From: a virus | Lineage: Duplodnaviria > Heunggongvirae > Uroviricota > Caudoviricetes | Direction: 5' to 3' (one strand) | DNA: 26,403 nucleotides | Virus record (IMG/VR): IMGVR_UViG_2690316269_000009 | Span: 1 to 26,403 of that record | In this document: one piece after another, positions 1 through 26,403 of the stretch | Layout of the letters: each line of letters begins with the position of its first letter | Numbering within the stretch: the first letter of the stretch is position 1 | The notes under the pieces: generated by a model | Told to the model about the DNA's origin: nothing | Seen by the model: the letters and a program-made list of their open reading frames with translations, nothing else | Databases searched by the model: none | Position numbers and translations under genes: made by a program

Positions 1-98
1 CCGTATGGCTGCCAGCCCTCTTTCAGTTTGTGTGTCAGCTTTTCCGCAAGGTCTGACGGCGACGCCGCCCTGACAACATCATAATGTTTAATCGACAT
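1..98 (-). CDS. Phage protein, N-terminal 32 codons only (gene runs off left edge); begins MSIKHYDVVRAASPSDLAEKL
   Basis: ATG at 96-98 on minus strand preceded by GGGAGA Shine-Dalgarno (rc of about 105-110); open to window edge. Resembles small lambdoid late-region proteins from memory only. Confidence 0.45.
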   Translation of the reverse strand, partial: MSIKHYDVVRAASPSDLAEKLTHKLKEGWQPY

Positions 99-184
99 CG
101 AATTTCTCCCGTGTAGAGGAACAGAGTTAAAAAGCCGGAAGCGGAATCAAATCACAGGATGACCATCTGCCAGTGGCTGGTCGT

Positions 185-213
185 AAAAAAAAAGCCGCGC
201 CATGCGCAGCCGA
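185..213 (-). terminator. Rho-independent terminator (minus strand)
   Basis: GC-rich hairpin (rc of gccgcgccatgcgcagcc, about 7 bp stem, 3 nt loop) followed on minus strand by a run of 9 T (plus-strand A-run 185-193). Confidence 0.45.
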
Positions 214-412
214 AAATAAAGGGATAACGATGATAGTTTGAGAAAAACAGAAATAACACTTTTGTGGCAAAGCATGGTGCCGGGTGCCTCCCGGTGAATT
301 CAGTATCAGCACCTGAATCCGCGATTACCCCATATTCCTTCTTGCTGATTGCCCCACCGCACAGGGGGATTCACCATGCAGAAGTGTTTTTAATAAACAG
401 CAAACAAAAAAA

Positions 413-580
413 TCAAGCATTATGCAGGCTGTTTCTTTTTATCACCGGCCACAGCAATACCATAATGCCGCAGACCAGCACCCCATCCGCCAGCACCGAC
501 ATGATTCTGCTGGTGAAATCCACCATCACCACCAGAAACAGCAGGAGTGCAGCCACAGCCAGGCGCAGTTTTACCGTCAC
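413..580 (-). CDS. Small hydrophobic membrane protein (about 55 aa, GTG start) translationally coupled to the upstream TerB-like ORF
   Basis: Minus-strand frame reads VTVKLRLAVAALLLFLVVMVDFTSRIMSVLADGVLVCGIMVLLWPVIKRNSLHNA; GTG overlaps the TGA of the upstream frame (cTGTGA); GGAGA about 8 nt upstream. Confidence 0.4.
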   Translation of the reverse strand: MTVKLRLAVAALLLFLVVMVDFTSRIMSVLADGVLVCGIMVLLWPVIKRNSLHNA

Positions 581-969
581 AGGTGATTCTCCAGACGAAG
601 ACCCAGAACACCGGCAATCTCTTCCAGCACCTTGCGCTCTTCCGGCTCAATTTCGCCGTCTGCCTCCGCAATGGCCACCGCCACATCCAGCACATCTTCC
701 GCTTCACGCGTATCGTGTTTCACATCCTCGATCTCACGTAACGCCGCACGACGACCAGTTTTAAAGTTCGTATCCAGCTGACCGATAATGGTTGCGCTAA
801 TCGCATTAATTTCTGACGTAAACGCGGACAGCGCAGGCTGATTACGCAGTACCTGTTCGATCTTCGCTTTCTAGGAAGCCTCACATTCACCATCTGCACA
901 GGCCACCAGGTAGGCAGCATTAATAACCGCCTGTGCCAGATCGCGTTTCTCAAACTTTCCTTTTTCCGG
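577..969 (-). pseudogene. TerB-like (tellurite-resistance TerB / DjlA N-terminal fold) ORF interrupted by in-frame TAA (970-972) and TAG (871-873); no ATG in the intact segment
   Basis: Minus-strand frame translates ...PEKGKFEKRDLAQAVINAAYLVACADGECEAS*KAKIEQVLRNQPALSAFTSEINAISATIIGQLDTNFKTGRRAALREIEDVKHDTREAEDVLDVAVAIAEADGEIEPEERKVLEEIAGVLGLRLENHL*; the repeated A-x-ADGE-x-E motif is typical of the TerB fold. Confidence 0.45.
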
Positions 970-1063
970 TTAACGTGACACACCAATAACTCTTGTCGAA
1001 AAAGCCAGCAAGCTGAAAGACCGGTATTCACAACCACCAGCGCGTTTACTGTACTGGCGTGAT

Positions 1064-1090
1064 TTCAGTCATAAAAAAACCCGCCTGGCG
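1064..1090 (-). terminator. Rho-independent terminator downstream of Q (candidate tR'-like site)
   Basis: Minus strand reads cacccgtcgccaggcgggttttttt: about 6 bp stem (one G-U), 4 nt loop, T7 tail; roughly 90-110 bp past the Q stop. Confidence 0.4.
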
Positions 1091-1176
1091 ACGGGTGTAA
1101 AAAATCTTCTAACGTCAGGCATAAAACGCCCATCGTTAGGGCAAATTTACCACAGATTCGGGAAAAATCAACAAAG

Positions 1177-1998
1177 CTATCTGGTCACCTTTTTCAGTTG
1201 TTGTTCTGCCCATGCTTCTTCAATATCAAACTGCACCACCAGCGTATCGTAAAAACGTTTAACTGTTTTTTTCCATGTATCAAGAGATATGGCATCGGTT
1301 ACATTACATATGGCATTAAATGCCTCCGTTGAAGGTAATCTTTCATAGCCACGACCACCACAACGCTGGCAGTCTCTGATAACAGGCATACCACGTTTTA
1401 CCGACTCTTCACGATGAATGGCAACACCGCGCCCACGACAATCTTTACAGGCAGTGGATACCTCTCCCTTCCCTCCACACTCCGGACAGGCAACTTTTAC
1501 CACCTCCCTGACTTTTTTCCATTCCTCCCAGTAAGACGGATACACGCCTTTTGTGCACTTTGCCCACACTGGCGGCTTACCATCCGGATACTGGATCTTG
1601 TTTGTAAAAACCTCGCTTTCAATAAATTTTTTTCCGTGACAACAGGGGCACTGTTTTTTGCTCGCCGCGCTACGGGCATAATCTTCAAACGCATACGAAG
1701 CCATAATACGCATCACTGCCGGTTTTATTTCTGCCGGGAGTTTTCTTAACGCCGCCACGCGATCACACCGACTGAGTGCATATTCTGTCAGCAATTCTGT
1801 TGCCCGCTCTCTGTCATTCATACTAATGCCCATTTTCCCAAGGAACGCAGAAAACCCCATCTCAGCCCAATTCTGTGTCATGCCCTGCGCGGCCATCACA
1901 TCAGTGATACTCAGCGTATCTTTCGACGTTGAGGCCGATGCATCAGTCAGGCCGGGGGATTTTGGGGAGTAGTATTTCGGTAAATCTTCCAGTTTCAT
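1177..1998 (-). CDS. Phage late-gene antitermination protein Q (Phage_antitermQ-like, 273 aa)
   Basis: ORF with Cys-rich zinc-binding motifs (CPCCHGKK, CPECGGKG, CKDCRGRG, CQRCGGRG); sits directly downstream of rusA with ATGA stop/start overlap, as in lambdoid nin-Q regions. Confidence 0.75.
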   Translation of the reverse strand: MKLEDLPKYYSPKSPGLTDASASTSKDTLSITDVMAAQGMTQNWAEMGFSAFLGKMGISMNDRERATELLTEYALSRCDRVAALRKLPAEIKPAVMRIMASYAFEDYARSAASKKQCPCCHGKKFIESEVFTNKIQYPDGKPPVWAKCTKGVYPSYWEEWKKVREVVKVACPECGGKGEVSTACKDCRGRGVAIHREESVKRGMPVIRDCQRCGGRGYERLPSTEAFNAICNVTDAISLDTWKKTVKRFYDTLVVQFDIEEAWAEQQLKKVTR

Positions 1999-2369
1999 TT
2001 TTTGACCTGCCCTTCAAGCATTATGGGGTAAATTTTCACCCCCAGACGTCCACCAGATACTGGCTGAGCACGAACGATATTGATTTCATCAAACTGCTCA
2101 TCGTCCATTAGCAACCCCGCATGCGTCAGCGCATCCAGCGGCGCTTTCAGAATATTGTCCAGGTCACGGCGACGCTTATCCGGTGGCTCGGCAATAATCT
2201 TTATCGCCAGCCTTCCGGACAGGCTTAATTTCAGCCGCTGCTGGCGAACAATAAGCGCCACAGCCCGGCGATAACGCTCACCGGCTTTTGATACAAAATA
2301 TGTGCTGCCACGACGTCGCCAGTAGGTGTTCACCGTCGGCGGGTAAAGCAAAACAAACTCTATACGCAT
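1995..2369 (-). CDS. rusA: Crossover junction endodeoxyribonuclease RusA (Holliday junction resolvase)
   Basis: 124 aa; motif PPDKRRRDLDNILKAPLDALTHAGLLMDDEQ matches the recalled RusA core (RRRDLDN...DAL...DD). Confidence 0.8.
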   Translation of the reverse strand: MRIEFVLLYPPTVNTYWRRRGSTYFVSKAGERYRRAVALIVRQQRLKLSLSGRLAIKIIAEPPDKRRRDLDNILKAPLDALTHAGLLMDDEQFDEINIVRAQPVSGGRLGVKIYPIMLEGQVKK

Positions 2370-2381
2370 CAGTAACCTCTT

Positions 2382-3431
2382 TTACCCGAGCACGCCGGTT
2401 GCAAAGGCGTGATCAAGAAAACGAAAAATTAAATCAACCTGGGAACCATGCTTTTCTTCGAACGCCAGCGGATCCGCATGAAGCTCGTTGTGATGCTCCC
2501 GACACAGCGGTAGCGTGAAAATATCGTGGGATTTTGTTCCCATTCCGCCCTGACCATGACCAATCAGATGATGAGGATCGTCCGCTGGCTTACCACAACA
2601 CGCACACGGCTGTGTCTTTACCCAGCGTGTGTATTTCTCATTTACCCAGCGGCGACGTTTAGGTCGTTTCATGAAGGATTCCGGAGACTCCGGATCAACG
2701 GCAATGCTGACCACCGTCTTTTCCTGTGGTGGGTTCTGTTGCTGGTGGGTGTGAGGCGGTAGCGCAATATTTTTTGTGCGCTGCTTCAGTATGCTGGTGG
2801 CGGTCTGCTCTCCCGGCACGATGTCGCTTTCACGGTACATTGAGCGGATTTTTTCCGCACGCCCCCCCAGCGAACGACGTAATACCGCTTCCGGTAGCGC
2901 GTCCGCCACCTGATTGCGGACCGCCCACCAGGATAATTCAGCCAAAGATAATTCACGCTCCTGCGTACCGCTTATTGCGTGACCGATGACGTCAATCATC
3001 CATGCTGACAGGTTTTGATGAGCAAGTTGCTCGAGTGATTCGGATGTCTGGTCACGCAGCTGGTTGTCGCAGTGCCAGCACAACACCATTGCGCCGGTAC
3101 CATAACGGTGAATGACAGTTTCGCTGTGATGATAATCGCCGTGTGGCCACTGGCAGGATTTAATATGGCGCAACAGCCAGTCAGACAATGCACCAGCACC
3201 ACCAGCAGCACGAATCACCCGTGCGTTACTGAAAAACGGCAGCAATGTTTTGTCTTCCACCAGCGGCTGGCGAACGGCAGGAACGACCCCGGACGGCAGA
3301 TTACGCATGCTTTTCGGTTCCGGCTCCATCAATACCCGGGTATTGTGGAATACTGGCATGGATTCACGGCCCGGCTTAACGATCACCAGCCCGAGTTCCG
3401 GTACCAGAACAGGTCGAAGTAATACCCGCAC
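2382..3431 (-). CDS. ydfU: DUF968 family prophage protein (YdfU-like), start codon uncertain (GTG at 3431 or internal ATG)
   Basis: 349-codon ORF; C-terminal Cys/His cluster (CACCGKPADDPHHLIGHGQGG...CREHHNELH); position between rem/hok and rusA matches Qin-type order. Confidence 0.65.
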   Translation of the reverse strand: MRVLLRPVLVPELGLVIVKPGRESMPVFHNTRVLMEPEPKSMRNLPSGVVPAVRQPLVEDKTLLPFFSNARVIRAAGGAGALSDWLLRHIKSCQWPHGDYHHSETVIHRYGTGAMVLCWHCDNQLRDQTSESLEQLAHQNLSAWMIDVIGHAISGTQERELSLAELSWWAVRNQVADALPEAVLRRSLGGRAEKIRSMYRESDIVPGEQTATSILKQRTKNIALPPHTHQQQNPPQEKTVVSIAVDPESPESFMKRPKRRRWVNEKYTRWVKTQPCACCGKPADDPHHLIGHGQGGMGTKSHDIFTLPLCREHHNELHADPLAFEEKHGSQVDLIFRFLDHAFATGVLG

Positions 3432-3432
3432 G

Positions 3433-3711
3433 TTACCTCCAGATGCGTTGCTGGAATGTGCGAGACGGACGCGGTGGGCGTTCAGAGTAAGGAAGCCTGA
3501 CGGAGATTATCCAGTGACGGTAGTCGAGACTAAGGGCTTTCTTAACCTCGTATCCGCGCCTGCGGTAACACTGAATTGTCCATTCAGCCTGCTCTTCAGT
3601 ACATGGAGGGTGTTGGAACCATTCAGACTTGAATGCGTGAGAATACCGCTCGTGCGTGCAGGCAAGAACGGGCGAATTATCAGAATTGTAATATTTTACG
3701 TTGCGTGCCAT
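3433..3711 (-). CDS. Hypothetical small prophage protein (92 aa)
   Basis: ORF MARNVKYYNSDNSPVLACTHERYSHAFKSEWFQHPPCTEEQAEWTIQCYRRRGY...; stop abuts the start of the DUF968 gene. Family not recognised. Confidence 0.45.
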   Translation of the reverse strand: MARNVKYYNSDNSPVLACTHERYSHAFKSEWFQHPPCTEEQAEWTIQCYRRRGYEVKKALSLDYRHWIISVRLPYSERPPRPSRTFQQRIWR

Positions 3712-3777
3712 CGGTTTTCTCCGGTGGCACGGTGTTACTCAGCGGGAGTTCAGCCCCGCGCAAGATTGTAGATGAGT

Positions 3778-4029
3778 TTATTCTTCTGCAAAAGCTGAAA
3801 AGCCTGCTTTTATTCCGATCTCTTTCAGTGCCTGTAATGAAGTGACAAACTCACCTTCGCGCAAGATAAATCCGTCTGTCACTCGACCATCCACAAAATT
3901 AATTAACGCAGCCCCATTCTTTCGCAAACACATAATGCGGTAATGACTAACAAGATTTCCATTTTCAACGCACACAGCATAGAGGCCATCTTCACAAAAA
4001 ATTTTACGCAGTTCTTCGATGTTCATCAT
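3778..4029 (-). CDS. rem: Rem-like small prophage protein (83 aa)
   Basis: ORF MMNIEELRKIFCEDGLYAVCVENGNLVSHYRIMCLRKNGAALINFVDGRVTDGFILREGEFVTSLQALKEIGIKAGFSAFAEE; lies between hok and ydfU-like as in Qin. Confidence 0.55.
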   Translation of the reverse strand: MMNIEELRKIFCEDGLYAVCVENGNLVSHYRIMCLRKNGAALINFVDGRVTDGFILREGEFVTSLQALKEIGIKAGFSAFAEE

Positions 4030-4145
4030 CAGAATCCTTCCGGATAATTAGCTCTCCCCTTTAAGGGACCATCCCTCTTATCCCTGCGCGCTACTTAAGT
4101 ATTTTTGATTCTATTCCGGCGCCGTCCAGAACTTCAAACGCGTTG

Positions 4146-4177
4146 AAAATAAAAACAAAAACCCGCCGAAGCGGGTT
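4146..4177 (-). terminator. Rho-independent terminator (minus strand), likely 3' end of the hok transcript
   Basis: Minus strand reads acccgcttcggcgggtttttgtttttatttt: GC stem with tetraloop then T-rich tail, about 70 bp downstream of hok stop. Confidence 0.55.
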
Positions 4178-4245
4178 AAGTGCGGGTGCGTTGAGGATGC
4201 CTGCCACATCAGAGGTGGCGAGGGATTTCTCCCTCGCCGGGTCTC

Positions 4246-4401
4246 TTACTCCTCAGGTTCGTAAGCTGTGAAGACAGCGACCTCCGTCTGGCCGGTTCGG
4301 ATTCGTACCTCGCAGAGGTCTTTCCTCGTTACCAGTGTCGTCACTATGACGGTTAAACAGATGACGATCAGGGCGATTAACATCGCCTTTTGCTGCTTCA
4401 T
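4246..4401 (-). CDS. hokD: Hok-family type I toxin (HokD/RelF-like, 51 aa)
   Basis: MKQQKAMLIALIVICLTVIVTTLVTRKDLCEVRIRTGQTEVAVFTAYEPEE: single TM helix plus conserved C-terminus; an in-frame upstream extension to 4458 (MLDTCRLASYVPEGKEKQA) may be the mok-like leader. Confidence 0.8.
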   Translation of the reverse strand: MKQQKAMLIALIVICLTVIVTTLVTRKDLCEVRIRTGQTEVAVFTAYEPEE

Positions 4402-4714
4402 AGCCTGCTTCTCCTTGCCTTCCGGCACGTAAGAGGCTAACCTACATGTGTCTAGCATGAAATTGGCCTCAGATTAATGTTAAGCGTCTTGCAGGACGCG
4501 TAATGTTAACTGGGGCTTTTCTCTATCTGCCTTTGGTGTTCATGCCTGAGACAGATAGCCTCAAGCACCCGCAGCCATTCTACTTAACTCCCGTTACCCC
4601 GCCAATATGAAATCAGTCAGAAAGGCGATCCATAAGAATAATGAATTCTGTAAGGCAATAGTCTCACTGTCTAACATATCTTACCTGATTACTTTACAAT
4701 ATAATAATTCATAG

Positions 4715-5350
4715 TTAAATCAAATGAATGTCATCATCCAATAATTCATTAGTAGTAATACTACCTTTTTTGAAAAAATTTTCATTTGCCTCAGCAATTT
4801 TTGCATCATTAACAAATTCATCACACATCCCAAAATAATGAAAAAATCTATTTAGTTTACATATTCCAATGGTATAGTGCCCTTTAGGTGTTTTGTCCAC
4901 ATAAACACGATTTGCTTTTATAATATGCATCTCATAATCATCTATATGTGGATGAACGATGCGAAATGATGCAGATGCAGTTGGATAGTTTTTGCGCCGC
5001 CCCCCATTTATTACGGGTTCAAATAACACTTCATTTTTACCTTTGAATTCATTGCAGTCAGGACATACTACACATAGATTCTTAGGTTCAAAAATAAAAC
5101 ATAGATATTGAGATTTTGGCACAATATGCTCTATAGGAGCAGCTTGTGCAGCTCTTACCCCAATAGGCTCATGACAATATACACATTCTAGCTTTTGTTC
5201 TTCTCTGTAATGATTTCTAATTTCTGCACGGAGAACTTGCAAATCATCATCTCCCCAGTTGGTATGCTTAAAATCTGGAGAAGACAATTTTTTCTCAATA
5301 ATATCTAATGACTCTGCGCTGAATCTAATTGGATTTTTAATTTTTGGCAT
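4715..5350 (-). CDS. ptuB: HNH endonuclease, Septu PtuB-like (about 211 aa from ATG at 5350; alternative GTG at 5359)
   Basis: HNH signature CVYCHEP...IEHIVPKSQ...NLCVVCPDCNEFKG; start overlaps the 3' end of the upstream ATPase gene (operon coupling). Confidence 0.7.
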   Translation of the reverse strand: MPKIKNPIRFSAESLDIIEKKLSSPDFKHTNWGDDDLQVLRAEIRNHYREEQKLECVYCHEPIGVRAAQAAPIEHIVPKSQYLCFIFEPKNLCVVCPDCNEFKGKNEVLFEPVINGGRRKNYPTASASFRIVHPHIDDYEMHIIKANRVYVDKTPKGHYTIGICKLNRFFHYFGMCDEFVNDAKIAEANENFFKKGSITTNELLDDDIHLI

Positions 5351-6710
5351 AAATTTCACACACCTGAGATACGGAATTTACGAGTTCATTAATAGGGTCA
5401 TTACTATTAACGTTTTCAAGGAGAAGCTGGAGTTGTTTTAATTCACGCCAATTATCATCTGTTACTAACTTAGCAGTCTTAACTTTTGAAAGTAAATTGA
5501 AAGCTAATCTGGCAATGTATTCATTCATAATGCCAGGGGCATCAAATAGTTCCGCAAGTTGATAGTCTGCAGACCGGTTGCTAAAGTATTTTGCTTTATA
5601 AAGATAACTTTTCGACAAAGATGTTATATAACAACCTTTATTCGGCAAATTGGATATTATTTGTGGTGAATGAGTTGCAATTATGAATTGACAACCTGAG
5701 TAAGTTAAAAATGCTTTTGTTAACATAATGATAAACTCTTCCTGCCATCGAGGATGCAAGCTTATTTCCGGTTCATCAATTAGTATTATAGAACCATCAG
5801 TTATATGCCCTGCAATTCCAAGCAACATCACTAATAAACATTGTTCTCCCGAGCTCGCACGTTTAAGTGACATGGGACCATAGCTTTTTTTTATGAGTCG
5901 CATATCCATCAATCTCATGAAGCCAGCGTTCATAAGTTTAAGAATTGATCTAGAAAAATAATTATTCGCATAAGTCGAGCCAACCAATGTTTCACCATTG
6001 GTAAAATCGACTGACAAGGTTACAGCCCTACGTTCAGGTTCAAATCGATTAATTTCAACCAGTGCTTCGTAAATATCATGACGTGATTCGGAGTTTAACT
6101 TTAAGAGACTCTCAATATTCTTCCTGTCAATTTTTATATTGTATTTTAAATATAACTCCTTAACTTCCGTTAATATCTCATCTGAATATACACCAATGAA
6201 GTTATAGTCAGGAGTGTCCGGTCCGTTGTAAGTTGGTTTAAATACAAACTCTATATGGGGCTCAAAATCAATAGAATGAAAAACATCGAGTAAATTTGCA
6301 GGATTTTCTGAATAAGCAAGTTTCTCTAGCCAACCTCTCGCTGCTGAAGATAAAAGGGATACGGCATTTGATACGCCGAAGGGGCCTTCTCCACGCATAC
6401 CCACATAGCGATAATTATTTTCTTTCCTTTGGTGATTTAATGACCTACGCCCTGGAGGGAATTTATCGAATGGGCTGGTAGATACGGCAATTAACTTTGG
6501 TGTTATTTCTCTGTCAAATAATGGATTAAAAGTTTTCAAGAAATGAATATCTTGAATACAGTCTTTAGCAATCTGAGATAACAATCTGCTTTTTCCAACG
6601 CCATTTTTACCTACAATTACTGTAAAAATATTCGCATTATCAGAAACATCACCTTCTATAGCAAGTTTTAAGGTTCGACTATCATGATGGGTATAATATA
6701 GTCTTTTCAT
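5337..6710 (-). CDS. ptuA: AAA15/ABC-type ATPase, Septu PtuA-like (457 aa)
   Basis: Walker A VIVGKNGVGKS near N-terminus, long insertion, ABC signature-like LKRASSGEQ, Walker B ILIDEPEISLH, H-loop IIATHSPQI; ATG at 6708-6710. Confidence 0.7.
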   Translation of the reverse strand: MKRLYYTHHDSRTLKLAIEGDVSDNANIFTVIVGKNGVGKSRLLSQIAKDCIQDIHFLKTFNPLFDREITPKLIAVSTSPFDKFPPGRRSLNHQRKENNYRYVGMRGEGPFGVSNAVSLLSSAARGWLEKLAYSENPANLLDVFHSIDFEPHIEFVFKPTYNGPDTPDYNFIGVYSDEILTEVKELYLKYNIKIDRKNIESLLKLNSESRHDIYEALVEINRFEPERRAVTLSVDFTNGETLVGSTYANNYFSRSILKLMNAGFMRLMDMRLIKKSYGPMSLKRASSGEQCLLVMLLGIAGHITDGSIILIDEPEISLHPRWQEEFIIMLTKAFLTYSGCQFIIATHSPQIISNLPNKGCYITSLSKSYLYKAKYFSNRSADYQLAELFDAPGIMNEYIARLAFNLLSKVKTAKLVTDDNWRELKQLQLLLENVNSNDPINELVNSVSQVCEIYAKN

Positions 6711-7094
6711 TTTATTTTTCTCTCATTAAAATGCTCTTAATTAAGAATACCTATGCCTTTAACAGGCTCATAGTTATGATTTGTGATGCTTTCAAAAGGG
6801 TATGTAACTAAGTATTGAACTCTACACCTAAGATTCTAAGATTTTTAAATTAAAGTAGTTAAACATGCTTTTGATTGTACTCATTCTATGTCCATCGTTG
6901 CTGCATGTCTAGATATCGTGCCCCGCTATTGTTATGTAATGATATGATGGACGCCCTGTCTGAAGCAGCCAGTGAAATATTTTTACTGTCTGCGTTTTCT
7001 ACAGGAGTAAATCACATGAGCACAATCAGAGTTGTTGGTATTGATATTGACCTGTGCCCAATTTTTTGAGACATATATTGGTACGCTCTTGGCA

Positions 7095-7116
7095 CAGGGC
7101 TGCTGCTGCAGCCCTG
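7095..7116. repeat. Perfect 9-bp inverted repeat / hairpin (cagggctgc tgct gcagccctg) just past the recombinase remnant stop
   Basis: Read directly; no adjacent T-run, so not a classical intrinsic terminator; possible recombination site or transcript 3' structure. Confidence 0.4.
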
Positions 7117-7122
7117 ACAGCT

Positions 7123-7691
7123 TTAGACTTCGATCGATTCAGAGATCTCTAATGCATCATCAACTTCTATACCCAGATAACGAACTGTGCTTTCCGTTTT
7201 CTTATGGCCCAACGGAAGTTGGATCACCCGGAGATTCTTAGTTTTCTTGCAGACAAGGCAAGGTTTTGTTCTTCTCATGGAATGTGTGCTGTAAAGCGAA
7301 TCTTCGAGACCAAGCTTTTCTCCCCCCTATGAAAGATTCGGTTATATTGCAGGATTGATATGTGTTGGTTAGTACCGACCCGAGATCGGAACAAGTAGTC
7401 TTTACTGCGTAAATTGCCAAGCTTTATCAATGCAGAAACAGCTTCTCTTGTCCCTTTGGTTATCTCAAATTGGATAGGACTGCCAGTTTTTCAGTTGCAA
7501 CACCGTAGCTCTGCTTGAAACCGAGCTAAATCACGCGTTTTACCTTCCAGTTCAAGCCGGATTTGGAGCCCCCAGATATGAGATATCTGAAGTGGTCTTT
7601 TTGGGCCTATGATACTGTCTTTGTTCCTCGGTGACGTATTCATACTCAAATCTCCTGCAATGTGGAAGATTTGAGTATGGTTGTCTCTCAA
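7123..7691 (-). pseudogene. Degenerate tyrosine recombinase (phage-integrase family) remnant, split across at least three frames
   Basis: C-terminal frame reads ...KNLRVIQLPLGHKKTESTVRYLGIEVDDALEISESIEV* (LGH....T.RY catalytic-Tyr box); upstream frames give LFRSRVGTNQHISILQYNRIFHRG and ALQHTFHEKN with frameshifts and stops between. Confidence 0.45.
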
Positions 7692-7748
7692 GAGCGAAAT
7701 AGGTCAACTATAACTAGTTGTTGTGCATGTACGAATTCTGCCAATTAA

Positions 7749-8591
7749 TTATTGACAATAAAAAATTCTGGAATGTTCGAAATCATCATATCGAATTATA
7801 ATCTGGTTGACTGCATCTATTGTTGGCGCCATTTCAGTTATAATATCTCGATAACCTAAAGAGTTAAATACATTTACTAAGGCCTCACACCGTAGGCCAA
7901 TAGCAATTACGACATTATAAATTGCCAGCCGTTTATTTTCTTGTTTAACTGCAAGAGTGAGTTCGATAGCAGTAGTTTTATCGCTTTGGATTGCATTATA
8001 TAGAGATACTATATTTGCCATATCATCAGAGAATGTATGTATTGAATCACAAAGAGGGACGTAATAGGCATGATAGTGTGTTTCCCAGCCAATTACTTCG
8101 AAAAGCTTTTTGGTTCCAGGATATTCAGGTGTATTTGGCCACAATCTATTAAACATATCAGTTAGCTCTTTTCCGATACGAATCCTTTCATCTGCTGCTG
8201 GATTAGTCATTTCTTTGGATTTTAAACACTCCAGCCACCGTTTCCCATTACTATGAACTAATTTCTTACTACCCTTGAGTAATGCTTGTGCATTTTTTCC
8301 ATCATCAATTGCTATATAAAATTGATTGGCAGCCTGTTCCATTATAACTCTAGTTAATACTTCCGATGCTGAAAAGGCTCCGGTACTCAAAGAAAATATA
8401 GCCTGATTACTAAGTTCATTCAGTACATTAAAGTAATGTAAAACCATCAATTTTTGTTCCACCCCCTTTAGGTTATCTATTTTATTTTTATGCCTCTCAA
8501 ATTTCGCATGGATATATTTATTTATCGCGGCTATTTTTTTTACATCTTCGTCGAAATCAAACGGGCAACGTCCAAACGATTTTTTCCTCAT
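7749..8591 (-). CDS. Hypothetical protein (280 aa), unrecognised; candidate single-gene abortive-infection/defence factor
   Basis: Clean ORF with ATG at 8589-8591 and strong AGGAGG Shine-Dalgarno 6-8 nt upstream; AT-rich; same orientation as the ATPase/HNH pair. Confidence 0.6.
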   Translation of the reverse strand: MRKKSFGRCPFDFDEDVKKIAAINKYIHAKFERHKNKIDNLKGVEQKLMVLHYFNVLNELSNQAIFSLSTGAFSASEVLTRVIMEQAANQFYIAIDDGKNAQALLKGSKKLVHSNGKRWLECLKSKEMTNPAADERIRIGKELTDMFNRLWPNTPEYPGTKKLFEVIGWETHYHAYYVPLCDSIHTFSDDMANIVSLYNAIQSDKTTAIELTLAVKQENKRLAIYNVVIAIGLRCEALVNVFNSLGYRDIITEMAPTIDAVNQIIIRYDDFEHSRIFYCQ

Positions 8592-9030
8592 ATATTCCTC
8601 CTGTTTTACAATCTCCCATAAGTTGGAAAATTATACACTGGAGATTACCTATAAATAACTGCGCACGATAGCTAGTCAGTGCAAGAAGTACAACCAAGTG
8701 AACGGTGCGTATCAGATACCTAGCTTAAAGTTCGCGATAGCCGTACTCTGTGTATTAGCTCAGACATTACCTGACAGGTTGAGTAGATAGAATCGAATCA
8801 AAGCTGACAGTCTGGTTTGGACTGTGGGGTCAACCGATGGATGCAACACACAGCGATCTACAGACATTACTAACATAGCGGTGTATTAATCATCGGGGAG
8901 CAGATCAGACTAACATTAAGCATTAGTAGTAATTTGCAGAGCATCCGTTTCTTACACAAAGCAAACCCCCACGCTAGCCCAACCCTGTGCCACACAATGT
9001 CAATTCACATCTGAACTAATGCTCTTTAAT

Positions 9031-9305
9031 CTAGTAACGTCTAAAATATCGAACATTTCCCTGATAAAATGCCAGTATGCGCTGCATAACTTCACTCATT
9101 GTGGTGGTTTCTTCCGGCAGTTCTGCCTGCGCTGGCTGTTCCTGCTGAACGTTGTTATCAGCCACACGCCAGGTGTACGCGCTTTTATCAACAAAACCAG
9201 CCTTTTTCAGTTCCCATAGTTCGTTCAGCACTTCTTCACGCGCGCAGCAAGTTCTATGGATGTGGCTTTTCCCATTGCTTTCAGTGCGTCAAAAACAGTC
9301 TCCAT
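9031..9305 (-). pseudogene. Small prophage gene with -1 frameshift ([24 protein letters not shown] | [28 protein letters not shown]...)
   Basis: ATG at 9303-9305 with strong GGGAGG RBS; frame hits TGA after 26 codons while the protein-like reading continues in the -1 frame (track ORF 9031..9231). Shift maps to gtgaagaagtg. Confidence 0.45.
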
Positions 9306-9337
9306 AAATTTCCTCCCGGTAAAAATTACTTCTCAAC

Positions 9338-10003
9338 TCAGACAAGCCCAGCCGCTTTCCGGCGTTCATATTCCTGTTTCAGCAACTCAATTGGCGTTGG
9401 CCCCGACGGGCGTTTGGGTGCCGCCAGTTGTCGCCGGACTGGCGGAACACTCAGGCCGTTACTAACATGCTTTGCCCATTTCGTCAGCTGCCGTTCTGCA
9501 AGCCGTTTTAACTCCCCTTCGGTCATCTGCCGCTCAATCCCCTTTGAACGCATCTCGAGGCAAATGTGATACAGCACAGGCTGAGACCACGGGTATTTAT
9601 CGCTCCCGTCGTATCGCCAGGACTCGTTGCGCCAGCGACGGTACTCCTCCATCACGGCATCCACCGTCAGACCGAATGGATTGGCTCCGCTTTCAGAAAT
9701 CAGCGCCACAAACTCAGCCAGGTCCGGAGGCCATGTTTCACCCGCCCGGCAGCGGTCCATGCACTGGCGGCAGACCTGTCGGATTTTCTGCTCAGTCATC
9801 GCACCAATCTGTGCAATCCAGAGCTTCGAAGGTGCGGCCCCGTTCTTCTGGGTCCAGCGGTTCGAATAAACCTCCCCCATGAGTTCCCACAGCTTCCAGG
9901 CCGTTTCCGTCGCTGATAAATCCGTTTTCACGTTCCCACTGCTCACGTGCTGCCCGAATTTCCTGAACTGCCCGTGATGCGGTGTCACCTGGTGCTGCTG
10001 CAT
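9338..10003 (-). CDS. Replication protein P-like (helicase-loader family); true start uncertain because of overlap with upstream gene
   Basis: C-terminal two-thirds (FVALISESGANPFGLTVDAVMEEYRRWR...YPWSQPVLYHICLEMRSKG...ELKRLAERQLTKWAKHV) parallels lambda P as recalled; located 3' of the O-like gene. Confidence 0.6.
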   Translation of the reverse strand: MQQHQVTPHHGQFRKFGQHVSSGNVKTDLSATETAWKLWELMGEVYSNRWTQKNGAAPSKLWIAQIGAMTEQKIRQVCRQCMDRCRAGETWPPDLAEFVALISESGANPFGLTVDAVMEEYRRWRNESWRYDGSDKYPWSQPVLYHICLEMRSKGIERQMTEGELKRLAERQLTKWAKHVSNGLSVPPVRRQLAAPKRPSGPTPIELLKQEYERRKAAGLV

Positions 10004-10832
10004 GGTTTACCCCCTTGCTGACTGGTTTAACCTGCGCCCTGACGTGATTTACGTGACGGGCGAATTTCTGCTCCCACTGAATCTGCGTAAACACTTTCCC
10101 CTCAGCAGCCCAGTAGTCCCGGAAGGCGGCAAGTTCAGCAGGTGTGAATTCTGTCTCCGGCAAAGCCATCCCCCACAACGCAGCCCGTCGTCGAAAATCC
10201 CGTGACGGATACCAGCTATCGGTCATCGGAAATTTTTCGATGGGTTCGCTCAGGCCATCCAGGAATACAGGAGGTGCAGCCTGTAACGACAAAACTTTCT
10301 GCTCACTGGTCGGAGCACTCTCGCGTGCGTTATGTGTGGGGTTTAGCTCTTTGGGTTCCTTTGGGTTCCGTGATCCGTTTTTGGGTGTCTTTGATGGAAA
10401 ATTTGGGTGTCTTTGGTTATTTTCCATGCAGCTAAGAGTTCCGTTTTTGGGTCTGTTTTGTGCTGAAACATAACCATTTTCGGTACTGTTTTTATTAACA
10501 GCACCGATTTTACCCACCTTTAAAGACTCCCGTTTTTGGGTGTATTCAGGCTCGGCAACACTTTCTTCTACACCGATAAGTCGGTACACCACAATTTGCT
10601 TTGTTCTGCCTTTTCTCTCACCGGTATCAACAATTAACCCAATCTCCATCAGGTGTCGTAAGCTGTCCTGCACAGTCTTTTTGTTCAGTTCCGTTACTTC
10701 TGCCAGTGCAGATACAGACGGGTATGCACACAAATCGGCACCGCACATATCAGCAAGCCAGGTCAATACAGACTTACTGGATGAACTGCCGGTTTTCACC
10801 TTTTTAGCCCATCGTAGTGCATCGATACTCAT
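9792..10832 (-). CDS. Phage replication initiation protein (N-terminal winged-helix, DnaT-like C-terminal region); start placed at MSIDALRWAKK
   Basis: N-terminus MSIDALRWAKKVKTGSSSSKSVLTWLADMCGADLCAYPSVSALAEVTELNKKTVQDSLRHLMEIGLIV is HTH-like; C-terminal FTPAELAAFRDYWAAEGKVFTQIQWEQKFARHVNHV resembles DnaT-like domains; AGGGG RBS before ATG 10830-10832. Confidence 0.6.
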   Translation of the reverse strand: MSIDALRWAKKVKTGSSSSKSVLTWLADMCGADLCAYPSVSALAEVTELNKKTVQDSLRHLMEIGLIVDTGERKGRTKQIVVYRLIGVEESVAEPEYTQKRESLKVGKIGAVNKNSTENGYVSAQNRPKNGTLSCMENNQRHPNFPSKTPKNGSRNPKEPKELNPTHNARESAPTSEQKVLSLQAAPPVFLDGLSEPIEKFPMTDSWYPSRDFRRRAALWGMALPETEFTPAELAAFRDYWAAEGKVFTQIQWEQKFARHVNHVRAQVKPVSKGVNHAAAPGDTASRAVQEIRAAREQWERENGFISDGNGLEAVGTHGGGLFEPLDPEERGRTFEALDCTDWCDD

Positions 10833-11355
10833 ACGAACCCCTGGCAGACATTTGTTTATCTGCAAAGTAATATTGATATTGCTGACGATACGCATGCTTG
10901 AAAGCAATAGCTTTTTCTATAAGCTCGTCAGTCTCACGTTCCACAACAGATGGATCCGCAAAAAGCAGCCCGGACTCCACCACATCGCCATATTCTTTGT
11001 TTAATCCGGCGATCATGTACGTAATGCTTTTTCCATCACTGATCTCACGATACAGCCTGAAATCACTAATTCGGATAGCCTCCATAATTGCCGGAATCAG
11101 CGCCGTGAATTTTTTCCGCTTATCCCTGGTGTCGATAGCTTTCCAGCGTTCGAATATCTTCACCCGGTTAACGCACAGCGCCCGTTGATCAACCTCGCCA
11201 TCATTAAACGTGACGCGTTGAACATCGATGTTCGGGCGTTCTTTCAGAGCCCAGAATGCTTCCGTGATTAATATCGTCGCCTGCTCCTGTGTCATTCCTG
11301 GTCGGCATACCCAGGCATCCAGAGCCTCACAAACCTGTTCAGGGGTGATTTTCAT
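10804..11355 (-). CDS. Hypothetical early-region protein (183 aa), cII-position, possibly YdaT-like
   Basis: Clean ORF between the cro-like gene and the replication gene; family assignment is a guess from position. Confidence 0.45.
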   Translation of the reverse strand: MKITPEQVCEALDAWVCRPGMTQEQATILITEAFWALKERPNIDVQRVTFNDGEVDQRALCVNRVKIFERWKAIDTRDKRKKFTALIPAIMEAIRISDFRLYREISDGKSITYMIAGLNKEYGDVVESGLLFADPSVVERETDELIEKAIAFKHAYRQQYQYYFADKQMSARGSYEYRCTTMG

Positions 11356-11566
11356 TGTTCAACCGCCCCGCCCGCTTTGCCTTACGATATTCGTCATAAA
11401 CTTTGGGGTCGTACTGAAGTTCCCCGCCGGATGCCTCTTGCAGGCGCATCGCGCGACCTTCAGGAACCAGTTCCCCCCATTGAGAAACAGCAGATGGATC
11501 AACACCAGCAGCTTTCGCTACTTTGGCTTTCGTCCCATAAAAATTAATTACGTCTGATTTAAACAT
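11339..11566 (-). CDS. dicC: Cro-like regulator, DicC-like (75 aa from MFKSDVINFYG...)
   Basis: Small HTH protein (TKAKVAKAAGVDPSAVSQWG) transcribed divergently from the repressor gene; C-terminus ...EGRAMRLQEASGGELQYDPKVYDEYRK matches recalled DicC. Confidence 0.65.
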   Translation of the reverse strand: MFKSDVINFYGTKAKVAKAAGVDPSAVSQWGELVPEGRAMRLQEASGGELQYDPKVYDEYRKAKRAGRLNNENHP

Positions 11567-11643
11567 TACCCCTCCAAAGTTGAGTTTTCTCAATAGTAAT
11601 CACTCAAGGAATCTCAAGTCAAGGGTTATTAAGATATCTAAAT
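11567..11643. promoter_or_regulatory. Divergent promoter/operator region of the immunity switch
   Basis: 77-bp gap between divergent genes containing palindrome ttgagttttctcaa (11580-11593) and repeated ctcaag half-sites (cactcaaggaatctcaagtcaagg). Confidence 0.45.
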
Positions 11644-12051
11644 ATGAACGAGAAAACTTTAGGTCAACGAATTAGAGAAAGACGCAAACAGGTTGGTTTA
11701 AGTCAAAACGATTTAAGCAAAGCTGCTGGCGTATCTGGCTCATCAATTTCACTATGGGAAAGCGACCATACAGCCCCGCGCGGGCAAAATTTGCATCGCC
11801 TGGCTGAGGTATTGCAATGTTCACCAACTTGGATACTGTTTGGTGACGAGGATAAAACACCAGATCCACCAGTTGCACTCAACAGCGCCTTAGACTTATC
11901 GGAAGATGAGTTGGAGATGTTGCGATTGTATCGCGCACTTCCAAAATCAGAGCAGCAAGCACAAATCAGCGAACTCCGTGCCCGCGTTGAGAATTTTAAT
12001 CGCCTATTCACCGAGCTACTAGAAGCTCGCAAACGTAACAAACATCAATAA
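11644..12051 (+). CDS. dicA: XRE-family HTH repressor, DicA-like (135 aa)
   Basis: N-terminal HTH (LGQRIRERRKQVGLSQNDLSKAAGVSGSSISLWE) and segment LQCSPTWILFGDEDK match the recalled DicA pattern; ATG at 11644. Confidence 0.75.
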   Translation: MNEKTLGQRIRERRKQVGLSQNDLSKAAGVSGSSISLWESDHTAPRGQNLHRLAEVLQCSPTWILFGDEDKTPDPPVALNSALDLSEDELEMLRLYRALPKSEQQAQISELRARVENFNRLFTELLEARKRNKHQ

Positions 12052-12242
12052 CCCCCCTTCACAAATTTTAAAGCCTTACATTTCAATGTATTGGCTTTAT
12101 TTTGCATTAAATATTGAGTTTTATCATCAAAAGCACTTGACCAATATTCATGAGAAAACTAAATTACGATCCATCAAGACACCGCACGGTGTTCTCAGCA
12201 AACAGTTCCGCTACCCCGGCGTTAAGGGGAAATGAGGTCAAC

Positions 12243-12398
12243 ATGGATACTATCGATCTTGGCAACAGCGAATCTCTGGTATGTGGCGTGTTCCCCAACC
12301 AGGACGGTACGTTCACCGCGATGACGTATACCAAAAGCAAAACGTTTAAAACCGAATCTGGAGCGCGTCGCTGGCTGGAAAGAAATTCAGGTGGGTGA
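12243..12398 (+). CDS. ydfA: Small prophage protein, YdfA-like (51 aa, DUF1391-type)
   Basis: MDTIDLGNSESLVCGVFPNQDGTFTAMTYTKSKTFKTESGARRWLERNSGG within the 12150-12398 ORF; position right after dicA-like. Confidence 0.55.
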   Translation: MDTIDLGNSESLVCGVFPNQDGTFTAMTYTKSKTFKTESGARRWLERNSGG

Positions 12399-12399
12399 T

Positions 12400-12528
12400 A
12401 TGGATTTCGACACAATCATGGAAAAGGCTTACGAAGAATACTTCGAAGGTCTTGCCGAAGGCGAAGAAGCTCTCAGCTTCAGCGAATTTAAACAGGCACT
12501 TTCCAGTTCGGCAAAATCTAACGGCTGA
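12400..12528 (+). CDS. ydfB: Small prophage protein, YdfB-like (42 aa)
   Basis: ATG at 12400; MDFDTIMEKAYEEYFEGLAEGEEALSFSEFKQALSSSAKSNG; below the 60-aa cutoff of the ORF track, read directly. Confidence 0.55.
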   Translation: MDFDTIMEKAYEEYFEGLAEGEEALSFSEFKQALSSSAKSNG

Positions 12529-12557
12529 TAAGCGAAACAGCACCGCGAGGAATCAGT

Positions 12558-12776
12558 ATGCAGAAACGAGAACCCGTCATCATCGCGCCAGACTATACCG
12601 ATGATGAACTTTATGAGTGGATGCGCCAGAAAATTAATGCAGCGCAGGATCTGAAATGGGCCAATGAAGCCAGGGCTAAGCAGGCTGAAAATCTGTCCGC
12701 TCTGGAGCAGGATATCACTAATCTGGAAAAAGCAGCGACATTAAGCATTGCCAGAATGATTACATACCCGCGTTAA
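12558..12776 (+). CDS. ydfC: Small prophage protein, YdfC-like (72 aa)
   Basis: Clean ORF MQKREPVIIAPDYTDDELYEWMRQKINAAQDLKWANEARAKQAENLSALEQDITNLEKAATLSIARMITYPR in dic-operon position. Confidence 0.55.
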   Translation: MQKREPVIIAPDYTDDELYEWMRQKINAAQDLKWANEARAKQAENLSALEQDITNLEKAATLSIARMITYPR

Positions 12777-13117
12777 TAGCTAACCAACGAAGCTAAGGTT
12801 GGTAATTAAGGAGTTCTCCACGGATGAGGTGGAGTGCGTGCGCCGGACACGGGTGAGCATCCGGCACTGACAGTTTACTGAAAGGATATTTCCCTGAAAA
12901 GTCAGACCATAACGCGAAAGCGCACGGCGAGGTAGCTGGTTCATAGATAGCCTGTCGTTAAATTTTCGTCGACCGTGCGCTTCCGGTTGTGGCAATCCGC
13001 GAAATGGCGCGGCGGTAAGTATGGCGGGGTTATTCCTTCCCCCGTTGAGGACACCGGGTTGTCAGGTTGACCATACGCTTAAGTGACAACCCCGCTGCAA
13101 CGCCCTCTGTTATCAAT

Positions 13118-13175
13118 TTTCTGGTGACGTTTGGCGGTATCAGTTTTACTCCGTGACTGCTCTGCCGCCCTTTTT
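13118..13175 (+). ncRNA. dicF: DicF small regulatory RNA (ftsZ-targeting sRNA of dic-type prophages)
   Basis: tttctggtgacgtttggcggtatcagttttactccgtgactgctctgccgccc + ttttt matches the DicF sequence as recalled, including terminal GGCGG/CCGCC hairpin and U-tail; sits upstream of dicB. Confidence 0.7.
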
Positions 13176-13344
13176 AAAGTGAATTTTGTGATGTGGTGAA
13201 TGCGGCTGAGCGCACGCGGAACAGTTAAAACCAAAAACAGTGTTATGGGTGGATTCTCTGTATCCGGCGTTAATTGTTAACTGGTTAACGTCACCTGGAG
13301 GCACCAGGCACTGCATCACAAAATTCATTGTTGAGGACGCGATA

Positions 13345-13533
13345 ATGAAAACGTTATTACCAAACGTTAATACGTCTGAAGGTTGTTTTGAAATTGGTGT
13401 CACTATCAGTAACCCAGTATTTACTGAAGATGCCATTAACAAAAGAAAACAAGAACGGGAGCTATTAAATAAAATATGCATTGTTTCAATGCTGGCTCGT
13501 TTACGTCTGATGCCAAAAGGATGTGCACAATGA
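13345..13533 (+). CDS. dicB: Cell-division inhibitor DicB (62 aa)
   Basis: MKTLLPNVNTSEGCFEIGVTISNPVFTEDAINKRKQERELLNKICIVSMLARLRLMPKGCAQ; ATG at 13345; directly downstream of DicF. Confidence 0.8.
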   Translation: MKTLLPNVNTSEGCFEIGVTISNPVFTEDAINKRKQERELLNKICIVSMLARLRLMPKGCAQ

Positions 13534-13691
13534 ATTCAGCATTTGTGCTTGTTCTGACAGTTTTTCTTGTTTCCGGAGAGCCAGTTGATATTGCAGTCAG
13601 TGTTCACAGGACAATGCAGTAGTGTATGACTGCAGCAACCGAACAGAAAATTCCCGGTAACTGTTACCCGGTCGATAAAGTTATTCACTAG
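13530..13691 (+). pseudogene. ydfD: YdfD-like small membrane protein interrupted by in-frame TAG at 13620-13622
   Basis: ATG overlaps dicB stop (ATGA); reads MNSAFVLVLTVFLVSGEPVDIAVSVHRTMQ*CMTAATEQKIPGNCYPVDKVIH*, i.e. one amber codon inside an otherwise continuous reading. Confidence 0.45.
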
Positions 13692-13813
13692 GATAATATC
13701 GAAATCCCGGCAGGTCTTTAAAACAGTTCCGTAATAAATATCCGGTTTCATTCTTATATGCCAGCAATGGCAGGGATTTGTTCATCCTTAAATCTGTCAT
13801 GAGGTTAAAACAA

Positions 13814-16285
13814 ATGAGTAAAGTCTTTATTTGCGCCGCTATTCCTGACGAACTGGCAACAAGGGAAGAAGGCGCTGTGGCTGTAGCCACAGCCATTGAA
13901 GCTGGCGACGAACGCCGTGCTCGAGCAAAATTTCACTGGCAATTCCTGGAACATTATCCGGCTGCTCAGGACTGCGCTTATAAATTTATTGTCTGCGAGG
14001 ATAAACCTGGCATACCCCGCCCTGCCCTCGATTCATGGGATGCTGAATATATGCAGGAAAACCGCTGGGATGAGGATTCTGCTTCTTTTGTCCCGGTTGA
14101 GACTGAATCCGATCCGATGAACGTCACTTTTGACAAGCTGGCCCCTGAAGTACAGAACGCTGTCATGGTTAAGTTCGACACATGTGAAAACATCACCGTT
14201 GATATGGTGATTAGCGCACAGGAATTGTTGCAGGAAGACATGGCAACATTCGACGGACATATCGTTGAAGCGTTGATGAAAATGCCAGAAGTTAACGCCA
14301 TGTATCCGGAGCTTAAGCTGCATGCCATCGGGTGGGTTAAGCATAAATGTAAGCCTGGTGCCAAATGGCCCGAAATTCAGGCAGAGATGCGCATCTGGAA
14401 AAAACGTCGCGAAGGTGAACGCAAGGAAACCGGAAAATACACGTCTGTTGTTGATCTCGCCCGCGCCAGAGTCAATCAACAGCACACTGAAAATTCAACA
14501 GGAAAAATCAGCCTGGTCATTGCTGCCATTCATCGCGAATACAAGCAGACATGGAAAACACTGGATGACGAACTGGCCTACGCTCTCTGGCCTGGTGATG
14601 TGGATGCCGGAAACATTGACGGCAGCATCCATCGCTGGGCAAAAAATGAAGTTATCGACAACTACCGCGAAGACTGGAAGCGTATCTCGGCATCAATGCG
14701 CAAACAGCCTGATGCCCTTCGCTACGACCGCCAGACTATTTTTGGCCTTGTCCGTGAACGTCCGATCGACATTCACAAAGACCCTGTGGCACTGAACAAA
14801 TACATTACTGAATACCTGACTACAAAGGGCGTGTTTGAAGATGAAGGAACAAATCAGAGCGCAACTGATACTCTCTCGTCGCCAGTACCAGAAACTGATG
14901 CAGTGGAAACGGCAATTCCGGACAACGAAAAAACCGAATGCAAAGTGGAAGTCGAACCATCTGTAGAGCGTGAGGGGCCGTTCTACTTCCTCTTCACCGA
15001 CAAGGATGGCGAAAAATACGGTCGCGCAAACAAACTTTCTGGTCTGGATAAGGCACTGGCTGCCGGGGCTACTGAAATCACGAAAGAAGAATATTTCGCC
15101 CGCAAAAACGGTACATACTCAGGTTCACAACAAAATACTGGTGCATCTGACACGACCGCACAACCAGAGCCGGTAAAAGTTACCGCTGACGAAGTAAACA
15201 AAATTATGCAGGCAGCCAATATCAGCCAGCCTGACGCCGATAAGTTGCTTGCTGCCTCTCGCGGAGAATTTGTTGCAGGGATTAGCGACCCGAATGATCC
15301 GAAATGGGTTAAGGGGATCCAGACCCGCGATTCTGTAAACCAGAACCAGCATGAATCGGAACGGAACTACCAAAAAGCGGAACAAAACAGCCCAAATGCG
15401 TTACAAAACGAGCCAGAAACGAAACAGCCTGAACCAGTGGCGCAACAGGAAGTGGAAAAAGTCTGCACCGCCTGCGGTCAGACCGGCGGCGGCAACTGCC
15501 CTGATTGTGGCGCGGTGATGGGCGACGCAACATACCAGGAAACATTCGATGAAGAGTATCAGGTTGAAGTTCAGGAAGATGATCCGGAGAAAATGGAAGG
15601 CGCTGAACATCCACACAAGGAGAACACTGGCGGCAATCAGCATCACGATAGCGATAATGAAACTGGCGAGACGGCAGATCACTCAATTAAGGTGAACGGT
15701 CATCAAGAAATCACATCCACCAGCAGGACGTGTGACCATCTAATGATCGACCTTGAAACCATGGGAAAAAATCCTGATGCCCCGATCATCTCAATAGGTG
15801 CAATATTTTTCGATCCGCAAACCGGAGATATGGGACCGGAATTTAGTAAGACTATCGATCTGGAAACTGCTGGCGGAGTCATTGATCGGGACACCATTAA
15901 ATGGTGGCTTAAGCAATCACGCGAAGCGCAATCTGCCATTATGACCGATGAAATCCAGTTAGATGATGCACTGTTACAATTGCGGGAATTTATCGACGAA
16001 AACTCCGGTGAATTTTTTGTTCAGGTCTGGGGAAATGGAGCCAACTTCGACAACACGATTTTGCGCCGTTCATACGAACGGCAGGGGATCCCCTGCCCGT
16101 GGCGTTACTACAACGATCGCGATGTACGCACAATCGTTGAGCTGGGGAAAGCCATAGACTTCGATGCCAGAACGGCTATTCCATTCGAAGGTGAGCGCCA
16201 TAATGCACTTGATGACGCCCGTTACCAGGCAAAATACGTTTCAGTTATCTGGCAAAAACTGATCCCGAGTCAGGCTGATTTTTAA
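13814..16285 (+). CDS. Large early-operon exonuclease (about 823 aa) with C-terminal DEDDh (DnaQ-like) 3'-5' exonuclease domain
   Basis: ATG at 13814 with GAGG RBS; C-terminus has Exo I MIDLETMG, Exo II VWGNGANFD, Exo III HNALDDARYQ; acidic linker with Cys4 ribbon CTACGQTGGGNCPDCG. Confidence 0.7.
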   Translation: MSKVFICAAIPDELATREEGAVAVATAIEAGDERRARAKFHWQFLEHYPAAQDCAYKFIVCEDKPGIPRPALDSWDAEYMQENRWDEDSASFVPVETESDPMNVTFDKLAPEVQNAVMVKFDTCENITVDMVISAQELLQEDMATFDGHIVEALMKMPEVNAMYPELKLHAIGWVKHKCKPGAKWPEIQAEMRIWKKRREGERKETGKYTSVVDLARARVNQQHTENSTGKISLVIAAIHREYKQTWKTLDDELAYALWPGDVDAGNIDGSIHRWAKNEVIDNYREDWKRISASMRKQPDALRYDRQTIFGLVRERPIDIHKDPVALNKYITEYLTTKGVFEDEGTNQSATDTLSSPVPETDAVETAIPDNEKTECKVEVEPSVEREGPFYFLFTDKDGEKYGRANKLSGLDKALAAGATEITKEEYFARKNGTYSGSQQNTGASDTTAQPEPVKVTADEVNKIMQAANISQPDADKLLAASRGEFVAGISDPNDPKWVKGIQTRDSVNQNQHESERNYQKAEQNSPNALQNEPETKQPEPVAQQEVEKVCTACGQTGGGNCPDCGAVMGDATYQETFDEEYQVEVQEDDPEKMEGAEHPHKENTGGNQHHDSDNETGETADHSIKVNGHQEITSTSRTCDHLMIDLETMGKNPDAPIISIGAIFFDPQTGDMGPEFSKTIDLETAGGVIDRDTIKWWLKQSREAQSAIMTDEIQLDDALLQLREFIDENSGEFFVQVWGNGANFDNTILRRSYERQGIPCPWRYYNDRDVRTIVELGKAIDFDARTAIPFEGERHNALDDARYQAKYVSVIWQKLIPSQADF

Positions 16286-16343
16286 TGTTCAACCCTAATT
16301 GCCGCTAACCGTATATAGTTAGCGGCGGTTATGAGATATAGCT

Positions 16344-16547
16344 ATGAGCAACTTATTTTTAACCGAAGATGAATTGCTAATATTAACGGGCTGCAAATAT
16401 GCAAGCCACCAGCGAAAATGGTTAACGGAAAACGGGCTTCCGTTCTATACCAATCGTAGTGGCAAACCGATTGTCAGCCGGGATCTATTTACCTGCAATA
16501 AAACTTTACCACCACGCGAGGTAGAGCCGAATTTTGGTGCAATCTAA
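16344..16547 (+). CDS. Excisionase-like protein (67 aa)
   Basis: Small ORF immediately upstream of int with stop/start overlap (TAATG at 16545-16549). Confidence 0.55.
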   Translation: MSNLFLTEDELLILTGCKYASHQRKWLTENGLPFYTNRSGKPIVSRDLFTCNKTLPPREVEPNFGAI

Positions 16548-17572
16548 TGGGAAGACGAAGGAAAAATCCTGAACACGAAAAACTACCTCCAAATGTATAC
16601 CCAAATAAATATAGTTATGTATGGAAACCAACATCCAGAGAATCTGTCACACTAACCGCCATCAAGGATGGTTTAGCTGCTTTATGGAAAAAGTATGAGG
16701 AAACTGTAAATAATCGCGATCGTGCAATGACATTCGGTCGCTTGTGGGAAAAATTCCTCGCCAGCGCCTATTACAGTGACCTCAGTCCAAGAACACAAAA
16801 AGATTATCTGCAACATCAAAAAAAGTTGCTTGCCGTATTCGGTAAGGTGCCGGCAGATTCCATAAAACCAGAACACATCCGTCGATACATGGACAAGAGA
16901 GGGGAACAGAGTAAAACGCAAGCCAACCATGAAAAAAGCAGTATGTCCCGCGTTTACAGTTGGGGGTATGAGCGAGGGTACGTGAAGGCTAACCCATGTG
17001 CAGGTGTAAGTAAATTCAAGGCCAAAAACCGCGAACGATATGTAACCGACAAAGAATACCAGGCAGTATTAAGCGTTGCACCTCTTCCTGTTTTTATCGC
17101 AATGGAAATTGCCTATCTGTGTGCAGCGAGGGTTTCCGATGTGTTATCGCTGAAATGGGAGCAGATTGGAAACGACGGAATCTTTATCCAGCAAGGGAAA
17201 ACAGGAAAAAAACAGATAAAAGCATGGAGTCCACGATTACAGGCGGCGATCGAAAAAGCAAAACAGTTACCAACATCCGCCTATGTAATCAGTAATCAAT
17301 ACGGCAACCGATATATGTACAAAGGCTTTAACGAAATGTGGGTAGAAGCAAGAAATCGCGCAGGCAAAATTTCAGGTATTTTAACCGACTTCACCTTTCA
17401 TGATCTGAAGGCGAAAGGAATTTCAGACTATGAAGGAAGCAGTCGGGATAAGCAACTTTTCTCTGGTCACAAAACCGAGGGGCAAGTGCTAATCTATGAC
17501 AGGAAGGTTAAAGTTTCACCGACACTTGATGTCCCGTTACCTGAAAATATTCCAAGAAAATATTCCAAGTAA
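16547..17572 (+). CDS. Tyrosine site-specific integrase (phage integrase family, 341 aa)
   Basis: Typical size and tyrosine-recombinase organisation; ends 53 bp from the 3' end of tRNA-Ser. Confidence 0.85.
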   Translation: MGRRRKNPEHEKLPPNVYPNKYSYVWKPTSRESVTLTAIKDGLAALWKKYEETVNNRDRAMTFGRLWEKFLASAYYSDLSPRTQKDYLQHQKKLLAVFGKVPADSIKPEHIRRYMDKRGEQSKTQANHEKSSMSRVYSWGYERGYVKANPCAGVSKFKAKNRERYVTDKEYQAVLSVAPLPVFIAMEIAYLCAARVSDVLSLKWEQIGNDGIFIQQGKTGKKQIKAWSPRLQAAIEKAKQLPTSAYVISNQYGNRYMYKGFNEMWVEARNRAGKISGILTDFTFHDLKAKGISDYEGSSRDKQLFSGHKTEGQVLIYDRKVKVSPTLDVPLPENIPRKYSK

Positions 17573-17624
17573 TTCCAAGTGTGATTTTTGTCACTGACTT
17601 AATGATGTATAAGTGATTGAATTT

Positions 17625-17714
17625 TGGCGGAGAGAGGGGGATTTGAACCCCCGGTGGAGTTGCCCCCACTCCGGTTTTCGAGACCGGTCCGTTCAGCCGC
17701 TCCGGCATCTCTCC
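17625..17714 (-). tRNA. serU: tRNA-Ser (anticodon CGA)
   Basis: Minus strand reads ggagagatgccggagcggctgaacggaccggtctcgaaaaccggagtgggggcaactccaccgggggttcaaatccccctctctccgcca: cloverleaf with long variable arm, anticodon loop ctCGAaa, 3' CCA. Confidence 0.85.
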
Positions 17715-17807
17715 GTTCAGATGGTTGCCATGATGCCAGGAAATTTGGCATTTTAACAGTCCCTGTCCGTGCAATTTTGTTCAAGTGACGAGTTTGCGAG
17801 CAAAACG

Positions 17808-18605
17808 ATGATTAAGTGGCCCTGGAAAGTACAAGAATCAGCACATCAAACTGCCCTTCCCTGGCAGGAAGCACTATCGATCCCCCTTTTAACGTGTCTG
17901 ACGGAACAGGAACAAAGCAAATTAGTCACTCTTGCCGAACGTTTTTTACAGCAAAAGCGGCTTGTTCCTTTACAGGGCTTTGAACTGGATTCATTAAGAA
18001 GCTGCCGGATAGCACTTCTATTTTGCCTACCCGTTCTGGAGTTAGGACTGGAATGGCTGGATGGTTTTCATGAAGTCTTAATTTATCCTGCGCCATTTGT
18101 GGTCGATGATGAATGGGAAGACGATATCGGTCTGGTGCATAACCAACGTATTGTTCAGTCAGGTCAGAGCTGGCAGCAAGGGCCTATCGTTTTGAACTGG
18201 TTGGATATACAAGATTCTTTTGATGCTTCTGGTTTTAACCTGATTATTCATGAAGTCGCTCATAAGCTGGACACCCGTAACGGCGATCGCGCCAGCGGAG
18301 TTCCCTTTATTCCGTTGCGTGAGGTTGCTGGCTGGGAACACGATCTTCATGCTGCAATGAACAACATTCAGGAAGAAATCGAATTGGTTGGCGAGAATGC
18401 GGCGAGCATTGATGCTTATGCTGCCAGTGATCCTGCTGAATGTTTTGCCGTACTTTCTGAATATTTCTTTAGCGCCCCAGAACTTTTTGCTCCTCGTTTC
18501 CCTTCATTGTGGCAACGTTTCTGCCAATTTTATCAACAAGATCCTTTGCAGAGACTGCATCGCACTAATGATACAGACTCGTTTTCGGCGACGAATGTTC
18601 ATTAA
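17808..18605 (+). CDS. mtfA: Mlc titration factor A (MtfA, zinc-dependent peptidase, 265 aa)
   Basis: Starts [22 protein letters not shown]...; contains HEVAH zinc-binding motif; length matches the start at ATG 17808. Confidence 0.85.
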
Positions 18606-18705
18606 TTAACAACTTTGCAGATTAATTAACCAATTGAAATGACTTATGAAATTTAGTGTTGACAGACAAGGTACCGCTAAGTAATATGCGCCCCGTTCAC
18701 ACGAT

Positions 18706-18781
18706 TCCTCTGTAGTTCAGTCGGTAGAACGGCGGACTGTTAATCCGTATGTCACTGGTTCGAGTCCAGTCAGAGGAGCCA
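18706..18781 (+). tRNA. asnT: tRNA-Asn (anticodon GUU)
   Basis: tcctctgtagttcagtcggtagaacggcggactGTTaatccgtatgtcactggttcgagtccagtcagaggagcca: canonical 76-nt tRNA with CCA. Confidence 0.9.
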
Positions 18782-18870
18782 AATTCTAAAAATTCGCTTT
18801 TTTAGCGCAATGTCACTGACCTTAGTTGAACATTGTTTTTTAACGGATAGCGGGTTTTTAACATCTTAAG

Positions 18871-18901
18871 CGCCCTCGACCTTTATGGTTGAGGGCGTTT
18901 T
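18871..18901 (+). terminator. Rho-independent terminator after asnT
   Basis: cgccctcgacc tttat ggttgagggcg then tttt: about 11 bp stem (one G-U), 5 nt loop, T tail. Confidence 0.6.
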
Positions 18902-19094
18902 GCTATGAACGCCATCACCATTTTCCCCTCGATTATAAAACTTGAGTTATTCAGTAGTCTCCCCTCTTGCAACTCACACTCAAAACTGCCTAACGAAAAG
19001 TTATTAATTTTCAATCATATTGCTATCAGGATTTACATTTTTTCGCTGTGCTAGAAAGGGCGCATTTATGTTAGCTCGTTCAGGGAAGGTAAGC

Positions 19095-26171
<7,077 letters not shown>

Positions 26172-26190
26172 TTTTCCGTTATAATTTCTT

Positions 26191-26221
26191 AAAGAGTGCT
26201 CCATTCGGAGCACTCTTTTTT
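26191..26221 (+). terminator. Rho-independent terminator of yeeJ
   Basis: aaagagtgctcc attc ggagcactcttt then ttttt, 20 bp after the stop. Confidence 0.7.
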
Positions 26222-26403
26222 ACATTCCCTCTATAGAGCTTGCCCTTCTCTCACAGAAAATGAATAAATAAAACTGCTGCACCGCAAGAATCGCGTTCGA
26301 TGTGACTATGATCGTATCCGGTGAGTACTGATCCTACCCACGTAATATGGACACAGGCCTAAGCGAGGTTCTGGTTTTCAAATTGTTCCGGACTGAGGCC
26401 GCC

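Follow-up and report, generated by a model that had tools for sequence, protein, structure and literature searches.

A disrupted TerB-family gene, tciA, and its coupled partner tciB downstream of the late antiterminator gene Q in an Escherichia coli prophage

The window analyzed here is a 26,403-nucleotide stretch of an E. coli prophage (Caudoviricetes; IMG/VR record IMGVR_UViG_2690316269_000009, positions 1 to 26,403). At its left end, every gene lies on the minus strand. The order runs from the late antiterminator gene Q, labeled 'antitermination protein' by PGAP in identical DNA, through a leader, the remnant of a TerB-family gene (tciA), a small ORF (tciB), a small RNA gene and an intrinsic terminator into an esterase gene (Table 1). 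Only the first 32 codons of the esterase gene (98–3, minus strand) fall within the window. They match Pfam DUF1737 with an E-value of 1.6e-11, and PGAP annotates the gene as 'SASA family carbohydrate esterase' in identical DNA. The strong terminator previously predicted 3′ of the small ORF was recovered by the terminator scan and by folding, as the hairpin 211–193 on the minus strand. On the opposite strand (75–218, plus strand), antisense to the terminator and the beginning of the esterase gene, PGAP places a fragmentary 'hypothetical protein' pseudogene that is partial at either end and has an internal stop; it probably reflects an artefact of annotation.

Table 1. Features at the left end of the window, listed in the order of the minus strand.
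Feature	Position	Strand	Evidence
Late antiterminator Q, 273 aa	1177..1998	-	Pfam Antiterm PF03589, E 4.7e-50
Candidate late promoter pR′ with TAACGAT element after it	1144..1171	-	Sequence reading
Two leader hairpins, 1143-1127 and 1096-1079	1079..1143	-	Terminator scan and RNA fold
Q-downstream leader module, containing in-frame TAA 970-972	956..1100	-	Similarity to Stx2 phages
Recombination junction, leader / tciA codon 18/19	956..958	-	Three-way alignment and BLAST end-points 958 and 956
tciA pseudogene (TerB family), codons 19-143 and stop codon	577..955	-	Pfam TerB, homologues, PGAP
Nonsense codon TAG for GAG (Glu46)	871..873	-	Intact homologues, DNA alignment
tciB-like ORF (DUF3927), 55 aa	413..580	-	Pfam, PHROG 1470, P1 TciB similarity
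STnc100/PasD-family prophage sRNA gene	236..408	-	Rfam RF02076
Intrinsic terminator, 8-bp stem and T9 run	193..211	-	Terminator scan; fold -12.9 kcal/mol, z = -2.2
NanS-p-type (SASA family) sialate O-acetylesterase, 5′ end	1..98	-	DUF1737 Pfam; window edge cuts gene

The tciA frame ends at TGA 579–577 (minus strand) and contains two in-frame stops, TAG 873–871 and TAA 972–970. Its conceptual translation matches the Pfam TerB family (PF05099) with 42.5 bits and an E-value of 9.5e-11, against a cut-off of 24.4 bits. The match runs across the TAG and covers protein residues 13–125 and profile positions 2–109 of 118. A search of 5.8 billion proteins yielded 145 homologues, of which the intact members consist of 142–144 residues, are read in the same frame and are 96–98% identical in E. 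coli. One intact relative (P0006) scores 60.7 bits on Pfam TerB, matches PHROG 632 ('tellurite resistance') over positions 1–143 of 143 (E 7e-70) and aligns with the solved TerB structure 2JXU over residues 14–137 (E 2e-7). Thus, with a Pfam match above the cut-off and intact homologues that use this very frame and not another, the original prediction of a TerB-fold reading frame stands. The window copy covers only residues 19–143 of a TciA-type protein (PHROG 632, ∼143 residues); it retains the Pfam domain but not an uninterrupted, translatable ORF, and is a remnant of a PHROG 632 member, not a functional member. Among NCBIfam profiles, only sub-threshold matches to tciA were obtained (DjlA, 25 bits versus 162; YmfL), and the defence models of PADLOC-DB 2.0 gave no credible match, the nearest being a marginal alignment of 35 residues to PDC-S48 (E 0.0028, 14.8 bits).

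The small ORF that follows is a member of the DUF3927/TciB family by score, by its length of ∼55 residues, by its two hydrophobic segments and by the overlap of its start with the preceding gene. It scores 60 bits against Pfam DUF3927 (PF13064; gathering score 25), for which P1 TciB itself scores 106 bits, matches PHROG 1470 'TciB-like' with an E-value of 1.3e-29 and is 51% identical to P1 TciB. The hydropathy peaks fall at residues 7–21 and 29–47. The GTG start overlaps the tciA stop (GTGA) and is preceded, 8 nt upstream, by a GGAG of its own. PGAP annotates the same interval, 413–580, as a 'DUF3927 family protein' (WP_000216632.1). The coupled, small hydrophobic ORF described earlier at this position is thereby borne out and can be assigned to a family. 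As tciB is full length and has its own Shine-Dalgarno sequence, the term 'dead module' may overstate the case for this gene. Neither NCBIfam nor PADLOC-DB 2.0 contains a match for it.

Three further candidates in this interval were rejected. A holin assignment for tciB is at odds with Pfam and PHROG, which give DUF3927/TciB and no holin family, and a class II holin is annotated further downstream. A 31-residue ORF (325–420) that overlaps the tciB stop was inspected as a counterpart of tciC, and its translation resembles neither P1 TciC nor the 34-residue ORF of phage LMessi. A plus-strand ORF of 166 residues (264–764), antisense to tciB and tciA, is low-complexity, proline-rich and without support, and was treated as spurious. 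In Pseudomonas phage AF, an unannotated ORF of 73 residues with one hydrophobic segment overlaps the stop of the TerB gene (locus L187, 1932–2153, plus strand). It is not a DUF3927 protein, and it hints that, in this subfamily, a TerB gene generally has a small membrane protein coupled to it.

The two in-frame stops of tciA differ in nature. TAG 871–873 replaces GAG, the codon for Glu46 of the intact 143-residue protein, in both the protein and the DNA alignments; intact homologues read ...LVAYADGECEAS-E-KAKIEQVL..., in the context ...ECEASEKAKIE.... It is a genuine nonsense mutation. At the 5′ end, BLAST homology to intact tciA stops at window position 958 (JLK-2012, 93.6%; PPyecE, 90.3%; Evi, 91.3%), and window 1100–956 is homologous instead to the Q-downstream leader of Stx2 phages. 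Across the junction (marked by a slash) the window reads ...ACCGGAAAAAGGAAA/GTTTGAG, compared with ...AGCGGAAATTAAAAA/GTTTGAG in intact tciA (5′ end of Evi) and ...ACCGGAAAAGGGAAA/AAGACATG on the leader side (Stx2_EH1910). The two sequences cross over at a short A-rich microhomology (CGGAAA...AAA); in the Stx phage, this point immediately precedes the ATG of another small ORF. Because homology to tciA stops at 958 and the leader extends from 956, the 5′ lesion is a truncation with replacement, rather than a second nonsense mutation, and TAA 970–972 lies in transplanted non-coding leader. The original prediction of two in-frame stops is, therefore, accurate as to frame and as to the TAG, but the TAA lies outside the TerB-homologous DNA.

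As a result of these two lesions, tciA has been inactivated twice, by the change of Glu46 from GAG to TAG and by replacement of its first 18 codons, start codon and ribosome-binding site with the leader. The disruption proposed earlier is real, and it is already annotated: PGAP labels the equivalent of 577–939 'tellurite resistance TerB family protein, pseudogene, internal stop' in one O157 strain and in two genomes with 801 nt identical to the window.

The leader resembles the start of a lambdoid late operon. A candidate pR′ on the minus strand (1171–1144) consists of TTGATT, a 16-nt spacer with TGn, and TAAATT; its score of 8/12 is below the threshold of the sigma-70 scan, which therefore did not report it. 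It resembles lambda pR′ and its sigma-dependent pause element, and we infer the pR′ assignment from the sequence itself. Taken as a whole, the region 1079–1171 combines a lambda-pR′-like −10 element (TAAATT, with TGn), the element TAACGAT and two hairpin terminators. The second hairpin (1096–1079) is adjoined by a T7 run and is tR′-like, and the RNA fold of 1150–1070 has an energy of −28 kcal/mol (z = −4.0). The leader (956–1180) is 99.6% identical to that of the Stx2a phage Stx2_EH1910 and 91% identical to that of Stx2_14040; in the Stx2 phages, this module leads into another small ORF, not into tciA. By position, the leader could give rise to a short, terminated RNA analogous to StxS, a 258-nt pR′ transcript linked to one particular Q lineage (PMC7547250). 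The analogy with StxS is one of position only: the leader is much shorter, and Rfam returns only sub-threshold noise there.

One feature missed in the original prediction lies directly after the tciB stop, before the terminator. The segment 408–236 matches the Rfam family STnc100 (RF02076) with 100.8 bits (gathering score 47) over model positions 1–206 of 206, and so belongs to this family by covariance-model score over the full model. Most of the model's 3′ hairpin is deleted in the alignment; given this deletion, the RNA may be a member of the related PasD branch. Zhu, Shabalina and Storz have described the STnc100/PasD prophage sRNAs; they relate PasD to STnc100 and report TerB (PF05099) as a conserved neighbour of the prophage Pas sRNAs, with the sialate esterase as a further documented neighbour (bioRxiv 10.64898/2026.05.13.724894). 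A promoter for the sRNA is not obvious, and it may be processed from the late transcript.

The position of this locus in the late operon can be read from E. coli CD45 (NZ_CP182220.1), which is 100% identical to window positions 1–6000. To the left of window position 1, CD45 carries the rest of the esterase gene, followed by genes for a class II holin, a lysozyme, an Rz-type lysis protein and terminase, with holin, lysozyme and Rz within ∼4.5 kb of the window's left end. The earlier observation that no holin or endolysin follows Q holds within the window, but it is an edge effect: the window begins inside the next gene, the esterase, and the lysis genes lie just outside it in CD45. The proposal that a TerB gene stands where the lysis cassette would be expected must be abandoned. 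Intact relatives (JLK-2012, PPyecE_EH1910, Evi and LMessi) keep the order Q, tRNAs or other morons in some, tciA, tciB, in some the esterase, then holin and endolysin. tciAB fills an ordinary cargo slot downstream of pR′/tR′ and replaces no lysis genes. The main use of this result is to avert a misreading, since the prophage has a lysis cassette and nothing unusual replaces it. The annotated neighbours (Q, RusA, DUF968, DUF3927, esterase, holin and lysozyme) include none of the ter operon partners TerC, TerD, TerZ, TerA or TerE.

A tblastn search of 50,697 phage records identified the TerB protein in 132 phages, including P1, P7, D6, lambdoid coliphages, and jumbo phages of Erwinia and Salmonella. 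Its pairing with DUF3927 recurs in P1, JLK-2012, PPyecE_EH1910, Evi, LMessi and the jumbo phage pSal-SNUABM-04. Since both partners match the P1 tci families and the pair recurs, we regard the locus as a copy of the tciA-tciB module. The pair was reportedly first named in phage P1. The window module and that of P1 have in common the two-gene architecture with its stop/start overlap, and both partners are assigned to the same families in Pfam and PHROG; over 143 residues, P1 TciA shares 42.7% identity with the intact relatives of the window copy. They differ in that the window tciA is 5′-truncated and carries the TAG, that a tciC counterpart is lacking, and that the window module is located in a lambdoid late operon downstream of Q, whereas that of P1 is beside tRNA genes and ban. 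In P1, tciA, tciB and tciC were non-essential in a CRISPRi screen (PMC10695390). The literature yielded no experimental function for TciA or TciB, and GenBank notes and later papers give the P1 name 'by homology' only.

The closest relatives are the intact lambdoid morons of Evi, JLK-2012 and PPyecE_EH1910, which are 90–95% identical to the window DNA over tciA from codon 19, tciB and the downstream region, and occupy the same slot between Q and the esterase/holin genes; Evi also shares the Q-rusA-DUF968 module. Unlike the window copy, tciA of these phages is complete (432 nt), begins with ATG and has GAG as codon 46, and what lies upstream is tRNA genes or other cargo, not a leader of the Stx-phage type fused to codon 19. 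The Pfam PF05099 domain is also common to TerB of terZABCDE (2JXU, Klebsiella pneumoniae), but the phage-borne subfamily is paired with DUF3927 and is not known to confer tellurite resistance. In its position, the locus is comparable to the stx slot of Stx-converting phages, where cargo is likewise inserted between Q/pR′/tR′ and the esterase and lysis genes. In Stx2_EH1910, the leader is followed by a methylase gene, tRNAs and stx2AB. The cargo of the window is instead a dead tciA with tciB, and there are no toxin genes or tRNAs in the slot.

The disrupted form is widespread. Of 5426 complete E. coli genomes, 482 contain the 61-mer that spans the junction. An exact 55-mer with the TAG at its centre occurs in 537 E. 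coli records; the search with this 55-mer gave 1815 matching places in 633 genomes (median 3 per genome). The TAG allele thus occurs in ∼10% of the complete genomes of E. coli. Among IMG/VR contigs that match a 35-mer apart from this codon, 88 have TAG and 90 have GAG or GAA. The tciA pseudogene has been spread by prophage recombination and is now in roughly one in ten sequenced E. coli, O157:H7, O26, O103 and O145 strains among them. No haplotype, with codon 46 masked, is common to the TAG and GAG alleles. TAG haplotypes of different 5′ classes are typically 1–2 nt apart, and the nearest GAG haplotype is 3–8 nt away, a pattern that fits one origin of the TAG followed by its spread.

The 178 IMG/VR loci were classified by their state of decay, and they form a clear stepwise series of nonsense mutation, 5′ replacement at a microhomology and loss of the partner gene. 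All 53 of the 5′-truncated copies carry the TAG, which is also found on 35 copies whose 5′ end is complete. Beside an in-frame, intact tciA, tciB has its full length in every one of 50 copies, and it is intact in all 29 scored copies that combine a full 5′ end with the TAG. Of 40 truncated copies, 21 have a broken tciB (a second method gives 23 of 48), the lesion being a nonsense codon at position 44 or one of several frameshifts. The nonsense codon, which cuts tciB to 43 residues, is seen in O157 strain FDAARGOS_293 (locus L002, 6070–6201) and in 14 IMG/VR loci. Because all truncated copies carry the TAG, the TAG also occurs on full 5′ ends and about half of the truncated copies have lost tciB, decay most likely began with the nonsense mutation, proceeded to 5′ truncation and ended with loss of tciB. 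The window copy, with tciA dead and tciB intact, is at the second, intermediate stage.

In intact, in-frame tciA, dN/dS is 0.026 (30 haplotypes), and the intact pair, widespread in phages, is strongly constrained. Within the TAG classes the ratio is 0.86 for copies with a full 5′ end and 0.19 for truncated copies, the latter with 41 synonymous versus 19 non-synonymous differences. Selection on the TAG classes is relaxed, though not cleanly neutral in the truncated class. The value of 0.19 is probably confounded by recombination: exchange with functional alleles, or polymorphism older than the inactivation, can account for the non-neutral pattern, and residual constraint on the truncated class may be an alternative source. 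A separate A6/A7 homopolymer polymorphism occurs at tciA codons 7–9 (IMG/VR loci L008–L185, for example L089 and L163). In the A7 form the ATG is out of frame and is rescued by a TTG four bases downstream, giving MVFLVKK... proteins that PGAP annotates as intact. As dN/dS of the A7 class is still low (0.077), consistent with purifying selection, we did not count this variant as a lesion.

Taken together, the locus is very probably an inactivated tciA-tciB accessory copy in the normal first-cargo slot of the late operon of a lambdoid E. coli prophage. The decaying moron downstream of Q that the original prediction proposed, with a disrupted TerB frame and a coupled membrane ORF, agrees with this reading, and the locus is an ordinary, known accessory gene in decay. 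We envisage that, upon antitermination by Q, the late transcript would pass the leader hairpins and cross the untranslated tciA remnant. tciB may still be translated from its own GGAG-N8-GTG, and the transcript would then carry the STnc100/PasD-type sRNA and continue into the esterase, holin and lysozyme genes. For the intact ancestor, we suggest very tentatively that a cytoplasmic TciA with a TerB fold might have worked at the inner membrane with the TciB hairpin. Such a pair might, equally tentatively, have provided a non-essential accessory function in envelope or membrane stress or in exclusion, distinct from the lysis machinery. The basis for this suggestion is the domain content, the translational coupling and the strong purifying selection.

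Other explanations of the disrupted frame were weighed against this reading. The idea that the stops arose in sequencing or assembly, and that the organism itself has an intact gene, has a vanishingly small chance of being correct. The homopolymer polymorphism in sister loci is of an error-prone type, but the TAG is a substitution and not a homopolymer indel. It recurs in 88 independent IMG/VR contigs and 537 complete-genome records, two complete genomes match the window exactly over 801 nt, and the junction is found in hundreds of complete genomes. It is also highly improbable that the interrupted tciA still yields a product, through readthrough or suppression of the amber codon or in the form of a C-terminal fragment, and that this product keeps a TerB-type activity together with TciB. 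The frequency of the TAG allele, the dN/dS of its truncated class below neutrality, and the intact tciB of the window and of all scored full-5′-end TAG copies speak in its favour. Readthrough, however, would have nothing to read, since this copy lacks a start codon and a ribosome-binding site ahead of the TAG, and the only tRNAs of the window, Ser(CGA) and Asn(GUU), are not suppressors. A 48-residue GTG-initiated ORF (577–723) would hold less than half of the TerB domain, and in sister copies tciB is subsequently lost through nonsense and frameshift mutations.

The full-length STnc100 match immediately 3′ of tciB, followed by a terminator, raises another explanation, namely that the DNA is kept for an RNA role, with the tciA remnant serving as spacer or 5′ precursor for the sRNA and tciB functioning on its own. 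The published association of TerB with prophage Pas sRNAs (bioRxiv 10.64898/2026.05.13.724894) and the separate GGAG-N8-GTG of tciB are in keeping with such a role. On the other hand, the sRNA is also found beside intact tciA-tciB, as homology to Evi continues downstream of tciB, which indicates that the pseudogene is not needed for it. Half of the truncated copies have a broken tciB, and hitch-hiking between highly recombinogenic modules explains the persistence of the segment without any function. We therefore consider an RNA role very unlikely. A bolder version would have a domesticated RNA and peptide module, comprising a stand-alone TciB and the sRNA precursor, maintained in ∼10% of E. 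coli and, separately, a new membrane-level exclusion or anti-defence function for intact TciA-TciB; this, too, we judge very unlikely. The context for the anti-defence or exclusion idea is that intact TciA-TciB is common to P1, lambdoid and jumbo phages.

Elsewhere in the window, Rfam identifies a sok antitoxin RNA (4396–4570, minus strand; 117 bits), which fits the hokD/sok type I toxin-antitoxin locus of related prophages, and, in the early region, the DicF sRNA (13119–13170, plus strand; 76.7 bits), a prophage cell-division inhibitor RNA. The genes for tRNA-Ser(CGA) (17625–17714, minus strand) and tRNA-Asn(GUU) (18706–18781, plus strand) may mark a prophage boundary or integration site. They are followed by an ORF of 2383 residues (19020–26171, plus strand).

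Follow-up and report, generated by a model that had tools for sequence, protein, structure and literature searches.

How should a prophage be read in which several otherwise conserved genes are interrupted by stop codons and shifted frames, while their neighbours are intact? The question is raised by a stretch of 26,403 nucleotides from a tailed virus (IMG/VR record IMGVR_UViG_2690316269_000009, positions 1 to 26,403; hereafter the window), for which a preliminary description listed three in-frame stops, a frameshift and a shattered recombinase. Very probably, four dispensable genes of the window are ordinary pseudogenes which differ in age and cause, neither recoding nor suppression is at work, and the core functions encoded in the window are intact. 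In all four cases (TerB, ydfD, DUF1627 and a small recombinase) intact homologues keep the sense codon or an uninterrupted frame, and each gene carries further damage, namely a second stop in ydfD, a deletion together with a truncation in DUF1627, three indels in the recombinase and a damaged 5' end in TerB.

Identity of the prophage and state of its core genes

The window contains the half of a lambdoid prophage of the Qin/dic type that covers early functions, regulation and integration; the prophage is inserted at serU, close by mtfA and yeeJ. A prophage of E. coli CD45 differs from positions 1-17686 of the window by only 3 SNPs (99.98% identity over 17.7 kb), all of them GC to AT transitions, of which two are synonymous and one creates a second amber codon in ydfD; the identity stops at 17686, within serU. 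No complete genome identical to the window was found. In the prophages of CD45 and AMSHJX01, the NCBI pipeline PGAP flags TerB, ydfD, DUF1627 and the recombinase as pseudogenes, hence the lesions were already flagged in near-identical public genomes, and the earlier statement that otherwise conserved prophage genes are damaged holds for these four.

17625..17714, minus strand: serU, tRNA-Ser with wild-type anticodon CGA, the attachment site (tRNA scan, comparison with CD45)
16547..17572, plus strand: integrase, full-length ORF of 341 aa with the family-typical end ...KYSK

The core ORFs of Q, RusA, P, an O/DnaT-like protein, cro, a DicA-type repressor, exonuclease and int are all full-length in the window. 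The integrase was also considered as a broken gene, as PGAP calls it frameshifted in CD45 and ECO2947, and this was rejected on the ground that distant homologues from E. albertii, Siccibacter and Salmonella end in ...KYSK as well. No essential gene is broken in the window; the late region of this genome lies outside it, and in CD45 the prophage continues with an apparently complete set of lysis, head and tail genes. The proposal of a cryptic prophage under decay thus finds no support in the intact core genes of the window and the apparently complete late genes of the CD45 copy, while the modules said to be retained (the dic module, hok/sok, a Septu defence pair and int) are indeed intact. The lesions are confined to accessory or cargo genes, and damage limited to such genes is not in itself enough to call a prophage cryptic. 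Furthermore, all lesions but one are inherited and lineage-wide rather than products of decay in this genome, since the TerB amber occurs in 577 genomes, the first ydfD amber in 26 and the lesions of the inserted island in 19.

Two amber codons in ydfD

The dic module of the window is complete and in the order of the Qin/dic type, as taken from the annotation of the near-identical CD45 copy: a DicA/DicC-type pair, ydfA-C, DicF, dicB and ydfD.

13119-13170: DicF small RNA, upstream of dicB (Rfam DicF, 76.7 bits)
13345..13533, plus strand: dicB, intact, overlapping the start of ydfD (ATGA)
13530..13721, plus strand: ydfD pseudogene (lysis protein) with two ambers, by comparison with K-12-type ydfD
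13620..13622, plus strand: first amber, GAG to TAG at codon 31, by the same comparison
13689..13691, plus strand: second amber, CAG to TAG at codon 54, by the same comparison and overlooked in the preliminary description

The stop at 13620-13622 is a real nonsense codon, as K-12 and other genomes have GAG at codon 31, and likewise they have CAG at codon 54. Against the K-12-type records the ydfD of the window is 99.0% identical (190 of 192 bases) and differs by nothing but the two ambers. The codon 31 amber (E31am) was found at 30 places in 26 complete genomes; the two ambers together occur in none of the 5,426 complete genomes. The codon 54 amber (Q54am) is also present in another IMG/VR contig, L174, on a background with GAG at codon 31, which makes it an independent occurrence. 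Import by recombination from an L174-like donor is not favoured as its source in the window, for L174 lacks the private SNP close by at 13443, though a short conversion tract is conceivable.

The codon 54 change is a C to T transition within a Dcm site, CCAGG (13688-13692 in CD45), and hits its internal C. According to the account of Coulondre et al. (1978) given in PMC12606429, the classic amber hotspot at Dcm sites is of this kind, with CAG turned into TAG by C to T at the second C of CCAGG. A lineage-specific G to T change would first have created the amber at codon 31 of this toxic lysis gene, cutting off the entire C-terminal domain, which lysis requires, and the codon 54 amber would have followed later as a neutral change, presumably through deamination of 5-methylcytosine at the Dcm site. 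With just 3 SNPs in 17.7 kb, one would hardly expect a priori that a second nonsense codon should fall in an already dead gene of 192 nt (we estimate a chance of roughly 1e-3), and this improbability is lessened by the Dcm hotspot and by the post-hoc choice of the site on the part of the sequence's reader.

The alternative that survives best, though we regard it as unlikely, is that a toxic lysis protein was inactivated repeatedly under selection, the two ambers then being parallel adaptive losses instead of neutral decay. YdfD lyses cells when expressed, and lysis needs intact YdfD including its C-terminal residues (PMC8835842). Nonsense alleles of two kinds stand on different backgrounds, as E31am was counted in 26 genomes and L174 has Q54am by itself, and the allele of the window shows no change from that of K-12 other than the ambers. 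Nevertheless, with ydfD-like sequence in about 3,900 of the 5,426 genomes and the codon 31 amber in 26, loss of the gene is rare and not favoured; the second amber fell on a null allele and so cannot have been selected; and the recurrence at codon 54 is explained without selection by the Dcm hotspot.

That some lesions are errors of sequencing or assembly is a good deal less probable still. The absence of the combined 13620 and 13689 ambers from all 5,426 genomes speaks for it, and only one sequence supports the private amber at 13689; against it, the same change is a plausible hotspot transition seen in another assembly, and identical lesions in TerB, ydfD codon 31, DUF1627 and the recombinase recur in many independent assemblies.

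The TerB gene and the Q leader

On the minus strand, Q and its leader are followed by the late operon, whose leading cargo gene is TerB/TciA.

1177..1998, minus strand: Q-type antitermination protein, intact (Pfam Antiterm, E=4.7e-50)
956..1176, minus strand: Q leader (late-promoter/tR' region), downstream of Q, holding the TAA at 970-972
577..958, minus strand: TerB/TciA pseudogene remnant, codons 19-143 and stop, by alignment to intact 143-aa alleles
871..873, minus strand: amber, GAG to TAG at codon 46 (Glu), by comparison with the same alleles
413..580, minus strand: small DUF3927 gene in a TciB-like position, intact, overlapping the TerB stop by 4 nt (Pfam DUF3927, E=2.2e-16; annotation)

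The intact allele is a clear TerB protein (Pfam TerB, E=2.9e-16), and PGAP calls the CD45 copy a pseudogene with an internal stop. The TAG at 871-873 is a true nonsense codon, for which the alignment to homologues proposed earlier gives a definite ancestral state: all of the best 80 relatives in IMG/VR are intact, of 143 aa, and have GAG (Glu46). By allele-specific 45-mers in complete E. coli genomes, the TAG allele was counted at 962 places in 577 genomes and the GAG allele at 164 places in 159, a ratio of amber to intact of about 6:1 in the same 45-nt context. Among sequenced phages, none of 50,697 records has the amber; TerB itself is present in just four of them, from three distinct phages, so the absence says little about a restriction of the amber to non-inducible prophages.

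The TAA at 970-972 had been counted as a further nonsense codon in a conserved frame. It stands in the same frame, but homology to TerB begins only near 958 (codon 19), and the 83-nt piece 956-1038 is found on its own in many genomes, in EC958 as intergenic DNA. Since the TAA lies outside the TerB homology and the DNA upstream is intergenic Q leader elsewhere, it is not a nonsense mutation; it was non-coding ancestrally and marks a recombination joint. A terminator-like hairpin with a T-run lies within the leader at 1096-1079. In this module type TerB lacks its start and its codons 1-18, which were probably lost when a different Q-leader module recombined in and replaced the 5' end of the gene.

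The amber lineage is under relaxed selection. Synonymous and nonsynonymous variants number 11:11 in 74 amber alleles vs 77:11 in the 80 intact ones (Fisher p=3e-4), and 3' of the amber 5 and 8 vs 59 and 9 (p=5e-4), counts that are small. Moreover, 71 of 72 full-length amber loci have no intact 5' end, whether by frameshift or by replacement. From the relaxed selection it follows that the amber allele is a true pseudogene. A point that counts against the pseudogene explanation is that the 97 codons past the amber contain no further stop and, across the 74 copies, only one indel; such a tail could reflect youth or constraint. We consider it improbable, at about the level of the sequencing errors, that in STEC and EPEC prophages the amber allele is kept for the function of a truncated N-terminal peptide, of the untranslated RNA with which the late operon begins, or of low-level readthrough. 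On the pseudogene explanation, an old G to T change at codon 46 would have been passed on between E. coli prophages through recombination, for which we infer hitch-hiking.

DUF1627 and the inserted defence island

The remaining two pseudogenes are found in and beside an inserted island.

4715..6710, minus strand: Septu pair, PtuA at 5337-6710 and PtuB at 4715-5350, both intact (PADLOC)
7123..7643, minus strand: broken small tyrosine recombinase of the island, by alignment to STLEFF_47, whose site-specific integrase is intact at 200 aa
7749..8591, minus strand: intact DUF5677 gene, carried as cargo by that island (Pfam DUF5677, E=3.3e-9)
8947..9099, minus strand: 3' fragment of DUF977 (last 14 codons and downstream DNA), fused to the DUF1627 remnant
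9100..9305, minus strand: N-terminal remnant of DUF1627, about 73 of 248 codons, by alignment to the intact 248-aa gene of Z1323HEC0355

The pair of adjacent, overlapping ORFs is a predicted Septu defence system by its gene content, an ATPase (PtuA, E=1.9e-165) and an HNH nuclease (PtuB, E=1.1e-83); PADLOC gave no match for DUF5677 or YdaT. The recombinase had rightly been called shattered: against its intact homologue it has lost 82 bp near 7529/7528, gained one base (+1) and lost another (-1), and through these three indels the island's own recombinase has decayed.

For the small gene at 9031-9305 a -1 frameshift had been proposed. The frame is indeed shifted, but the cause is a 13-bp deletion at 9241/9240, past codon 22, and the gene is a truncated DUF1627/DUF977 fusion, in line with the PGAP label of 'frameshifted; missing C-terminus' in CD45. 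Nor does it have the marks of a programmed ribosomal frameshift, as the intact DUF1627 genes have no such deletion and the ORF ends at about codon 73. The 3' end of DUF1627 would have been replaced by the defence island (Septu PtuAB, DUF5677 and the small recombinase) together with a DUF977 module, the remnant being then left behind.

Recoding and suppression

Readthrough of the ambers, by a host suppressor or by programming, such that TerB and YdfD are still made, is the least probable explanation of all: all three true nonsense codons are TAG, a supE-type (Gln-inserting) suppressor would restore codon 54 of ydfD to wild type and the reading frame behind the TerB amber of the window has neither a shift nor an additional stop, but TerB there has no start codon or N-terminus, its amber lineage is under relaxed selection with no purifying selection seen past the conserved stop, the ambers occur in so many hosts and lineages (577 and 26 genomes) that suppressors in all of them are impossible, and TAG is the expected product of the observed first-position changes, G to T in GAG and C to T in CAG. 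A suppressor in cis is likewise rejected, as the tRNA scan of the window found only asnT (GTT) and the wild-type serU, which is therefore not supD. The earlier caution that recoding is not the sole explanation stands, in view of the loss-of-function lesions and of the relaxed selection and second lesions in the TerB amber lineage.

Implications

Beyond careful annotation the lesions matter little. As the TerB/TciA allele that dominates in STEC and EPEC prophages is dead, it has no place in a count of tellurite-resistance determinants. The additional ydfD amber offers a textbook Dcm-hotspot mutation in a natural isolate.

Comparison with known systems

The CD45 prophage and a prophage of E2348/69, both effector-carrying lambdoid prophages of the EPEC/STEC kind and the latter with 98.3% identity across 86% of the first 14 kb of the window, have the same pseudogenes; the window copy differs in its site at serU by mtfA and yeeJ and in its one additional ydfD amber. 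In Escherichia phage JLK-2012 the TciA/TciB pair (TerB/TciA and the DUF3927 or TciB-like gene) also heads the late operon after Q, at 95.5% DNA identity, and there TerB/TciA is annotated as a normal coding gene, whereas the window copy has the amber at codon 46 and lacks the 5' end.

The Dcm-site amber hotspots in lacI (Coulondre, Miller, Farabaugh and Gilbert 1978), as far as PMC12606429 relates them, show the same change as codon 54 of ydfD; those came from a selected mutant collection, while here we have a natural polymorphism in a prophage pseudogene, with methylation predicted from the site.

The Qin prophage of E. coli K-12 is cryptic and heavily deleted, with ydfD intact. It has the same module in the same order as the window (dicA-dicC, ydfABC, DicF, dicB, ydfD), but unlike Qin the window has a full-length neighbouring exonuclease and int, and it is ydfD that is broken.

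Identity and integrity of the prophage

The prophage is of the Qin/dic lambdoid type and lies at serU. In a megablast search of 5,426 complete E. coli genomes, positions 1-14000 of the window matched the prophage of strain CD45 at 100.0% identity, and direct comparison over 1-17686 gave 3 mismatches and 0 gaps. The identity with CD45 stops within the tRNA-Ser gene serU (17625-17714, anticodon CGA), beyond which the window carries mtfA, tRNA-Asn and yeeJ. Rfam matches in the window are sok, DicF and an STnc100-family sRNA, the last (236-408, minus strand, 100.8 bits) in the leader/cargo region of the late operon, directly 3' of DUF3927.

Table. Gene order in the annotated CD45 copy
Block 1: nanS-p esterase, DUF3927, TerB
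Block 2: Q, RusA, DUF968, rem, hokD
Block 3: HNH, AAA ATPase, recombinase, DUF5677, DUF1627
Block 4: P, DnaT-like gene, YdaT, Cro
Block 5: DicA-type repressor, ydfA-like, ydfB, ydfC, dicB, ydfD
Block 6: exonuclease, DUF4224, int

The preliminary description read the lesions in this DNA as those of a cryptic prophage under decay. Q, RusA, P, the DnaT-like replication gene, Cro, the repressor, the exonuclease and int are all full-length ORFs with the expected domains in the window, and in CD45 the prophage goes on with lysis, terminase, portal, capsid and tail genes that look complete, together with nle effector cargo; cryptic decay is therefore not demonstrated. The decay is confined to accessory genes, and it is inherited, not recent, save for one SNP.

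16547-17597, plus strand: integrase

This gene is flagged as "frameshifted" by PGAP in CD45 and ECO2947. A broken integrase was considered and rejected: the ORF, 341 aa long, has the terminus ...PENIPRKYSK, of which ...YSK recurs in homologues down to 61% identity (E. albertii, Siccibacter, Salmonella). Judged from the sequence, the flag is probably an artefact of annotation. A 13-bp tandem repeat, GAAAATATTCCAA x2 (17542-17567), lies in the 3' end of the gene.

The TerB/TciA remnant

577-958, minus strand: TerB/TciA remnant
871-873: TAG in the TerB frame
970-972: TAA in the TerB frame
1096-1079: terminator-like hairpin and T-run, downstream of Q

Both reported stops are visible on translation in the TerB frame, and they differ in nature. 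Alignment with the intact 143-aa allele of MLI109 and three other copies bears out the first as a GAG to TAG change at Glu46. The second is indeed in frame but is not a nonsense codon. TerB homology does not start until about 958 (codon 19), with different DNA upstream; BLAST split a 462-nt query of the region in two, bases 1-382 (TerB) and bases 380-462, of which the latter piece was found alone in many genomes without an annotated feature, in EC958 between Q and the next gene. The TAA thus lies outside the TerB homology, in leader DNA that was ancestrally non-coding. It came in with a different Q module that recombined onto a TerB gene, an event that also removed the TerB start and first 18 codons.

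Alleles were counted in complete E. coli genomes with a 45-mer centred on codon 46, for which megablast seeds only where the allele matches. The TAG allele occurs at 962 places in 577 genomes and the GAG allele at 164 places in 159 genomes, a ratio that may be inflated as many of the TAG genomes listed are heavily sampled O157:H7, O145 and O111 strains. In IMG/VR, the best 80 relatives of the intact TerB protein are all intact (80/80). The matches listed there for the amber 45-mer comprise 80 loci; among the 72 with full flanks, 71 have a damaged 5' end, either by replacement as in the window or by a near-start frameshift in a tRNA-linked module, and only one keeps ATG...MFGIF. In the tRNA-linked (ileZ-argN-argO) Q module, amber TerB is also frameshifted a few codons past the ATG (AMSHJX01 locus L002, 3577-4060, and about 30 IMG/VR loci), and PGAP labels it "internal stop" only.

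Table. Segregating variants in intact and amber TerB alleles (Fisher test against intact)
Codons 19-143, intact: 77 synonymous, 11 nonsynonymous
Codons 19-143, amber: 11 synonymous, 11 nonsynonymous; p=3e-4
Downstream of the stop position, intact: 59 synonymous, 9 nonsynonymous
Downstream of the stop, amber: 5 synonymous, 8 nonsynonymous; p=5e-4

Strong purifying selection acts on the intact TerB family and not on the amber lineage. Amber TerB is a true pseudogene, and its spread is most likely due, we infer, to hitch-hiking with Q and late-region modules. It had 0 copies in 50,697 phage records, a result of little weight since TerB itself is in only 4 of them (3 distinct phages).

Two ambers in ydfD

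13530-13721: ydfD, with two in-frame ambers

The gene translates as MNSAFVLVLTVFLVSGEPVDIAVSVHRTMQ*CMTAATEQKIPGNCYPVDKVIH*DNIEIPAGL. It matches K-12-type records at 99.0% (190/192 bases), so that only the two amber changes, GAG31 to TAG and CAG54 to TAG, differ. The former is the TAG at 13620-13622 noted previously, and the latter had been overlooked. The E31 amber was found in 26 genomes, at 30 places; E2348/69 and AMSHJX01 are among them, as is CD45, which has it twice. The change removes residues 31-63 of YdfD; even small C-terminal deletions of this protein impair lysis, for which the intact protein is needed (Lu et al., PMC8835842). The two CD45 copies are in two prophages: one at 4.25-4.31 Mb (L001/L175), which carries nleB2, nleC, nleH and nleF effector cargo and ends in partial serU sequence adjoining e14-like pin and tail-fibre genes, and another at 2.06 Mb (L172), at the true serU site.

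Over 1-17686 the window differs from CD45 at just three positions, of which the Q54 amber is one; all are GC to AT transitions, and the remaining two are synonymous. CD45 reads CACCAGGAT at the amber site, and hence the mutation struck the internal C of a Dcm site, CCAGG. Such sites are the classic hotspot of 5-methylcytosine deamination, which predominated among the amber mutations of lacI (Coulondre et al. 1978, reviewed in PMC12606429). The same change, CCAGG to CTAGG at the equivalent of position 13689, is present in the IMG/VR contig IMGVR_UViG_2648501730_000007 (L174, 2267-2307) on a different haplotype (GAG31, V6A); this independent occurrence points to recurrent mutation at the Dcm site, as expected of a hotspot. 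In the window the Q54 amber is neutral, because the gene was already null when hit. Stops are made by 16 of the 567 possible substitutions in ydfD, and a second amber in the dead gene is a notable coincidence that is explained by the hotspot together with post-hoc selection.

Remnants and cargo at the defence island

9100-9339: matches DUF1627 genes, e.g. one beside ydaV (Rac prophage)
8947-9099: matches DUF977 genes
7749-8591, minus strand: DUF5677 gene
7074-7700: matches a small site-specific integrase
4715-6710, minus strand: Septu pair

The region 6700-9340 is found at an identity of at least 99% in only 19 genomes, with partial matches elsewhere. The small gene at 9031-9305, described as carrying a -1 frameshift, is indeed shifted, but comparison with an intact 248-aa DUF1627 gene shows the cause to be the loss of 13 bp after codon 22 (joint 9241/9240). 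Its homology runs as far as ...EETTT, at about codon 73, and the final 14 codons of a DUF977 gene follow on the 3' side. Aligned with an intact homologue of 200 aa, the recombinase at 7123-7643 is shattered as reported: 82 bp are deleted, and there are two single-base indels, one an insertion (+1) and the other a deletion (-1). The lesions of both are identical in AMSHJX01 (100% identity) and are scars of island acquisition.

Intact cargo genes lie between the two wrecks, namely the Septu pair (PtuA, 457 aa, E=1.9e-165; PtuB, 211 aa, HNH, E=1.1e-83) and the DUF5677 gene. The Septu pair occupies a hot spot that has the replication genes on one side and hok/rem on the other, and with its flanking island it is common to only 19 of the 5,426 complete genomes. 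The DUF5677 gene, intact at 280 aa with a strong RBS, adjoins the dead recombinase; PADLOC gave no match for it, and it may be a defence or cargo gene that is as yet uncharacterised.

Recoding and comparison with annotated genomes

Recoding had been doubted as the sole explanation, and it is unlikely: the TerB remnant lacks a start and evolves under relaxed selection, amber alleles are found in hundreds of unrelated hosts, and the frameshift is a deletion within a truncated remnant. No suppressor tRNA was found in the window. Of the preliminary description, the stops, the frameshift, the broken recombinase and the view of them as non-recoded lesions are retained, with the TAA reinterpreted and one ydfD stop added, and the cryptic prophage under decay is not. 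In CD45 and AMSHJX01, the NCBI annotation already has TerB and ydfD as pseudogenes ("internal stop"), the small recombinase as "frameshifted; internal stop" and DUF1627 as "frameshifted; missing C-terminus"; the lesions in the window are ordinary features, known before from public genome annotation.

Follow-up and report, generated by a model that had tools for sequence, protein, structure and literature searches.

A probable stand-alone (type I) Septu defence cassette carried as cargo in a Qin-like lambdoid prophage

The DNA analysed here, referred to as the window, is a stretch of 26,403 nucleotides (IMG/VR record IMGVR_UViG_2690316269_000009, positions 1 to 26,403), and all coordinates follow its numbering (Table 1). 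Two overlapping genes lie on its minus strand: ptuA, encoding an ABC-type ATPase, and ptuB, encoding an HNH nuclease. They form one operon in which ptuA precedes ptuB, an arrangement that is kept across taxa. Both open reading frames appear in the ORF listing where an earlier note on this DNA had placed them, although the start codon of ptuB needed correction. The GTG at 5359 in the ORF listing gives an overlap of 23 nt with ptuA, whereas RefSeq starts the gene at the ATG at 5350, which yields a protein of 211 aa and an overlap of 14 nt. An AGGTG sequence is positioned 10 nt before this ATG and only 1 nt before the GTG.

Table 1. Features of the ptuAB locus and its surroundings, in window coordinates.
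Feature	Position	Strand	Details
hokD toxin gene	4246-4401	-	RefSeq; left conserved flank of the slot
sok antisense RNA region	4396-4570	-	Rfam, 117 bits (gathering score 59); left conserved flank
AT-rich cargo block, 4.5 kb	4598-9100		ptuB, ptuA, integrase pseudogene (7123-7643), DUF5677 gene (7749-8591); GC 0.32-0.43
ptuAB cassette	4702-6917	-	Both genes with 13 nt downstream and about 207 nt upstream; blastn
ptuB	4715-5350 (ATG) or 4715-5359 (GTG)	-	HNH nuclease, 211 or 214 aa; ORF list, RefSeq
PtuB sites (211-aa numbering)			Catalytic H75, N91; N100; Zn-binding C56/C59/C96/C99, plus C93
ptuA	5337-6710	-	ABC-type (AAA_21/AAA_15) ATPase, 457 aa; ORF list
PtuA sites			Walker A G34-S41 (K40); signature S286-Q290; Walker B D312/E313; D-loop H319; H-loop H347
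Candidate sigma-70 promoter of ptuAB	6883-6911	-	TAGACA, 17-nt spacer, TAGAAT; about 170 nt upstream of the ptuA ATG

PtuA contains all of the ATPase motifs ascribed to it earlier, namely Walker A (GKNGVGKS, residues 34-41), the signature (SSGEQ, 286-290), Walker B (ILIDEPE, 309-315) and the H-loop (ATHSP, 345-349). The residues of these motifs and of the D-loop are invariant in 62 PtuA homologues sharing 42-90% identity. Pfam searches matched PtuA to AAA_21 (74.7 bits, 1.8e-20) and AAA_15 (61.7 bits, 1.2e-16), both over the gathering cut-off. The impression that the protein is shorter than a typical PtuA was mistaken, as 457 aa is normal when set against the best PADLOC PtuA model (448 positions, with 375 to 535 in the other PtuA models) and the E. 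coli stand-alone PtuA of known structure (465 aa); longer forms, of 542-552 aa, are confined to retron-associated PtuA. The clade to which PtuA belongs is set apart by a canonical signature Gln, a D-loop His 7 residues after the Walker B Asp, and a 457-aa PtuA that is widespread in Enterobacterales and Pseudomonas.

In PtuB the motifs follow the order CVYCH, E-H (with the catalytic His), N and CVVCPDCN. The CxxCH and His elements of the HNH motif described previously are confirmed, and its last part reads C-x2-C-x2-C-N where CxxCxxN had been given. Among 66 PtuB homologues, C56, C59, H75, N91, C96 and C99 are invariant and N100 is near-invariant. The Pfam HNH family was matched at 23.9 bits (4.6e-5; cut-off 21.4), and the protein also matches, over its full length, a PHROG family of unknown function. 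As a single sequence PtuB had no match among PDB sequences; searched as a profile, its best four distinct PDB sequences were all PtuB.

The ranking of fold matches pointed in the same direction for both proteins, at modest scores. The AlphaFold2 monomer model of PtuA (pLDDT 83) has three predicted C-terminal helices (392-456), and its best 50 PDB fold matches are all PtuA chains except for one AriA, including those of retrons Ec78, Ec83 and I-A and of E. coli Septu (8EEA, 8EE4, 8SUX), with E = 2e-9 to 3e-6 and TM-scores of only 0.2-0.36. For the PtuB model, the best three PDB matches are PtuB, at weak scores (E = 0.04-0.09, TM about 0.4). Global TM-scores of only 0.2-0.43 to solved PtuA and PtuB do not allow the quaternary arrangement to be inferred. 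By sequence, the best PDB match of PtuA is AriA of the PARIS system, at 50-65 bits, in a segment of about 70 residues at the signature and Walker B motifs.

The definition of Septu as a PtuA/PtuB system reportedly goes back to Doron and colleagues in 2018. When the Pfam and PADLOC searches proposed in the earlier note were run, AAA_21/AAA_15 and HNH all scored above their gathering cut-offs, and the top PADLOC models were PtuA1 (PDLC00283; 549 bits, 1.9e-165, residues 2-455 on positions 3-447 of the 448 in the model) and PtuB1 (PDLC00325; 278 bits, 1.1e-83, full length, 211 aa against 213 model positions). The next non-Septu models were far lower on the ATPase, with PDC-M01A at 96, AriA at 78 and AbiLi at 63 bits. 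These full-length top matches, and an overlapping pair that is kept in distant genera, uphold the Septu identity first proposed from the motifs. A type I Septu pair is a known, already catalogued kind of system. A literature search by the RefSeq protein accessions WP_000827088 and WP_001124204 found no mention of the two proteins.

Septu proteins also occur as retron effectors. The ORF list of the window holds no reverse transcriptase near ptuAB, where the neighbours are hok/sok, the integrase pseudogene and the DUF5677 gene, so the pair is not a retron-type Septu. No Rfam family was matched between sok and DicF (13119-13170), a result that bears on a retron ncRNA only as far as Rfam includes msr/msd models, and the NCBIfam retron models fell short of their cut-offs for both PtuA (65.8 against 500) and PtuB (30.5 against 150).

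The ptuAB genes travel as a unit with the DNA just upstream of them, turning up in unrelated genomic surroundings. Using blastn, exactly the span of the cassette was found at 85% nucleotide identity in Klebsiella variicola (loci L008/L009), and 4782-6746 at 75% nucleotide identity in Dickeya. The overlapping ptuA-ptuB pair is present in Klebsiella (86%), Dickeya (70%) and P. aeruginosa (43%), and these pairs have no further neighbour in common: that of Dickeya adjoins a GAP1/GASH/DO-GTPase conflict island, and that of P. aeruginosa sits on an integrase-bearing island. Within E. coli, the cassette was found in 19 of 5,426 complete genomes, among them EPEC E2348/69, and 18 of these copies are intact at a nucleotide identity of at least 99.8%. 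In the one other carrier, ptuA is split by a 1-nt deletion, which shows that the cassette is dispensable. The pair was not recovered from 50,697 phage records by nucleotide or protein search; the only matches were to hok/sok, plus two distant partial ones to the ATPase.

The upstream region contains a possible sigma-70 promoter that agrees with the consensus at 10 of 12 positions, and the Klebsiella variicola cassette has identical hexamers and spacing. Promoter-like sites in the region are not more numerous than expected from shuffled sequence, and the site is therefore only a candidate. A second promoter-like site (6862-6833) was dropped, its spacing not being kept in Klebsiella. The search for intrinsic terminators gave none downstream of ptuB.

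The AT-rich character of the region, already remarked upon, is evident from its GC content, which is 0.32-0.38 over 4501-7000 where the flanks have about 0.46-0.55. The cargo block occupies a variable slot of a Qin-like lambdoid prophage, bounded by hok/sok on one side and the replication genes on the other. Homology to a sibling prophage, which occupies the same chromosomal site, has the same backbone and lacks ptuAB, ends at 4597 and restarts at 9101. The gene order rem-hokD-ptuB-ptuA of the window corresponds to rem-hokD-relE-relB in K-12 Qin, in agreement with the Qin-type context (hok followed by relBE) that had been recognised before, and other strains carry an adhesin, an AIPR abortive-infection gene or QueH in this slot. 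The whole block accompanies ptuAB in all 19 of the carriers among the 5,426 E. coli genomes. The integrase pseudogene and the DUF5677 gene were considered as parts of the system and rejected, as they accompany ptuAB only within E. coli and are missing beside the Klebsiella, Dickeya and Pseudomonas homologues. The DUF5677 gene had no PADLOC match, and one screen did not count an Enterococcus DUF5677 ORF among its active candidates (PMC12632615).

Taken as a whole, the pair is very probably a stand-alone (type I) Septu cassette for defence against phages, which the prophage carries as cargo. Genes for HNH endonucleases are common in phages, and the two genes share the strand of the early rightward operon and lie in the interval from replication gene P to the nin/Q region; with the PHROG match of PtuB, this could suggest that they serve the prophage's own DNA metabolism, as an HNH endonuclease for packaging or recombination with an accessory ATPase. 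Such a role is scarcely credible for genes that are missing from sibling prophages of the same backbone, have a GC content about 15 points below that of the phage backbone, are in none of the sequenced phage records searched, recur as the same cassette in non-phage islands and are not beside terminase genes. It is also very improbable that a different ATPase-nuclease defence system (PARIS-like with an AriA-type ATPase, AbiL-like, PDC-M01 or a retron effector) merely resembles Septu. The short AriA match in the PDB, a best Pfam domain (AAA_21) of the type shared with AriA and AbiL, and the weaker PADLOC matches to PDC-M01A, AriA and AbiLi would agree with it. However, that match covers about 70 residues, PtuA1 matches the full length with 549 bits against 78 for AriA, the partner is an HNH nuclease scoring 278 bits with PtuB1 and not a Toprim/DUF4435 AriB, and neither the neighbouring genes nor the NCBIfam scores suggest a retron.

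Somewhat less improbable, though still unlikely, is that ptuAB stabilises the prophage in the manner of an addiction or toxin-antitoxin module, PtuB being a toxin kept in check by PtuA, so that losing the element carries a penalty, or that it is a decaying remnant. [quoted passage not shown] Also in keeping with this reading are the dead integrase gene in the block, the frameshifted ptuA of one carrier and the degraded state of the host prophage in strain FORC 064. Against it stand the near-identity of the 18 intact E. coli copies, the retention of all catalytic residues across genera, the presence of the cassette outside prophages in defence-island-like settings and the phage protection seen with tested Septu homologues (PMC13096335, PMC12935923). 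Addiction does not, moreover, preclude abortive-infection defence.

A mode of action for the Septu cassette can be proposed from what has been published on other members of the Septu family. PtuA would oligomerise via its ATPase heads, and its three C-terminal helices would clamp the helical domain of PtuB, as in the PtuA6:PtuB2 complex of E. coli ATCC 25922. In the uninfected cell, an ATP-bound state is expected to keep the nuclease inactive. A phage cue, or a drop in ATP during infection, may then release or license PtuB, whose beta-beta-alpha-metal site (H75/N91/N100) would cut nucleic acid. Phage replication would halt at the price of the infected cell's growth, and the lysogen, and hence the prophage, would thereby be shielded from competing phages. 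For this allele the nuclease target (DNA or tRNA-Tyr) and the trigger are only inferred, its sequence being remote from the E. coli Septu systems studied to date.

PADLOC, and probably DefenseFinder too, would label the locus as Septu type I, and in this respect little is added. The subfamily is distant from the structurally and biochemically studied Septu, and could help to settle whether DNA or tRNA-Tyr targeting is general. A knockout in the native host should be easy, given that the prototype EPEC strain E2348/69 carries the cassette. The locus is also a further case of lambdoid prophages exchanging defence, toxin-antitoxin and virulence cargo at a fixed slot beside hok/sok. As a tentative suggestion of low confidence, the AAA_21-type Septu clade might work unlike the ATCC 25922 paradigm, possibly with real ATP hydrolysis and another phage trigger or nucleic-acid target; the hok/sok-to-replication slot in Qin-like prophages might also be an undescribed hotspot for defence and toxin-antitoxin cargo, in which the co-travelling DUF5677 gene is possibly a further defence candidate.

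Compared with known systems, the pair has no structural difference from Septu type I as modelled in PADLOC (PtuA1/PtuB1), sharing its operon layout, end-to-end matches and lengths. It differs from PARIS (AriA/AriB) in its HNH nuclease, which takes the place of the Toprim/DUF4435 AriB. AbiL is likewise remote, as the PADLOC AbiLi score of 63 bits is far under that of PtuA1 and no AbiLii occurs among the best 25 of 63 PADLOC matches of PtuB. Retrons of type I-A (Ec78/Eco7 and Ec83/Eco4), which correspond to type II Septu, have homologous PtuA/PtuB effectors, and their chains are the best fold matches for PtuA and the best profile matches for PtuB. The PtuA of the window is about 90 residues shorter than retron PtuA (457 against 542-552 aa), and its operon lacks a nearby reverse transcriptase. 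Published work describes the retron-binding elements (an N-terminal extension and a helical flap) as missing from stand-alone PtuA, and by analogy the shorter PtuA would fit this loss.

The stand-alone Septu of E. coli ATCC 25922 (PDB 8EE4, 8EE7, 8EEA, 8SUX) is described as a PtuA6:PtuB2 assembly with ATP-inhibited DNA nicking (cited in PMC12640716, PMC12819146 and PMC11555353). The pair in the window shares its architecture and is similar in PtuA length (457 against 465 aa), and ATCC 25922 chains are among the top fold matches of both proteins. In the ATCC 25922 protein a C-terminal extension of PtuA clamps PtuB (PMC12819146), and the PtuA model has three C-terminal helices that fit this extension. 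Sequence similarity is much lower: PtuA scored 32.6 bits as a single sequence and 45.8 bits as a profile against the solved stand-alone E. coli PtuA, in the Walker B region only, and PtuB reached its solved counterpart by profile only (E = 0.009). ATCC 25922 PtuA reportedly has Leu at the position of the signature Gln and lacks ATPase activity (PMC12819146), whereas the Gln is kept here (SSGEQ, with Q290 invariant).

A stand-alone E. coli Septu was also shown to give ATPase- and HNH-dependent phage protection with cleavage of tRNA-Tyr (PMC13096335). The catalytic residues of its PtuB, H75 and N91, have the same numbering as in the 211-aa protein of the window. In PtuA, the residues mutated in E. 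coli Septu are K43/D316/E317/H321 (PMC13096335; bioRxiv 10.1101/2022.08.21.504612), as against K40/D312/E313/H319 here, and the D-loop His lies 7 residues past the Walker B Asp as opposed to 5 past D316 in the Septu I of Wu et al. These differing motif positions and His spacing, together with the weak PDB sequence scores, indicate that the present PtuA belongs to another subfamily than the E. coli Septu studied so far. The earlier note had left open a divergent subtype or a distinct system; the distinct system was not borne out, and the divergence stands as a different sequence subfamily that is already covered by curated models.

A further relative is the Septu that P4-like satellites of E. 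coli carry in their psu-int hotspot (Rousset et al., 2022; PMC9122126), with full-length identities of 39% for PtuA and 40% for PtuB. That PtuA is shorter (414 aa), and its carrier is a P4 satellite at tRNA-Thr and not a lambdoid prophage; the overlapping operon, travelling as the cargo of a mobile element, is shared by both.

Both open reading frames of the module, which the earlier note had proposed as Septu-like from the sequence alone, are found where it placed them in the ORF listing of the window, and its interpretation is borne out by family models. In Pfam, the ATPase matches AAA_21 (74.7 bits) and AAA_15 (61.7 bits) and the second protein matches HNH (23.9 bits), all above the gathering cut-offs. 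In PADLOC, the ATPase scores 549 bits against PtuA1 (PDLC00283; residues 2-455 on positions 3-447 of 448) and the nuclease 278 bits against PtuB1 (PDLC00325; full length), with the best non-Septu models for the ATPase far lower (PDC-M01A 96, AriA 78 and AbiLi 63 bits). An alternative ptuB start exists at a GTG at 5359 (214 aa); however, an AGGTG lies 10 nt upstream of the ATG compared with 1 nt from the GTG. This spacing and the RefSeq start favour the ATG, and thus the 211-aa numbering is used for PtuB, with a ptuA/ptuB overlap of 14 nt.

Retron-borne and PARIS systems share related ATPases with Septu and were weighed as alternatives. The NCBIfam retron-type models recognise both proteins well below their cut-offs (PtuA 66 vs. 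500 bits, PtuB 30 vs. 150 bits), and neither the ORF listing nor the RefSeq annotation contains a reverse transcriptase ORF in the ptuAB neighbourhood. Together with the Septu model matches, this makes ptuAB, as judged from sequence, the stand-alone (type I) form of Septu. An Rfam scan, whose model set may or may not include a retron ncRNA, gave no scoring family between sok RNA and DicF. A length of 457 aa, queried in the earlier note as short, is normal for stand-alone PtuA: PADLOC PtuA models have 375-535 positions, and the stand-alone PtuA of E. coli with a solved structure has 465 aa. Greater lengths (542-552 aa) are confined to retron PtuA. PARIS is excluded because the AriA match is limited to ~70 residues in the region of the signature and Walker B, and because the partner here is an HNH nuclease rather than a Toprim protein. 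This kind of system is already catalogued, so novelty at the level of kind is nil, and standard annotation (PADLOC, probably also DefenseFinder) would label the locus Septu type I.

The ranking of structural matches points to the same family, at modest scores. The AlphaFold model of PtuA (mean pLDDT 83) was compared with the PDB using Foldseek, and the best 50 matches were all PtuA chains except one AriA of PARIS. These included retrons Ec78/Eco7, Ec83 and I-A and E. coli Septu (8EEA, 8EE4, 8SUX), with E-values of 2e-9 to 3e-6. Global TM-scores are low (0.2-0.36), as is to be expected when a protein has several domains and mobile arms. Three helices (392-456) close the C-terminus of the model and fit the published C-terminal extension, two copies of which hold PtuB between them in a nine-helix bundle (PMC12819146). 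The PtuB model (pLDDT 77, with less confidence in the zinc-finger core) gave weak fold matches (E = 0.04-0.2), led by Ec83 PtuB, E. coli Septu PtuB (8EEA_G) and retron I-A PtuB, with Cas9 HNH domains ranking behind PtuB chains at these weak scores. In profile searches of PDB sequences, the top four distinct sequences for the PtuB family were PtuB chains (1.2e-5 to 0.009), and the PtuA profile retrieved AriA, retron PtuA and Septu PtuA, in that order.

A database search gave over 4,000 ATPase relatives; most are 444-465 aa long, and they come from Klebsiella, Dickeya, Cronobacter, Pseudomonas, Stenotrophomonas, Vibrio and others. The nuclease has a parallel family. Across 62 aligned ATPases (42-90% identity), Walker A (G34-x-N-G-x-G-K-S41), an STSPFDKF block (77-84), the signature (A285-SSGEQC), Walker B (I311-DEPE), the D-loop (S317-L-H319) and the H-loop (A345-THSPQ) are invariant. 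Among 66 nucleases, C56, C59, H75, N91, C93, C96 and C99 of PtuB are invariant and N100 nearly so. All motifs listed in the earlier note are present, except that the last HNH motif was misread and is C-x2-C-x2-C-N. Since the motif residues are invariant, both enzymes look catalytically competent.

Three other settings contain the overlapping pair: a prophage end in Klebsiella variicola (86% identity), the neighbourhood of a GAP1/GASH/DO-GTPase conflict island in Dickeya dadantii (70%) and an integrase-bearing island in Pseudomonas aeruginosa (43%). These loci have no neighbours in common besides the pair itself. Nucleotide homology with Klebsiella covers window positions 4702-6917, comprising both genes, 13 nt downstream and ~207 nt upstream, and the hexamers and spacing of a promoter-like site are identical there. 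This site is only a candidate promoter because such sites in the region are not enriched over shuffled sequence.

Coordinates of the Septu genes, their carrier prophage and comparison loci (window positions unless another record is named)
Feature	Position	Strand	Description
ptuA	5337..6710	minus	457-aa ORF, ATPase; WP_000827088.1 (RefSeq, identical DNA)
ptuB	end 4715, ATG start 5350	minus	211 aa; WP_001124204.1 (RefSeq, identical DNA)
Candidate promoter	6911-6883	minus	TAGACA-17 nt-TAGAAT, upstream of ptuA
Cargo block	4598-9100		4.5 kb; ptuAB cassette, dead tyrosine-recombinase gene, DUF5677 gene
Integrase remnant	7123-7643	minus	Frameshifted tyrosine recombinase between ptuA and DUF5677 gene
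DUF5677 gene	7749-8591	minus	280 aa
STnc100 sRNA match	236-408	minus	100.8 bits; near window start
sok RNA	4396-4570		
DicF antisense sRNA	13119-13170	plus	Rfam 76.7 bits
Integrase-tRNA-mtfA region	16547-18778		Region with intact 341-aa integrase gene
tRNA	17628-17714	minus	After integrase gene; tRNA-Ser in sibling locus
tRNA	18706-18778		After mtfA, beyond the first tRNA; tRNA-Asn in sibling locus
yeeJ	19020-26171		Uninterrupted 2,383-aa ORF
Slot (hok/sok to replication genes), K-12 Qin			relBE-ydfV-flxA
Slot, Z1322HEC0010			Paa adhesin
Slot, HN257			AIPR-family abortive-infection gene
Slot, S5			QueH
Slot, CFT073 and O157 strains			Small nin/ea-like ORFs
Second hokD locus, E. coli FORC 064	L001 39809-42601		Hypothetical protein, class I SAM-dependent methyltransferase, SMEK-domain protein downstream
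IS481-family transposase, E2348/69	L006 7963-9051		Between hokD and ptuB; ptuAB undisrupted
ptuAB copy, Z1323PEC0010	NZ_CP148282.1 1970190-1972184		1 nt shorter; ATPase annotated as two proteins

The AT-rich block described earlier is confirmed, with GC of 0.32-0.38 across 4501-7000 vs. roughly 0.46-0.55 in both flanks. Homology to a sibling prophage, also located at this chromosomal site (tRNA-Ser/mtfA/yeeJ), breaks off after position 4597 and returns at 9101; in place of the cargo block, the sibling has the gene for the Paa adhesin, with a fimbrial remnant. The backbone order is rem, hokD/sok, cargo, DUF1627', P, O-like, ydaT, cro and dicA-like repressor, followed by ydfABC, DicF, dicB, ydfD, exonuclease, xis and int. 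In K-12 Qin, relE-relB-ydfV-flxA occupy the cargo position, as the earlier note stated for relBE, and five further genomes have other contents. In this survey of eight loci (window 4246-4570, minus strand, with L005, L007 and L016-L020), the slot holds different genes in different strains and looks like a cargo hotspot, which makes "moron" a fair description. The genes after the second hokD of FORC 064 are possibly another conflict-system cargo. DicF is immunity-proximal, upstream of dicB, as in Qin. The tRNA after the integrase gene is probably the attachment site, and the inverse-autotransporter adhesin gene yeeJ beyond it is frameshifted in some other strains. Because ptuAB and the early rightward operon share a strand, transcription could read through into the pair once the prophage is induced, beside transcription from the cassette's own candidate promoter.

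The integrase remnant shares ~90% identity with the 3' portion of integrase genes found on islands of many E. coli strains (e.g., Nissle), which suggests that the prophage captured an integrative element and that the AT-rich block is what is left of it. The DUF5677 protein matches Pfam (3.3e-9) and, over its full length, PHROG 4167 (unknown function). It has no PADLOC match, and its gene was not found beside ptuAB homologues in the other genera examined. A preprint that assayed an Enterococcus DUF5677 ORF does not count it as an active defence gene (PMC12632615).

The cassette occurs at ≥99.8% nucleotide identity in 19 of 5,426 complete E. coli genomes, including the prototype EPEC E2348/69, a convenient native-host model for this Septu. 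The same 19 genomes carry the integrase remnant and the DUF5677 gene, the latter found in E. coli only together with ptuAB. In one carrier (Z1323PEC0010), a 1-nt deletion splits ptuA, and this frameshift probably abolishes its function. The pair was not found in any sequenced phage of a 50,697-record collection.

Anatomy and family membership are established here, whereas the mechanism is taken from other Septu systems. By analogy, ATP-bound PtuA would hold PtuB inactive until a phage cue or a fall in ATP freed the HNH nuclease to cut nucleic acid (DNA or tRNA), and this cleavage would stop phage replication. PtuAB of E. coli ATCC 25922 is reported to form a PtuA6:PtuB2 assembly whose ATP-inhibited nuclease nicks or cleaves DNA (PMC12640716, PMC12819146, PMC11555353). 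Septu EcB88, from a clinical E. coli isolate, protects against T5-like phages, T4 and T6, with growth of infected cells impaired; its protection depends on the ATPase and HNH sites, and it cleaves tRNA-Tyr (PMC13096335). A Septu of Providencia is active against T7 (PMC12935923), and a phage tail-fibre protein is reported to sensitise Septu (PMC12819146).

The Septu of P4-like satellites (STEC409, mip270_05, 63-2), noted by Rousset et al. (PMC9122126), shares 39-40% protein identity with PtuA and PtuB here, differs in size (PtuA 414-415 aa, PtuB 217 aa) and occupies the psu-int hotspot at tRNA-Thr next to proA, a known satellite defence hotspot. Residues mutated in studied PtuA (K43/D316/E317/H321) correspond to K40/D312/E313/H319, and single-sequence similarity to 8EE4 reaches only 32.6 bits; on sequence similarity, PtuA here belongs to another subfamily than the studied proteins. 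A second, sequence-distant clade is of use for settling the target question (DNA vs. tRNA). This clade keeps the signature-motif Gln and may therefore hydrolyse ATP, in contrast to ATCC 25922 PtuA, which is reported to lack both this Gln and ATPase activity (PMC12819146).

Follow-up and report, generated by a model that had tools for sequence, protein, structure and literature searches.

A Decayed Small Tyrosine Recombinase beside Septu Defence Genes in a Prophage, and Its Relation to a Candidate Cassette-Exchange System with Two Types of 24-bp Site

Genes and Features of the Locus

The window (the whole 26,403-nucleotide stretch of prophage DNA analyzed here) has a variable region that starts at position 4643, and a 4.4-kb block (4643-9098) is missing as a whole from sister prophages. 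The slot lies between hokD and the replication genes of this Rac/Qin-like prophage; in related prophages it is filled by many other cargos, mostly without a recombinase, and some of these (e.g., Paa) are without the 24-bp sites, of two types designated C and G, that are described below. The block contains the following features:

4715-6710, minus strand: Septu pair, with PtuB/HNH at 4715-5359 and PtuA at 5337-6710 (PADLOC, Pfam)
6935-7050, plus strand: truncated left end of an IS110-family element with its first 11 codons (nucleotide matches)
7081-7104: G-type 24-bp site, GTACGCT-CTTGGCACAG-GGCTGCT, at the 3' end of the recombinase unit (site scan, comparison)
7095-7116, minus strand: perfect 9-bp inverted repeat, CAGGGCTGC-TGCT-GCAGCCCTG, directly after the recombinase stop codon (sequence, folding)
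7124-7643, minus strand: tyrosine recombinase pseudogene, 200 aa, catalytic domain only (alignment to intact relatives, PGAP)
7641-7679, minus strand: perfect 13-bp inverted repeat with a 13-nt spacer, over the recombinase start (sequence, folding)
7679-7705, minus strand: remnant of the C-type 5' end of the recombinase unit (comparison with L004 and L047)
7749-8591, minus strand: intact gene for a 280-aa DUF5677 protein, in the same orientation as the recombinase and upstream of it (Pfam, comparison)
8842-8908: degenerate C-like site (8842-8865) followed by an inverted "leader" of ~42 bp (~8867-8908) (comparison)
8943-8966: decayed resident G-type site, ATCCGTT-TCTTACACAA-AGCAAAC, the right edge of the variable cargo region (comparison)

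Septu is represented by adjacent genes for a PtuA ATPase and a PtuB HNH nuclease (PADLOC, 1.9e-165 and 1.1e-83, respectively), with Pfam matches to AAA_21/AAA_15 and HNH. The far junction of the pair does not coincide with a site; what is missing there, compared with the sister prophages, is their resident C site and 240 bp of phage DNA, and a scrap of IS110 separates Septu from the recombinase. Sought elsewhere as a site-bounded cassette, the exact Septu allele was found only in this one prophage arrangement, and no sites lie near Septu relatives at 41-51% identity.

Minus-strand reading frames contain segments of a tyrosine recombinase (including ...LPLGHKKTESTVRYLGIEVDDALEISESIEV*), split as the preliminary description of this DNA had reported, and the gene can be followed from an ATG at 7643 to a stop at 7126-7124. 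An intact relative of 200 aa (WP_001305361; L002:6043-6645), to which the window copy is 90.6% identical at the nucleotide level, matches Pfam PF00589 (Phage_integrase) with 69 bits (E = 5e-19, cut-off 27.1) and is thus a tyrosine recombinase; by way of this relative, the similarity claimed for the translated fragments proved significant. In the window copy, an 82-bp deletion at ~7528 has taken out codons 39-66 and with them the Arg-I box (DSKLRGCDL), the frame is shifted by +1 through a 1-bp insertion at ~7491 and by -1 through a 1-bp deletion at ~7325, and substitutions are present at the invariant positions W, Q13, Y155, L170, and L176 of a 13-sequence family alignment (A3). In that alignment R50, H147, R150, H173, and Y182 are invariant among the intact relatives. 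A functional enzyme would carry Arg-I, Lys, His-x-x-Arg, His/Trp, and Tyr in one open reading frame (ORF); here Arg-I is deleted and two frameshifts interrupt the frame. Judged by these lesions, positions 7124-7643 hold an inactivated gene for a small tyrosine recombinase of 200 aa, and its status as a pseudogene is already known from the annotation of Escherichia coli E2348/69, in which NCBI PGAP labels this copy [quoted passage not shown]

The intact protein aligns to residues 131-279 of XerD, with only ~35 residues ahead of the catalytic domain; it consists of that domain only and has neither an arm-binding nor a core-binding domain. All of its scores against the NCBIfam integrase and Xer models are far below the cut-offs; the best NCBIfam match (NF040815, XerA/integron integrase) reaches 58 bits against a cut-off of 220, so the protein does not classify as an IntI. 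PADLOC and NCBIfam searches returned no family for the recombinase or for DUF5677.

Palindromes are found at both ends of the gene. The perfect 9-bp repeat to which the preliminary description had drawn attention (7095-7116) is present; its predicted folding energy is -20.8 kcal/mol (z = -2.4), and its family-wide conservation with compensatory changes in four of eight pairs indicates more than chance. A pattern scan for intrinsic terminators makes no call on this hairpin, and no T-run follows the stem on either strand. At the other end, RNA folded from the 13-bp repeat (-21.9 kcal/mol, z = -5.6) would pair the recombinase's Shine-Dalgarno sequence and its start codon, and this hairpin probably keeps read-through transcripts from being translated. 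The recombinase-gene-side arm of the G site (7081-7104) is replaced by the 3' half of the 9-bp hairpin; the remnant at 7679-7705 retains the TCGCTC centre, and its outer arm is replaced, likewise in the other DUF5677-linked copies (L004 and L047). The full framing of a recombinase unit, with a G site and hairpin after the stop, a C-type end ~60 bp upstream, and a start-codon palindrome, can thus be recognized in the window. Apart from sok, neither window positions 4400-9400 nor an intact array gave a match in Rfam scans; the hairpins and sites match no Rfam family.

The 17-codon ORF at 7017-7070, taken earlier for a truncated transposase or recombinase N-terminus, is a chimera in which the transposase reading holds for the first 11 codons (IS110 family); the remainder is non-IS sequence. 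The IS110 match comprises these codons and the 82 bp upstream of the ORF and is 77-91% identical to intact and fragmentary IS110-family left ends; the intact comparator (L007:2584-3618) encodes a transposase with 335 bits against NCBIfam transpos_IS110 (NF033542). On these matches, 6935-7050 is an IS110 fragment, not an element.

DUF5677 and the recombinase form a block that travels together in three contexts; a P2-like prophage carries it at ~89% identity, as does a Buttiauxella genome without Septu. A search of the DUF5677 profile against PDB sequences gave no match. DUF5677 was considered as an obligate partner of the recombinase and rejected, the pairing being confined to three related loci and a 53%-identical homolog having no adjoining recombinase or sites. 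The ~42-bp leader follows G sites in many cassettes; homology of the window to the P2-like copy stops at 8908, where the inverted leader copy ends. The decayed G site at 8943-8966 has intact homologs in sister prophages (L003:13869 and L229:5059), and the window is left with only one good and one decayed site. A 13-nt inverted match (7090-7102 and 8980-8992) was examined as a pair of module-flanking repeats and rejected as chance-level, 8943-8966 being the true decayed site.

Read from right to left, the array consists of a decayed G site, DUF5677, the recombinase pseudogene and the G site belonging to it, the IS110 scrap, and Septu, with no C site; by its sequence it is a fossil. In this state it can therefore no longer exchange cargo. 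For the window itself this is a modest result, a dead array whose cargo is by now a fixed part of the prophage.

The Intact Recombinase Unit and Its Sites

Intact recombinase genes form a discrete unit of ~705 bp framed by two 24-bp sites. The family has at least 7,999 matches, in Gammaproteobacteria (7,999 of the 8,000 candidates scored, E <= 1e-5). In ~45 genomes the flanks are unrelated beyond GTCCGCT...AGCGGAC, and one identical Proteus recombinase protein occurs in at least five contexts that share just 702-716 bp at ~98% identity. The sites have the form GTCCGCT-N10-AGCGGAC, with 7-bp inverted arms and a 10-bp asymmetric centre (a division between arm and centre that is a guess), and fall into two classes by centre, C (TCGCTC) and G (TGGCAC), which are rarely mixed. 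With a 10-bp spacer, 230 sites were counted against 2 in shuffled sequence, and spacers of 9 or 11 bp gave background counts only; a scan that classifies centres found 304 sites against 6 in shuffled sequence. The centres comprise 219 TCGCTCA, 184 TGGCAC[N], and nine of the hybrid TGGCTCA (~2% of sites). The centres are nearly invariant and do not mark an exact crossover position.

Many sites are paired: there are 52 doublets, mostly with a start-to-start spacing of 42 bp. Such 66-bp C/G doublets separate adjacent cassettes, and the recombinase unit itself has the structure of a doublet in which the gene replaces the linker. Neighboring sites more than 100 bp apart are arranged G-/C+ or the reverse in 174 of 288 pairs, against 12.5% expected at random; some arrays have C+/C+ or G-/G- neighbors. 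Most loci that have the recombinase gene intact (42 of 51) contain further sites, and site density falls from 2-4 per 10 kb within 4 kb of the gene to 0.4 at 9-10 kb. The exact C-site pattern was found in at least 120 viral contigs.

Cassettes at Hot Spots of Phages, Satellites, and Islands

Sites, single or as 66-bp doublets, bracket cargo at three variable spots: P2 Z/fun, the slot of Rac/Qin-like lambdoid prophages, and a P4-like island. The cassettes measure 0.4-7.5 kb (median 1.8 kb) and typically have one G site and one C site as their ends. Their cargo includes defence systems (Lamassu, PARIS, HerA/SIR2, Lit, Thoeris, CBASS, Pycsar, DRT, GmrSD, and PD-T4-2) as well as MFS, LysR, and AraC proteins, hydrolases, and Pfam Cass2 ("Integron-associated effector binding protein").

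In several comparisons the boundaries coincide with sites. A 4,485-bp block of Proteus occurs at a prophage end and again, with 99.9% identity, in a P4-like island; its ends are a G site and a C site, and only the outward site arms differ between the two contexts. Between two lambdoid prophages with the same backbone, homology is lost inside the left C site and resumes with base 1 of the right G site. Of the six P2-like prophages fetched, each with a cargo of its own, five share the position of a C site and have a G site beside the tail-fibre-assembly gene, the sixth having the G site only; in these sites the arm toward the phage does not vary, whereas the arm toward the cargo does. In phage P2 itself, fun(Z) has a G site on one side (15335-15358) and a C site on the other (17432-17455).

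Inverted repeats at the P2 Z/fun hot spot were reported by Nilsson, Karlsson, and Haggard-Ljungquist (2004, Mol Biol Evol 21:1). According to its summary, inverted repeats flank fun(Z) and other inserts at this hot spot, and site-specific exchange between phages and enterobacterial genomes was proposed (PMC8987985). The G and C sites around fun(Z), and around five of the P2-like cargos, are almost certainly the repeats described in that summary. A 2026 study of P2/P4 hot spots weighs several exchange mechanisms and settles on none; in its main text, site-specific recombination is named only for the elements' own integrase, and no discussion of the fun-flanking repeats was seen. A literature search (site sequence, small tyrosine recombinases, integron- or attC-like defence cassettes), in which the 2004 P2 paper was represented by its summary only, found no description of the cassette system, and the link between the P2 fun repeats and the recombinase may be new.

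Proposed Exchange and Alternative Explanations

The comparisons suggest that the recombinase and the C and G sites form an exchange system for cargo, of which the window would hold a fossil array; on these comparative grounds we give this reading a probability of roughly 0.6. The recombinase would act on both C and G sites. A cassette would lie between two different, non-cross-reacting sites, and a C-by-C and a G-by-G crossover between co-resident DNAs would swap the cargo; such a double crossover would require no sequence homology, would keep the orientation of the cargo, and would be the natural equivalent of engineered recombinase-mediated cassette exchange (RMCE). Most cassettes have no recombinase gene nearby and would be served in trans. 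Points against the model are the lack of a core-binding domain, the C+/C+ or G-/G- neighbors in some arrays, the cargos that occupy the slot without sites, the site-bearing loci in which no recombinase was found (described below), and the 10-bp centre, which is longer than usual; in sites of tyrosine recombinases the centre usually has 6-8 bp. The window gives no support for the arrival of Septu itself by site-based exchange, its far side being without a site.

The preliminary description proposed a nested, self-contained integrative element that carried the ATPase/HNH (Septu) genes into the prophage with its own integrase and att sites and then lost the recombinase. The decayed recombinase does adjoin imported defence genes, the block is absent from sister prophages, and the association of this recombinase family with imported cargo has turned out to be systematic. 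The partner with which the recombinase co-travels is DUF5677, however, not Septu, from which it is divided by the IS110 scrap. The insertion boundaries sought were recovered in part: the right edge of the cargo falls exactly at the family site 8943-8966, but the far Septu junction is not at a site, and around the region there are no flanking direct repeats beyond chance 12-17-mers that could be att sites. Moreover, a protein that lacks any N-terminal binding domain and scores far under every integrase and Xer cut-off would be a poor fit to such an element, and other cargos occupy this slot, a general hot spot, with no recombinase. We regard an element of this kind as very improbable.

A second view, in which the enzyme is a FimB/FimE-like invertase that flips cassettes or short promoter-bearing segments between inverted sites (phase variation) and moves nothing, draws on the FimB/FimE-like size of the protein, the inverted-arm sites that flank cassettes, the orientation of the leader (opposite in the window, L004, and L047 to that in other cassettes), and the existence of a few hybrid centres. 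Its match to the NCBIfam "tyrosine-type DNA invertase" (NF007371, FimB/FimE-type) is weak, though (25.5 bits, E = 8e-6), and far below the model cut-off of 222; C-by-G inversion would produce hybrid C/G centres, which are rare, and it would yield neither different cargo in identical backbones nor identical cargo in different backbones, so that we consider inversion an unlikely explanation. It might also be that the sites serve some other machinery, such as a recombinase of the host or of a helper phage or a structure-specific process at palindromes, with the small recombinase gene a mere cassette passenger. The summary of the 2004 work describes the sites and names no enzyme (PMC8987985). Within the DNA fetched per locus, only 2 of 120 site-bearing viral loci have the recombinase, and a Qin-like prophage locus of strain 222 keeps its sites with no recombinase gene annotated in the stretch fetched; a different enzyme could therefore act on the sites. 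Such a role is improbable, given that in ~45 genomes the two ends of the recombinase gene are half-sites, one C and one G, placed as in a doublet, that site density is highest around the gene, and that inverted arms with a short asymmetric centre are expected of the sites of a tyrosine recombinase. Nor are the 24-bp sites known to resemble dif, the XerCD site.

Under exchange by the recombinase at C and G sites, it is conceivable, if somewhat doubtful, that anti-phage and other accessory genes are swapped mainly by natural cassette exchange among P2-like, Rac/Qin-like lambdoid, P4-like satellite, ICE, and genomic-island hot spots in Enterobacterales and other Gammaproteobacteria, most cassettes being non-autonomous and served in trans. 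The analysis provides a candidate enzyme and a precise site definition for the movement of defence systems between mobile elements without homology and almost without transposons. Since the variable DNA of three classic hot spots starts and stops in the 24-bp sites, the question of exchange is directly testable. As a practical rule, a G site and a C site ~0.4-8 kb apart delimit cassettes, which allows new defence genes to be mined.

Comparison with Known Systems

Several known systems share part of this organization. In pdif modules, cargo is likewise bracketed by inverted recombination sites and served in trans, but by host XerCD and at dif-like sites, which the 24-mers are not known to resemble. 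In the RAYT/REPIN system the gene for the enzyme lies between inverted copies of its own repeat, and repeat doublets are dispersed in the genome; RAYTs, however, are HUH enzymes and not members of the Phage_integrase family. The R64 shufflon (Rci, sfx) and the FimB/FimE switch also combine small or simplified tyrosine recombinases with short sites in inverted orientation, and the sfx crossover core, GTGCCAA, resembles the G-site centre GTGCCA. No significant family-level match to these recombinases was found with NCBIfam; the known systems invert fixed segments and vary one product, whereas here the cargo differs between otherwise identical backbones.

In engineered RMCE with heterospecific lox or FRT pairs, a cassette lies between sites that have the same arms and different, non-cross-reacting centres, and two crossovers exchange it without homology. 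RMCE is a laboratory design; the natural counterpart suggested here is drawn from comparison. In integrons, too, accessory and defence cassettes that are poor in promoters form arrays, with short imperfect palindromes between the cassettes and at most one tyrosine recombinase per array, and the cargo spectrum is similar, even to Cass2. In contrast to integrons, the recombinase described here has 200 aa and lacks both a core-binding domain and the IntI-specific insertion; the sites are double-stranded and of two alternating types, where integrons have a single folded attC; the gene for the recombinase is enclosed in a site doublet and does not adjoin an attI; and the arrays are situated in phage, satellite, and ICE hot spots.

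The Prophage and Its Variable Slot

The window represents a Rac/Qin-like lambdoid prophage of Escherichia coli (26.4 kb), matching strain AMSHJX01 at 100% and E2348/69 at 99.8% identity across the region. Its genes run from a Q-like antiterminator, RusA, and DUF968 through rem, hokD/sok, PtuB, PtuA, a recombinase remnant, and DUF5677 to the replication genes, cro/cI, exonuclease, xis, and int; an ORF of 2,383 aa (19020-26171, + strand) lies just past the integrase end. Comparison with sister prophages, which share this backbone, defines a variable slot from 4643 to ~9098. The right edge is canonical: sister-prophage homology begins at 8943/8944, at a decayed copy of a G site, one of two classes (C and G) of 24-bp palindromic site. 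The left edge is non-canonical, since sister prophages run 240 bp further to a resident C site and the window lacks both the 240 bp and the site. The sok antisense RNA of the hokD/sok toxin-antitoxin locus (4404-4570, - strand; Rfam RF01794, 110 bits) lies directly at this edge; in E2348/69 (L001, 5662-6750) an IS481-family insertion separates the HNH gene from hokD, whereas the window (~4640) lacks it and so is distinct from that strain. Leftward from its right edge, the slot contains the following features, with Septu beyond the last.

8943-8966: decayed G site, ATCCGTT-TCTTACACAA-AGCAAAC, homologous to intact sites in the sister prophages L003 and L229
8842-8908: degenerate C-like site and inverted "leader" of ~42 bp, leftward of the decayed G site
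7749-8591 (-): 280-aa gene encoding a DUF5677 protein
7679-7705: remnant of the C end of a recombinase unit
7641-7679: start-codon palindrome
7643 (ATG) to 7126-7124 (stop), (-): dead recombinase gene, as aligned to the gene for WP_001305361
7095-7116: hairpin
7081-7104: G site of the recombinase unit
6935-7050: IS110 scrap

The Recombinase and Its Unit

The preliminary description reported tyrosine recombinase segments on the minus strand, split by frameshifts and stops. Six-frame translation recovers these segments (including LGHKKTESTVRYLGIEVDDALEISESIEV*), and PGAP annotates the corresponding part of E2348/69 as [quoted passage not shown] Among intact E. coli relatives the nearest is WP_001305361 (L002, 6043-6645), a 200-aa "site-specific integrase" that scores 69 bits against Pfam Phage_integrase. 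Relative to it, the dead gene has lost 82 bp at ~7528 (codons 39-66, with the Arg-I box), gained 1 bp at ~7491, and lost 1 bp at ~7325; several residues invariant in a 13-sequence alignment of the family are also substituted. The pseudogene itself is ordinary and already annotated; the interest lies in what it points to, a putative exchange of cassettes.

The family is very large and conserved (7,999 of 8,000 candidates scored at E ≤ 1e-5); the best 120 matches of these 8,000 show 76-96% identity, with Idiomarina, Pseudoalteromonas, and Cycloclasticus among them. The recombinase is present in 802 of 5,426 complete E. coli genomes. The protein is no more than a catalytic domain, which aligns with residues 131-279 of XerD, and its scores fall far short of every Xer, integron-integrase, and invertase model cut-off. 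One identical Proteus protein is found in at least five unrelated contexts, beside ThsB-TIR, SMC/AAA, SIR2+DUF87, Lit-like, and other genes; all that these contexts have in common is 702-716 bp at ~98% identity. Across ~45 genomes the boundaries of this unit are sharp, at (AAC)GTCCGCTyyTCGCTCAT... ~60 bp ahead of the ATG and at ...CAGGGCTGCAACAGCAGCCCTGTGCCAGAAGCGGAC(GTT) ~45 bp past the stop, and the flanks beyond are unrelated. The two ends are imperfect inverted repeats of one another. In marine Gammaproteobacteria (L009-L017; protein P0055) the unit is located inside an apparent ICE, between arsenic-resistance and copper-resistance clusters, with an IS4-type (DDE_Tnp_1) element just after its G site in several copies.

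Predicted hairpins lie at both ends of the gene. The perfect 9-bp inverted repeat noted earlier is indeed present at 7095-7116; this 3′ hairpin (-20.8 kcal/mol, z = -2.4) is conserved, with compensatory changes in four of eight pairs, and pattern searching made no terminator call. It overlaps the G site and may replace its inner arm. For the 5′ palindrome the values are -21.9 kcal/mol (z = -5.6) here and, in an intact copy, -23.9 kcal/mol (z = -6.3); it pairs the Shine-Dalgarno sequence and AUG, and its pairing is kept across lineages, with one covarying pair. Fold-back inhibition has been described for IS10, and by analogy the palindrome would block translation of read-through transcripts.

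Paired Sites and Their Cassettes

A scan of all fetched loci identified the unit ends as halves of a 24-bp element, GTCCGCT-N10-AGCGGAC. With up to two arm mismatches allowed, the element occurs 230 times versus 2 in shuffled sequence; spacers of 9 or 11 bp give only 5-6 occurrences. There are two classes of center, TCGCTCA (C; 219 sites) and TGGCAC[N] (G; 184 sites), and a hybrid, TGGCTCA (9 sites). Doublets of 66 bp (n = 52), flanked by unrelated sequence, consist of a C site, a linker of ~18 bp (CTTCAGCTCAGTTAGCT), and a G site; the doublet is present in 874 of 5,426 complete E. coli genomes. At least 120 IMG/VR contigs contain the C-site pattern in its exact form (~0.05 expected by chance, by our rough estimate). 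The array order, with the recombinase on the + strand, is G- cargo [C+ G-] cargo [C+ recombinase G-] cargo C+ (signs give orientation). Of 288 adjacent site pairs separated by over 100 bp, 174 show G-/C+ or the reverse, versus 12.5% expected at random.

In many cassettes (e.g., L065, L071, and L080) the G site is followed by a conserved ~42-bp leader (…TGTTAATCAAyGGrGAGCAGrTCA), which the window has at 7037-7080 and ~8867-8908; in the window, a P2-like prophage (L004), and a Buttiauxella genome (L047), the leader is inverted, with a G site on one side and a degenerate C-like site on the other. It might serve as a third site, promoter, or IS target.

Among the largest ORFs of 136 non-redundant cassettes, matches to defence systems included NsnA, PD-T4-2, PD-T7-1, PD-T7-5, Lit, Lamassu, Dsr1, HerA, DRT (UG17), a type IV restriction enzyme, CBASS cyclase, ThsB, Pycsar cyclase, and GmrSD. 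Other cargo included MFS, LysR, and AraC proteins, hydrolases, GNAT, NUDIX, and the Pfam family Cass2 ("Integron-associated effector binding protein").

The limits of homology lie within the sites. A Proteus block of 4,485 bp, with copies 99.9% identical at the end of a prophage and inside a P4-like island, runs from within a G site to within a C site; inner arms and centers are common to both contexts, which differ in the outward arms only. Two E. coli prophages with the backbone of the window carry different cargo (three cassettes and an intact recombinase versus DUF4209), and their homology breaks off inside the left C site and returns with the opening base of the G site on the right. Six prophages were fetched for the P2 Z/fun hot spot. 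In five of them a C site stands at a constant position and a G site beside the tail-fibre-assembly gene, enclosing HEPN, DUF2971, S1 peptidase, DUF4435, or DUF5677 plus recombinase; the arm on the phage side stays the same and the one on the cargo side varies. The sixth has a G site only. Phage P2 itself (L250, AF063097) has its T5-exclusion gene, fun(Z), bracketed by a G site at 15335-15358 and a C site at 17432-17455 (836-859 and 2933-2956 of L250).

In a Qin-like prophage of E. coli strain 222 (L230), flxA and part of ydfV lie between a G- and a C+ site (3209-3232 and 4200-4223), and a further decayed G site (8798) marks the right edge of the slot. Thus placed, flxA, which belongs to the classic Qin/K-12-type prophage, resembles such a cassette.

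Proposed Cassette Exchange and Its Alternatives

Because every cassette sits between sites with like arms and different, seldom mixed centers, a C-by-C and a G-by-G crossover between two DNAs present together would exchange the cargo, needing no homology and keeping its orientation. From these comparisons of sequence we infer site-specific cassette exchange, which would account for constant phage-side and variable cargo-side arms, for one cassette in unrelated elements, for different cassettes within identical backbones, and for cassettes without a recombinase of their own.

Less probably, palindromic sites of this kind serve inversion or phase variation. A different enzyme acting on the 24-bp sites is likewise a less probable alternative: within the DNA examined per contig, 2 of 120 site-bearing IMG/VR contigs carry the recombinase. 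Up to 4 kb from an intact recombinase gene there are 2-4 sites per 10 kb, and at a distance of 9-10 kb there are 0.4 per 10 kb (0.03 in shuffled sequence).

The preliminary description favored a nested integrative element that carried in the ATPase/HNH pair and afterwards lost its recombinase. That pair is Septu (PADLOC; PtuA, 1.9e-165; PtuB, 1.1e-83), and the recombinase travels with DUF5677 instead. The DUF5677-recombinase block (window 7159-8908) recurs at ~89% identity, with the recombinase intact, in L004, between tail sheath and tail-fibre-assembly genes, and the block is also found in L047; Septu is absent from both, and its allele is known only in the arrangement of the window (19 complete E. 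coli genomes and seven viral contigs), which links the recombinase to DUF5677 and not to Septu. Septu occupies the position of a cassette downstream of the unit, but with the resident C site absent on the left edge of the slot, its arrival by site-specific exchange is conjectural. The array in the window is now inert: its recombinase is dead, and of the two resident sites one is missing and the other decayed.

The same description took a 17-codon ORF (7017-7070) for a truncated transposase N-terminus. This holds for its first 11 codons, which with 82 bp upstream (6935-7050) match the left end of IS110-family elements (77-91% identity). The ~119-bp fragment (6932-7049; L005, 4001-4119; L006, 4001-4085) is present, though unannotated, in ~580 complete E. 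coli genomes, in island intergenic regions such as that beside a tRNA-Leu island integrase adjoining BREX genes. The best sigma-70-like match in the intergenic region (TAGACA-17-TAGAAT, 10/12; 6883-6911, - strand) lies upstream of PtuA and could, as a pattern match, drive Septu.

The DUF5677 protein had no match in PADLOC, NCBIfam, or PDB. Its family is small (53 representative clusters at E ≤ 1e-3), with invariant residues R80, E84, P157, F163, Y172, and H184 in the consensus motifs EALSRVxxE and SDSVHxxSED. We rejected DUF5677 as an obligate partner of the recombinase: the pairing occurs in three loci only (the window, L004, and L047), and a 53%-identical homolog has neither recombinase nor sites beside it. 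A recent screen found DUF5677 enriched beside small serine recombinases in Bacillota and detected no anti-phage activity for it in its test panel.

Comparison with Known Systems

The P2 Z/fun sites were already known from Nilsson et al. (2004), as summarized in a review (PMC8987985); the sites around P2 fun(Z) are probably the "inverted repeats" of the 2004 report. That study aside, we found no description in the literature searched of two site classes, doublets, arrays, lambdoid and P4-like hot spots, or a link to the recombinase. Hot-spot papers of 2022 and 2026 do not use the 24-bp sites, and the latter leaves the exchange mechanism unsettled. The proposed C-by-C and G-by-G swap would follow the same logic as engineered recombinase-mediated cassette exchange.

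Follow-up and report, generated by a model that had tools for sequence, protein, structure and literature searches.

A mobile DUF5677-family gene of Escherichia coli prophages as a candidate single-gene defence factor

The window analysed here, a stretch of 26,403 nucleotides from a lambdoid prophage (ydfABC-dicB type) of E. coli, carries a DUF5677-family gene at 7749..8591 (minus strand). The gene is real, conserved and mobile, and is a reasonable candidate for defence screening, in a family that is already catalogued. The reading that we tentatively favour, while rating it somewhat short of probable, is a single-gene anti-phage cargo of the abortive-infection type, with a non-canonical HEPN-like core, possibly a nuclease, and a leader of its own. 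The original prediction had put forward an orphan defence or abortive-infection gene, possibly an accessory of the system next to it. The candidacy survives, carried by hotspot locations, a slot that is used elsewhere by defence genes, relatives that travel as lone cargo and the HEPN-like core; the orphan status and the link to the neighbouring PtuAB pair do not.

The open reading frame encodes 280 amino acids from an ATG start. Direct reading of the sequence places a Shine-Dalgarno motif, AGGAGG, at 8597..8602 (minus strand), 5 nt before the ATG. GC content is 34.8%, compared with about 50% in the flanks and 46.6% in the whole window. In these respects the gene is as first described. The claim that it matches no family is overturned: the protein (RefSeq WP_001227887.1 type) matches Pfam DUF5677 (PF18928) over residues 49-195 with 37.5 bits (E = 3.3e-9; gathering cut-off 27.1 bits) and the PHROG 4167 profile over its full length (E = 9.7e-177, 280/280 positions), and its RefSeq name is 'DUF5677 domain-containing protein'. 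DUF5677 and PHROG 4167 are sequence families only, without assigned function.

By sequence similarity the window protein falls in a small, sparse DUF5677 subfamily. A HMMER search of 1.84 billion cluster representatives (E < 1e-3) matches 53 clusters at 50% identity, most of which are single-domain proteins of 270-300 aa. All 44 aligned full-length relatives exceed the DUF5677 threshold (best E = 3.4e-20), and no other Pfam family recurs among them at E <= 1. No PADLOC v2 defence-protein model matches the window protein at E <= 1, nor does any NCBIfam family. PDB sequence searches, whether by single protein or by profile, return noise only (e.g. aspartate aminotransferase, E ~0.04). In the literature, the DUF name, the Pfam accession and the WP accessions lead to nothing but a machine-learning biomarker list and the RADS preprint discussed below.

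The gene is present in 57 of 5,426 complete E. coli genomes and intact in 56 of the 57. A tblastn search of 50,697 deposited phage genomes (INPHARED) gives no match, and the sole match in a plasmid collection is one 8.5-kb record resembling an assembly fragment. The two E. coli alleles differ with a dN/dS of 0.36 (window allele against the 87.5%-identical P2-type allele), a value that indicates purifying selection between them. The surrounding region is decaying, with a pseudogene nearby and an IS element in some strains, and this might suggest a decaying or functionless passenger ORF; the gene might also be an ordinary phage structural or housekeeping gene. Both ideas are very improbable. The dN/dS value, the intact state of nearly every copy, a strongly conserved motif set and a confident predicted fold argue against a passenger; since 99% of E. 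coli genomes and all of the phage records lack the gene, it is neither a core phage gene nor a housekeeping gene.

The gene lies in an AT-rich variable island of the prophage (4571..8908, 4.3 kb; GC 0.35-0.41 compared with about 0.50 outside) which extends from hok/sok to the DUF1627/replication-P genes. The left edge is formed by a Hok toxin ORF (4246-4458) and the overlapping sok antitoxin RNA (4396-4570, Rfam), and the right border by a DUF1627 remnant and replication P/O-type genes. Other Rfam calls in the window are DicF sRNA, STnc100 and two tRNA genes (13119-13170, 236-408, 17628-17714, 18706-18778). Positions 4500-9300 are 99.9-100% identical in E2348/69, AMSHJX01 and 17 other complete-genome prophages. 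In E2348/69 an IS481-family transposase is located between hokD and PtuB; this is absent from the window.

The ATPase/HNH pair noted at the outset is a true Septu system, comprising PtuA (5337..6710, minus strand; PADLOC 1.9e-165) and PtuB (4715..5359, minus strand; PADLOC 1.1e-83, Pfam HNH). DUF5677 is located 1,038 bp upstream of it in the same orientation. This distance, the shared orientation and the common AT-rich island would suit an accessory or sensor component of Septu, and all 19 genomes with the window allele, which is found in the lambdoid prophage, carry PtuAB. However, those 19 genomes represent one near-identical prophage lineage (99-100% identity). The other 38 of the 57 carry a second allele (92.5% nucleotide and 87.5% amino-acid identity) without PtuAB, and PtuAB is not found near distant DUF5677 homologues in about ten contexts. 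The co-occurrence that had been proposed as a check is therefore not conserved. A dead recombinase gene and about 1 kb also separate the two systems, and homology between contexts ends at 7159. On this distribution and this homology boundary an accessory role for PtuAB is rejected, and we give it very little credence. Septu and DUF5677 are physical neighbours in the window and alike in position only; they are separate evolutionary units, and genome comparison indicates that their association is a single event in one lineage.

In S88, strain 98208, IHE3034 and a further assembly, the second allele is found in a P2-like prophage, between tail-fibre assembly and tail-sheath genes; we take this site to be the classical Z/fun position. 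DUF5677 is found in accessory/defence hotspots of two unrelated prophage types. The hotspot within the P2 tail genes accounts for ~16% of P2 defence systems (PMC13586616). Blastn of the window identifies a shared two-gene module (7159..8908, minus strand) which is 87-90% identical to the S88 locus (L002 10001-11853). It comprises DUF5677 with its 317-bp leader, nearly all of the recombinase gene and the spacer between the two genes. Both the lambdoid and the P2-like prophages have it. Because this homology stops short of PtuA, the mobile unit is DUF5677 with a small tyrosine recombinase and not DUF5677 with PtuAB.

The decayed recombinase reported beside the gene is indeed there: a pseudogene of a small (~200 aa) tyrosine recombinase lies between DUF5677 and PtuA (7123..7643, minus strand; RefSeq 'frameshifted; internal stop'). 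Relative to intact copies it has an 82-bp deletion, which removes the KLRGCDL box, and +1 and -1 frameshifts. The S88 recombinase is intact (194 aa; Pfam Phage_integrase 3.9e-17). In IHE3034 the recombinase is reduced to a 153-bp stub, and DUF5677 has been kept intact after both of these independent losses; it is therefore not dependent on the recombinase. Since the window copy has decayed, the recombinase is not needed for whatever DUF5677 does.

These losses bear on the idea that DUF5677 is a partner of the recombinase, either as a directionality or accessory factor or as the target of a FimB/E-style invertible promoter switch. In favour of this, each E. coli allele is followed directly downstream by a recombinase gene whose product, at about 200 aa, is as long as FimB/FimE; in Bacillota, small serine recombinases have DUF5677 as an enriched neighbour; and inverted repeats surround the module. 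Against this, a DUF5677 gene adjoins none of 80 recombinase loci in other species, and most DUF5677 homologues have no recombinase nearby; an obligate partnership is rejected on the former count. The module is collinear in 55 of the 57 genomes with no inverted variants, and the recombinase scores only 20-27 bits on tyrosine-invertase models, for which the cut-off is ~222. A partnership of either kind is improbable.

In the window, a 35-nt inverted repeat (77% complementary, 6906-6940 and 8644-8678) encloses the dead recombinase and DUF5677. The best promoter-like site that faces PtuA (TAGACA-17-TAGAAT, 6911..6883) overlaps with the left arm. This arm is found in no other locus compared, so the repeat seems specific to the prophage lineage of the window. 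An invertible-promoter or phase-variation switch was rejected due to the lack of orientation variants and the one-off nature of this repeat.

In S88, a 33-nt imperfect inverted repeat with the core GCAGACTGTCAGAT (L002 9436-9468 and 11853-11885) encloses the 2.4-kb insert in the P2 G-FI hotspot and coincides with the divergence points of the P2 backbones. In SA186, whose locus is non-P2, a 37-nt, 92%-identical copy directly follows HEC-08 (L005 8107-8143), and a degenerate copy, the CCAGACTGTCAGCT motif, lies in the DUF5677 leader of the window at 8802-8815. The CAGACTGTCAG-type element was considered as a general cassette att site and rejected; it occurs nowhere but in the flanks of the P2 hotspot, in the DUF5677 leader and at the one SA186 site, which is too little for such a claim.

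A further repeat covers the Shine-Dalgarno sequence and start codon of the recombinase: a perfect palindrome (7641..7679) of 13/13 nt, which in intact copies has a 15-9-15 form, CATACTCAAATCTCC-cacattgca-GGAGATTTGAGTATG (also L002 10565-10603). Every cassette retains it at the variable/constant junction, with ~18 bp between it and the onset of cassette divergence. Its arms stay complementary via compensatory changes (loci L025 and L026), and the 9-nt spacer is flipped in L024. As an RNA hairpin it has a folding energy of -21.9 kcal/mol (z = -5.6). It could act as a fold-back which blocks translation of read-through transcripts, for example from DUF5677, or it could be a binding site for the recombinase.

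The recombinase forms a unit of its own, of ~0.7 kb, from ~35 bp past the stop codon to ~55 bp before the start codon. More than 1,000 E. coli genomes without DUF5677 carry this unit, with 88-90% of nucleotides identical. It lies at 7084-7700 in the window, at 9983-10621 in L002, at 5932-6621 in L004-L006, and is also found in L016-L095; directly outside it the DNA is wholly different on both sides. Three E. coli recombinase loci without DUF5677 were inspected, and the slot beside the recombinase is taken by a defence gene in each. In YD786 the neighbour is PD-T7-1 (PADLOC 7e-157), in the same hok-to-replication slot as in the window. The recombinase neighbours are HEC-08/DUF3644 (1e-173) for SA186 and the CBS-domain anti-phage protein DS-11 (NCBIfam 405 bits, cut-off 260) for TUM20902. 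In the window, PtuAB occupies the downstream side of the recombinase. PD-T7-1, HEC-08 and DS-11 resemble DUF5677 in size, in flanking an 88-90%-identical recombinase unit and in their location in variable regions of prophages or islands. Unlike DUF5677, which has the same orientation as the recombinase, PD-T7-1 and HEC-08 are oriented divergently from it. Remote homology of DUF5677 to HEC-08 or PD-T7-1 was considered and rejected (hhalign probability < 1%).

Among GTDB species representatives, recombinase homologues with 60-98% amino-acid identity are found at a minimum of 547 loci in Gamma- and Betaproteobacteria. Their nearest neighbours match 207 PADLOC models, including SIR2/ThsA, LmuA, NsnA and mad2. 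LysR regulators, MFS transporters and other ordinary genes are also common beside them, and as the share of neighbours with any match is not reported, the PADLOC matches give qualitative support only. No description of the recombinase unit as a marker of defence cargo was found in the literature. Several more recombinase-flanking genes encode hypothetical proteins (326, 314, 191 and 125 aa) without Pfam, PADLOC or NCBIfam match, and an ETEC_3214-domain protein is also among them. The uncharacterised flanking genes (L004 4625-5605 and 8782-9726; L006 6928-7503; L002 9583-9960; L005 5000-5737) are, by position, additional defence candidates.

Distant homologues are found in a variety of settings. 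In Vibrio parahaemolyticus, DUF5677 (L015 1290-2141) is a single ORF between repeats at 1139-1264 and 2134-2259, i.e. an integron cassette. It belongs to a chromosomal integron array (L015 1-10141) in which 16 attC-like repeats of ~125 nt separate the ORFs; most other cassettes of this array encode proteins without a Pfam match. The window itself has no attC-type repeats. In Aliarcobacter and a related contig the gene is at the edge of inovirus-type prophages. In Arcobacter it is in the cargo region of an integrative and conjugative element (ICE), by the integrase, and a variant contig has an Mrr-type nuclease alongside. One distant homologue adjoins a ParDE module. Lone insertions among housekeeping genes are found in Aeromonas, in Sulfurimonas and for a 53%-identical homologue. 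Downstream of the latter by 30 bp is a 237-aa ORF (L008 8850-9563) without Pfam match and without equivalent in the E. coli loci. No conserved partner gene is found across the distant contexts examined. The distribution is as expected for a self-sufficient accessory cargo gene.

An AlphaFold2 model built from the 44-sequence alignment is all-alpha, with ten helices (pLDDT 94.8, pTM 0.91). Residues R81, E85, F164, Y173 and H185 are invariant in the alignment; E77, L79, N89, W119, P158, S183, D190, N193 and Y225 are at least 90% conserved. These residues define two motifs. The first, E-x-L-x-R-x3-E-x3-N, is on the helix 73-94. The second, S-x-H-x4-D-x2-N (consensus ASDSVHxLSEDIFN), extends over the kink between the helices 170-186 and 188-203. 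The His/Cys-containing segment singled out at the start, WETHYHAYYVPLCDSIHTF, corresponds to residues 169-187; its histidine, H185, is invariant and Y173 and S183 are invariant or nearly so, but its cysteine is not conserved.

In superposition on solved HEPN domains, the core of the model has the four-helix up-down bundle of that group; the predicted fold is HEPN-like. This is a likeness of fold only, as neither HEPN-clan Pfam families nor relevant PDB entries match by sequence or profile, and no conserved arginine is found 4-6 residues before H185 in the 44 sequences. Unlike the minimal HEPN proteins AF0298, TT1696 and ST0689, and unlike AbiV, LsoA/RnlA, the MNT-HEPN toxins and Csm6, DUF5677 has no Rx4-6H motif; its conserved R81 and H185 are on two different helices. 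It is also about twice the size, with its ten helices, and unlike this comparison set it has no cognate antitoxin gene. The remote-homology search that had been recommended gave a divided result, with family membership from Pfam and PHROG but nothing at E < 0.08 when Foldseek compared the model with PDB and BFVD.

Upstream of the gene, a non-coding leader of 317 bp (8592..8908, minus strand), recognised by homology to P2-type loci, is co-inherited with DUF5677. It is ~85% identical to the leader of those loci, with homology ending at 8908; it matches no Rfam family, and its ORFs do not exceed 46 aa. Inspection of the leader reveals a candidate -10 hexamer, TATAAT (8630..8635, minus strand), with a weak -35, 38 nt upstream of the ATG; the hexamer is kept in the S88 allele too. 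A consensus promoter scan requiring both hexamers did not call this site. We infer that it is a promoter belonging to DUF5677.

These observations can be combined into a possible mechanism. DUF5677 would be a self-contained single-gene 'moron' borne by temperate phages and other mobile elements, and most likely an anti-phage effector of the abortive-infection type. It would have arrived in the window prophage as a two-gene unit with the small tyrosine recombinase, which has since decayed. In the lysogen, transcription appears to proceed from the gene's own weak promoter within the leader. The product is predicted to be a soluble, all-alpha protein of ~280 aa whose core resembles a HEPN four-helix bundle. 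E77, R81, E85 and N89 on one helix, together with S183, H185, D190 and N193 on the kinked helix, probably form a putative catalytic or ligand-binding site. It is proposed, by analogy with HEPN effectors, that infection triggers an RNA-directed nuclease activity which results in arrest of the cell or the phage. A bolder version is rather unlikely: a new single-gene defence or abortive-infection family with a HEPN-derived core, in which a split site (R81/E85/N89 and S183/H185/D190) replaces Rx4-6H, carried as cargo of tyrosine recombinases in Proteobacteria and serine recombinases in Bacillota, integrons, ICEs and inoviruses.

The sole functional datum found in the literature comes from a preprint (PMC12632615) in which DUF5677 is, in Bacillota, a statistically enriched neighbour of small serine recombinases, with predicted co-transcription. 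One such ORF was assayed in E. faecalis against six phages; three strong and two weak positives are reported, and it is not one of them (PMC12632615). The ORF was dropped from the published version (PMC13552941). This outcome weakens the defence hypothesis. It does not refute it, because the assay used a distant homologue, a different host and a small phage panel. The enrichment independently shows that DUF5677 keeps company with small recombinases. The arrangement of recombinase-associated defence genes (RADS) of Andersen et al. (PMC12632615/PMC13552941) resembles that of the window, in that cargo is found beside a small site-specific recombinase which is dispensable for defence; it differs in that the RADS recombinase is of the serine type, while that of the window is of the tyrosine type and its host is a proteobacterium.

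The Enterococcus result also fits a moron with some other selfish or host-modulating role, such as counter-defence, a toxin or addiction module stabilising the cassette, superinfection exclusion or regulation. The hotspot, integron, ICE and inovirus distribution would be no less expected of any other accessory cargo. Non-defence cargo is found in P2 hotspots as well (PMC9122126), and there are anti-defence genes in P2. The neighbouring ParDE module in one context and the lack of a PADLOC match point the same way. However, no antitoxin or target partner gene is conserved across contexts, the recombinase neighbours are defence genes in every E. coli locus inspected, and a HEPN-like fold is typical of defence and toxin RNases. 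Such a role is doubtful, though a serious contender; the anti-phage reading is preferred.

If DUF5677 is inactive against phages, it is one more uncharacterised prophage moron. If it is active, a Pfam domain of unknown function would gain a function, as a compact single-gene defence system of 0.85 kb, and a HEPN-like fold with a different catalytic constellation would join the defence catalogue. Activity would further account for a cargo gene that recurs in the P2 tail-gene hotspot of ExPEC/APEC strains (S88, IHE3034, APEC O1/O2) and is carried by an EPEC E2348/69 prophage. The cargo slots beside the ~200-aa tyrosine recombinase hold defence genes in the E. coli loci inspected; this widespread recombinase could help to mark variable cargo slots, a parallel to the 'RADS' idea for serine recombinases.

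Follow-up and report, generated by a model that had tools for sequence, protein, structure and literature searches.

A dic-type module in a serU prophage joins K-12-identical DicF and DicB to a different immunity cassette

The closest described system is the dicAC-dicBF locus of the Qin prophage in Escherichia coli K-12 (b1569-b1576). [quoted passage not shown] The K-12 operator Oc (TTGTTAGTCATAACTAACAA) is an experimentally defined binding site of DicA (PMC3441716). The dicBF module is thus already known, and both the targets of DicF and the occurrence of dicBF in several different prophages have been published (PMC5069750).

Here, we analysed a prophage sequence of 26,403 nt (the window), in which positions 11339-13691 had been read, from the sequence alone, as a complete dic-type module for immunity and inhibition of cell division. 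That observation is confirmed and its interpretation supported, with refinements. The divergent pair of Cro/DicC-like and DicA-like genes, ydfA, ydfB, ydfC, DicF and dicB are all present in the order and on the strands claimed, and this order is that of the Qin dic locus. The word "complete" holds for all the elements named, but ydfD, in which the claimed end falls (13691, about 160 nt beyond dicB), is a pseudogene, and RefSeq flags a frameshift in the orthologous integrase. The matches greatly exceed what chance would give (megablast E = 0), and part of the stretch has a match in 4756 of 5426 complete E. coli genomes. As a repressor/Cro switch over DicF and DicB, the module is commonplace and widespread among E. 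coli prophages. We conclude with considerable confidence that the region is made up of two parts of a lambdoid prophage inserted at serU, its immunity region and its leftward early operon (PL-type). Judging by its sequence, the module is real and probably functional, with inhibitors identical to those of K-12 that appear wired to a different repressor-and-operator variant.

The inhibitor operon

Compared with Qin, the locus shares the order and strands of the genes, the -35 element of dicBp and the positions of the operators, and rem and hokD lie upstream in both. Homology to Qin restarts at 12172, roughly at the predicted transcription start of dicBp, and continues at 98.0% DNA identity over 12172-14580, that is, through ydfA, ydfB, ydfC, dicF, dicB and ydfD into ydfE. 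The promoter itself, the PL-like promoter of the ydfABC-dicF-dicB operon, was predicted by a consensus scan on the plus strand at 12137-12165 (TTGACC, 17 nt, TAAATT), and its -35 block, CACTTGACC, is common to K-12 dicBp. All of the downstream genes are on the plus strand as well. They begin with ydfA (12243-12398, 51 aa, Pfam DUF1391), ydfB (12400-12528, 42 aa) and ydfC (12558-12776, 72 aa), whose products are 92%, 100% and 98.6% identical to K-12 YdfA, YdfB and YdfC, respectively.

The untranslated spacer that follows (12777-13117, plus strand) carries the DicF precursor and has 99% identity to the K-12 spacer. By homology with the processing scheme known from K-12 (PMC10448788), the RNase III cut that yields a 190-nt species would fall near 12981. 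The DicF small RNA, 53 nt in length, is located at 13118-13170 on the plus strand according to the K-12 alignment and at 13119-13170 according to Rfam RF00039, which it matches over the full model (1-52) with 76.7 bits (gathering score 48, E 1.5e-15) and no non-canonical pairs. Its terminator hairpin is followed by a TTTTT run. All 53 positions are identical to K-12 dicF, including the terminator and the seeds for pairing with ftsZ and other targets. The identity begins about 80 nt upstream of DicF and continues as far as dicB, taking in the whole 300 nt before that gene.

The dicB gene (13345-13533, plus strand) encodes the cell-division inhibitor, 62 aa, all of them identical to K-12 DicB; the matches to Pfam PF05358 (136.8 bits, cut-off 27) and NCBIfam NF049927 (132.8 bits, cut-off 100) are full-length. 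Given this 100% identity to a characterised protein, the DicB encoded here would be expected to inhibit the FtsZ ring in a MinC-dependent manner. The claim that derepression would inhibit division likewise rests on identity to K-12 products whose action has been shown experimentally.

Downstream of dicB, ydfD (13530-13721, plus strand) has in-frame stops at codons 31 and 54 in an otherwise 97% identical frame; the intact 63-codon frame of the YdfD lysis protein, which Qin retains, is therefore not present, and the orthologue in a near-identical E. coli genome is annotated with "internal stop". Together with the frameshift flag on the orthologous integrase, this pseudogene indicates that some decay has begun. 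The leftward operon continues with a plus-strand gene at 13814-16285 for a full-length exonuclease, in which Pfam recognises an Rv2179c-like 3'-5' exoribonuclease domain. The corresponding K-12 gene is the pseudogene ydfE, disrupted by IS2, whereas the copy here is intact; the homology to Qin ends at 14580, at the K-12 IS2 insertion. The YdaT-family gene, the O/P-like replication genes and the integrase ORF are also full-length here, while they are truncated or missing in Qin.

The immunity cassette and its candidate operators

A nucleotide alignment with K-12 Qin had been proposed as a check of the dic assignment, and it agrees closely downstream of dicBp and in part ahead of the cassette. 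Identity is 88.5% over 11076-11476 and 98.0% from 12172, but there is almost no DNA similarity over the 695-bp cassette between them (11477-12171), where only a 67-nt block matches, at 77.6%. The cassette spans the N-terminus of the Cro-like protein, the intergenic operators, the whole repressor and the promoter and operators of dicBp, and it is another allele in place of the Qin repressor, operators and Cro N-terminus.

The Cro-like regulator (11339-11566, minus strand, 75 aa) belongs to the DicC subfamily, with full-length matches to NCBIfam NF007282 (167.6 bits, cut-off 130) and Pfam P22_Cro (PF14549; 64 bits, cut-off 30.2). An 84-aa ORF beginning with TTG was rejected as an over-extension; the ATG at 11566 is preceded by GGAGG. 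The protein is 71% identical to K-12 DicC and has a mosaic structure, that is, a diverged N-terminal DNA-binding part and a nearly identical C-terminal part of 46 aa; the nucleotide homology to Qin ends inside this gene, at 11476. In the cII position, on the minus strand at 10804-11355, lies a full-length YdaT-family gene (183 aa, Pfam YdaT_toxin), of which K-12 Qin retains the 96-aa remnant ydfX, with 84.5% identity over those 96 aa.

The repressor gene (11644-12051, plus strand, 135 aa) is divergent from the Cro-like gene across a 77-bp spacer. Its product belongs to the DicA subfamily (NCBIfam NF007257, 238.3 bits, cut-off 101, residues 1-135 of 135), and Pfam recognises an N-terminal HTH_3 domain only, with no S24 peptidase (self-cleavage) domain. 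It is 54% identical to K-12 DicA, with one perfectly conserved island of 16 residues, VLQCSPTWILFGDEDK, and the region of the recognition helix has diverged (HVSVSQWERG in K-12 versus GSSISLWESD here). By its sequence it is a different allele from K-12 DicA, and it is 100% identical to WP_001003379.1 of the O157:H7 prophage at ompW.

The palindrome claimed between the divergent genes is present, as the perfect 5-4-5 palindrome TTGAGTTTTCTCAA at 11580-11593. This candidate operator occupies the position of K-12 Oc, overlaps the -10 and start of the Cro-like promoter, and is invariant in five prophages in which both flanks vary. The candidate PR-like promoter of the Cro-like gene was predicted by consensus scan on the minus strand at 11593-11622 (TTGACT, 18 nt, TACTAT; 9/12 matches). 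Its spacer contains a candidate middle operator, TCAAGGAATCTCAA (11604-11617), which is the weakest of the candidates, with one mismatch to TTRAGN4CTMAA and a centre 24 bp from that of the first site. The repressor-proximal candidate, TTAAGATATCTAAA (11629-11642), is a palindrome matching TTRAGN4CTMAA exactly; it abuts the start codon of the repressor, at the position of the K-12 'Oa' site. Two candidates of the OL type are found at dicBp. One, TTGAGTTTTATCAT (12114-12127), lies upstream of the -35, where the aligned K-12 site is TGTTAGCTATAGCATACA; three of the four related prophages have TTGAGTTTTCTCAT there, and the prophage at ompW of O157:H7 has TTGAGCTTTCTCAT. The other, ATGAGAAAACTAAA (12150-12163), covers the spacer and -10, aligns with the K-12 site TGTTAGTCATGGCTAATC, and is invariant in the five prophages while the neighbouring spacer varies.

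Around the common -35, the candidate sites line up one by one with the K-12 operators. Matches to TTGAGTTTTCTCAA with no more than two mismatches fall exclusively in the two regulatory regions, and the core AGTTTTMTC occurs five times against 0.54 expected, four of the five inside the cassette; the degenerate TTRAGN4CTMAA is not enriched over the whole window (12 matches versus 7.1 expected). The candidates are constant in five prophages with varying flanks, save for the single-base variants in one OL site, although the resolution of this footprint is limited in the divergent intergenic region, which is mostly invariant among the closely related cassettes compared. Such a pattern of sequence and conservation suggests that the candidates are real binding sites.

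As in lambda (cI/cro) and P22 (c2/cro), a divergent repressor/Cro pair encloses about three putative operators, with more at the leftward promoter, and, as in lambdoid immunity regions, cassettes are exchanged as units among otherwise similar phages. Unlike in lambda and P22, the repressor has no detectable relation to the C-terminal domains of cI or c2, and this allele has an operator sequence of its own. In its short length and its lack of a self-cleavage domain, the repressor resembles DicA and the Gifsy repressors as they have been described (PMC10448788), and control by an antirepressor, as for the short repressors of the Gifsy type, may apply to this allele too.

Proposed regulation and alternative readings

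The 135-aa repressor, having no RecA-cleavable domain, most likely binds operators of the TTGAG-N4-CTCAA type. Three candidate sites in the divergent region overlap the Cro-like promoter and two flank or overlap the -35/-10 of dicBp, so both promoters would stay silent while repressor is bound. Repression might be lifted by an antirepressor (for example, the co-resident Rem) or by stress, or the switch might flip spontaneously, with the Cro-like protein reinforcing the change. The dicBp transcript would then run through ydfA-ydfB-ydfC-dicF-dicB (and the exonuclease and beyond), and RNase III and RNase E would free the 53-nt DicF, to pair with the ftsZ, xylR, pykA and manX mRNAs. DicB would bring MinC to the division ring, leading to filamentation, and would block phage entry via ManYZ. 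Expression and processing are presumed here to follow the K-12 scheme.

Could the diverged DicA-like and DicC-like proteins nevertheless read the K-12 operators, so that this copy is co-regulated with a Qin-type copy in the same cell? Both proteins score above the NCBIfam cut-offs of the DicA and DicC subfamilies, the architecture and the promoter -35 are common to K-12, and conservation extends to the C-terminal halves and the VLQCSPTWILFGDEDK island. However, the window has no match to the K-12 Oc motif at up to three mismatches, the aligned operator positions carry unrelated sequences, the recognition-helix regions differ as given above, and a single base change in K-12 Oc abolishes the binding of DicA (PMC3441716). 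A DNA specificity like that of K-12 DicA is not what the sequence displays, and shared immunity with Qin is consequently improbable. With Oc absent and TTGAGTTTTCTCAA-type sites at the same positions, the evidence argues that the copy is most likely heteroimmune to Qin.

We also considered that the module is a decaying relic, hitch-hiking in the prophage and never expressed at a meaningful level. The two stop codons in ydfD, the frameshift flag on the orthologous integrase, a pseudogenised DUF1627 gene and an integrase fragment in the same prophage point that way, as does the fact that K-12 dicBp is off in most cells (PMC10448788). But the other ORFs are all intact, and neither DicF with its terminator nor DicB differs from its functional K-12 counterpart. 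Among prophages whose cassettes are 90-100% identical, the operators and the -35 of the promoter have been conserved, and K-12 DicF builds up in stationary phase even under repression (PMC10448788); a silent relic is similarly improbable. It is a good deal more plausible, though still tentative, that the module is part of a still-inducible temperate phage and not a domesticated host module, in which case ydfABC-dicF-dicB would serve the early lytic programme of the phage (e.g., host take-over or superinfection exclusion) and not host physiology. At this site, the closest genome carries lysis, head and tail genes in a full lambda-like complement, the window has intact O/P-type replication genes and an intact Q, and the same module is found in genomes of isolated phages, e.g., HannyBb, mEp460_ev081 and Tritos. 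On the other side, the window is without the other prophage end and the structural genes, and the integrase is possibly defective. This possibility concerns the state of the whole prophage and is compatible with the preferred reading of a lambdoid immunity region and PL-type operon at serU.

The rem gene (3778-4029, minus strand), a homologue of the Qin antirepressor of DicA, is outside 11339-13691 but is part of the same regulatory circuit, and it is annotated as rem in the near-identical E. coli genome. Its product is 96.4% identical in amino acids to K-12 Rem, yet the repressor and DicA share only 54% identity. The O157:H7 ompW prophage, with the identical repressor, lacks a rem gene at the matching position. 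Therefore, Rem may not be the cognate inducer of this repressor allele. A more speculative idea, which we regard as doubtful, is that Rem is a cross-immunity antirepressor docking on the VLQCSPTWILFGDEDK island common to both repressor alleles. If so, one antirepressor could turn on several heteroimmune dicBF copies in a cell simultaneously, and independently repressed prophages would be coupled into one response. In a weaker version, dicBF copies in multi-copy strains may be regulated independently, since each is joined to a different immunity cassette.

Distribution and the serU site

The cassette was found in 797 of 5426 complete E. coli genomes, compared with 851 for the K-12 allele, so K-12-identical inhibitors stand under a repressor/operator allele that is about as common as that of K-12. 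It occurs at serU and ompW, beside rspB at the Qin site, and in a Rac-like prophage that lacks dicBF. Across these sites, the copies share 90-100% DNA identity and the repressor 96-100% amino acid identity. The finding matters little beyond correct annotation, where the name 'dicA' can mask different immunity specificities. Since DicF and DicB are toxic and regulate division, metabolism and phage entry, the behaviour of a strain depends on which repressor controls each copy. Consequently, K-12 results on DicA, Oc, temperature and possibly Rem should not be transferred unchecked to inhibitors under the other allele.

The claims that the prophage sits at tRNA-Ser(CGA) with its own integrase ORF, in a neighbourhood other than that of Qin, proved correct. 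A DUF4224 gene (16344-16547, plus strand, Pfam DUF4224) precedes the ORF of a tyrosine integrase (16547-17572, plus strand, 341 aa, Pfam Phage_integrase; orthologues marked frameshifted in RefSeq), which adjoins serU, the gene of tRNA-Ser(CGA) (17625-17714, minus strand), identified by ARAGORN, Rfam tRNA and the annotation of the near-identical genome. On the integrase side, the prophage terminates at or in the 3' end of serU, mtfA and tRNA-Asn come next, and the other end is outside the window. Qin, by contrast, abuts rspB (ynfP/rspB), so the element here lies elsewhere. Nor is a position at serU exceptional: the arrangement DicF-dicB-exonuclease-int-serU is present in 816 of the 5426 complete genomes.

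The O157:H7 ompW prophage (PPompW-type; PV15-279, NZ_AP018488.1) carries the repressor WP_001003379.1 and the Cro-like protein WP_000476986.1, both 100% identical to those here. Its cassette has 98.4% DNA identity and is followed by ydfA/B/C, dicB, a DUF1482 gene, the exonuclease, xis and int. It differs in its integrase and attachment site (ompW), in its DicB allele (WP_000450222.1), in an extra small ORF past ydfC, and in a RelE/ParE pair where rem would sit. The serU prophage of E. coli ESBL 15 (NZ_CP041678.1) is closer, with 99.6% DNA identity over window positions 2032-18785 and 99.9% over 11339-13691, and with the same insertion between prophage and serU-mtfA-tRNA-Asn. It differs in its Q antiterminator region, which has three tRNA genes and corresponds to window positions 958-2032. 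Beyond tRNA-Asn, ESBL 15 has an integrase and a type VI secretion island, whereas an inverse autotransporter gene is found here.

The dic-type module and its relation to Qin

The window is a piece of E. coli chromosome, the first 17.6 kb of which belong to a lambdoid prophage and comprise its early and immunity regions. The sequence-only reading had described a divergent DicC-like and DicA-like pair, ydfA/B/C, a DicF-matching small RNA and dicB within 11339-13691, and all of these have been found. The Cro-like gene (75 aa) is located at 11339-11566 on the minus strand, while the repressor gene (11644-12051, 135 aa), ydfA (12243-12398), ydfB (12400-12528), ydfC (12558-12776), DicF (13118-13170) and dicB (13345-13533) are all on the plus strand. 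DicF was identified by Rfam with 76.7 bits and E 1.5e-15, above the gathering score of 48. An 84-aa ORF initiated by TTG was considered for the Cro-like gene and dropped, since the 75-aa ATG start has a Shine-Dalgarno sequence. The end of the stretch, 13691, falls downstream of dicB inside the lysis protein gene ydfD (13530-13721, plus strand), a pseudogene with in-frame stops at codons 31 and 54 and a frame otherwise 97% identical. A permissive Rfam scan of 11300-13800 returned DicF, one sub-threshold STnc100-like match and one spurious microRNA match, and nothing else. The STnc100-like match is situated between DicF and the start of dicB (13168-13377, plus strand) and, at 34.4 bits, does not reach the gathering score of 47; a full STnc100 small-RNA match occurs downstream of the Q antiterminator gene (236-408, minus strand, 100.8 bits).

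The Qin cryptic prophage of K-12, whose dic operon was said to be reproduced here, was aligned at the nucleotide level, and a three-part pattern was obtained. The region 12172-14580 is 98.0% identical and 11076-11476 is 88.5% identical, whereas in the 695 bp between them (11477-12171) only a single 67-nt block could be aligned, at 77.6%. The match with K-12 is base for base over DicF and its terminator, beginning about 80 nt ahead of DicF and continuing to the start codon of dicB. The protein identities to K-12 run parallel to this pattern: DicB and YdfB are 100% identical, YdfC 98.6% and YdfA 92%, while the Cro-like protein is 71% identical to DicC and the repressor 54% identical to DicA. For the Cro-like protein the divergence is in the N-terminal 30 residues, the C-terminal 46 being nearly identical, and for the repressor the helix-turn-helix region has diverged. 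The proposed reproduction of the Qin operon is supported, with identical DicF and DicB, and needs a single substantive correction, in that the immunity half of the module is not the Qin allele.

The names DicA-like and DicC-like are justified at the family level because both proteins score above the cut-offs of the respective NCBIfam subfamily models: DicA for the repressor (238 bits against 101) and DicC for the Cro-like protein (168 bits against 130). DicB also scores above the cut-off of its own NCBIfam model, and the Pfam domains in the module are HTH_3, P22_Cro, DUF1391 and DicB. A self-cleavage domain is absent from the repressor, and DicA has been reported to lack one (PMC10448788).

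Candidate operators and immunity specificity

The segment 11477-12171, referred to here as the cassette, carries the N-terminus of the Cro-like gene, the candidate operators, the repressor gene and dicBp, the PL-like promoter of the ydfABC-dicF-dicB operon. The K-12 DicA operator Oc is TTGTTAGTCATAACTAACAA, in which one base change abolishes DicA binding (PMC3441716). No Oc-type site, searched as TGTTAGTN4ACTAACA with up to three mismatches, occurs in the whole window, and shared immunity with Qin was rejected. In place of Oc there is a perfect palindrome, TTGAGTTTTCTCAA (11580-11593), with related sites at 11604-11617 and 11629-11642, spaced by 24 and 25 bp. In the alignment of the spacers between repressor gene and ydfA, the dicBp -35 block CACTTGACC is common to the window and K-12. 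However, the two operator positions flanking it, TGTTAGCTATAGCATACA and TGTTAGTCATGGCTAATC in K-12, are occupied in the window by the different sequences TTGAGTTTTATCAT (12114-12127) and ATGAGAAAACTAAA (12150-12163).

Matches to the palindrome with no more than two mismatches are confined to the two regulatory regions. The expected number of the core AGTTTTMTC is 0.54, yet there are five copies, of which the cassette contains four. The degenerate pattern TTRAGN4CTMAA is not significantly enriched over the whole window (12 matches against 7.1 expected), so the operator call rests on position, two exact matches, the AGTTTTMTC core and conservation. As for the last, among five prophages with the cassette (90-100% identity) the candidate operators are kept while their flanks are variable, and the sole changes in them are single-base variants of the OL site at 12114-12127.

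Homology to Qin restarts at 12172, approximately the expected transcription start of dicBp. These alignments show that the repressor, the operators and the Cro N-terminus have been swapped as one unit. We infer a difference in specificity: most likely, the window copy and Qin are heteroimmune.

Predicted regulation, the leader and rem

Identity with the K-12 system suggests that the repressor would hold the Cro-like promoter and dicBp off and that loss of repression would yield the ydfABC-dicF-dicB transcript. RNase III and RNase E would then free DicF, which would repress ftsZ and metabolic mRNAs, while DicB would steer MinC to the FtsZ ring and also block phage entry that depends on ManYZ (PMC10448788; PMC5069750). 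The 5' untranslated leader (12172-12242, plus strand; about 7695-7765 in the locus designated L005), which contains two short hairpins, is conserved in Qin and also kept in a Rac-like prophage having different downstream genes. A cis-acting antiterminator or riboregulator in this leader was considered and rejected, since its fold is no better than shuffles (z -1.25) and it has no Rfam match.

The prophage also carries rem (3778-4029, minus strand). It shares 96.4% identity with the antirepressor that acts on DicA in K-12, although the neighbouring repressor shares only 54% with DicA. One island, VLQCSPTWILFGDEDK, is perfectly conserved in both repressor alleles and could possibly be a shared antirepressor contact. 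In the O157:H7 prophage with an identical repressor, rem is missing at the corresponding place. SOS control of rem was rejected, since no LexA box was found upstream of it; the window has a single CTGT-N8-ACAG, as expected by chance, and it is located inside a replication gene.

Distribution and state of the prophage

Among 5426 complete E. coli genomes, 4756 match part of the 2353-nt stretch, with a coverage of at least 80% in 504. The cassette alone occurs in 797 genomes and that of K-12 in 851, while 816 cover at least 80% of the stretch that runs from DicF to serU by way of dicB, the exonuclease and the integrase. The window cassette is contained in the ompW prophages of O157:H7 and O91, the former with repressor and Cro-like proteins 100% identical to those here. 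A prophage occupying the Qin site, beside rspB, has it together with dicBF, and a Rac-like prophage that contains kilR and recET has it without dicBF. The module is also found in isolated phage genomes, e.g., HannyBb, mEp460_ev081 and Tritos. The presence of dicBF in different prophages, with several copies per genome, has already been published (PMC5069750; PMC7873438), and yet another dicC allele was used in a study of O157:H7 (PMC6915034). The module is wholly within known biology, and hundreds of genomes with annotated near-identical copies have already been deposited.

The closest genome is E. coli ESBL 15, with 99.6% identity over 16.7 kb, which has a full lambda-like prophage at serU (within NZ_CP041678.1, 1917000-1962000). 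Besides genes for lysis, head and tail, this prophage carries sodC, lom and a cargo of type III effector genes, namely nleB2, nleC (partial), nleH (frameshifted) and nleF. In place of window positions 958-2032, ESBL 15 has another Q gene with tRNA-Arg, tRNA-Arg and tRNA-Ile, and this Q antiterminator region is a further mosaic joint. The window has intact replication genes and an intact Q. The integrase ORF (16547-17572, plus strand, 341 aa) retains the catalytic tyrosine motif LIYDRK but has HDLK in place of the H-x-L-R that is usual in tyrosine recombinases; its orthologues in two near-identical genomes are frameshifted according to RefSeq.

A Septu anti-phage defence pair was identified by PADLOC on the minus strand in the early-right region of the prophage (PtuA, 5337-6710, 549 bits; PtuB, 4715-5359, 278 bits), where its neighbours are a DUF5677 gene and a degenerate integrase fragment (7749-8591, minus strand, and about 7123-7643), and the region looks like a small inserted island. 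DicB, the exonuclease and the YdaT-family protein had no match among the PADLOC defence models. A hokD/sok type I toxin-antitoxin locus is present at 4246-4570 on the minus strand (sok, 117 bits by Rfam; HokD, 98% identical to K-12). The prophage ends at tRNA-Ser(CGA) (17625-17714, minus strand), beyond which mtfA and tRNA-Asn are located. Just past tRNA-Asn, and thus outside the prophage, lies the gene for a YeeJ-like inverse autotransporter adhesin of 2383 aa (19020-26171, plus strand), in which an IAT_beta domain is combined with 13 Big_1 repeats.
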